A DNA stretch of 32,000 nucleotides, taken from the NCBI GenBank assembly GCA_963705105.1, contig CAVPIW010000006.1, positions 639,332 through 671,331 of the forward strand. Direction: 5' to 3'. The stretch is from an uncultured Nitrospiraceae bacterium (GTDB lineage Bacteria; Nitrospirota; Thermodesulfovibrionia; Thermodesulfovibrionales; Dissulfurispiraceae). Below, piece after piece: positions 1-32,000 of this stretch (positions are counted from its first letter, which is position 1; each line of letters opens with the position of its first letter). A program made the translations under genes and the position numbers. The notes under the pieces were generated by a model. That model did not search any database. It was given only the letters and a program-made list of their open reading frames with translations, and was not told where the DNA came from.

Positions 1-1
1 T

Positions 2-865
2 GAGAAAAGCGCCGTCCTCGTCGATGAGATCTGCGCCTTCATCCCCGGCATGATCGGCGCCCTCGACGACGACGACATCCGCCGGTTCGTCAGCAGCAAC
101 ATGACGCATGCCATCAGGTCCGTGGAAGTCGCCCCGTCACTCGGCCACTTCCTCGAAATACTCACGTCGAACAACAAGCACCAGGAACTCTTCGACCGCG
201 TCCTTATCCTTGTGAACAATCTCTTCGAGGAATACAGGGAAGCCCTGCAGGACAGGATCACCGATGAGACGCCGTGGTTTCTGCTGCCCTTCGGAGTCGA
301 TTTCGTCGTCTACGACAAGATCGTGACGAACCTGCAGTCTCTGCTGAATGAGGTGACCGGGAATCCGGACCATGAGCTGAGGGTCCGTTTTAACAGGGCG
401 ACGGAGGAGTTCATCAGGAAGCTCAAGTCGTCTCCCGAATACAGGGAGCGGGGCGAATCGCTGAAAGAGGAATTTCTCGCAAGCCCCGTTATCCGGCAAT
501 ATTTCGACCAGGTCTGGGACGACCTGAAGCCCCGTATCCTGGATGCGCTTGCGAGGCCGGATTCGGCGCTCAGGACGCGGATGGGAGAGGCCGTGAGGGC
601 TGTGGGCAATGGCTTGCTCAACGATGAAGCGGTCCGCCGAAAAATCAACGAACGCATCCAGGACGCCGCGGTGGCCGTCGTCGACAAACACCGGGCCGAG
701 ATGAGCAGTCTCATCGCGGAGCAGATGAGGCAGTGGGACGCCGTGACGATCTCAGACAAGATCGAGCGGGAAGTCGGCAGTGATCTTCAGTATATCAGGA
801 TCAACGGGACCATCATCGGCGGGTTCATCGGCCTGCTTATCCATCTGTTTTCGAGGCTTTTCTGA
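2..865 (+). CDS. DUF445-family membrane protein, 5'-truncated by the window edge
   Basis: Frame 2 is open from nt 2, so the ATG at 50 is probably internal. The C-terminal 'LQYIRINGTIIGGFIGLLIH' segment matches the DUF445 signature as I remember it. Stop at 863-865. Confidence 0.75.
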   Translation, partial: EKSAVLVDEICAFIPGMIGALDDDDIRRFVSSNMTHAIRSVEVAPSLGHFLEILTSNNKHQELFDRVLILVNNLFEEYREALQDRITDETPWFLLPFGVDFVVYDKIVTNLQSLLNEVTGNPDHELRVRFNRATEEFIRKLKSSPEYRERGESLKEEFLASPVIRQYFDQVWDDLKPRILDALARPDSALRTRMGEAVRAVGNGLLNDEAVRRKINERIQDAAVAVVDKHRAEMSSLIAEQMRQWDAVTISDKIEREVGSDLQYIRINGTIIGGFIGLLIHLFSRLF

Positions 866-994
866 TGCGGTTCATTACGACAGAGGAGCGCTGTGCCGGG
901 CTCTTTCCGATATCGTCACATTTTATCTTTCGATGACCCTGAGTTTTCAGGTATGCTATTTCTACAGTTTTTGAATAAGCGATACGAGGCCAAA

Positions 995-1591
995 ATGACT
1001 ATGAAAGAGTCTATAAAGAATGACAATGCGTTCCTGAGGGCGATCCTCGATGCCATTCCTTCACCCGTGCTTATCATGAATCGCAATCTGCGGATCATCG
1101 ATGCAAATCAGGCTGCCAAAGTCCTGTCACCTGAGAATCCCGTCATTCAGAGGAAACTCTGCGGGGACATGCTCTGTTGTTATTATGCCCTCACATCAGG
1201 CAAAGGCTGCGGGTCGACGGAGCACTGCAGGGAGTGTATTGTCAGAAGGACCGTCCGCAGCGCCGTGAAGGGTGAAAAGAGCACCCGCGAGAAGGGCCAG
1301 ATGGCGATATTAAGAAACGGTGCAACCCTCATACTTCATCTGCTTGTCACCGCCACTCCTTTCACAGATGGAAACAGGCGCCTCGCCCTCGTCATCCTCG
1401 AAGACATAACCGAGCTTGTAGAGCTCAGGAGCATCTTTCGCATCTGCGCGAGTTGTAAACGGATACGCCGCGACGACGAGTACTGGGAACAGATCGAGAC
1501 TTTTCTGAAAACACATCTGGACCTGCAGTTCAGCCACGGCATCTGCCCGGAGTGCACAAAAAACCTGTACCCGGATCTCGGTCTTCCGTAG
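995..1591 (+). CDS. PAS-like sensor protein with an internal Cys cluster and a C-terminal CxxC...HGICPEC zinc-ribbon-like tail
   Basis: ATG at 995 (a second at 1001) follows a 'GAGG' Shine-Dalgarno-like motif. The longer ORF from 893 lacks one. 'NAFLRAILDAIPSPVLIMNRNLRIIDANQAA' is a typical PAS N-terminus. Cys cluster: CGDMLCC...C...CRECI. Tail: ICASCKRIRRDDEYWEQIETFLKTHLDLQFSHGICPEC. Confidence 0.7.
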   Translation: MTMKESIKNDNAFLRAILDAIPSPVLIMNRNLRIIDANQAAKVLSPENPVIQRKLCGDMLCCYYALTSGKGCGSTEHCRECIVRRTVRSAVKGEKSTREKGQMAILRNGATLILHLLVTATPFTDGNRRLALVILEDITELVELRSIFRICASCKRIRRDDEYWEQIETFLKTHLDLQFSHGICPECTKNLYPDLGLP

Positions 1592-1633
1592 CGGGCAGCG
1601 GGTATCCTGAGCTTCATCCTCCCGAACAGGATG

Positions 1634-1649
1634 ACCGGGGAACCCCGGT
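1634..1649 (+). terminator. Perfect GC hairpin (ACCGGGG-AA-CCCCGGT) 43 nt after the PAS gene stop; possible terminator but no U tract
   Basis: 7-bp perfect stem read directly from the sequence. It is followed by AAAAGC rather than a T run, so function is uncertain. Confidence 0.25.
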
Positions 1650-1781
1650 AAAAGCGCAATTCTTGCATTGAGCGGCGCAATTTTTGCATCCTTTGTCGCA
1701 CCATGCCATTGTTTTTCAGTTCACGCCGCCCCTTCTATTCATGGCACAGGATTTGATATTTGCAAAGGCAACGTCCTATGA

Positions 1782-1833
1782 CTTGTCATTCCGGCTCGTC
1801 CGGAATCTTTCTGTGGGAAGGACTCCCGACAAG
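1782..1833. repeat. Nested stem-loop element: outer stem CTTGTC/GACAAG enclosing two hairpins
   Basis: Outer stem is 1782-1787 paired with 1828-1833. Hairpin 1 is ATTCCGG-ctcgt-CCGGAAT (1788-1806). Hairpin 2 is GGGA-aggac-TCCC (1815-1827). It resembles small palindromic intergenic elements. Confidence 0.4.
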
Positions 1834-1928
1834 CTGCAGTGATGGAGAATAGGTCATTTATTATGTTGAAATTATTAGTCGGCAGTCCGAAGATAATAAA
1901 GGATATAAAAGAATATAGAAGTTAAGGC

Positions 1929-2045
1929 GGTTCCCAAAACGGCCCGATAGATGATCTCCGGTAAGCCGGCGTTTCTTTGGGCGCTTTGCGGCTTGGCGTG
2001 AGACCGCAGTTCCCTGTCAATCGCCGATCAGGCCGAATTGGGAAC
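1929..2045. repeat. 117-bp element bounded by 19-nt imperfect inverted repeats (MITE-like or structured leader RNA)
   Basis: GGTTCCCAAAACGGCCCGAT (1929-1948) pairs with ATCAGGCCGAATTGGGAAC (2027-2045) at 16 of 19 positions. The interior holds CCGG-TAAG-CCGG (1958-1969). It also holds GCGCTTTGCGGCTTGGCGTGAGAC (1981-2004), a near copy of 14637-14662. Confidence 0.45.
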
Positions 2046-2151
2046 AATGCGGTCATCTCTGACACCGGCAGTGCCACCTAATTAATTATGCCTCACACCG
2101 ACATTGTCGCCGGCGCTGTTGCTTTACGAACCCATTTGAAAGGAGGCCGTA

Positions 2152-2676
2152 ATGAGAAGAACTGAAGACGGTGGATGGAATCCTTACCTTGCAGGCTCGC
2201 TCAACGGGGTGGTCCTCATCTTGTCCGCCTGGATCGCGGACAAATATGTCGGCACATCGACCACATTTGTGAAGACGGCGGGTATGATCGAAAAGCTCTT
2301 CAATCCCGAACGGGTGGCACAAATGGAATACTTCATCAAGGAAGTGCCGAAGATTGACTGGCAATGGATGTTTGTCATCGGCATTTTCATCGGGTCTTTC
2401 ATCTCATCAGTTACCTCGGGCTCGTTCCGTTTGAAGGCCGTCCCCGATATGTGGGAGCGTCGCTTCGGACCGGGCATTGCAGATCGCGGACTCGTGGCAT
2501 TCATCGGCGGCATCGTCGTGATCTATGGTGCACGCCTTGCCGATGGTTGACCGAGCGGACACGGGCTGAGCGGTTCGCTCCAGCTTGCAGTAAGCGGCTT
2601 CATCGCCCTCGCCGGGTTTTTCATCGGCGGCATGATAATGGCAAACCTGATCTACCGGGGAGGTGACAGCTCATGA
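2152..2676 (+). CDS. YeeE/YedE (sulfur-transport, PF04143-type) half-transporter; candidate selenoprotein with UGA 2548-2550 read as Sec
   Basis: Strong SD (AAAGGAGG) before ATG 2152. The ORF-track product ends '...GARLADG' at TGA. The same frame continues 'PSGHGLSGSLQLAVSGFIALAGFFIGGMIMANLIYRGGDSS' to TGA 2674-2676. This restores the family motif GARLADG-C-PSGHGLSG with Sec at the Cys position. Total is 174 codons versus 175 for the partner gene. The stop overlaps the partner start (ATGA). Confidence 0.7.
2565..2584 (+). promoter_or_regulatory. Candidate bacterial SECIS hairpin
   Basis: 5'-GCUGAGCG-GUU-CGCUC(C)AGC-3' gives 8 bp with one bulged C and a G/U-containing apical loop. The base starts 14 nt after the UGA and the loop lies about 25 nt from it. 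That is the range expected for bacterial SECIS elements. Confidence 0.5.
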
Positions 2677-3200
2677 CCACGCTTCTGTACGGCCTTGTCA
2701 CGGGCATCCTCTTCGGTTTCCTCCTCCAAAAGGCGCGGGTCCTGAGGTACGACAAACAGATCGGCGCCCTGCGGCTCATGGATATGACCATCGTCAAGTT
2801 CATGCTGAGCAGCATCCTTGTCGCCATGGTCGGCGTCTATCTGCTCAAGGACCTCGGCCTCGTCAAACTCAACCTTAAAACCACCGTCATTGGTGCCCAG
2901 GTTCTCGGGGGCATCATCTTCGGTCTCGGGTGGGGACTGCTCGGTTACTGCCCGGGGACACAGATAGGGGCGCTCGGGGAAGGGAGGCTGGACGCGGTAT
3001 GGGGAATCATCGGGTCGCTCGTCGGGGCGGCACTCTATGCCGAAACCTATCCTTTTCTAAAGAAGACGGTGCTTGCCTGGGGCAATTACGGCAAGATAAC
3101 GGTGCCTCAAACCCTCGGCGTCAACCACTGGTTCGTCATTATCCCCCTCGTCACTGGAGGTCTTCTGCTCTTCCGGTGGTTCGAGAAAAGGGGGCTGTAG
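2673..3200 (+). CDS. YeeE/YedE family half-transporter (Cys form, GYCPGT motif)
   Basis: Polytopic hydrophobic protein. 'GLGWGLLGYCPGTQIGALGEG' matches the family's second conserved Cys motif. Translationally coupled to the upstream half through the ATGA overlap. Confidence 0.85.
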   Translation: MTTLLYGLVTGILFGFLLQKARVLRYDKQIGALRLMDMTIVKFMLSSILVAMVGVYLLKDLGLVKLNLKTTVIGAQVLGGIIFGLGWGLLGYCPGTQIGALGEGRLDAVWGIIGSLVGAALYAETYPFLKKTVLAWGNYGKITVPQTLGVNHWFVIIPLVTGGLLLFRWFEKRGL

Positions 3201-3217
3201 TAAACCATCAGGAAAAC

Positions 3218-3249
3218 ATGGAGCGGCTGGATGGACCCAGCCGCTCCAT
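3218..3249. terminator. Bidirectional intrinsic-terminator-like hairpin between convergent genes
   Basis: Perfect 13-bp stem ATGGAGCGGCTGG / CCAGCCGCTCCAT with a 6-nt loop. On the minus strand it is followed by GTTTTCC. It lies between stop 3200 (+) and stop 3262 (-). Confidence 0.6.
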
Positions 3250-3261
3250 ACACGCCATCCC

Positions 3262-3657
3262 TTACTTCTTTTTGTGCTCGATCTCCTTTTCCGCCTCCTC
3301 TTCCATCTTCTTGAGCCTCGTGTAGTAATCGGGGAACTCCGCGAGGTGATCGATAGAGATCTCGAGGGCGCGGAACTTGTCAGTCGTATGCTCCTGCTCC
3401 ACCTTGATCCCCATGAGAAGCTGGTCCAGGTCGAAATCGGTCACCTTTCTCGCATCAGCCCTGCCCCCCCTGATGCCCTGCCGGAAGTCCCTGATGTCGA
3501 TCCCGTGGCGCTCCTTGATCGCCTTCCGGTACTCCTCGAATTTCGCATCCTGTCCCTTGACGACCGGTTTCGACGGTTTCGGCTGCTCCACAGCATAACC
3601 AGTGACGACAAAACAAAGCACAAGCATCAACGCAAACAAGATGATTCTTCCTTTCAT
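3262..3657 (-). CDS. Small exported protein with a 'VEQEHT...DHLAEFPDYY' motif (DUF5661-like, from memory)
   Basis: Start chosen at M10 of the track ORF (ATG 3657) because AAGGAGG lies 7 nt upstream. N-terminal signal-like segment MKGRIILFALMLVLCFVVTGYA. The conserved EHT/DHL/YY motif block is recalled from a domain-of-unknown-function family. Confidence 0.7.
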   Translation of the reverse strand: MKGRIILFALMLVLCFVVTGYAVEQPKPSKPVVKGQDAKFEEYRKAIKERHGIDIRDFRQGIRGGRADARKVTDFDLDQLLMGIKVEQEHTTDKFRALEISIDHLAEFPDYYTRLKKMEEEAEKEIEHKKK

Positions 3658-3763
3658 AAGAAACCTCCTTTCGTGATCAAACATAACCTTGTCGTTGTAA
3701 GAGCTCTCCGGAAGGGCGTGGCGAGGACCGAAAACTCTCGGTGTGAGATGACCTCTGCAGGCC

Positions 3764-4381
3764 TCATATGATCCCCAGCAGCTTCAGCCCGTCGCGAAAA
3801 AGAACAATTGCCAAAACACATAAGACGATCCCGAGGAAACGCATCGCGCAGACATAGGGCTTACCGTCCAGAAATGATCTCGATTTGCCGACCAGCAGGG
3901 ATAGCAATATTTTTGATCCCACCAAAAAGACATAAAAACCGCAAATGAAGGCGGCCGATGCAAAAATGCTGATGTTCATAGCCCTGGTCATTGTCGGAGC
4001 GCCGACACTAAACCAAAACAAGTAGGGATGCGGGCTGAGAGCGTTTGCCAATATGCCTTTCCTCAGGGATTTGGCCTTCTTCGCCTCAGTATTCACCTCA
4101 ACTCCTTTCGAGCGTATCCCCTCGCAGCCCATACACAGAATGAAGAAACCGCCGGCTAGTGAAATGATCCCCAATACGGCATGGAAATCGGATAACTTCG
4201 CCAAAATGAAACAAGTTGCGATAATGATCGGCAAATCGGTGATGAACGGCGCGAGAGCGACTTTTATGCCCGATCTGATACCGTGCTGCAGGGTTTCGGA
4301 GATGACGAGGGTCAGGAGAGGGCCCGGGGCGAGTCCCGCCGACAGGCCCAGTATGATCCCGATGGTCAGGTATGTTGTCAT
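3764..4381 (-). CDS. LysE/RhtB-family amino-acid exporter
   Basis: 205 aa with about six TM segments. The N-terminal 'GLSAGLAPGPLLTLVISETL' and central 'ANALSPHPYLFW' motifs are characteristic of LysE-type translocators. AAGGAG SD upstream. Confidence 0.85.
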   Translation of the reverse strand: MTTYLTIGIILGLSAGLAPGPLLTLVISETLQHGIRSGIKVALAPFITDLPIIIATCFILAKLSDFHAVLGIISLAGGFFILCMGCEGIRSKGVEVNTEAKKAKSLRKGILANALSPHPYLFWFSVGAPTMTRAMNISIFASAAFICGFYVFLVGSKILLSLLVGKSRSFLDGKPYVCAMRFLGIVLCVLAIVLFRDGLKLLGII

Positions 4382-4687
4382 TCCGCACTTCTCCTTCCCC
4401 GGTCAGGCTGCTTGCCCGGATGCTGACCGGCCGGATCATGGCTTAACCTTGCGGGCACATGAGAAGGCGGGGCGAAGCGCCTGTCCGGACTCCCTATTGC
4501 AACAATACGATTAATATAGCACAGCACCCCTGACCAGAATATTGTGCAGCCAGACTTTGAAAACGAGGATAGGATGTGATGCCCCATCCTCGGGCCACGT
4601 TATTTTGGACACCAATGATAGCACAGACAACCACAATGACCGCGTGACAGCCGACTGCTGCCTTCCGTCCCGTCCCACGGGGACCTG

Positions 4688-6064
4688 TCACGTGGACTGG
4701 CTGAGGGCGGCATAGACAATCAAAATCGCGACGACCATGACGTGGAGAAACGCGTAATTTCTCCGTGGAATCATGCCCTCGAAATCGCCTTTATGAAAAA
4801 GACGGAGGACATTGTGGCTTGCCGCCGCCCCGACAGCAAGGATAAGCAACGATAGGATGCCGATGAACCGTTCATCCACGACAAATCGCCACCGGGAAAG
4901 GTCCATCCCCGCCTGACTGCCGAGGGTCGGGAAAAATGAACCCGCTTCCGACAGGAAGTATGCGAGCCGGTAGACGAGCTCCCCAGTAAAGGTGAAGGGG
5001 ACGAGCACGGGGACCATCGGCGAAAAACGTCCGAAGACCTCGTCTTCCGTTACCGTGAACAGCCTTGCCCCGACCCGTATGAGACCGAGAAAAAAGAGGA
5101 AGCCAGCTCCGAGAAGCACGGTGAAAGCGACAAGGTCCGACTGATGAAAATAGGTTTTCAGCGGCACGAACCAGGCCTTTTCATAAATGAAACGGGCGAG
5201 CTGGGAACCCATGAGAAAGGGGATGATAAAAGAGCAGGTGAGGTAACGGCCCTTGTTGATCACCAGTTCCGCAAAGGGGTTCCGCAGGTTTATCCTCGGC
5301 GAATCGTAGGGGCACATCGGGACGCAGTGGCCGCAGACAAGGCAATCGAGGTTGTTCCGCACATTGACGGCACCGAGATAGACGGGGCAGCCGGCGCCGC
5401 CTGCCGTGCCCTTCCGGCAGGAAGCGGTTTTGCAGGTTTTGCAGACAGCGAGATCAGGCCTGAACTCCGTAATGGAGATGGTGGCGGCGGACCCTATGAT
5501 CCTGCCCATGGGGCAGACGTGGCGGCACCAGGCCTGTCCCTTGAAGAGGACCTCCATAAGTGTTGCGCCGGCGATGATCGCCACGAGCAGGATCGCCGTC
5601 CCGGACGGCGATTCCTTGAGGTTGAAGACGGATTCCGCCCAGAGAATGACAGCCAGGAAGAATGTAGACAGATAGACGCCGTTCTTCTGCAGGAACCGCG
5701 GTACGTCGGCGTTGAATCTCATCCCGAAACGGCGCAGGATGCGTCCGACACCGGGGAACGGGCAAAAGCCGCACCAAAGCCTCCCGGTGAAGAACCAGCT
5801 CAGTACGATGGTCGTCCACCAGACACCCCAGACCATGAAAAGGATCGCATTCCGGTCCGGGTCCTGGGGACCGAAGAACCCGACAAGGATGATGACGGTG
5901 AAAACGATGTCTCCGAAGGTCCGTACCGCCGCAAAATACCGGCGGTCTGCGAAAAACCTCTTCAACGGGGGAAAGGCTTCGAAAAGGTTTATGCGCGCCT
6001 GACGGTCGTCAGGGAGGACGATCCCCAGCGCCTGACGGAGGATTTTTCTCGCTGTCATGTACAC
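4688..6064 (-). CDS. Membrane-bound polyferredoxin (NapH/MauN-like 4Fe-4S protein) with a C-terminal multi-TM extension
   Basis: Membrane CxxCP motifs: WCGFCPFPG and WCRHVCPMG. Two ferredoxin-type clusters: CKTCKTASC...CP and CLVCGHCVPMCP. Hydrophobic segments sit on both sides. Last gene of the rsmI-ABC operon. Confidence 0.8.
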   Translation of the reverse strand: MYMTARKILRQALGIVLPDDRQARINLFEAFPPLKRFFADRRYFAAVRTFGDIVFTVIILVGFFGPQDPDRNAILFMVWGVWWTTIVLSWFFTGRLWCGFCPFPGVGRILRRFGMRFNADVPRFLQKNGVYLSTFFLAVILWAESVFNLKESPSGTAILLVAIIAGATLMEVLFKGQAWCRHVCPMGRIIGSAATISITEFRPDLAVCKTCKTASCRKGTAGGAGCPVYLGAVNVRNNLDCLVCGHCVPMCPYDSPRINLRNPFAELVINKGRYLTCSFIIPFLMGSQLARFIYEKAWFVPLKTYFHQSDLVAFTVLLGAGFLFFLGLIRVGARLFTVTEDEVFGRFSPMVPVLVPFTFTGELVYRLAYFLSEAGSFFPTLGSQAGMDLSRWRFVVDERFIGILSLLILAVGAAASHNVLRLFHKGDFEGMIPRRNYAFLHVMVVAILIVYAALSQST

Positions 6065-6069
6065 GCCTT

Positions 6070-6813
6070 CTATTCGCTGTAGTTCCTGATCAACCGCGAG
6101 CCGTAGAGAAAAAACGCTGCGGCATAGGCGACGAGAACGGCGAGGGAGACGAGGGCCTCCTCGTCGAGCGACGCCTTCCTGATGACGATATTCGTGTGGG
6201 TCAAAGGGAAAACGGTGATGAGCATCCCGATGGCGGCGGGCATGCGGTCGACGGGGAAGAAGGTCCCGCTGAAGAACGCCATGGGCAGGATGAAGAAGTT
6301 GGTATATGTCGCCGTGTCCTCGTGAGACTTGGAGACCATGCCCGTGATGACGCCGAGACTGGCGAAGAGGAAGCAGTTGAGCAGGAGGGTGCCGGCGAAA
6401 AGGGGCGTGAGAAAAAACCCGTCGACGGCGATGAATCCGACGGAGATGATGAGCGACGAGGCGAAGAGACCCTTCACCATGCCTGCCAGGACTTCACCGA
6501 TCATTATGGAGGAAGGGCTGATCGGCGCCTGGACGAAGACCTGGAAAGTCTTGAAGTAGATCCTGTTGAGGTTGAGGGCGCTCGCGACCCAGGTGTAAGA
6601 GTTGTTCATGGAGCTCATGGCCACGATGCCCGGAAGCAGGTACGTGAGGTAATCGACGCCCTGGACTGTGACGCCCCTGCCGAGGCCGAACCCGAAGGTG
6701 ATCAGGTAGATGATGGGGACGACCATGGCAGAGAAGAGGTATCCGATCTTGAGCAGTTTCCTCCGGAAAAGGAGCATCTCCCGGAGAAAGATGGGGTACC
6801 ATTTCATCATCAT
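6070..6813 (-). CDS. ABC-2 type transporter permease
   Basis: 247 aa with six predicted TM segments and typical ABC-2 permease organisation. ATGA overlap with the upstream ATPase gene. Confidence 0.85.
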   Translation of the reverse strand: MMMKWYPIFLREMLLFRRKLLKIGYLFSAMVVPIIYLITFGFGLGRGVTVQGVDYLTYLLPGIVAMSSMNNSYTWVASALNLNRIYFKTFQVFVQAPISPSSIMIGEVLAGMVKGLFASSLIISVGFIAVDGFFLTPLFAGTLLLNCFLFASLGVITGMVSKSHEDTATYTNFFILPMAFFSGTFFPVDRMPAAIGMLITVFPLTHTNIVIRKASLDEEALVSLAVLVAYAAAFFLYGSRLIRNYSE

Positions 6814-7643
6814 GCCATGCGCTCCCCGGTAAGCTTGACGAAGACGTCCTCGAGGTTGGATGCCCTGATGGTCACGCCGTTGCGCATCTCGGCTGCCAGC
6901 GCGTTGGCTTCCTCACGGGTCCTCCGGATATGCTGGATGAGTTTTCCCCCGGCGTCCACGTGCTCCACCACGTACTCTCCGACCATGGCCTTCAGGTTTG
7001 ACGGCGTGTCGAGGGCGACCAGGCGGCCCCTGGCAAGGATGCCGATCCTGTTGCAGAGGGCCTCGGCCTCCTCGATGTAGTGCGTGGTGATGACGACGGT
7101 CCGGCCCTCGATCCGCACCTTCCTGATATTGTCCCACATCTGCCGCCGTATCTGGGGATCGAGGCCGAGAGATGGTTCGTCGAGGAAGAGGACTGACGGC
7201 TCCGTCAGGAGCGCCCGGGCGAGGAGGAGCCGTCTCTGCATGCCGCCTGAAAATCCCGAGACGACGGAGTCCTGCCTGTCCGAGAGGCCGACTGTCTTTA
7301 TGGCCTCTTCAATCACCCGTCGCCTCTGCCGGACATCGTGGAGCATGGAGTAGATAAGTAGGTTCTCATAGGCCGTCAGCTCCCTGTCCAGGTTGTTCTC
7401 CTGGGGGACGACGGCGATGCGCCTTTTCACCGCAATGGGGTCCTGCCGGACGTCGAAGCCGTCGACCCTGCAGACACCGCTGTCTGCCCGGCTCAGCGTC
7501 GTCAGGACCTTGATCGTCGTCGTCTTGCCCGCGCCGTTCGGCCCCAGGAGGCCGAAGACCTCGCCCTTCTCGATGGTGAAAGTGACGCCGTCGAGGGCGG
7601 TGATTGCGCCGTATCTTTTCGTGAGCCCCTGCACCTCAACCAT
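6810..7643 (-). CDS. ABC transporter ATP-binding protein
   Basis: Walker A GPNGAGKTT, signature SGGMQRRL, Walker B LLFLDEPSLGLD, H-loop TTHYIEE. Confidence 0.92.
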   Translation of the reverse strand: MVEVQGLTKRYGAITALDGVTFTIEKGEVFGLLGPNGAGKTTTIKVLTTLSRADSGVCRVDGFDVRQDPIAVKRRIAVVPQENNLDRELTAYENLLIYSMLHDVRQRRRVIEEAIKTVGLSDRQDSVVSGFSGGMQRRLLLARALLTEPSVLFLDEPSLGLDPQIRRQMWDNIRKVRIEGRTVVITTHYIEEAEALCNRIGILARGRLVALDTPSNLKAMVGEYVVEHVDAGGKLIQHIRRTREEANALAAEMRNGVTIRASNLEDVFVKLTGERMA

Positions 7644-7651
7644 TATATGCC

Positions 7652-8473
7652 CTACTTCCCCAGGCTCCGGTCATAGAGTTCCCGTGCGCTCAGATCGTAT
7701 GCTTCAGCGACGATCCTCGACGCCTCCTTCCTGCCCTTCCCTCTTTTCATGAGTTCGCCGACCTCGCGGAGCGCCTCGTCGACACTCGGCGTTTCCCGGC
7801 CCCGGCCTTCCACGATGATCACGTATTCCCCCACCGTCTTTCTGCCCTTCACAAATTCAACGATTTCGGTCAGTGTGCCCCGCATCGCCTCTTCGTGGAT
7901 TTTCGTGATTTCCCTGATCAGGGCGGCTTTGCGCGGACCGAAGATGGCCGCCATGTCGTCAAGCGTTTCCGTGACACGGTGGGGCGCCTCGTAGAAGACG
8001 AGGGTCCTGTCCTCGATGGCGAGCGACTTCAGCACCTTCTGTCTCTGCGCCTGTCTGGCCGGCAGGAAACCGGCGAAGGTGAACGTGTCCGTCGGGAGGC
8101 CCGCGATGGACAGGGCGGCGATTGCAGCCGAGGGGCCGGGAATGGAGACAACGGGCACTCCCTCTTCGACAGCCCTCTTTATAAGCACGGAGCCGGGATC
8201 GGAAATGCCCGGCGTCCCCGCATCCGATATGAGGGCGACGGACAACCCCTCCTTCAACCTCATGATGATCGACTCGGACCTGGTCTTCTCTTTTTCGGAC
8301 CAGTAGCTGATGAGCGGTTTCGCGATGCCGTAGTGCTGCAGGAGCTTCCGGGAATGGCGCGTGTCCTCGGCGGCGATGAGATCCACCTCGCCCAGGATTC
8401 TGACAGCCCTCAGGGTGATGTCCTCGAGATTGCCGATGGGAGTGGCGACGACGTAGAGGGTACCGACGCTCAT
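7652..8473 (-). CDS. rsmI: 16S rRNA (cytidine1402-2'-O)-methyltransferase
   Basis: N-terminal 'LYVVATPIGNLEDITLRAVRIL...LIAAEDTRHSRKLL' and 'ISDAGTPGISDPG' are hallmark RsmI (tetrapyrrole-methylase fold) motifs. Confidence 0.9.
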   Translation of the reverse strand: MSVGTLYVVATPIGNLEDITLRAVRILGEVDLIAAEDTRHSRKLLQHYGIAKPLISYWSEKEKTRSESIIMRLKEGLSVALISDAGTPGISDPGSVLIKRAVEEGVPVVSIPGPSAAIAALSIAGLPTDTFTFAGFLPARQAQRQKVLKSLAIEDRTLVFYEAPHRVTETLDDMAAIFGPRKAALIREITKIHEEAMRGTLTEIVEFVKGRKTVGEYVIIVEGRGRETPSVDEALREVGELMKRGKGRKEASRIVAEAYDLSARELYDRSLGK

Positions 8474-8537
8474 CGGCGCCCTCTGTCGTTGCTCACATGA
8501 TGACCCGCCATTTTGACCCGCCGCAGGAGCGGCGAAC

Positions 8538-9014
8538 TTACGACTTCTTCATGAAGCTGTCACGGAACGCCGCAAGCCAGCGGATGTGGCTCTTTTCCTC
8601 GTTGATGATCTCGTCGATGATCTCCTTTTCCTTCACGGCCTCACGGATGCCGTAATAATAGAGGAGCGATTCCTTCTCGAAGCCGATGGCGAATCTTATC
8701 ACCTCTCCGATGTCCGTCGTCGTCTCCATCGATGTCAGGGCCTTGTTGCTGCCGATGAAGAACTTCGACTCCACCATCGCCCTCATGTATTGCGACACCT
8801 CTTCCCAGCCGTCGGGCTCAGTGTCGCCGACGAGATCCCTGAGATCGGCGAAGGTCTTTTCGTGAACGACCTCCTTGTGGGCCAGATCGGTAAAGAAGGC
8901 GCTCAAACGCTCGTTGTCTTTGAATCTCTGCGCCATGGCGGAATAGAACTGGTGACCCAGTCTCTCCGTCTGGACGGCCTGCTCGATCACCTCTCTAATG
9001 GAATATTTCTCCAT
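8538..9014 (-). CDS. Ferritin-like / rubrerythrin-family diiron protein (no rubredoxin domain)
   Basis: Start taken at MEKYS (ATG 9014), which is preceded by GGAGG. Two E...ExxH pairs (QTERLG...KEVVHE and GFEKES...EEKSHI) fit a four-helix-bundle diiron site. Confidence 0.72.
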   Translation of the reverse strand: MEKYSIREVIEQAVQTERLGHQFYSAMAQRFKDNERLSAFFTDLAHKEVVHEKTFADLRDLVGDTEPDGWEEVSQYMRAMVESKFFIGSNKALTSMETTTDIGEVIRFAIGFEKESLLYYYGIREAVKEKEIIDEIINEEKSHIRWLAAFRDSFMKKS

Positions 9015-9060
9015 CCTTACCTCCGATATAGACATAGTCATTCAGACAGTAGTCAGTACC

Positions 9061-9262
9061 CTATCGTTGCATACGCCCTCAGGAAATGCGGGGCGAATGA
9101 GCCGAAAGCCTCGGTGCTGCGAAACCTTTGCCTTCCCGTAAAGGCCGTGTCAGACCGACGTCATGAAGAAAAGAGAACCTGTTGCTGACACTCATATACA
9201 CTGTCACTGACACTATATTTTCAGAGCGCTTTGCCTCGCATTTTTGCGCAACTGCAAAATCA
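9061..9262. repeat. Intergenic mosaic palindromic element, copy E1
   Basis: The left arm 'ATCGTTGCATACGCCCTCAGGAAATGCGGGGCGAA...' recurs at 11563-11605 (reverse) and 14371-14432. The right part, 9113-9254, is the reverse complement of 13326-13461. Confidence 0.8.
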
Positions 9263-9293
9263 GTCATTAAGTCATTGAGTCAGCAGTTGGTAC

Positions 9294-9584
9294 TCATCTG
9301 CATGTTACTCCACCTGCAGCAGTTTTCTCAAGCGCTCTGTCCGCCTGATAGACATCGTCGACGCTGTCGCCGGTGATGTCCCATGTATATTCCCCCTTGG
9401 CGTTCCGGTGCAGTTTCACCCTGACGGGCTTTTTCGGCTTCACCTGCTGGACCTGGGGGTTCTTGCCGACCTGGAATGCCTGCTGGCCCTGCGGTTTTTC
9501 AGCGGTCTGCGCGAAGACGGGCGATCCCCCAACCAGGAGACCGATTATTGTTGCCGCAACGACGATGCGTCGTATGGAAACCAT
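9294..9584 (-). CDS. Small secreted Gln/Lys-rich protein, probably co-transcribed with nadE
   Basis: Start chosen at MVSIRR (ATG 9584) with AAGGAG upstream, 10 nt after the nadE stop. Signal peptide ends ...SPVFA-QT. I recognise no family. Confidence 0.5.
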   Translation of the reverse strand: MVSIRRIVVAATIIGLLVGGSPVFAQTAEKPQGQQAFQVGKNPQVQQVKPKKPVRVKLHRNAKGEYTWDITGDSVDDVYQADRALEKTAAGGVTCR

Positions 9585-9594
9585 GTGCCGCTCC

Positions 9595-11346
9595 TTATCC
9601 CTCATACCTGTTCGTTATCGGGAACCTCCGGTCCTTGCCGAAGGCCCTCGGCGTTATCTTGACGCCGGGGGGCGACTGGCGTCTCTTGTACTCGCTCGTA
9701 TCGACCATCCTCAGGACACGCCGGACTGCCTGTTCCCCGCACCCCGGGACGGCACGGATTATCTCGTCATGACTCATGTCCTTCTCGATGTAATCGCGGA
9801 GGATCGGGTCGAGCACGTCGTAGGGAGGAAGGGTGTCCGTGTCACGCTGGTCAGGCTTGAGCTCCGCCGTCGGCGCCTTGACGAGCACCCGCTCCGGGAT
9901 GATGGCCCTCCCGGCGTCGTCGTTCCTCCACCGGCAGAGGTCATACACGAGGGTCTTGGGAACATCCTTGATGACGGCGAACCCGCCCGCCATATCCCCG
10001 TACAGCGTGGCATACCCCACGCTCATCTCCGACTTGTTTCCCGTCGTCAGCACGAGCCAGCCGAACTTGTTCGAGAAGGCCATCAGGATGTTCCCCCTGA
10101 TCCTCGCCTGGATGTTCTCCTCCGTCGTGTCGACGGGGAGGCCCGAAAACCAGGGACCGAGGGTGGCCAGGAACTGTTTGAATATGTCGTCAATGGGCAC
10201 TTCGATGACACGTATGCCGAGGGCCCCGGCAAGGTCCCTCACGTCCTGCCCGCTCTCGTCGGACGTATAGGGCGAAGGCATGAAGATCCCCGTGACGTGT
10301 TCATGCCCGACGGCATCGACGGCGACGGCGGCGACGATGGACGAATCGATGCCGCCGCTCAGGCCGATGCAGACCCCCGTGAACCTGTTCTTCCGGACAT
10401 AGTCTCCTGTTCCGAGCACGAGGGCGCGGTAGACTTCTTCCGGCCCTCCCGGCAACTGTTCCATCTTCACGGGGACGCGCCGGGGACAGGGAGGACGGCT
10501 TAACGCTCCCTGCGCGAAGGGACCGGGCAGGGGCACGCGCTCCGTCAGGCATCCCTGCTGCGACAGCACCTGTTTCCTCCTCCTCGGGTCATGGAGCCTT
10601 TTCATCAGGACGGCATCAAGATCGATATCGACGACTATGAGGTCCTCTTCGAATGCCTTGCCTTCGGCGATGATCTCTCCGCCCTGGTCGATGACGAAGC
10701 TGTGGCCGTCGAAGACGAGCTCGTCCTGGCCGCCGACGGTGTTCAGATACGCAACGGCAACGGAATTCTCCGAGGCGCGCGTCGAGAGCATCTTTCTGCG
10801 GAAGTCGGACTTGGCAATGTGGAAAGGAGAGGCGTTGATGTTGATGATGAGTTCCGCTCCTGCCAGGGCCTGGACCACCGTCGGGCCGTCGGGGTACCAG
10901 ATGTCCTCGCAGATGTTGACACCGAAGAGGACGCCGTTCATGTCGTAAACGGGGTACCTCGTGCCCGTCTGGAAATAGCGGAATTCGTCGAAGACGCCGT
11001 AGTTCGGCAGGTGTACCTTGTGATAGACATCGACAATCTTTCCGGACCGGATGACCGCCGCGGCGTTGAAGATGTCGTCTTTCCTGTCTACAAACCCGAC
11101 GACGACGGTGGCGTCGCCCACCATCTGCCGGACCTCGTCGAGGGCCTCCAGGTTGTCATCGATGAACTTCGGCCTCAGGAGCAGATCCTCGGGCGGGTAG
11201 CCCGTGATCGCAAGTTCCGGGAAGGCGATGATGTCAGGGCACAGCGGGGAGGCGTCGCCGATGAAGCGCCGTATCAGCTCCGTGTTTCCCCGGAGATCAC
11301 CGACGGTCGGGTTGATCTGGCAGAGGGCGATGCGAACCGTTCTCAT
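9595..11346 (-). CDS. nadE: Glutamine-dependent NAD+ synthetase
   Basis: N-terminal nitrilase/CN-hydrolase domain (IALCQINPTVGD..., FPELAITGYPPEDL, NICEDIW). C-terminal NAD synthetase domain with the P-loop GLSGGIDSS. Confidence 0.92.
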   Translation of the reverse strand: MRTVRIALCQINPTVGDLRGNTELIRRFIGDASPLCPDIIAFPELAITGYPPEDLLLRPKFIDDNLEALDEVRQMVGDATVVVGFVDRKDDIFNAAAVIRSGKIVDVYHKVHLPNYGVFDEFRYFQTGTRYPVYDMNGVLFGVNICEDIWYPDGPTVVQALAGAELIININASPFHIAKSDFRRKMLSTRASENSVAVAYLNTVGGQDELVFDGHSFVIDQGGEIIAEGKAFEEDLIVVDIDLDAVLMKRLHDPRRRKQVLSQQGCLTERVPLPGPFAQGALSRPPCPRRVPVKMEQLPGGPEEVYRALVLGTGDYVRKNRFTGVCIGLSGGIDSSIVAAVAVDAVGHEHVTGIFMPSPYTSDESGQDVRDLAGALGIRVIEVPIDDIFKQFLATLGPWFSGLPVDTTEENIQARIRGNILMAFSNKFGWLVLTTGNKSEMSVGYATLYGDMAGGFAVIKDVPKTLVYDLCRWRNDDAGRAIIPERVLVKAPTAELKPDQRDTDTLPPYDVLDPILRDYIEKDMSHDEIIRAVPGCGEQAVRRVLRMVDTSEYKRRQSPPGVKITPRAFGKDRRFPITNRYEG

Positions 11347-11390
11347 GCATCAATTGTAGCGCTCACCGGTGAAAATGTAAACATTCTATT

Positions 11391-11605
11391 TGTATAAAAA
11401 GGCGGGGCGAGGCGCCTCAAAGCCTCACTGGTAGCTGCGCGGTCTCCGGGACGGCAAATATGGTTCAAAGCCTTCCCGTCGGTGCGTTTATCGTCCCGTT
11501 TCTCTCTTTGCCTGCCGTCTATTGTCTATTGCATTCTGTCTACTGTCTACTGTTTCATGGCGCCTTTGCCCCGCATTTCCTGAGGGCGTATGCCACGATA
11601 AAGCG
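11391..11605. repeat. Intergenic mosaic palindromic element, copy E2, with an internal heptamer tandem array
   Basis: Left arm is AAAAGGCGGGGCGAGGCGCCTCAAAGCC. Right arm 11563-11605 is the reverse complement of the E1 left arm (25-nt exact core CATACGCCCTCAGGAAATGCGGGGC). Six tandem 7-mers (GTCTATT x2, GCATTCT, GTCTACT x2, GTTTCAT) lie at 11517-11558. Confidence 0.8.
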
Positions 11606-11617
11606 AACGTTGCCGTT

Positions 11618-11659
11618 GTTCTCTGTGATCTCTGTGACCTCTGTGGCTGAATGGCCTTT
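11618..11659. repeat. 42-nt module, identical copy A (9-mer tandem TCTCTGTGA-like)
   Basis: GTTCTCTGTGATCTCTGTGACCTCTGTGGCTGAATGGCCTTT is identical to 14591-14632. It lies 10 nt beyond the kinase stop codon on the minus strand. Confidence 0.9.
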
Positions 11660-11668
11660 GTTGCCTGT

Positions 11669-13012
11669 TTATTTCGGCAGGATAAAGTAGAAGTTGTTCC
11701 CGTACTGCGTCGGTTCGTACCCCACGACACCGCAGTGGAGCTCGATGACGTTCTTGATGAAGGCCAGCCCGTGACCGGTGCCGGGACGTTTCTCGGCATT
11801 CGATCCCCTGAAATCCTCATCGAAAATCCTGCCCCTCTCCACGGGCGGAATGTGAGGTCCGGTGCTGAAGACGTTGTACTTGACACCGTCCCTGCCCTCT
11901 CCGAAATAATCCCTGATGATCTCCCGCCCGTAGGCTATATATTTCTTCCTCTCTCCCCAGTAGGTCTCGACTTCCTCGGTATACTTCACGGCGTTCGAAA
12001 AGAGGTTCGCGTAAACCTGGGCGAGCAGTCCCACATCGACGACGCTGATCGTCTCCTCCTCGGGGATGCCGCTCGTCTGGTCGTCGACGGCAATCCCCCT
12101 GTCCTGGAGCTGGTCGCTGTAGCGGTCGAGCTGCGGCCGCACCACGTCCCGCGTTATGAAACAGGGTTTCGTCCTGAGGATCAGGCGTCCCTGGTCGAAA
12201 TGGCTCCTCCTCAGGAGGGTCTCGAGAAAGAGACTCATGTTCTCGTAATGCTTTTCCAGATTCTCCAGTTCCTCCCTGAGCCCGCGGTTCACGTCGGCCA
12301 GCTCCGCAAGGACGCGGTCCTTGCATCCCCTGTCGCAGGGCTCCTCGTCCAGGTGAAGCAGGACGTCCTCTATCTCCCTGTTCTTGAGGATCTTCGCCTT
12401 GATGCGGCGCAGGTAGAGTTTATAGACGATGTTCGGCACGATGATGTTGTGCTCGATATCGGCGACGAGGTTGCGGATGAACCGCAGGTGCTCTGCATTC
12501 TTCTCGGCCATATACCGGTTGTGAATGTTGAATCCGATGCGGTTCGCAAACTTTTCGAAGAACAGCTTCTGCTGGTCATCCGGCTCCGCGATGGGGAAGA
12601 CCTCAAGGAACCCGAGGACCTTGTCCGTCGTTTTAAAGGGAAGCTGATTGATGAGCACGTCTTTCCCCCTGATCATCAGGACGAGACTCTTCAGATCGGT
12701 GTAATAGGGCGCGTCACGGGGAACGATATCAGCCGGCGGCGTTGTGTGAAGGGCCGACTCGTCCTCTTCAGTCGTCGCAACGAGTCTGAGTTCCGCCTTC
12801 TTCAATTCTATAAGATAGAGCCTGCATTCAAGCTTGAAAAAGCTTTTCGGGATGGCGACGCAGAGGTTGTAGAAGTCATCGACCTTGTCGATTTCCTGGG
12901 CCAGGTCGAAAAACGTCTTGAGGGCGTCGTTCTCGCGCTGCGAGAAGTTGTACCTCCAATAATCCCCCTTTTTCTGCTCGATTCTTTCCAGAATGTTTTC
13001 CCGGATCGCCAT
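11669..13012 (-). CDS. GAF-domain sensor histidine kinase (orphan, atypical H-box region)
   Basis: HATPase_c motifs: N-box LLAQVYANLFSNAVKYT and G2 box RPGTGHGLAFIKNVIELH. N-terminal GAF-like region (...LGFLEVFP...KFANRIGFNIHNR). The putative phospho-His lies in 'LVADIEHNII'. No response regulator is adjacent. Confidence 0.78.
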   Translation of the reverse strand: MAIRENILERIEQKKGDYWRYNFSQRENDALKTFFDLAQEIDKVDDFYNLCVAIPKSFFKLECRLYLIELKKAELRLVATTEEDESALHTTPPADIVPRDAPYYTDLKSLVLMIRGKDVLINQLPFKTTDKVLGFLEVFPIAEPDDQQKLFFEKFANRIGFNIHNRYMAEKNAEHLRFIRNLVADIEHNIIVPNIVYKLYLRRIKAKILKNREIEDVLLHLDEEPCDRGCKDRVLAELADVNRGLREELENLEKHYENMSLFLETLLRRSHFDQGRLILRTKPCFITRDVVRPQLDRYSDQLQDRGIAVDDQTSGIPEEETISVVDVGLLAQVYANLFSNAVKYTEEVETYWGERKKYIAYGREIIRDYFGEGRDGVKYNVFSTGPHIPPVERGRIFDEDFRGSNAEKRPGTGHGLAFIKNVIELHCGVVGYEPTQYGNNFYFILPK

Positions 13013-13325
13013 GGCGTTATCCCCTGCGAGGAATTGATTGATCGGCGCATCGCACCATGCCCATCAATCCTCACGATTCAAATTACGGATTGAGACAATG
13101 ATCACATCAGAATGTTGCCCGATATTATATCAGATTCTTCGGCCCGCGGGGTTTTCATAAGAGCTCATTGGTGTCCAAAATAGCCTGAAACCAGGACAGG
13201 AATCGATTTCTTCACAATAAACAAGGGCGCTCTATTTTCCGGCCCTATCCCCTGCATGTCTGAAACATTTCAGAAATATTTCCTCCCTTGCACGCTGGCT
13301 GCGATTTCCATACAATTATTATTAC

Positions 13326-13461
13326 GGTTGCATGAAAAGGCGGGGCAAAGCGCTCTGAAAATATAGTGTCAGTGACAGTGTGAGTGTCAGCAAAAGGTTC
13401 TCTTTTCTTCAGACGTCGGCCTATAATGGTCTCTATGGGACGGCAAAGGTGTCGCAGCACC
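13326..13461. repeat. Intergenic mosaic element, copy E3 (inverted partner of 9113-9254)
   Basis: GGTTGCATGAAAAGGCGGGGCAAAGCGCTCTGAAAATATAGTGTCAGTGACAGTGTGAGTGTCAGCAAAAGGTTCTCTTTTCTTCAGACGTCGG...GGCAAAGGTGTCGCAGCACC aligns with the reverse complement of 9113-9254. Differences are a few substitutions and a 4-nt indel. Confidence 0.85.
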
Positions 13462-13501
13462 ACAATACCATGACAATCAGGTACCGAAAGGGGGCAAGCG
13501 C

Positions 13502-14263
13502 ATGTGCCTCGTACTTCTCGCATGGCATGCACATCGTGATTATCCGCTGATCGTCGCAGCGAACCGCGACGAGTTCTTCGATCGCCCCACCGGGCAGGCG
13601 GCCTTCTGGGAGGATAACCCTGGAGTGCTCGGGGGCAGAGACCTGGCCCGGGGCGGCACATGGCTCGGCATCACCCGCTCAGGCCGGTTCGCAGCACTCA
13701 CGAACTATCGCGAACCGTCTCTGAAACTCCGCGATGCGCTGTCGCGGGGCGCAGTGGTCGCCCGCTTCCTGACGGACGAAGAGAGCCCTGCCCGGTTTCG
13801 GGACTTCCTTGATACCGAGGGACACAAGTACAACGGGTTCAACATCCTGTTCAGCGACGGCCGCACAATGGGCTACTACTCGAACGTCGACGGCGGAGGA
13901 CGGGTGTTGGCACCCGGCATATACGGGCTGTCCAATCACCTGCTCGACACGCCCTGGCCGAAGGTCGTCCGCGCGAAGAATGCCGTCTCCTCCGCAATTG
14001 ACGCACTGCCGGATGTTGAGCCGCTCTTCACGCTGCTGCGGGATGACCGCATCGCCCATGATGAGGAGCTGCCCGATACCGGCGTGAGCCTCGACTGGGA
14101 GAGGCTGCTCTCCGCGGCATTCGTCCGCTCGCCTTCCTACGGGACGCGGTCGAGCACGGTTTTGTTCGTCACCGCAGGTGGCCTGACGCGATTCGTCGAA
14201 AGGACCTTCCTGCACGACGGGGCGCCGGGCGGAGACGCCGCATTCACCTTCTATACAGTGTGA
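13502..14263 (+). CDS. NRDE-family (TANGO2/DUF833-like) protein
   Basis: Begins MCLVLLAW...PLIVAANRDEF, i.e. N-terminal Cys2 plus the eponymous NRDE motif. AAAGGGGG SD upstream. Confidence 0.85.
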   Translation: MCLVLLAWHAHRDYPLIVAANRDEFFDRPTGQAAFWEDNPGVLGGRDLARGGTWLGITRSGRFAALTNYREPSLKLRDALSRGAVVARFLTDEESPARFRDFLDTEGHKYNGFNILFSDGRTMGYYSNVDGGGRVLAPGIYGLSNHLLDTPWPKVVRAKNAVSSAIDALPDVEPLFTLLRDDRIAHDEELPDTGVSLDWERLLSAAFVRSPSYGTRSSTVLFVTAGGLTRFVERTFLHDGAPGGDAAFTFYTV

Positions 14264-14662
14264 GTGTGAGTGTCAGTGTCAGTGAATGTGCACGTTCTTA
14301 TCATGGATATGGCCACCCTCCCCCCCAGGGGAAGAGGGGTTGGGAGATAGGCACGGCGATTATTAACCTTATCGTTGCAATACACTCCCGGGAAAGGCGG
14401 GGTGTATGCGCCGAAAACCTTGCTGCGGCGACTCCTGTATCAAAACGAAAGATGAACTATACGCCAATGGTCGATGACACAAAGAGTGGAATCCTGAAAC
14501 ACGAAGATGACAATGCGTATCGTCGCCTTCAGCAAGGCTTTGAGGCGCTTCGCCCCGCCTTTCTATTCAACGACAGGGTTTATTTCCCCCGTTCTCTGTG
14601 ATCTCTGTGACCTCTGTGGCTGAATGGCCTTTCTCTGCGCTCTTTGCGGCTTTGCGTGAGAC
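14264..14662. repeat. Intergenic mosaic repeat block E4 between convergent genes
   Basis: Hexamer run (GTGTGA)2(GTGTCA)2 at about 14257-14290, overlapping the NRDE stop. Inverted arms at 14371-14432 and 14522-14575 around an 89-nt loop. 42-nt module at 14591-14632. GCGCTCTTTGCGGCTTTGCGTGAGAC at 14637-14662, abutting the vWA gene stop. Confidence 0.85.
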
Positions 14663-16951
14663 TACAGGACGATCGTCACCGTCGCCCCTGTGGAGACGTG
14701 AGCCCCGAAGTCCCATCGCTGCATCACCTTCCTAAGACAGTCAGCGACGGGTTTCGATGCCGCAGAGGTGACGGACGTCACCTTCCCCTTTTTGATGACG
14801 ATGGACAGCATGATCTGACCGTGAAGCCCTTTGCCTGCGAGGCATCTTTTCATATCGACAAGTTTACCGCTGAGCACCGCCTCAATCCCGGCTTTGTGCT
14901 CCCTCCGGTCCGCTTCGACCTTCGTGATGCGAAGAGAAAGGTCCCCCTCGCCTTCCGAGCGGCCCGTTTTTTCCTTCGCCGCGTCCTGTGCCATTTCTTT
15001 CCGCGACGTCTTGCGCTCCATGACTCCCAAAGCCTGAGGCGCCGCCGATGCCACGGCATAATTTGAAACCCCTTCGGGCAGGGGAAGCGGCTGCTTTATC
15101 GTCGTCGCATTCCCTCCGGCGTTCCTGACGAGCGTATCGACGGCGACGAACGAGGTGTATGCCGTCAGAAGGCTGTATTGCAGACCGAGCCTCGTCACCT
15201 CGCCGGTCCTGCCCTCGTCGGACCTGAGCGCGTTGTAGTCCGACAGGAGCGCCACCCTGTTCCTCGCCCAGAGAAAGCGCAGCGCTGAGTTCCTTCTTAT
15301 CGGGCTTTGCTGCACCCACATCGATGACTTCCGAGTGCTTCGAGTTCCCGGTGATACCGCCGACCCTGATGGTGCCTCCCGGCCTGCCCTTCCATTTCCC
15401 GCAGATCACTACGGGCCGGTCGGCAAGCACATCCGGAACCGAAGGGGGGTCCACATCGTAGACCTCGAATCCCCGGTAATCGATAGAGATGTTGGTGAGC
15501 ACAGGGGACTGGATGAGCTTCCGGAAGGCCGTTGCCTTCTCCCGGGCTTCCTCCGCCCTCGTCACCACGAAAGGCTCTCCCGCGCCGACCCTCGCCATGC
15601 CTTCGATAAGATGCCTGTTGACGGCTGAGCCGATGCCGAAGGTGAACATATTCGCGTCACCGAGATGTCTTCGCATGAGATCGAACACCTCCTCCTCGAC
15701 GGTCACATAACCGTCCGTGACAATGACCACGGTCCTCGAAAACCCCTTCGACCCCGGCAGGGAAAGGGCCCGTTTGAGTGCCGGCAGCAACTCTGTTCCT
15801 CCTCCCCCCGTCTGCCTTTCGATCACGTTCACCGCCTTCGCAATGTTCTCCTGCGTCGCAGGCAGCGACTTTTCGGCCATCACCGTGTTGCCGCCGGAAA
15901 AGAGGAGCACGTTGAAGACATCCGTCGGTCTCAGGCCGCCGATGAGGTCCTTCAGGAGCTTTTTCGAAATATCCAGGGGAAAGCCGTGCATCGATCCGGA
16001 CACGTCGACGATGAATATGTACTCGCGGCCGGGGATGTCTTTCGCTGTTACCCTCTTCGGCGGCTGCACCGTCAGGAGAAAGAAGTTCTCCCTTTCGCCC
16101 TCATAGAGGAGGAGTCCGGAGCCGATATGCCTGTCCGCCAGGGTATATCTCAGGATGAAATCCCTGTTGCCCGATCCTGCCTGCCCCTTCGCCAAAGAGA
16201 CCGCTGCAGAGGACGGCCCGCTGTAGCGTACATCGATTTTGTGCGACGGCGACGATATGCCGCTGACGGGAACGCCCGTCAGCAGGCTCGTCCTGATCTC
16301 GAATGAATAGGTCGGCGCCTGGCTTTCCTTCAGATAGGGGTTGCTCACCCACTTGTCGCCCGGGGACGTACCGCTTCCCGCATACCTCGGCCCCACGACG
16401 GTCGGGTAGACGAACTCATAGATCCCGTCGGTGGGCACGACGATTTCGGTGTATTTGAGTTCAACCTTCACCACGTCACCGGGCATGATGTTGCCGACGG
16501 TCATCTGGAAGACATTGGGCCTCTGCTGTTCCAGGAGCGACGCCGTTTTGCCTTCCCTGACCGCCTCGTCGTAGCGTTTTCGTGCCTCTTCCTTTTTTTG
16601 AATCACCGCGGTGATCGTCCTTTCCCCGATCGTCATCTTCATACCATATACCGCCGCCCGCGTCGAAGCAGGAAAGACATAGACGGCCTCGATGGCCTTT
16701 TTACCGCGGTTTTCATAGACCTGCGTCACCTGTACATCGGCGATCACCCCGGCGATGTTCACCGCAGCAGATGTCGACGTGAGGGGCAGGCTCTCCGCGC
16801 CCTCATCACCGCCGGGGACAAAGAAGTACGGCGCCAGGGTCCTGTCCCCCGATTCATCCTCCTTCGGCCCGTCGACTCCCTTCGACCAGCACAGACCCGA
16901 TACAACGAGAACAACGGCAACTGCAAACCCGATCAACTTCATTCTCTCCAT
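14662..16951 (-). pseudogene. VIT + von Willebrand factor A domain protein, reading frame broken by a 1-nt frameshift near 15293
   Basis: Start at MERMKLIGF (ATG 16951, AAGGAGG upstream) with a signal peptide. VIT-like region, then vWA MIDAS 'IFIVDVSGSM'. After '...VIDVGAAKPDKK' the long ORF becomes Arg-rich nonsense. The family-typical continuation 'NSALRFLWARNRVALLSDYN...SFVAVD' lies in another frame (track ORF 14662..15321). Confidence 0.7.
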
Positions 16952-17275
16952 GGTGCTTCCTCCTTGTATGAATGGGTTTTGGTTCTTAGATGCCGCAGGG
17001 GGAGGAAAAGTTCCCGAAAAAGACAGGCAATACGAGAGCCGGCAGTCAGCAGTCAATATAACAGTCATAATAACGAGCACCATGGCGATGATGGTCCCGG
17101 GTGAAATCTCAAAGCGCACTACTTCCGCTCGGGCGGGACCATCTTTCGGCGGTGGCTCGTGCCGCTGCCCCTCCCATCGCGATGATGGTGCGTCGTACCA
17201 TGCTGCTCATCAGAGTGAGACGTCTTTTCTCCTTCACCGTCAAGGAAGCCCGCTCACTGCCTGATTGAAGAAGCT

Positions 17276-17305
17276 TTGACATCTGGGGTCATTGTGTGAT
17301 AATCT
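17276..17305 (+). promoter_or_regulatory. Sigma70-type promoter candidate for the Thr-rich protein gene
   Basis: TTGACA (17276-17281), an 18-nt spacer, then TAATCT (17300-17305) preceded by TGa (extended -10-like). It sits about 30 nt upstream of ATG 17337. Confidence 0.4.
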
Positions 17306-17336
17306 CTATCACAAAAAAACAGGGGGGTACGAGATT

Positions 17337-17768
17337 ATGAAGAAGGCATTATTAGCCGGTTTGGCCGTTTTTATCAGCATTGCATTTGTGACGAATGTAT
17401 TTGCCCAGATGTCCGAGAAGAAGGAAACGACTACCACTACCACTACCACAACCACTCCTGCGAAGAAACAAACAACTACCACTACCGCAACGAAAAGCAA
17501 GGGCATGAAGTTCACGGGCGAAGTCACGAACATGGATATGGCAGGGAAGATGATGACCGTGAAAGGCAAGAAGGGCGACATGACCTTCGACGTTTCAAGC
17601 GCCAAGATGAAGGGCCAGGTTAAGGCCGGCGACATGGTTACGGTGAAGTACATGGAGAAAGACGGCACGATGATGGCCTCTTCAGTCACCAAGGGGAAAG
17701 CGAAGAAGACGACGACCACAAAGACCACTACCACAACAACAAAGACAAAGGAAGAAACCACGAAGTAA
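17337..17768 (+). CDS. Secreted Thr/Lys/Met-rich low-complexity protein with a small central beta-type domain
   Basis: Start at MKKALLAGLAVFISIAFVTNVFA (signal peptide) rather than the upstream track start 17292. Poly-Thr tracts (TTTTTTTTTT, TTTTT, TTTTKTTTTTT) flank 'MKFTGEVTNMDMAGKMMTVKGKKGDMTFDV...VKAGDMVTVKYMEKDGTMMASSV'. Confidence 0.7.
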   Translation: MKKALLAGLAVFISIAFVTNVFAQMSEKKETTTTTTTTTTPAKKQTTTTTATKSKGMKFTGEVTNMDMAGKMMTVKGKKGDMTFDVSSAKMKGQVKAGDMVTVKYMEKDGTMMASSVTKGKAKKTTTTKTTTTTTKTKEETTK

Positions 17769-18170
17769 GAATCCAGGTCATACCCAGGGACGGGGGAGAC
17801 AGAGCGAGTCCCCCCTGTCCAGCACAATCAACGCATCAACCGCGTCAGGCGCTGTTCCTGAGAGTATAATGGGGTTGATGTCGATTTCTTAAACATCGTT
17901 CCGCCATCGCTTATGTTTACATAGACCTCCGCTCCTCCCTTTCCTTCACGCCGTGGAAGCAAAAAAGCAAGAGGAATGCCTGACATATCAGGAGACTCCT
18001 GATATGTCAGAAGACGGCACTGTTCGCAATATCATTCCCTCATCGCAGCATTCGCTGAAGTTCCTGTCATTTCAAAGTCTTAAAGGATCCTTTCTTTCAA
18101 CGCAGGTCTTGGCACAACTTATGCTCATTAACATTATGCAGTAGGCGTTTAGAGAGAAAGGAGAAGAGTC

Positions 18171-18251
18171 ATGAACACGGAAACCTTACTTATCATCATT
18201 TTTTTGATTTTGATCTTCGGCGGAGGTGGATTCTGGTGGAGTCGACGTTAG
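18171..18251 (+). CDS. Candidate 26-aa hydrophobic micro-protein (MNTETLLIIIFLILIFGGGGFWWSRR)
   Basis: ATG is preceded by AAAGGAGAAGAG at good spacing. It has one TM-like segment followed by GGGGFWW. It is too short for the ORF track and I cannot assess conservation. Confidence 0.35.
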   Translation: MNTETLLIIIFLILIFGGGGFWWSRR

Positions 18252-18432
18252 GTATTCACAAAGACAGGAGGAGGCAAATCAGGGTCGTTTTTCTTGTCGT
18301 CAGTCGTAGCAGTCAAGTCGAAATCCAAAAGGGGGAATGTCATGAAATCCAGCATGAAGGACAAAGTGAACCCCAGCTCGATAGGAGTTTTCTCATATGA
18401 CTTCTGCGTAAGGGGAACTTAGGAAAAAACCC

Positions 18433-20745
18433 TTGTTGAAACATGGATGGCAAGAAAAACTCTATGAGACTTTTTCAGGGATCTCAACCTGGTCCCGGCG
18501 TATGCTCGTGGGCGCCCTATCGGTGGTTCGGGGAATCCATAGAATCCGTTTAGGCAAACTGCTTTGGCTCGTTTACCCCCTCATGTGCACAATAGTCATG
18601 ACGTCCGCTCTCGTTGCAGCCGGATTTCATTACATCTGTTTTGATCGAACCAACCTGCCTGACATAGAACCGTTCGCCCGGTTTGACTTTCCTGCGATCG
18701 GCTGCGTCTATGATGCCGATGGCCGGCCGCTCATTGAGGTGGCAAGAGAGTACCGGCGGATCACTCAGTATGACGACCTGCCGCCCATTGTTCGTAATGC
18801 CATCATCGCCACTGAGGACAAGAACTTCTTCTCACACAGTGGAGTTGACTATTCCACAATTCCTCGCGTCTTAAGCAAGGTGCGGATAGGCGCCTTGGTG
18901 TCCCACCTTACACGATCGGCGGGGAAAGAGGAGGTTACCAGTGGCGGCATCTTCCCGCAAGGCGGATCGACAATCACGCAACAGCTCGTGCGAGGTCACT
19001 TCCTTAAAAAGCTAACGGCTCAGGAAAACAGCGCACCGCTCCTGCACGGAGCACTTCTGCTCCGCGCACTGTCTTACGTGATCGGCCCACGAAGCGTCAA
19101 CAAGCTGTTTCGGAAGCTGGAGGAGATGAGACTATCGTTGTGGGTCGAGGATGAGATGCAGAAGCGTTTCGGTTCTAAACGCCGGGCAAAGGAAGAAATT
19201 CTGGCACGATATGCCAGCTTTGTTTACATGGGCAACGGTCAGTACGGAATTGCGAGAGCGGCTGAATACTACCTTGGTCGGCCTATCAACACGTTCACCG
19301 TGGATGATGCTGACAAGGCAGCGCTGCTGGCAGGCATCGCGAAGTCGCCTCGTTTCTATGCGCCCGGCGCTAAAGAAACCGCGAGAATCTTGCGCCGAAG
19401 AAATCAAATCCTGGCTCTTATGGCAGTCAACGGTTTTATCTCTCCGGACAGGGTGAGAGAGGCTGAGCAACGCCCGATTCAGGTGGTCGCGCCGCACAGG
19501 GACAAAAGGCCTCAGGCGGCGGCGGTCGTTGAAAGTGTCCTGCAGGAGTTAAAAGCCCGCAGCGCCGACGTCGGCGTTGAAGACCTTCTGCAGGGACGTA
19601 TCCATGTTTACTCGACAGTGGACGCCCGTGTGCAGCAAATTATGAATGAGGCGATGGAGCGCGGCCTCGAGCTTTATGAGAAACGACACCCGAGTTCCAA
19701 GGGGCTAATCCAGGGAGCTGTCATCGTGCTGCGGAACGGCGATGCGAGCATCCTCGCCGAGACAGGAGGTCGTCAGTTTTACAAGGGCCGCTCCACCTCA
19801 TACGGCGACTTCAACCGCGTCACGCAGTCCCTGCGACAATCCGGATCCGCAATGAAGCCCATTGTCTACCTCGCTGCTTTTCAGCAGGGAACATTTACCC
19901 TTGAGTCTATGGTTCCCGACGAACCGATCGGTGTTCCGGATAGAGGGGGAAAAAGTACGAAATGGGTCTCAAACTACGATGGCAAATTCAAGGGCGTGAT
20001 CACACTCCGGGAGGCGCTTGCAGAATCCAGAAATACCGTTACGATTTGGGTTGCAGAGCAAATCGGCATTGACAGCGTCCTGCGGACGTCTTGGAGGCTG
20101 GGGATCCAGACGCCGTTGCACCCATACGCCTCGACTGCGTTGGGCGCCTCGGAAGTGAATTTACTGGAGCTGGCCAATGCATACCGAGCCATGGCATCGG
20201 GCATCCTCATCCAGCCGTATGTAATCCGGAAAATCGTCCGCGATCTGGGCGAGGTAGGGGCTGATAAAGAGGGCAAGCTGTCGCCGGTCGAGGTCCACGA
20301 CGACGCTCTTTCTCTCATTCAGGAGGGCCTGCGCGGTGTCGTGCGAATTCCCACCGGTACGGCTCATGCACTTGACTCCAGAGGTTTCCCGATCGCCGTT
20401 ATGGGAAAGACAGGGACGACAAATGATTTCAGGGATGCGCTCTTCATAGGCTCGACGTACGGCCGCGAAGGAATCACTATAGCGGTCCGCATAGGCTTTG
20501 ACGACAACCGTTCCCTCGGGCCGGAAGAAACCGGCGGCAGGGTAGCTCTTCCGGTGTTCAAGGAAATCATGCTCAGAGTATACCGAGAAAGGCTTGCAGG
20601 GCCTGTGCCGGAGTTTCCTGCTCAAATGGAACGGAATATTAACGCTTACCTTAAAGGCCATTCGGCCGGAACGGCAGCGGTGACAGACACTTCTCTTGCT
20701 GCGATGTCTGAATTTCGGGTCGTCTCTGCCGATCAGGAGAGATGA
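18433..20745 (+). CDS. PBP1A-family bifunctional penicillin-binding protein (GT51 transglycosylase + transpeptidase)
   Basis: GT51 motifs: EDKNFFSHSGVD, GGSTITQQL, RKLEEM. Transpeptidase motifs: SGSAMKP (SxxK), SRN, KTGTT. The track start is TTG 18433. An in-frame ATG at 18502 is an alternative start. Confidence 0.9.
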   Translation: MLKHGWQEKLYETFSGISTWSRRMLVGALSVVRGIHRIRLGKLLWLVYPLMCTIVMTSALVAAGFHYICFDRTNLPDIEPFARFDFPAIGCVYDADGRPLIEVAREYRRITQYDDLPPIVRNAIIATEDKNFFSHSGVDYSTIPRVLSKVRIGALVSHLTRSAGKEEVTSGGIFPQGGSTITQQLVRGHFLKKLTAQENSAPLLHGALLLRALSYVIGPRSVNKLFRKLEEMRLSLWVEDEMQKRFGSKRRAKEEILARYASFVYMGNGQYGIARAAEYYLGRPINTFTVDDADKAALLAGIAKSPRFYAPGAKETARILRRRNQILALMAVNGFISPDRVREAEQRPIQVVAPHRDKRPQAAAVVESVLQELKARSADVGVEDLLQGRIHVYSTVDARVQQIMNEAMERGLELYEKRHPSSKGLIQGAVIVLRNGDASILAETGGRQFYKGRSTSYGDFNRVTQSLRQSGSAMKPIVYLAAFQQGTFTLESMVPDEPIGVPDRGGKSTKWVSNYDGKFKGVITLREALAESRNTVTIWVAEQIGIDSVLRTSWRLGIQTPLHPYASTALGASEVNLLELANAYRAMASGILIQPYVIRKIVRDLGEVGADKEGKLSPVEVHDDALSLIQEGLRGVVRIPTGTAHALDSRGFPIAVMGKTGTTNDFRDALFIGSTYGREGITIAVRIGFDDNRSLGPEETGGRVALPVFKEIMLRVYRERLAGPVPEFPAQMERNINAYLKGHSAGTAAVTDTSLAAMSEFRVVSADQER

Positions 20746-20778
20746 GGAGTTGCGTTCAATTCAGGGACGAAGGCCCTC

Positions 20779-23700
20779 TTGCCTTCCAGTTGCATGGATA
20801 ACAAAGTGAGGAGACCCCTGAGTTATAGAAAACCATTGGCTTTCAGAATGAAGGAGACTTCAAGGTTGAAGGTGAGAGACAAGACCATGCTCGGAAGCCT
20901 ACCTCTATTGCGTGCGGGCTTCCGCGAAGCAGACCTGGCAGAAAAGTGCGCCGTCTGCGAGCCTCCGTTGAGATCGGAGTTGTTCAGCAGCGATCAGATG
21001 GAGCAGCATGGCAAGACCCTGGCGGGCTTGCACAAATTGAGCCCCCTCTATCCTCCTGATCAGCTCCTGGCCAGACTGGCCGAGAATGAAGGCATCCTGA
21101 CCGGAACCCGTCGCCTGCTGACGGAGGCGGTCGCGACGGGTCGTCGGATTACGCCGGCAGGTGACTGGTTGCTCGATAACTTCTATCTGATCGAAGAACA
21201 GATACGCACGGCCAGGAGACACCTGCCGAAGGGCTACAGCCGGGAGCTTCCCCGCTTGCGGGACGGCCTTTCGGCCGGACTTCCGCGCGTGTATGACATC
21301 GCTTTGGAGACGATCTCACACAGCGATGGGCGCATAGATCCGCAAAGCCTCAGCAAATTCGTTGCTGCCTACCAGACAGTCACCGTCCTGAAGTTGGGAG
21401 AACTGTGGGCCATCCCTATTATGCTGCGGCTCGCGTTGATCGAGAATCTCCGGCGCGTTGGGGCACGGATCGCTGCCGACAGGCTCGACAGAAACCAGGC
21501 TGATTATTGGGCGGACAGGATTACCGAGATCGCGGGGAAGGACCCGAAGAGTCTGATATTGGTCATGGCGGACATGGCGCGGTCGGACCCGCCTCTGAAG
21601 AGCGCGTTCGTTGCGGAATTTGCCCGCCGGCTTCAGGGCCGGGGCCCCGCACTGGCAATGCCGCTCACATGGATTGAGCAGCGACTCCTGGAGTGCAGTC
21701 TCACGATCGAACATCTGGTGCAGTCCGAGAACCAGCAACAGGCGGCTGATCAGGTCTCGATGAGCAACAGCATCGGCAGCCTCCGCTTCCTCGGCATGAT
21801 GGACTGGCGCGAGTTCGTCGAGACGATGAGCATTGTCGAGCAGACCCTGCGTGATGATACGGGCGGTACATACGGCAGAATGGACTTCTCCACCCGTGAC
21901 CGTTACCGCCACGTAGTGGAGAAAATGGCAAAGAGCGGCCGTCTGTCGGAAGACGAGGTGGCAGCCGAAGCGGTGCGGCTCGCGCATGAAAGCGCGGCCG
22001 GCAAAGACGGCGGTCAGGGTGGTGATGATCGCGCCGCCCATGTGGGCTATTATCTGATCGACAAGGGATTGCCGCGGCTTGAAGAGCTGGCGCAGTTGCG
22101 ATTGTCCGTCTCCGGGGCCCTTCGGAAAGTGGGTTCCCGGTTTCCCCTGCTTCTCTATCTGGGCGCGATCACGTTCATGACGGCGATTTTTACCGGTGGG
22201 TTGCTGGCGAAGGCGTATGCTGACGGCTTGCCTCTTTGGCTGCTCGTGACGACCGGTATCCTCTCAGCGTTGTGTGCAAGCCAGCTCGCTCTTGCAGTGG
22301 TGAACTGGCTTGCGACATTGCTGGTCATTCCGCTGCCGCTGCCGCGAATGGACTTTTCCAAAGGCATCCCGCCTGAGTCCCGGACCCTCACGATTGTCCC
22401 GACTATGCTGACAAACGCCCAGGGCATCGAGGACCTGATCGAAGGTCTGGAAGTCAGGTTCCTTGCAAATCGCGACGACAACCTGCACTTCGGCCTGCTG
22501 ACCGATTTTCAGGATGCGGCAGAGGAAACACTGCCGGAGGACGAACCGCTGTTACTGCTGGCCCGGCAGAGAATCGAGGGACTGAATGAAAAGTACGGGA
22601 ACACAAAAGGCGACAGGTTCTTCCTTTTTCACCGCCCGCGCAGGTGGAATGCCCGGGACCGGGTCTGGATGGGTTATGAGCGCAAGCGGGGCAAGCTGGC
22701 GGCATTGAATGCCTTTTTGCGCGGCAGGAAGGATGACGGAACAGATGGTCTCTCCGGAAATCCCTTCTCGCTTGTCGTCGGTAATACGGAAATCCTGTCC
22801 GACGTAAAGTACGTGATCACCCTTGATACGGATACTCAGCTGCCGCGCGATGCGGCGCGGCAATTTGTGGGAACCATGGCGCACCCGCTGAACCGTGCGC
22901 ATTACGACGAAGGCAGGCAGCGCGTCGTTGCCGGGTACGGCATCCTTCAGCCGCGTGTCGCGGTGAGCCTGCCGGGCACAAACCGCTCTCGGTATGCGCG
23001 CCTGTACGGGAGTGATCCCGGCATCGACCCTTACACGCGCGCCGTCTCGGATGTTTACCAGGACGTCTTCGGTGAAGGCTCCTTTACCGGCAAGGGAATC
23101 TATGACGTCGACGCATTCGAGAGGACCCTGGGCGGACGTTTTCCCGATAACCGAATCCTCAGCCACGATCTTATCGAAGGGTGTTACGCCCGTGCAGGGC
23201 TGTTGAGTGACGTCATGGTCTACGAGGAGTATCCATCCCGCTACAGCGCGGACGTGAGCCGCCGGCACCGTTGGATTCGCGGGGATTGGCAGCTTCTGCG
23301 CTGGCTGCTGCCGGCAGTTCCCGGCCCTGAAGGGCTGCGCCAAAAAAACCCTCTCTCGCTATTGTCCCGATGGAAGCTCTTCGACAATCTTCGGCGCAGT
23401 CTCGCGCCATCGGCATTGATACTACTCTTGCTGCTGGGCTGGGCGGTCATGTCATCGCCGTGGTTCTGGACCTTGTCGGTGATGGGGATCATTTTTATTC
23501 CTTCTTTGATAACCTCTGTCCTGGACTTGCTCAAGAAGCCGGACGATATACATTTTGCGCAGCATCTCCCTGACGTCGGACGCTCCACCGCCGGGCGTCT
23601 TGTTCAGGTTGTCTTTACGCTTGCCTGTCTCCCCTACGAGGCGTTTTTCAGTCTCGATGCGATTGTGCGGACGACCTGGAGAATGCTGGTTGCACGCAAG

Positions 23701-26700
23701 CGGCTCCTCGAATGGAGTCCTTCGGGCGACGCGGATAAAAATACCCGCAGCTCCCGTATGGGTGGTCTCGCCGGTGTCTGCCGGACGATGTGGTTCGCTC
23801 CCCTTCTTGCCTCGGCAGCGATAGTCTGTCTGGCCCTTTCCAACCCCGCCGCCCTGGGAGCGGCTGTGCCCATACTGTTGCTCTGGTTTGCCTCACCCGT
23901 TATCGCCTGGCGGATCAGCATGCCTCTTTCCCGCAAGGAAGCGGGGCTCATGCCCGACCAGACCGCTTTTCTCCAAAAGCTTTCCCGAAAGACCTGGGCC
24001 TTCTTCGAGACCTTCGTCGGCCCCGAAGAGCATTGGCTGCCGCCTGATAACTTTCAGGAGCACCCTGCCCCTGCCGTTGCTCACCGCACGTCTCCCACGA
24101 ACATGGGACTTTCGCTGCTGGCGAATTTGTCCGCCTATGACTTCGGCTACATTTCGATGGGGCAGCTCATCGAACGCACGACGCGTGCCCTCTCCACGAT
24201 GGAGGCACTGGAGCGCTATGAGGGCCATTTTTATAACTGGTACGACACGCAGTCTCTGAATCCCCTGCCTCCCCGGTACGTTTCGACGGTGGACAGCGGG
24301 AACCTTGCGGGCCATCTGCTGACGCTGCGGCAGGGGCTGCTTGAGCTTCCCGACCGGACGGTCCTGGGTCCACGGGTGTTTGAGGGACTCCGCGACACGC
24401 TATGGGCGCTCCTGGAGGCCGTTGCCGAAGAGCGTCTTGGAGGCGCCGTTTTTGCCGTGCTCGGTCAACTGGAGACGGATCTGGAAGAGGCGTGCAGCGT
24501 GCCACCGGCTGAGCCGGCGGCGGCGCGGCTCCGCCTCGAACAACTCGCACGGCAGGCTGAGGAGGCCTTTTCCAGTATAGTTATGCGGGGTGGCGGCCAG
24601 GAGAATCAGGCCGGATGGTGGGCGAGCGCCTTTGCCGGGCAATGCCGGGACGCACTCGGGGAACTGACGCTTCTTGCTCCTTCGTCAGCTCCCGGCATTG
24701 ACGGGATACCGACGCTCCGCGCACTGGCGGACATGGGAAACGGTCCCGCCGCTGAGAGAATCAGGGCTATCGAAAAGCTCGTGCTGCATTCGGGCGAACT
24801 CAGCCGCATGCAGTATGACTTCCTGTTGGACCGGTCGAGTCATTTGCTGGCCATCGGGTACAACGTCGACGACCGCAGGCGGGACGCGAGTTACTACGAC
24901 CTGCTGGCTTCGGAAGCGAGGCTCTGCACTTTCGTTGCCATTGCTCAGGGGCAAGTACCGCAGGAGAGCTGGTTCGCCCTGGGCCGCCTGCTCACGAACA
25001 TCGGGGGAGAGCCGATCCTCGTTTCCTGGAGCGGTTCGATGTTCGAATACCTCATGCCGCTCCTGGTCATGCCGGCGTATGAGCGGACGCTGCTCGACGA
25101 GACCTGCAAGGCGGCGGTGGCCAGGCAGATCGAGTATGGGAGGAAGCGCGGGGTACCCTGGGGCATTTCGGAATCCGGCTACAACACAATCGACGCTCAT
25201 CTCAACTACCAGTACCGCGCCTTCGGCGTTCCCGGACTGGGACTCAAACGCGGGCTCGCCGACGATCTGGTCATTGCGCCCTATGCCTCGGCGCTCGCGC
25301 TGATGGTGGCGCCCGAGGAGGCGTGCCTGAATATGCAGCGGCTCGCTGCGGAAGGACGTGAGGGCATATTCGGCTTCTATGAAGCAATCGATTACACTCC
25401 TTCACGTTTGCCGCACAGACAATCGAGTGTCGTGATCCGGTCATTTATGGCTCATCACATGGGCATGAGCTTTCTCTCCCTGGCCTATCTGCTTCTGGAC
25501 CGTCCGATGCAGAAGCGATTCGAGTCGGACCCCTTGTTTCAGGCAACGACGCTTCTGCTTCAGGAGCGTGTACCGAGGGCCGCGGGATTCCATCCGCAGA
25601 CCGCCGACCTCTCCGTATCACAGACGGCTGCCACCGCAGAGGAGACCTCCGTGCGCTTTTTCAACAGCCCGGACACGCCCTTTCCCCAGGTGCAGTTGCT
25701 GTCGAACGGCAGGTACCACGTGATGATCACGAACGCCGGCGGCGGGTACAGCCGATGGAAGGACATCGCAATCACGCGCTGGCGTGAAGACAGTACCTGC
25801 GACGACTGGGGCACGTTTTGTTATATCCGTGAGGTGGCGAGCGGTGAGTTCTGGTCAGCGGCATATCAGCCGGCGCTCAAAGGGTCGAGGCATTATGAGG
25901 CGATTTTCTCGGAAGGCCGGGCCGAGTTTCGCCGCCGGGACCACGACTTCGAGACACACACCGAGATCGCTGTTTCTCCCGAGGATGATATTGAGCTGCG
26001 CCGGATTACGATCACCAACCGCGGCCGGACACGCAGGGAGATCGACGTCACGAGTTACGCCGAGGTCGTCCTTGCTTCACCTGCCGCAGACATGCTGCAT
26101 CCTGCGTTCAGCAATCTTTTTGTTCAGACGGAGATTATCGGTCACAGGCAGGCGATCCTCTGTACCCGCCGCCCCCGCTCCGTCGAGGAGCACTCGCCTT
26201 GGATGTTTCATCTGATGGCCGTCCACGGGACGGAGACGGGCGAGGTTTCCTATGAGACCGACCGCCTGCGGTTCATCGGTCGCGGAAACACCGTTGCCGA
26301 CCCGCAGGCCCTGAGCGGCCCGGCCGCGTCAGAAAAAACGGGCGGGTCTGCCGCGCTTTCGGGCAGTGAGGGCTCAGTGCTCGATCCGATTGTCGCCATA
26401 CGGTATCGCATAGTCCTTGATCCGGAAAAATCGGCAACGATAAACATTGTCACCGGTATCGGTGAAACCCGCGACATCTGTATGGGCCTCGTGGAAAAAT
26501 ACCAGGACCGGTATCTTGCAGACCGCGTCTTTGAGCTCGCATGGACACACAGCCAGGTGCTCCTGCGGCAGATCAACGCCACGGAGTCCGATGCGCAGCT
26601 CTATGGACGACTTGCCGGCGCCGTGATCTACGCCAATTCTTCGCTGCGCGCCGACCCGGGCGTTCTCATCACAAACCGCCGCGGGCAATCAGGTCTGTGG

Positions 26701-29526
26701 GGTTACGCCATTTCCGGCGACCTCCCGATCGTGCTGTTGCAGATCGGAGACCCGGCCAACATCGACCTGGTGCGCCAGCTCGTCCAGGCCCACGCATACT
26801 GGCGTCTCAAAGGACTGGAAGTGGACCTCGTGATCTGGAACGAGGATCACGCCGGCTACCGGCAGGTCCTGCAGGAGCAGATCATGGGACTCATTGCCGC
26901 AGGCGTCGAGGCGAACGTGATGGATCGACCGGGCGGCATCTTCGTGAGACCTGCAGACCAGATATCGGGCGAGGACCGCATCCTGTTTCAGACGGTCAGC
27001 CGCGCCATCATCACCGACACACTCGGCCCGCTCGCGGACCAGATCAATCGCCGCAGTATTATGCCGCTTGCAGTACCGCGCCTTGCCCCGACCGGGAGCC
27101 CCCGCACAGAATCTGCGACTGCCGGGGCGATGACCCGCAGCGATCTGCTGTTCTTCAACGGACTCGGTGGATTCACCCCTGACGGCCACGAGTACATCAT
27201 CACGACGGCCCGCGAACAGGTGACGCCGGCGCCCTGGGTGAATGTGATCGCCAACGCGCACTTCGGAACGGTTGTTTCGGAAAGCGGAGGCGCGTACACC
27301 TGGAGCGAGAATGCCCATGAGTTCCGCCTCACCCCCTGGTGCAACGATCCGGTCAGCGATGCTGGCGGAGAAGCTTTTTACCTCCGCGATGAAGAGAGCG
27401 GCCTCTTCTGGTCCCCTTCGCCGCTGCCGGGCCGGGGGGCGATGCATTACGTCAGCCGCCATGGATTCGGCTACAGTGTCTTTGAACATACGGAGGACGG
27501 CATAAGATCAGAGATGTGGATTTACGTGGCGATGGATGCGTCGGTCAAGTTGACGGTATTGAAGGTAAGAAACGAATCGGGCCGGTCCCGCCGGCTCTCG
27601 GCCACCGGGTATGTGGAATTGGTGCTGGGAGATCTGCGGCAGAAAACGGCAATGCATGTGAGCACCGAAATCGACCCCAAAACAGGCGCGCTTTTCTGCC
27701 GGAACCCGTACAACACGGAGTTTGCCGGGCGGACCGCCTTCTTCGACACCGATGAGACGACCCGCACCGTGAGCGGCGACCGGACGGAGTTCCTTGGCCG
27801 TAACGGCACGCTCCGGAGCCCGGAGGCGATGACCGGCGCGTGGCTTTCAGGCAGGGTGGGGGCCGCCCTGGACCCCTGCGCCGCTATCCAGGTCCCCTTC
27901 GATCTTGCCGACGGGCAGGAGCGGGAGATCATCTTCAGGCTTGGCGTGGGACGGGATTCATTTGAGGCCGGCCAACTGGTACACCGCTTCCGCGGATCTG
28001 CCGCCGCGCGCGGGGCGCTCGAAAAGGTCTGGCAGCACTGGAATCACACCCTCGGAGCGGTGCAGGTTGAAACACCGGACCAGTCCGTCAATGTACTGGC
28101 CAACGGGTGGCTCTTATATCAAACTCTGGCCTGTCGTCTTTGGGCGCGGAGCGGATACTACCAGTCCGGGGGCGCCTTCGGCTTCCGCGACCAGTTGCAG
28201 GACGTGATGGCGCTTATCCACTCCGAGCCCTCGCTCGTGCGCGAACACCTCCTGCTCTGCGCAGCCCGTCAGTTCAGGGAGGGAGACGTCCAGCACTGGT
28301 GGCATCCCCCTTCAGGACGGGGCGTGCGCACACACTGTTCGGACGACCTTCTCTGGTTGCCCCTGGCTGTGTGCCGTTATGTGCTGACGACCGGAGACAC
28401 GGGAGTGCTGGATGAAACCGTCCGCTTCATCGAGGGCCGGCCGGTAAACAAGGACGAGGACTCGTATTACGATCTTCCCCACGCGTCCGAAGAGACGGCG
28501 AGTTTGTACGATCACTGTGTGCGGGCCATTCTGGGGGGCCTCAGCCGCGGCGAACACGGATTGCCCCTCATCGGCTCGGGTGATTGGAACGACGGCATGA
28601 ACATGGTGGGCGCTCACGGCAGGGGTGAGAGCGTTTGGCTGGCATTCTTCCTTTATAAAGTGCTCATGGAGTTCTGCGGGATTGCCCGTCTGCACGGTGA
28701 TCCGCCCTTTGCCGAACGCTGCCGGGAGGAAGCTGCTCAACTGCTCAGAAGTATCGAAGAGCATGGCTGGGACGGCGAGTGGTACCGGCGCGCCTACTTT
28801 GATGACGGCTCCCCCCTGGGTTCGGCAGGCAATCCCGAATGCCGGATCGACTCCATAGCGCAGAGCTGGTCCGTTCTCTCCGGCGCCGGGGATGCCGGAC
28901 GCTCGCAGACGGCAATGGAAGCGGTGGACAGGCGCCTTGTTCGACGGGACCATGGCCTTATCCAGCTCCTCGATCCGCCCTTCGACACATCGGATCTGAA
29001 TCCCGGCTATATAAAGGGATACGTCCCGGGTGTACGGGAGAACGGGGGGCAATACACGCATGCGGCGATCTGGACGGTGATGGCCTTTGCCGCGTTGGGC
29101 GACCGCAGTCGCGCATGGGAACTGCTGGCAATGATCAACCCGGTGAACCATGGGAGGACCAGGGAGGAAACAGCGACGTATAAAGTTGAACCCTACGTCG
29201 TCGCTGCCGACGTCTATGCGGTCTCGCCGCATACCGGCCGCGGCGGATGGACATGGTACACGGGATCGGCAGGCTGGATGTACAGGCTTATCCTTGAATC
29301 ACTCCTTGGGCTGAGGCGCGAAGGAGACAGGCTACGTTTCACGCCCTGTCTGCCCGGGGACTGGGAAGCGTTCAGTGTGCATTACCGGTACGGGGAGACC
29401 GTCTATCACATCAACGTTCTTCAACGGGGCGGCGGCAGTGCAGCGGGTGTGACCGTCGATGGCGCTAATACCCTGATAGGCACGTTCGTCCGGCAACTGG
29501 CTGCACGCCTCAGGTTGACCGGCTGA
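20779..29526 (+). CDS. ndvB: Cyclic beta-1,2-glucan synthase (NdvB/ChvB/Cgs family: GT84 + central domain + GH94 phosphorylase-like domain)
   Basis: 2,915-aa ORF. GT84-type motifs: [11 protein letters not shown] and [10 protein letters not shown], within a multi-TM region. GH94-type C-terminal motifs: [16 protein letters not shown]...[26 protein letters not shown]...[17 protein letters not shown]. The true start is uncertain: TTG 20779, or ATG 20794, 20848 or 20887, the last with the best SD-like GGTGAG. Confidence 0.9.
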
Positions 29527-29564
29527 AAAGCTCGTAGAGCCGGCGATTGAGATCCTGATCGAAG
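29479..29564. repeat. 86-bp direct repeat, copy 1 (contains the last 15 codons and stop of the glucan synthase gene)
   Basis: 85/86 identical to 31008-31093, with a single A/G difference at 29496 versus 31025. The offset is exactly 1,529 bp. Confidence 0.95.
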
Positions 29565-29810
29565 ATTGAACAGCCCGACACGGCAATTTCCCTTGCTGAC
29601 GACCATCAGGAACATTCAGTTGAGGTGAGAATACCCGGCTTGTAAACCTGCCGCGCCTGTTTTCCTTAACGCTGCAAAAACGACAGGAAAAGGCGGATGG
29701 ACACCATTTCAGGCCAACATGGATAACACAACGGAAGATTTGAGGAGCCGTCCGAAGTCGTGGCTGATCGATATAGTGGAAGAGGAAGGGACGATACATG
29801 AACTCCGTTC

Positions 29811-30857
29811 TTGACTGTAATACCACCGTCTGGTAGTGTACAAGTAGTGCTTGCTGTCCCTGCAATGGGTGACGGCGCGTCAGTTTATTCTTACCTTTGG
29901 GGAAAGGTGAGGAGGCATATCATAAAGACCGGTTCCGTCGTCGAGAAGTTTTTTGTCCCCTGTCGGGAGGACGAACACCTGCATGCCGTTTTGTTCTTGC
30001 CGCCGAGCGGAAAACCGGAACGGTTGATTTTCGTCGTTCCCCTCGTCGGATCTCGAGCATCCCAGCAGATAATCAACTTCCGCTCCTTTGTAAGAAGGCA
30101 TTCAGCCCTTTTGTCATTCGAATACCGTGGGCATGGCTTGTCCTCCGGGACATTCAACATGGAGAAAAGCCGCGAGGACACGATCGTCATGCTGCAGTGG
30201 GCGATAGATTATGCGCGCGGGCACGGAATCCCCCTGCATGCGATGTCCACGTGTTACAGCACCCTGAGTCTTCTGTCATGCTTCAGGGAAGGGGCCGGGG
30301 ACCACGGCATAACGACGATAGGCGCGATTTCCGGCCTTGTGGATACGCGCCGCATTTTGAGTTACCAGGGTTTCGCTGGCTTCTACGAGATGCATACCGA
30401 CCAGCCTCCCCTTGACGCAGGTGAATTCTTTCAAAGTCTTGAAGAGGGCGTTATCGATCACGGGAGCGCCTCTTTCAGACAGGCCCTCTGTATGTACATG
30501 AGGGACTTGTTCCCGGAGCTCAGGATCACGCATGATTCGTTCGAGGAGCTCCAGTATTCCCGCGTAGACCATATTGCTACATTGAGACAGTTCCATACGT
30601 TTGATCCCCTGAAGGGCATCAGGGTTCCGGAAGAGGTTCCCTGCCTTTTCTACTATGGTGTCAACGACGATCTCATGGAATTGACGACGCCCGAAGGGAG
30701 AGCACGGTACACGTCACAGATAAAGGCGCTGGTTCCACAGGCAGAGATTCGGTGGGGAAATTTTGATCATTTCGGCAGGGGAGCGGACAGAGACCGTGTC
30801 CTGCAACGGTTCTGCGATTTTTTTGAGATGAATGAGCACACTGGGGTCATAGTCTGA
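29811..30857 (+). CDS. Alpha/beta-hydrolase-fold protein with an atypical nucleophile elbow; start uncertain
   Basis: 'LSFEYRGHGLSSG' and a C-terminal 'NDD...FDHFG' fit an alpha/beta hydrolase. The nucleophile position reads A-M-S-T-C instead of G-x-S-x-G. The track start is TTG 29811, inside a TTGACT-N17-TAGTGT promoter-like motif, so ATG 29865 or later may be the real start. Confidence 0.6.
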   Translation: MTVIPPSGSVQVVLAVPAMGDGASVYSYLWGKVRRHIIKTGSVVEKFFVPCREDEHLHAVLFLPPSGKPERLIFVVPLVGSRASQQIINFRSFVRRHSALLSFEYRGHGLSSGTFNMEKSREDTIVMLQWAIDYARGHGIPLHAMSTCYSTLSLLSCFREGAGDHGITTIGAISGLVDTRRILSYQGFAGFYEMHTDQPPLDAGEFFQSLEEGVIDHGSASFRQALCMYMRDLFPELRITHDSFEELQYSRVDHIATLRQFHTFDPLKGIRVPEEVPCLFYYGVNDDLMELTTPEGRARYTSQIKALVPQAEIRWGNFDHFGRGADRDRVLQRFCDFFEMNEHTGVIV

Positions 30858-31007
30858 GGCTGGTCCTGCGCTGCAAAGAAAGGACGCGGCGGAGGCTACT
30901 CAAGACTCCATCCAGGACCTCACACTGCCAACAGGTCAGAGTTCCTGAGTTTTTTCAATTGGACGCCGCATCGTGCATCAGCTGCAGCCGTGGCTGATGC
31001 CCCGCCG

Positions 31008-31093
31008 GGCACGTTCGTCCGGCAGCTGGCTGCACGCCTCAGGTTGACCGGCTGAAAAGCTCGTAGAGCCGGCGATTGAGATCCTGATCGAAG
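31008..31093. repeat. 86-bp direct repeat, copy 2 (contains the last 17 codons and stop of the DUF362 gene on the minus strand)
   Basis: See copy 1. It covers 31 nt downstream of the stop at 31039-31041 and 55 nt of DUF362 coding sequence. Confidence 0.95.
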
Positions 31094-32000
31094 GTTCCGT
31101 CTTTTATCTTCTGGAAAAAAAGATCCGTGATCGGGTCCGCGAGCAATCGGAGAAACTTTTTGGCGAGGCTTGGGTCCCTGTACTGGAACTTTGGGTCCAT
31201 GTAGGCGAAGACGGAGTAAATCAGGTTCCCGAAATAGTAGTGTCTATCCATCCCCGTGAAGAGAAACGGCGGAAAGACATCGGGCACGTTCTCCCAGACG
31301 GGATAGACGGATCGGTCTCCCACCAGATTGATCTCAGGTTTTCCGAAGGCCTCCACCGCCAGCTTCATGTAGTCGCTCACCATAGGGTCCAGCCCCATCT
31401 TCTCGGCACCTATCCAGTCGGCTGCGACGATGTCCTCACTGCCGATGATAGTCTCTGTCTCATTCGGGTCCTTGTCGGCGAAGACCCCGAAGGGACCGTC
31501 GGCGCTTCGAAAGGCGTCAATGAAACCAAAGTGGATAGGGAACTGCCTTATGAATTCTATGGCGGTCGAAAAGATGTCTCTCTCATGATGATACTCGAGA
31601 AACTTGTCCTCCATGGGCAGCGCGCCGTAGATATTCTTGATCGTCAGGGTGTAATAGGCGTAGGCATGCGTTTTGTTCTTGGCGAAGGAGATGCGAAAGT
31701 CCGCCTTTCGCCACTCCCGGTTGACATAGTGTGTGCCCAGTTTCCCGGAATAGCGGTACTCCTCGAGGTCCTCCGAGAGATCGATGATGCGGTAATTCTT
31801 CCCCGTCAATCCGATGTATTCGGCCACTGTCCTGACTTCCCGGTTCGTGAAGAACGTGCCGTACGTGCTCCTTGCCTCGCCGACGGCGAGGTTCCGGTAC
31901 CCGCGCTCGTACATCCTGTCAAGAAGATATTCGACCAATTCGGGGTCTGCGTAGGTCGTAGGGTCTTTTGTGGAATACATGAACATGAAGTTCGGCTTCA
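31039..32000 (-). CDS. DUF362-domain protein, 5'-truncated by the window edge
   Basis: The frame stays open upstream of ATG 31986 to the window end, reading ...KPNFMFMYS. 'IKPN' is the typical DUF362 N-terminal motif as I remember it. The product is conserved-looking and non-repetitive. Confidence 0.78.
   Translation of the reverse strand, partial: KPNFMFMYSTKDPTTYADPELVEYLLDRMYERGYRNLAVGEARSTYGTFFTNREVRTVAEYIGLTGKNYRIIDLSEDLEEYRYSGKLGTHYVNREWRKADFRISFAKNKTHAYAYYTLTIKNIYGALPMEDKFLEYHHERDIFSTAIEFIRQFPIHFGFIDAFRSADGPFGVFADKDPNETETIIGSEDIVAADWIGAEKMGLDPMVSDYMKLAVEAFGKPEINLVGDRSVYPVWENVPDVFPPFLFTGMDRHYYFGNLIYSVFAYMDPKFQYRDPSLAKKFLRLLADPITDLFFQKIKDGTFDQDLNRRLYELFSRST

Follow-up and report, generated by a model that had tools for sequence, protein, structure and literature searches.

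The locus described here lies on the forward strand at positions 2152–3200 of the window, by which we mean the entire 32,000-nucleotide stretch of DNA analyzed, and it contains two adjacent genes that each encode one half of a YeeE/YedE-type transporter. The first, PmpA-like gene (2152–2676) is the counterpart of the C-terminal half of YeeE in its full-length form, and a Shine–Dalgarno sequence, AGGAGG (2141–2146, same strand), can be read directly in the sequence 5 nt upstream of its ATG. The second, PmpB-like gene (2673–3200, also on the forward strand) encodes 175 aa and corresponds to the N-terminal half. The two genes are joined by an ATGA stop/start overlap at 2673–2676.

The first gene is interrupted, as far as gene callers are concerned, by an in-frame TGA at 2548–2550, and the call deposited for the locus (P0122, in NCBI/ENA/Logan) is a 132-aa truncation. 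This ORF (2152–2550) has the C-terminus ...YGARLADG. Past the TGA, the same frame reads PSGHGLSGSLQLAVSGFIALAGFFIGGMIMANLIYRGGDSS up to TGA 2674–2676, which is the true stop of the gene, giving a total of 174 sense codons with the in-frame TGA as codon 133. The block rebuilt across the in-frame TGA is GARLADG-[TGA]-PSGHGLSG, and the 41 codons that follow (2551–2673) encode the remainder of the PSGHGLSG loop and the final transmembrane helix. A hairpin resembling a bacterial SECIS element (bSECIS-like) is located on the same strand at 2565–2584, its first nucleotide being 14 nt past the UGA. The in-frame TGA, the read-through frame, the overlap, and the hairpin had been put forward in a first-pass annotation of this DNA, and they hold up on inspection: the coordinates and translation of the 132-aa ORF agree, the frame is open over the proposed 174 codons and gives a product that matches the 175-aa partner half, and both the ATGA overlap and the hairpin are present.

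Downstream of the partner gene, a 13-bp inverted repeat at 3218–3249, read from the sequence, is placed between the convergent partner and DUF5661 genes. It is likely that this repeat forms a terminator hairpin closing the two-gene unit; a terminator scan of 1500–3400 did not detect it, a T run being absent. The sole terminator-like site in that scan, at 1788–1806, is no more than what is expected by chance, and a promoter scan of the same region gave zero promoter-like sites. No second candidate selenoprotein gene was found in the window, and there are no further read-through TGA candidates in it, except for ones antisense to known genes.

The family assignment of the two halves is based on profile matches. 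With Cys put at codon 133, the PmpA-like protein matches PF04143 (Sulf_transp) with 86.4 bits at profile positions 174–310, and the partner matches the same family with 54 bits at positions 18–149, both exceeding the gathering cut-off of 27 bits. The partner also matches PF20398 and, weakly, DUF6691 (34.6 bits). Since the two ORFs match complementary halves of PF04143, they represent the C-terminal and then the N-terminal half of a YeeE/YedE-type protein. The scores with more specific models are below the respective cut-offs, namely 31–50 bits against 400–645 for the TsuA/YeeE models NF041049 and NF052577, and 35.5 against 200 and 22–29 against 350 bits for the YedE/FdhT selenium-metabolism models TIGR04112 and NF033796, respectively.

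A homology search of a collection of 5.8 billion proteins retrieved 6100 relatives, of which the best 120 were inspected. In this set, 119 of the homologues are 169–179 aa long, and every one of these carries the motif G[AV]R[LM]A[DGE]G-C-P[ST]GHG at the aligned position. The Cys-containing block given in the first-pass annotation, GARLADGCPSGHGLSG, was therefore right. The lone exception among the 120 is P0001, which is 98% identical and is a 132-aa call ending at the same point as the call in the window.

The corresponding nucleotide sequences show both states at this codon. Among the best species-representative loci, 71 of 80 have TGA at the Sec codon followed by PSGHGLSG, and the other 9 have TGC or TGT; when all loci are pooled, TGA is found in 96 and TGC or TGT in 64 of the 160. 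The pooled set includes a metagenome scan that was seeded with a Cys form and still yielded TGA forms. Sec/Cys pairs among orthologues, which had been suggested as a check on the selenoprotein assignment, are hence present, and one 90%-identity cluster holds both the Sec-type P0125, cut at the TGA, and the full-length Cys-type P0126. On a neighbor-joining tree of 140 distinct sequences, at least 14 switches between Sec and Cys are required.

The TGA carriers in the Desulfobacterota comprise Desulfobacterales, Syntrophales, Desulfuromonadales, and Geobacter/Trichlorobacter; others belong to the Nitrospirota and the Syntrophorhabdaceae, and one is a Negativicutes MAG. Two Sec-type copies are present in the cultured Malonomonas rubra DSM 5091. 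A protein search seeded with the Trichlorobacter orthologue returned the Sec forms solely as 131-aa truncations, and an exact look-up in the protein collection found no full-length versions with X at the Sec codon.

It is necessary to consider here whether the TGA at 2548–2550 could be a genuine stop, in which case the locus would encode a truncated 132-aa protein or would be a decaying pseudogene, the likeness downstream being residual. Such a reading agrees with the gene callers, which give 132 aa for both P0122 and P0001, and with the M. rubra copies, which are deposited as truncated or "hypothetical" proteins of 133 and 135 aa (SHJ82880.1 and SHJ60846.1); it also agrees with the window being without visible Sec machinery. 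However, decay would bring stops and frameshifts, and the sequence past the TGA has none of this character. All complete TGA loci have 37–42 open codons past the TGA, and 91 distinct Sec-type tails are entirely free of in-frame stops over the initial 36 post-TGA codons, so that the degraded downstream sequence which the first-pass annotation had listed as evidence against its own proposal is not seen. The minor-allele fraction in these 91 tails is 0.148 at the first, 0.035 at the second, and 0.417 at the third codon position, and variation weighted toward third positions in this way is what purifying selection on a protein leaves behind. The ATGA overlap with the partner is kept in 62 of the 72 complete Sec-type loci, and the recurrence of the TGA at exactly this codon in 96 of 160 independent loci, with carriers in several phyla, goes far beyond chance. 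A 132-aa product would, moreover, be devoid of the essential Cys-loop and of the last helix. On these grounds, a genuine stop is considered extremely improbable.

Another explanation, also raised in the first-pass annotation, is an error in sequencing or assembly by which a TGC or TGT was miscalled as TGA. A single base separates these codons, and a close Cys form does exist (P0126). Nevertheless, the near-identical assemblies L001–L003 and L164, which stem from four different runs, all have the same TGA, and this agreement between independent assemblies excludes a miscall. TGA is in addition found in more than 90 other species, together with hairpin codon constraints that are specific to the Sec forms. 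The probability that remains for this explanation is negligible.

These constraints become evident in the comparison of the hairpin between Sec-type and Cys-type sequences. The stem is formed by 2565–2572 with 2576–2584, with one bulged C (2580/2581) and a loop consisting of G2573, U2574, and U2575, and it lies within the codons for G-L-S-G-S-L-Q-L. In the alignment, numbered from the U of the UGA, this corresponds to columns 18–25 pairing with columns 29–37, where one pyrimidine is bulged and the loop reads G-U-U. Standard pairs are found in 94.2% of the pair cells of 82 distinct Sec-type sequences, as compared to 67.2% in the Cys-type sequences (n = 48) and to 24–47% in a control in which the 3′ partners were slid by 1–3 columns. 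Two pairs undergo compensatory changes in the Sec forms (G-C in 53 and A-U in 18 sequences at one, C-G in 61 and U-A in 17 at the other), a covariation that was matched by none of 500 shuffles.

The difference persists among sequences with identical GLSGSLQL coding, where all 7 fixed pairs are formed in 65 of 66 Sec forms versus 5 of 17 Cys forms. Three codons are restricted in the Sec forms, namely AGC, GGT/GGG for glycine, and TCG, whereas the same codons vary freely in the Cys forms. Lineages having GSV or GLA residues instead exhibit alternative hairpins at the same place. The loop guanosine G2573 (column 26) is invariant in the 82 Sec-type sequences, which fits the conserved apical-loop guanosine that, according to a figure legend in PMC2398784, is used in the recognition of bacterial SECIS elements. 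When the segment 2548–2595 is folded alone, its stability is no better than that of shuffled sequences (z = −0.39), and its MFE structure is a different fold from the proposed hairpin. Likewise, Rfam gave zero matches at gathering score in the window and merely noise at E<10 for 2500–2660. As the single-sequence fold is not significant, the case for the hairpin is purely comparative.

Downstream hairpins in general can stimulate read-through, and the one at 2565–2584 could in principle act as a stimulator of this kind. The UGA might then be translated without Sec, by hairpin-stimulated read-through, by near-cognate insertion of Trp or Cys, or as a sense codon in a deviating code, and it should be borne in mind that Sec insertion at codon 133 is a prediction. 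A number of observations speak against such a scenario. The genetic code is standard, as TGA serves as the ordinary stop of 10 of the 18 genes in the window, including the end of the 174-codon gene itself. In the 119 homologues, the residue aligned with codon 133 is always Cys and never Trp or Gly. The hairpin has the spacing expected for a bacterial SECIS as well as the invariant apical-loop G (cf. the figure legend in PMC2398784), and the carriers come from selenoprotein-rich anaerobic lineages (PMC13188914). We therefore find decoding without Sec to be very unlikely.

None of the selA, selB, selC, and selD genes is located inside the 32-kb window, and the window has no tRNA gene either. The Sec competence of the source genome is instead suggested by the taxa of the relatives, which belong to anaerobic lineages, the most selenoprotein-rich ones (PMC13188914). 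The UGA at 2548–2550 is almost certainly a Sec codon that takes the place of a functionally essential cysteine. The hidden selenoprotein gene that had been proposed at this position is supported by the Sec/Cys pairs, by the selected downstream frame, by the covarying hairpin, and by the alignment of the Sec with an essential cysteine of YeeE.

The location of this residue in the transporter was examined by sequence alignment with Spirochaeta thermophila YeeE (6LEO, 8J4C). U133 falls on C293 of YeeE (GAVTAGG-C-NIGH), and Cys93 of the partner (TGC 2949–2951) falls on C91. In the crystal structure of YeeE, C293 is situated in the periplasmic indentation and touches the bound thiosulfate at position I (PMC7449682). 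The residues C293, C91, and C22 are spaced by ~7 Å along the YeeE path, and the C91A and C293A variants are inactive (PMC7449682; PMC11073785). With U133 on C293 and the partner Cys on C91, the conduction path of the window pair would consist of Se on the outside, followed by S, in agreement with the earlier suggestion that a Sec at this position would put selenium in the conduction path.

The position of C22 is occupied by Leu in the window pair, consistent with the half-size PmpA/PmpB proteins bearing one conserved cysteine each. The partner half is present at 79 of 79 loci, and its motif has Cys, never TGA, in every locus where it is readable; a search for Sec in the partner half across the loci found none.

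Considering all of the above, we judge it very probable that 2152–3200 is a two-gene operon for a heterodimeric YeeE/YedE (PF04143) transporter, the first subunit of which is a selenoprotein with Sec inserted by means of a SECIS element. According to this proposal, the hairpin 14 nt downstream, presumably bound by SelB with Sec-tRNA(Sec), would direct the decoding of UGA 2548–2550 as selenocysteine. The ribosome would then proceed for 41 codons to the ATGA overlap, which would couple the translation of the second subunit. In the resulting complex, Sec would constitute the outward-facing "first cysteine" (C293) of the YeeE path, the one in contact with thiosulfate, and the partner would still have Cys at the "second cysteine" position, equivalent to C91. 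The most likely function of the complex is the import of a reduced or sulfane sulfur species (thiosulfate, polysulfide, or zero-valent sulfur), in which the selenolate would serve as nucleophile or ligand at the entry site and the substrate would subsequently be passed to the Cys of the partner.

In the 79 loci examined for gene neighborhood, the partner half alone is a universal neighbor; genes for TusA/YeeD, DsrE, or rhodanese do not recur, nor do sel genes. A gene for a flavoprotein similar to CoA-disulfide reductase/NSR, with the motif SYGACSLPYY, lies downstream on the same strand in 11 of the 79 loci, all of them Sec-type and mainly from Syntrophorhabdaceae and Syntrophus-like MAGs. The CoA-disulfide-reductase/NSR family reduces cytoplasmic polysulfide and thiosulfate and is co-induced with yeeE in Thermotoga (PMC9431562). 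The presence of such a neighbor would thus favor the import of thiosulfate or sulfane sulfur.

We have also considered the possibility that Sec is indeed inserted, the role of the UGA being mainly regulatory, such that the supply of selenium gates codon 133 and, through the ATGA, the output of the partner, as might be the case for a selenium-handling transporter. In line with this, the ATGA coupling sits 3′ of the UGA in 62 of 72 loci, distant YedE/FdhT members are tied to selenium metabolism, and, according to two reviews, prokaryotes have no known Se transporter that is specific and of high affinity (PMC9312934, PMC13188914). However, the conserved neighbors include neither a sel gene nor any other gene related to selenium, and the scores against the YedE selenium models are only 35.5 versus 200 and 22–29 versus 350 bits. 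The free interchange of Sec and Cys, with its at least 14 switches, argues for an equivalent catalytic role of the two residues rather than for a dedicated switch. A mainly regulatory UGA is accordingly regarded as unlikely, and the catalytic role of Sec in the transporter is preferred.

We tentatively suggest that selenium might be the preferred atom at the outward "first cysteine" site in this subfamily, where Sec predominates among the nearest relatives and has been exchanged with Cys at least 14 times. Since a selenolate carries no proton at physiological pH, it would be unable to donate the S–H···S hydrogen bond that has been proposed for the thiosulfate relay, and the use of Sec would imply that the conserved YeeE/YedE residues operate as nucleophiles, forming transient covalent Se–S/S–S adducts in a persulfide-type relay. 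Alternatively, the subfamily might transport a selenium species and thereby contribute to the selenium uptake route that is still missing in prokaryotes. We see this suggestion as possible rather than probable.

The first-pass annotation had left open whether a Sec-containing YeeE/YedE half was already catalogued. It is: a Sec-containing YeeE/YedE family with the motif GUxSG appears in two reviews and in the supplement of an earlier survey (PMC13188914, PMC9312934; supplement of PMC5029168). The 2022 review gives the entry as "YeeE/YedE family protein, pfam04143, WP_012471001.1" (PMC9312934), and both reviews (PMC9312934, PMC13188914) refer to Zhang & Gladyshev 2008 and to Peng et al. 2016. 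In the supplement of the latter, 5 genes are counted in 5 organisms (PMC5029168). YeeE is unnamed in the main text of both PMC2398784 and PMC5029168, the sole trace being a line in the supplement. The motif in the window, G-U-P-S-G, fits the catalogued GUxSG, and the PF04143 membership and the single Sec also match. By Pfam and motif, the window gene therefore belongs to a known family of selenoproteins, and it has been mis-called.

The present analysis does not overturn current knowledge; rather, it extends a catalogued family. The catalogue entry comes without structural position, split architecture, or SECIS description, and these are supplied by the analysis of the window. Our additions are the wide distribution of Sec-type members, the description of the SECIS with the Cys forms as control, the mapping to C293 in the PmpA-like half, and the extent of the truncated annotation. 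With regard to the first of these, the catalogue holds 5 organisms, whereas Sec is found here to be the majority state in the nearest species-level relatives (71 of 80). A family once thought to be rare is thus the majority form in the nearest relatives, whose taxa are Desulfobacterota, Nitrospirota, Syntrophorhabdaceae, and some Negativicutes. With regard to the last, dozens of orthologues are deposited at 131–135 aa, truncated or as "hypothetical" proteins, and should be 172–176-aa selenoproteins. The occurrence of Sec at C293 of YeeE can furthermore be viewed as a natural experiment on the conserved cysteines, bearing on whether these function in a hydrogen-bond relay or in a covalent chalcogen relay.

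It is instructive to compare the window pair with characterized systems. The arrangement resembles that of fdhF-type SECIS genes, in which an in-frame UGA at the position of a catalytic Cys is followed closely downstream by an intragenic hairpin, and the window hairpin also has the apical-loop G and a bulged stem pyrimidine in common with them. Unlike the soluble oxidoreductases of the fdhF type, the predicted product of the window gene is a subunit of a polytopic membrane transporter. YeeE/TsuA of S. thermophila and E. coli belongs to the same fold family as the window pair and has both of the central conserved Cys loops in common with it. YeeE/TsuA is a single chain of ~330 aa, whereas the transporter in the window is split into two genes. 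TsuA further contains Cys at a third position (C22) and requires the TusA-like protein YeeD/TsuB, while the window pair has Leu at the former position and no YeeD-like neighbor was seen.

A parallel in gene organization is offered by PmpA/PmpB of Serratia and YedE1/YedE2 of Cupriavidus pinatubonensis, which, like the window pair, are adjacent half-size genes with one conserved Cys/Sec site each. PmpA aligns with the C-terminal half of YeeE and PmpB with its N-terminal half; they bear the cysteines equivalent to C293 and C91, respectively, and have been proposed to form a heterodimer (PMC11582611). YedE1E2 takes up zero-valent sulfur, both of its cysteines being essential, and a persulfide relay has been proposed for it (PMC10812762). 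The proteins of these two systems are about 130–140 aa in length, with four helices, as opposed to 174 and 175 aa in the window. A further difference concerns the C293-equivalent residue, which in the window pair is Sec.

At the position of the in-frame UGA (2548-2550), a single 90%-identity cluster from Nitrospirota (locus L053 and its relatives) contains both a Sec-type protein with TGA at this codon, P0125, and a Cys-type protein, P0126. Several Cys forms, such as those at loci L007 and L019, retain the full SECIS hairpin, which suggests that their conversion from Sec to Cys was very recent.

The Sec-type gene is also found in a cultured strain, Malonomonas rubra DSM 5091, which carries two copies (L048, 6001-6525, and L057, 5983-6513). 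Their database entries are truncated "hypothetical proteins" of 133 and 135 amino acids (SHJ82880.1 and SHJ60846.1). This organism would be a convenient one in which to confirm the Sec reading experimentally.

Downstream of the transporter pair, the PmpB-like partner gene and a DUF5661 gene converge on a perfect 13-bp inverted repeat, AT GGAGCGGCTGG ... CCAGCCGCTCC AT (3218-3249), which is probably a bidirectional terminator lacking a T run and was not flagged in the consensus terminator scan. Upstream, the operon is preceded by a 560-bp non-coding gap (1592-2151), in which a terminator-like hairpin is present at 1788-1806 and neither a sigma-70-like promoter nor an Rfam element was found.

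Elsewhere in the window (4688-6064 to 6070-7643, minus strand), a polytopic protein of 458 aa carries 4Fe-4S motifs resembling those of NapH/MauN; its neighbours are an ABC-2 exporter pair and genes for a tetrapyrrole methylase and a rubrerythrin. On the plus strand, a class A penicillin-binding protein gene (18433-20745) immediately precedes a 2915-aa ORF (20779-29526) whose GT2, glucoamylase-like, and GH94 domains give it the layout of a cyclic beta-1,2-glucan synthase.

A flavoprotein gene of 474-494 aa lies directly downstream of the transporter pair in 11 of the 79 loci, all 11 of which are Sec-type (L017, L018, L027, L033, L034, L035, L044, L056, L062, L075, and L082), on the same strand and about 640-990 nt past the Sec codon. 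At L062, from a long-read MAG, the gene is split into five short ORFs (7144-8567), probably through assembly frameshift errors rather than decay. The flavoprotein, whose active-site motif is SYGACSLPYY, may be the cytoplasmic acceptor or reductase for the sulfur species brought in by the transporter; it resembles CoA-disulfide reductase/NSR, the TIGR03385 score of 428 bits being under the cut-off.

Follow-up and report, generated by a model that had tools for sequence, protein, structure and literature searches.

According to the survey of bacterial MITEs in PMC11602168, whose examples include Correia/NEMIS of Neisseria and the MITE bursts of cyanobacteria, such elements span 50-800 bp, and the maxima reach 468 elements in a genome, a density of 123 per Mb and a share of 1.23% of the genome. 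A MITE with an internal minisatellite has been described in Porphyromonas gingivalis, as set out in the part of PMC4596501 available to us. Abundant extragenic palindromic repeats that occur in mosaic arrays are also represented by REP, BIME and REPIN elements (PMC2817692 and PMC3733652, in the portions available). In this study, we consider the intergenic modules of the window (the whole stretch of DNA analysed, 32,000 nucleotides from an uncultured Nitrospiraceae bacterium) to be, very probably, the copies, variants and wrecks of one MITE family, namely non-autonomous DNA-transposon derivatives moved in trans. Like bacterial MITEs, the elements are approximately 200 nt long, non-coding, bounded by terminal inverted repeats and a short duplication, dispersed in many intergenic copies, and specific to a genus-level lineage. 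Unlike typical MITEs, they have neither a cognate insertion sequence that could be found nor a described sequence match. The kind of element is ordinary, the load is unusually high, and no described family matches the sequence.

A copy of the repeat measures approximately 197-214 nt and has the termini CCTTATCGTTGCA...TGCAACnnnAAGG. The consensus lengths of the subfamilies are 197 and 214 nt, and the length modes of paired elements in the arm census of the window's genome (G000) are 190-220 nt, within the bound of PMC11602168. Our own codon-bias gene caller kept no ORF within the window copies, in agreement with the claim of an earlier sequence-only reading that the modules encode no plausible protein. 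The terminal inverted repeats are imperfect, extend over 45-60 nt, and are centred on the core AAAGGCGGGGyGnAnGCGCC; they are evident both from the long hairpin fold and from the alignment of left and right arms, which have in common ACCTT, a variable 3-4 nt, and then GTTGCA...AAAGGCGGGG...GCGC.

That reading had described four gaps built from common modules, and all of the repeats that it named were found, with the tandem arrays at the positions it gave. The features of the window are as follows.

9058-9260, plus strand: E1, a complete alpha (hexamer-type) copy (element HMM model 2-193, E 5.9e-49; paired in the arm census)
11381-11604, minus strand: E2, a complete copy of a rare variant with a GTCTAYT heptamer array replacing the hexamers (arm pairing; cluster of 2)
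13323-13462, minus strand: E3, an alpha copy truncated on the left-arm side (HMM model 55-192 only, E 9.3e-39)
14366-14579, plus strand: E4, a complete, younger beta copy of 214 nt (arms pair over approximately 60 nt)
14255-14299, minus strand: an isolated hexamer-array fragment, (GTGTSA)n (HMM model 108-153; TRF period 6, 4.8 copies)
11609-11668, no strand assigned: a separate small repeat, TCTCTGTGA x3 and then GGCTGAATGGCCTTT, not the main element (16-17 genome matches)
14591-14667, no strand assigned: two adjoining nonamer-array repeats beside E4 (TCTCTGTGA x3 at 14591-14632; CTTTGCG x3 at 14626-14667)
4455-4482, plus strand: a solo fragment with the family core (AAGGCGGGGCGAAGCGCCT), of which 19 nt are 100% complementary to 14543-14561
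13165-13222, no strand assigned: a different low-copy repeat with CATTGGTGTCCAAAATA, not the main element (8 genome matches)

The palindromic units with inverted arms that had been read at E1, E2 and E4 are complete and measure 203-224 nt. Both arms are present in E1, the left one bearing the core, together with an interior and a hexamer array near 9186-9215; the copy is old, its termini have degenerated, and no target-site duplication can be recognised around it. E2, with its period-7 array at 11517-11553 (TRF), is placed on the minus strand because its R and L arms come in inverted order, and inverted repeats connect it with E4 and E1. The truncated E3 has lost the left arm and consists of the interior, the hexamer array and the right arm; it is 85-88% identical to E1, with three blocks 85-97% complementary. 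At least 10 other copies match E4 at 93-95% identity, and its summed word depth in four metagenomes is 3900-6850, compared with approximately 8 in the flanks. The ORF 14662-15321, which has no Pfam match, overlaps the 3′ end of the VIT/vWA gene 14882-17119, and the right edge of the gap that holds E4 is uncertain.

Several smaller repeats had been assigned to the same family, and these assignments hold only in part. The hexamers reported at 14257-14290 are present, but they form an isolated fragment, which overlaps the last codons of the TANGO2-like gene 13502-14263 (Pfam TANGO2) and provides its TGA stop. Likewise, the 9-mer arrays exist, but the TCTCTGTGA x3 module, with 17 genome matches, lies outside the main element; 42 nt of its copy at 11609-11668, just past the stop of a histidine-kinase-like gene (Pfam HATPase_c), are 100% identical to 14591-14632. 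Nonamer arrays serve as the interior of element variants at some loci. The fragment reported at 1981-2004 is a real repeat but not the family core: it belongs to the CTTTGCG x3 nonamer-array repeat, which occurs at 1968-2009 and 14626-14667 and has approximately 50 genome matches. Of the outlying fragments, only the one reported at 4455-4512 contains the core motif of the family, at 4455-4482. Finally, the match between 4604-4622 and 13166-13184 reflects related repeats (13165-13196 and 4587-4618, 81%; 26 genome matches over 4524-4620), but these represent a different small repeat.

The modules are dispersed through the genome; they show no confinement to the window, which the sequence-only reading would have taken as an argument for local duplication. 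The arm HMM census found 1243 arms in the window's genome, comprising 499 inverted pairs, 483 of them in L+R orientation, and 245 solo arms. In a BLAST search of the window against its own genome, the depth over the four gaps, in the order E1 to E4, rose to 268, 178, 258 and 422. Approximately 89% of the elements (424 of 478) overlap gene calls by no more than 10% and count as intergenic, a location statistic that is based on our own crude codon-bias caller, and the shares of elements in tandem, divergent and convergent gaps track intergenic length. At least three subfamilies have arms in common and differ in their interiors, which carry hexamer, heptamer or octamer arrays: beta, with approximately 134 copies at a median identity of 88% to their own consensus; the hexamer-bearing alpha, with approximately 116 copies at 79% to consensus; and a third, 214-nt type, with approximately 89 copies at 79% identity. 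One burst reaches 97% identity to its consensus. Of the 370 hexamer arrays in the genome, 68 have no arm within 1 kb. The modular reshuffling that had been noticed is real, and the mosaic appearance is due to subfamilies with common arms and different interiors, to truncation and nesting, and to the separate 9-mer-array repeats. Copies are also interrupted by insertion sequences, and the internal 6-9-mer tandem arrays vary.

The copies carry a 4-bp target-site duplication with the preference TWWA. The central dinucleotide of the duplication is identical in 157 of 222 copies, compared with 30.6 expected from partner shuffles, and the full flanking 4-mers are identical in 133 of 261, the commonest being TAAA (24), TTAA (23) and TTTA (18). 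Moreover, the outer positions of the duplication covary when they are not T or A (TTAC/TTAC, TTTC/TTTC, TAAT/TAAT). Past mobility is also recorded in nested insertions that rejoin to intact paralogous repeats: when the flanks of 69 elements are joined, the junction is spanned by a match to other copies of a repeat, and many of the rejoined junctions are ungapped with identical duplications. Examples of nesting include C14_248132 (TAAA, 95.8% over 166 nt), C6_1013681 (TTTA), C6_921370 (TTAA) and C7_304265 (TGTA). In addition, the comparison with relatives that had been proposed for presence or absence of the modules revealed a shorter E1 allele: in a strain that is approximately 97% identical (a contig of metagenome run X3), the locus measures 59 nt, compared with 232 nt in the window (9030-9261), although this polymorphism is a 173-nt length difference and not a demonstrated precise empty site. 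Against the MITE reading, the copies in the window itself are old; E1 and E2 have no matching duplications, and E4 is flanked by TTAA on one side and TTTA on the other. Among the options offered by the sequence-only reading, the non-autonomous mobile element is the one upheld by the inverted repeats, the 4-bp duplication, the nested insertions and the hundreds of dispersed copies.

At first glance, abundant, intergenic, palindromic copies with arms approximately 90-150 nt apart and many solo arms resemble REP/REPIN-type elements, paired repetitive extragenic palindromes that RAYT, a domesticated tyrosine transposase, would copy and that the host would retain for structural roles in DNA or RNA, and the window's genome has four Y1_Tnp (PF01797) matches. 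To our knowledge, however, IS200/IS605-type Y1 transposases make no target-site duplication, and the window family has one of 4 bp. Furthermore, none of the four Y1 genes has an arm within approximately 900 nt. REP/REPIN-RAYT systems would be expected to lack a duplication and to include a RAYT flanked by the repeats, and neither is observed. The arms are also 45-60 nt long rather than 20-40 nt, and they lack the GTAG or CGTC heads of the REP superfamilies, as these are given in the part of PMC3733652 available to us. The likeness to REP, BIME and REPIN elements, as far as the available parts of the two sources describe them, is therefore limited to the abundance of extragenic palindromes in mosaic arrays, and we regard this origin as extremely improbable.

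According to another explanation, the copies form a structured RNA family, either small RNAs or UTR elements that serve, for instance, as terminators or stabilisers; the hairpin would be under selection, and the repeats would spread by duplication or recombination. The copies fold as long, stable hairpins (E4, -86.2 kcal/mol, z -6.6, in an RNA fold), the element core is conserved, and the core arms vary by lineage while remaining complementary within each (GGCGGGG/CCCCGCC, GGCAGGG/CCCTGCC, GGGAGG/CCTCCC). However, a transposon's two ends would be expected to stay complementary in every lineage. Divergence is slightly lower at paired than at unpaired positions (0.074 vs. 0.114), and a weak constraint on the arms is therefore possible. 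Compensatory double changes in copies of the young beta subfamily are at chance level: 19 were observed and 18.0 expected, and 131 of 300 shuffles reach the observed value. Orientation relative to genes, one of the checks that had been suggested, is unbiased in tandem contexts (134 same, 155 opposite), a simple terminator scan flagged 0 copies, and Rfam 15 yielded 0 matches at the gathering score in the whole window and 0 at E<=1 in 9000-14700. The duplications and nested insertions indicate spread by transposition. We consequently consider the RNA explanation, which was the small RNA option of the sequence-only reading, to be very unlikely, and we saw no sign of a host function of the copies.

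Returning to the MITE reading, a 4-bp target duplication implies a staggered 4-nt cut, as made by DDE-type transposases, and we infer a mechanism of this type from the inverted-repeat ends and the fixed-length duplication. The element would insert into a 4-bp target, preferably T-W-W-A, that is then duplicated; successive bursts would have produced the subfamilies, of which there are at least three, and the copies would persist between genes, where harm is small. The transposase may have been lost, may reside in unassembled DNA, or may be an unrelated enzyme that works in trans. A MITE usually, though not obligatorily, has a cognate autonomous insertion sequence with the same termini, but none was found in G000: none of its multi-copy insertion sequences has matching ends, and the DNA between distant paired arms holds ordinary genes or insertion sequences unrelated to the family. 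Searches of this genome for PF13701 and PF13359 transposases returned no match. The assembly is 99%-complete.

A more specific proposal is that the MITE derives from, and was moved by, an insertion sequence of the IS1380 family (PF13701). Members of this family have CC ends and make 4-bp AT-rich duplications, and the CC ends and 4-bp AT-rich duplication of the window element fit these traits. One related genome of the same bacterial family, G004, encodes a PF13701 transposase that scores 491 bits and has, 270 nt upstream of it, a MITE-like right arm; close relatives of this insertion sequence make 4-bp duplications. However, multi-copy relatives in two further genomes of that bacterial family, G060 and G061, show that the IS1380 ends are CCCAGATAATTCATAAA and that the duplications are TTAG or CTAA. 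Because G004 has CCCAGATAATTCATAAA ends too, near L144:1273 and 2926, the MITE-like piece lies outside the insertion sequence. The IS1380 ends do not resemble CCTTATCGTTGCA, the terminal repeats of the two elements are unrelated, the target is TTAG rather than TWWA, and G000 has no PF13701 match, nor was anything found there with the G004 protein as a query. We therefore rejected IS1380 as the source of the cognate transposase, since termini and target differ and the family is absent from G000, and we give almost no credence to a derivation from it. There is a slim chance that the family is not simply parasitic DNA in decay: the elements may have been moved by a transposase of unrecognised kind, or the subterminal core, which is strongly conserved, and the short tandem arrays may have been co-opted as binding sites of a host protein. 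The former would explain approximately 500 copies and a burst at 97% identity in a 99%-complete genome with no cognate insertion sequence, and the latter would parallel REP/BIME elements, which bind host factors.

Whole-element HMM matches span 99,620 of the 4,226,846 bases of the genome, or approximately 2.4%, and the approximately 499 paired copies of the one superfamily amount to approximately 118 per Mb. Set against the maxima of PMC11602168, these values place the load among the heaviest single-family MITE loads open to such a comparison, although the detection methods differ and the comparison is indicative only. The host lineage is uncultured and poorly studied. Like the P. gingivalis MITE, as presented in the available part of PMC4596501, the window element contains a tandem array, whereas its arrays are very short (6-9 nt x 3-6 copies) and depend on the subfamily (hexamer, heptamer, octamer). 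G000 contains 193 occurrences of the exact terminal 13-mer, compared with 0-3 per genome in 300 genomes of the order. A described repeat or MITE family, which the sequence-only reading had allowed for, was not encountered: Rfam gave no match, none was found in plasmids or phages, and we found no paper on MITEs in this bacterial group.

Two further genomes of the order also contain sister families that have expanded. In G004, a MAG called Chloroflexota in our analysis, the architecture is the same and the 4-bp duplications are TTAC, TCAA, TCAA and TAGA; in G301, another relative has at least 40 copies. On the MITE reading, approximately 500 intergenic stretches would be masked as one repeat family and not annotated as regulatory leaders, small RNAs or palindromic operators. 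The copies break assemblies, as an arm is present within 400 nt at 6 of the 38 ends of contigs, and they provide the ends of genes, the TANGO2-like gene with its stop codon being an example. They may also be of use as strain markers in sediment metagenomes.

The four intergenic gaps at 9042-9293, 11347-11668, 13013-13501 and 14264-14661 belong to very large repeat families. An inspection of positions 8900-14800, together with repeat finders, recovered all of the motifs and arrays that the sequence-only reading had described, and the gaps do share modules: long inverted matches link 9198-9257 with 13322-13381 (60 nt, 88%), 11378-11430 with 14530-14582 (53 nt, 81%) and 9062-9103 with 11559-11600 (42 nt, 90%). 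In a BLAST search of the window against its own genome (G000; an assembly of 4.23 Mb in 19 contigs, 57% GC, with the window at 639332-671331 of contig C6), up to 268, 178, 258 and 422 matches were found over E1, E2, E3 and E4, the copies of the main element in the four gaps. Because the modules have hundreds of matches in G000, they are not confined to the window. The genome-wide search that had been proposed for each module therefore revealed a dispersed family and not a local duplication. The repeats of the gaps are as follows.

Repeats of the four gaps (window coordinates)
9058-9260, plus strand: E1, complete main element, alpha type
11381-11604, minus strand: E2, complete main element, heptamer-array form
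13323-13462, minus strand: E3, main element with the left arm absent, alpha type
14366-14579, plus strand: E4, complete main element, beta type
14255-14299: bare hexamer fragment
11618-11659 and 14591-14632: module of three TCTCTGTGA units, 42 nt, identical at both sites; 17 genome matches
14626-14667 and 1968-2009: module of three CTTTGCG units; about 50 genome matches

The consensus of the main element, which was derived from 70 long matches to E1, is approximately 197 nt long and has sharp boundaries. Its ends are imperfect inverted repeats consisting of ACCTT, a variable 3-4 nt, GTTGCA, a spacer and AAAGGCGGGGyGnAnGCGC, and the spacer is 11 nt longer at the left (L) end than at the right (R). 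Arm HMMs identified 1243 arms in G000, comprising 499 inverted pairs and 245 solo arms; 483 of the pairs combine an L arm with an R arm, and the elements therefore have an orientation. Element lengths have modes at 190-220 nt and a tail of 260-400 nt, and matches to the whole-element model add up to 99,620 bases (2.4% of G000). The arms are common to the subfamilies and the interiors differ. The beta type (E4) is 214 nt long, with ~134 copies and a median identity to the consensus of 88% (up to 97%); the alpha type (E1 and E3) is 197 nt long and contains a (CACTSW)n hexamer array (~116 copies, 79% identity); and a third type is 214 nt long (~89 copies, 79% identity). Among the rarer forms, some have heptamer arrays (as in E2), others octamer arrays, and still others a composite interior 260-400 nt in length. 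Many other copies share 93-95% identity with E4, and within the young beta subfamily conservation of the left terminus matches that of the core, with variability in the spacer and in three bases inside the right terminus. Of the 370 hexamer arrays of the element kind that TRF located in G000, 228 have an arm within 40 nt and 68 have none within 1 kb. The TCTCTGTGA and CTTTGCG modules represent distinct small repeats, which are sometimes present within element variants too. The modular reshuffling noted from the sequence is thus borne out, since shared arms with differing interiors, truncation (as in E3), nesting and adjoining small repeat families account for the mosaic gaps.

The feature is real, and its interpretation as a non-autonomous mobile element, one of those offered from the sequence, is supported by the flanks of the copies. 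Of 222 copies whose termini are canonical, 157 have the same two bases on either side of ACCTT...AAGGT, compared with 30.6 by partner shuffling. In a shifted frame, the repeat consists of four bases, T-N-N-A around CCTT...AAGG; 133 of 261 copies have the same 4-mer on both flanks, most often TAAA, TTAA, TTTA or TATA. Outer positions other than T/A also agree across the two sides (TTAC/TTAC, TTTC/TTTC, TAAT/TAAT and AGAC/AGAC), and this covariation distinguishes a 4-bp duplication from a 2-bp duplication with fixed element ends. Nested insertions were sought by deleting each element with one copy of its 4-mer and searching the joined flanks against G000. For 69 elements, the joined flanks match other repeat copies straight over the junction, many of the matches being ungapped (for example, TAAA, 95.8% over 166 nt; TTTA, a 25-nt exact junction; and TTAA, 94.5% over 145 nt). 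In such cases, one copy was inserted into another, and removal of the element and one duplication restores the interrupted copy exactly.

In four unrelated metagenomes from sediment and soil, contigs of the window region reach approximately 8x coverage, and the summed word depth of E4 is 3900-6850. A contig of 1235 nt from one of these runs (X3), with flanks ~97% identical, has 59 nt around E1 compared with 232 nt in the window. Of the presence/absence polymorphism that had been suggested as a check, the shorter E1 allele stands as a length polymorphism at this copy, not as a proven precise empty site. A search for close-strain contigs that could show empty sites found none; among the JGI metagenome relatives of NadE, identity does not exceed 70% and no element copy is present.

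According to location statistics based on our own codon-bias gene caller (3374 genes in G000), 424 of 478 elements overlap genes by 10% or less. Tandem, divergent and convergent gaps hold 289, 87 and 73 elements, and these shares track the available intergenic bp; stop codons lie at a median distance of 46 nt and start codons at 81 nt. The check for orientation bias relative to genes revealed none, with 134 elements in the gene direction and 155 opposite in tandem contexts. Such a placement would be expected if purifying selection had removed insertions in genes, and nothing in it points to a strand-specific function. Several insertion sequences have themselves landed inside MITE copies in G000. 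A 1953-nt DDE_Tnp_1 element, for instance, interrupts a hexamer array at C10:241130-243084 with GTG as its 3-bp duplication, and another copy has an ISL3-like element between its arms (C6:856616-857946).

The repeats had also been considered as possible small RNA genes. The fold of E4 is a long hairpin (-86.2 kcal/mol, z -6.6), a structure that 60-nt inverted ends necessarily form. Rfam gave no match at the gathering score in the whole window and none at E<=1 in 9000-14700. In 86 beta copies, chosen by interior only to avoid bias, 724 one-sided changes were counted at the 68 predicted pairs, together with 19 double changes that preserve pairing, compared with 18.0 for shuffled partners; at least 19 arise in 131 of 300 shuffles, and there is no support for selection on structure. 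Divergence in the beta copies is lower at paired than at unpaired positions (0.074 vs. 0.114), which may reflect a weak constraint on the arms. RNAalifold did not recover the hairpin from a cross-lineage MAFFT alignment because the left arms were aligned out of register. With Rfam empty and compensatory changes at chance, we reject the structured-RNA interpretation. A terminator function is rejected as well, because no window copy was flagged by a simple terminator scan.

The source of the transposase was sought in G000 itself, which contains 15 DDE_Tnp_1 and 4 Y1_Tnp matches and no match to DDE_Tnp_4 or an IS1380-type transposase. When insertion-sequence ends were defined by comparing the copies of every multi-copy element, none in G000 resembled the MITE terminus CCTTATCGTTGCA; the 1953-nt insertion sequence makes 3-bp duplications, and a 17-copy insertion sequence of 1380 nt makes 8-bp duplications. 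Arms 600-6000 nt apart in G000 enclose only housekeeping genes or unrelated insertion sequences, namely IS3-like or ISL3-like insertions or genes for a nitrogenase-type oxidoreductase, RsmB, NrfD/ferredoxin, an acyltransferase and DUF6909. Arm-bounded candidates of ~1.67 kb were rejected as mutually unrelated, and the pairing of terminal 13-mers with up to 2-3 mismatches yielded only chance pairs or noise in G000. A REP/RAYT origin is rejected, since a target-site duplication is present and the elements are not associated with Y1 genes.

Elements of the IS1380 family have CC termini and make duplications of 4-5 bp. In G004, a Chloroflexota MAG, a PF13701 (IS1380-type) transposase has a MITE-like right arm upstream. 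Relatives of this element, 72-74% identical, are multi-copy in two genomes of the same bacterial family as G000, and they define its true ends as CCCAGATAATTCATAAA, with duplications TTAG or CTAA. G004 shows these ends too, at about L144:1273 and 2926, which places the MITE-like piece outside the insertion sequence as no more than an adjacent copy; an IS1380 partner is therefore rejected. The insertion sequence is ~1.65 kb long and makes 4-bp duplications, with three copies in G060 (L147:1392-3043, L154 and L159), two in G061 (L148 and L155), one locus in G004 (L144, about 1273-2926) and none in G000. Every MITE-defining feature that could be tested here was observed, whereas the REP/RAYT and IS1380-derived interpretations each miss a defining feature. 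The cognate transposase appears to be absent from G000.

A BLAST search of 40 relatives did not find the main element, which was found in 1 of 67 other genomes of the family and 2 of 250 other genomes of the order; nothing similar occurs in the plasmid and phage collections. G000 contains 193 exact occurrences of the terminal 13-mer; across 300 genomes of the order, the count per genome is 0-3. G004 and G301, the latter from another family of the order, each carry a sister family of the same layout: the G004 element is ~210 nt long with duplications TTAC, TCAA, TCAA and TAGA, and G301 has at least 40 copies (79-93% identity). The inner blocks GCGATAC, AAAGGCTTTGAGG and TGCAAC...AGGGT are conserved across the three lineages. 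The core differs in each lineage and yet is self-complementary in each (GGCGGGG/CCCCGCC, GGCAGGG/CCCTGCC and GGGAGG/CCTCCC), as the two termini of a single transposon should be.

A survey of 183,232 genomes published in 2024 reported maxima of 468 MITEs per genome (161 different kinds), 123 per Mb and 1.23% (PMC11602168). Compared with these values, G000 has ~499 paired copies of one superfamily, ~118 per Mb and ~2.4%, a load at the top of the range of the survey, although detection methods differ between the two. An interior tandem array has a precedent in a Porphyromonas gingivalis MITE (PMC4596501), and our search found no paper on MITEs in Chloroflexota. The family in G000 is noteworthy for its load, its short-tandem-array interiors and the apparent absence of a cognate transposase.

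Several smaller observations concern the genes and repeats around these copies. The 3′ end of a TANGO2-like gene (13502-14263) falls within a MITE-derived hexamer array (14240-14299), which provides its final codons and TGA stop; a contig from metagenome run X1 has several small insertions at 14248-14252, and the C-terminus of the protein thus differs among strains. The right edge of the E4 gap depends on an ORF at 14662-15321 (219 aa, without a Pfam match), which overlaps the last 440 nt of a VIT/vWA gene (14882-17119) in another frame and may be a frameshifted C-terminal extension or spurious. A promoter-like site upstream of nadE (11353-11381; TTTACA, 17 nt, TACAAT; 10 of 12 matches) has its first hexamer adjoining the outer end of E2. 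Fragments containing CATTGGTGTCCAAAATA at 4587-4618 and 13165-13196 are similar to the subterminal GTGGACACCAAA of a 1275-nt insertion sequence with ~9 copies in G000 (e.g., C13:9883-11157) and may be relics of its ends or a second small MITE family. Two more dispersed repeats, at 1774-1859 and 4524-4620 (48 and 26 genome matches), are unrelated to the main element, and a direct repeat of 104 nt, 92% identical, occurs at 29464-29567 and 30993-31096, 1529 nt apart. Elsewhere on C6, small satellite-like blocks (485636-485830 and 474762-474950) consist of ~91-nt tandem units, each containing a hexamer array, a CTTTGCG x3 array and TGAGATAATCTTGAAATATGTTCCATT.
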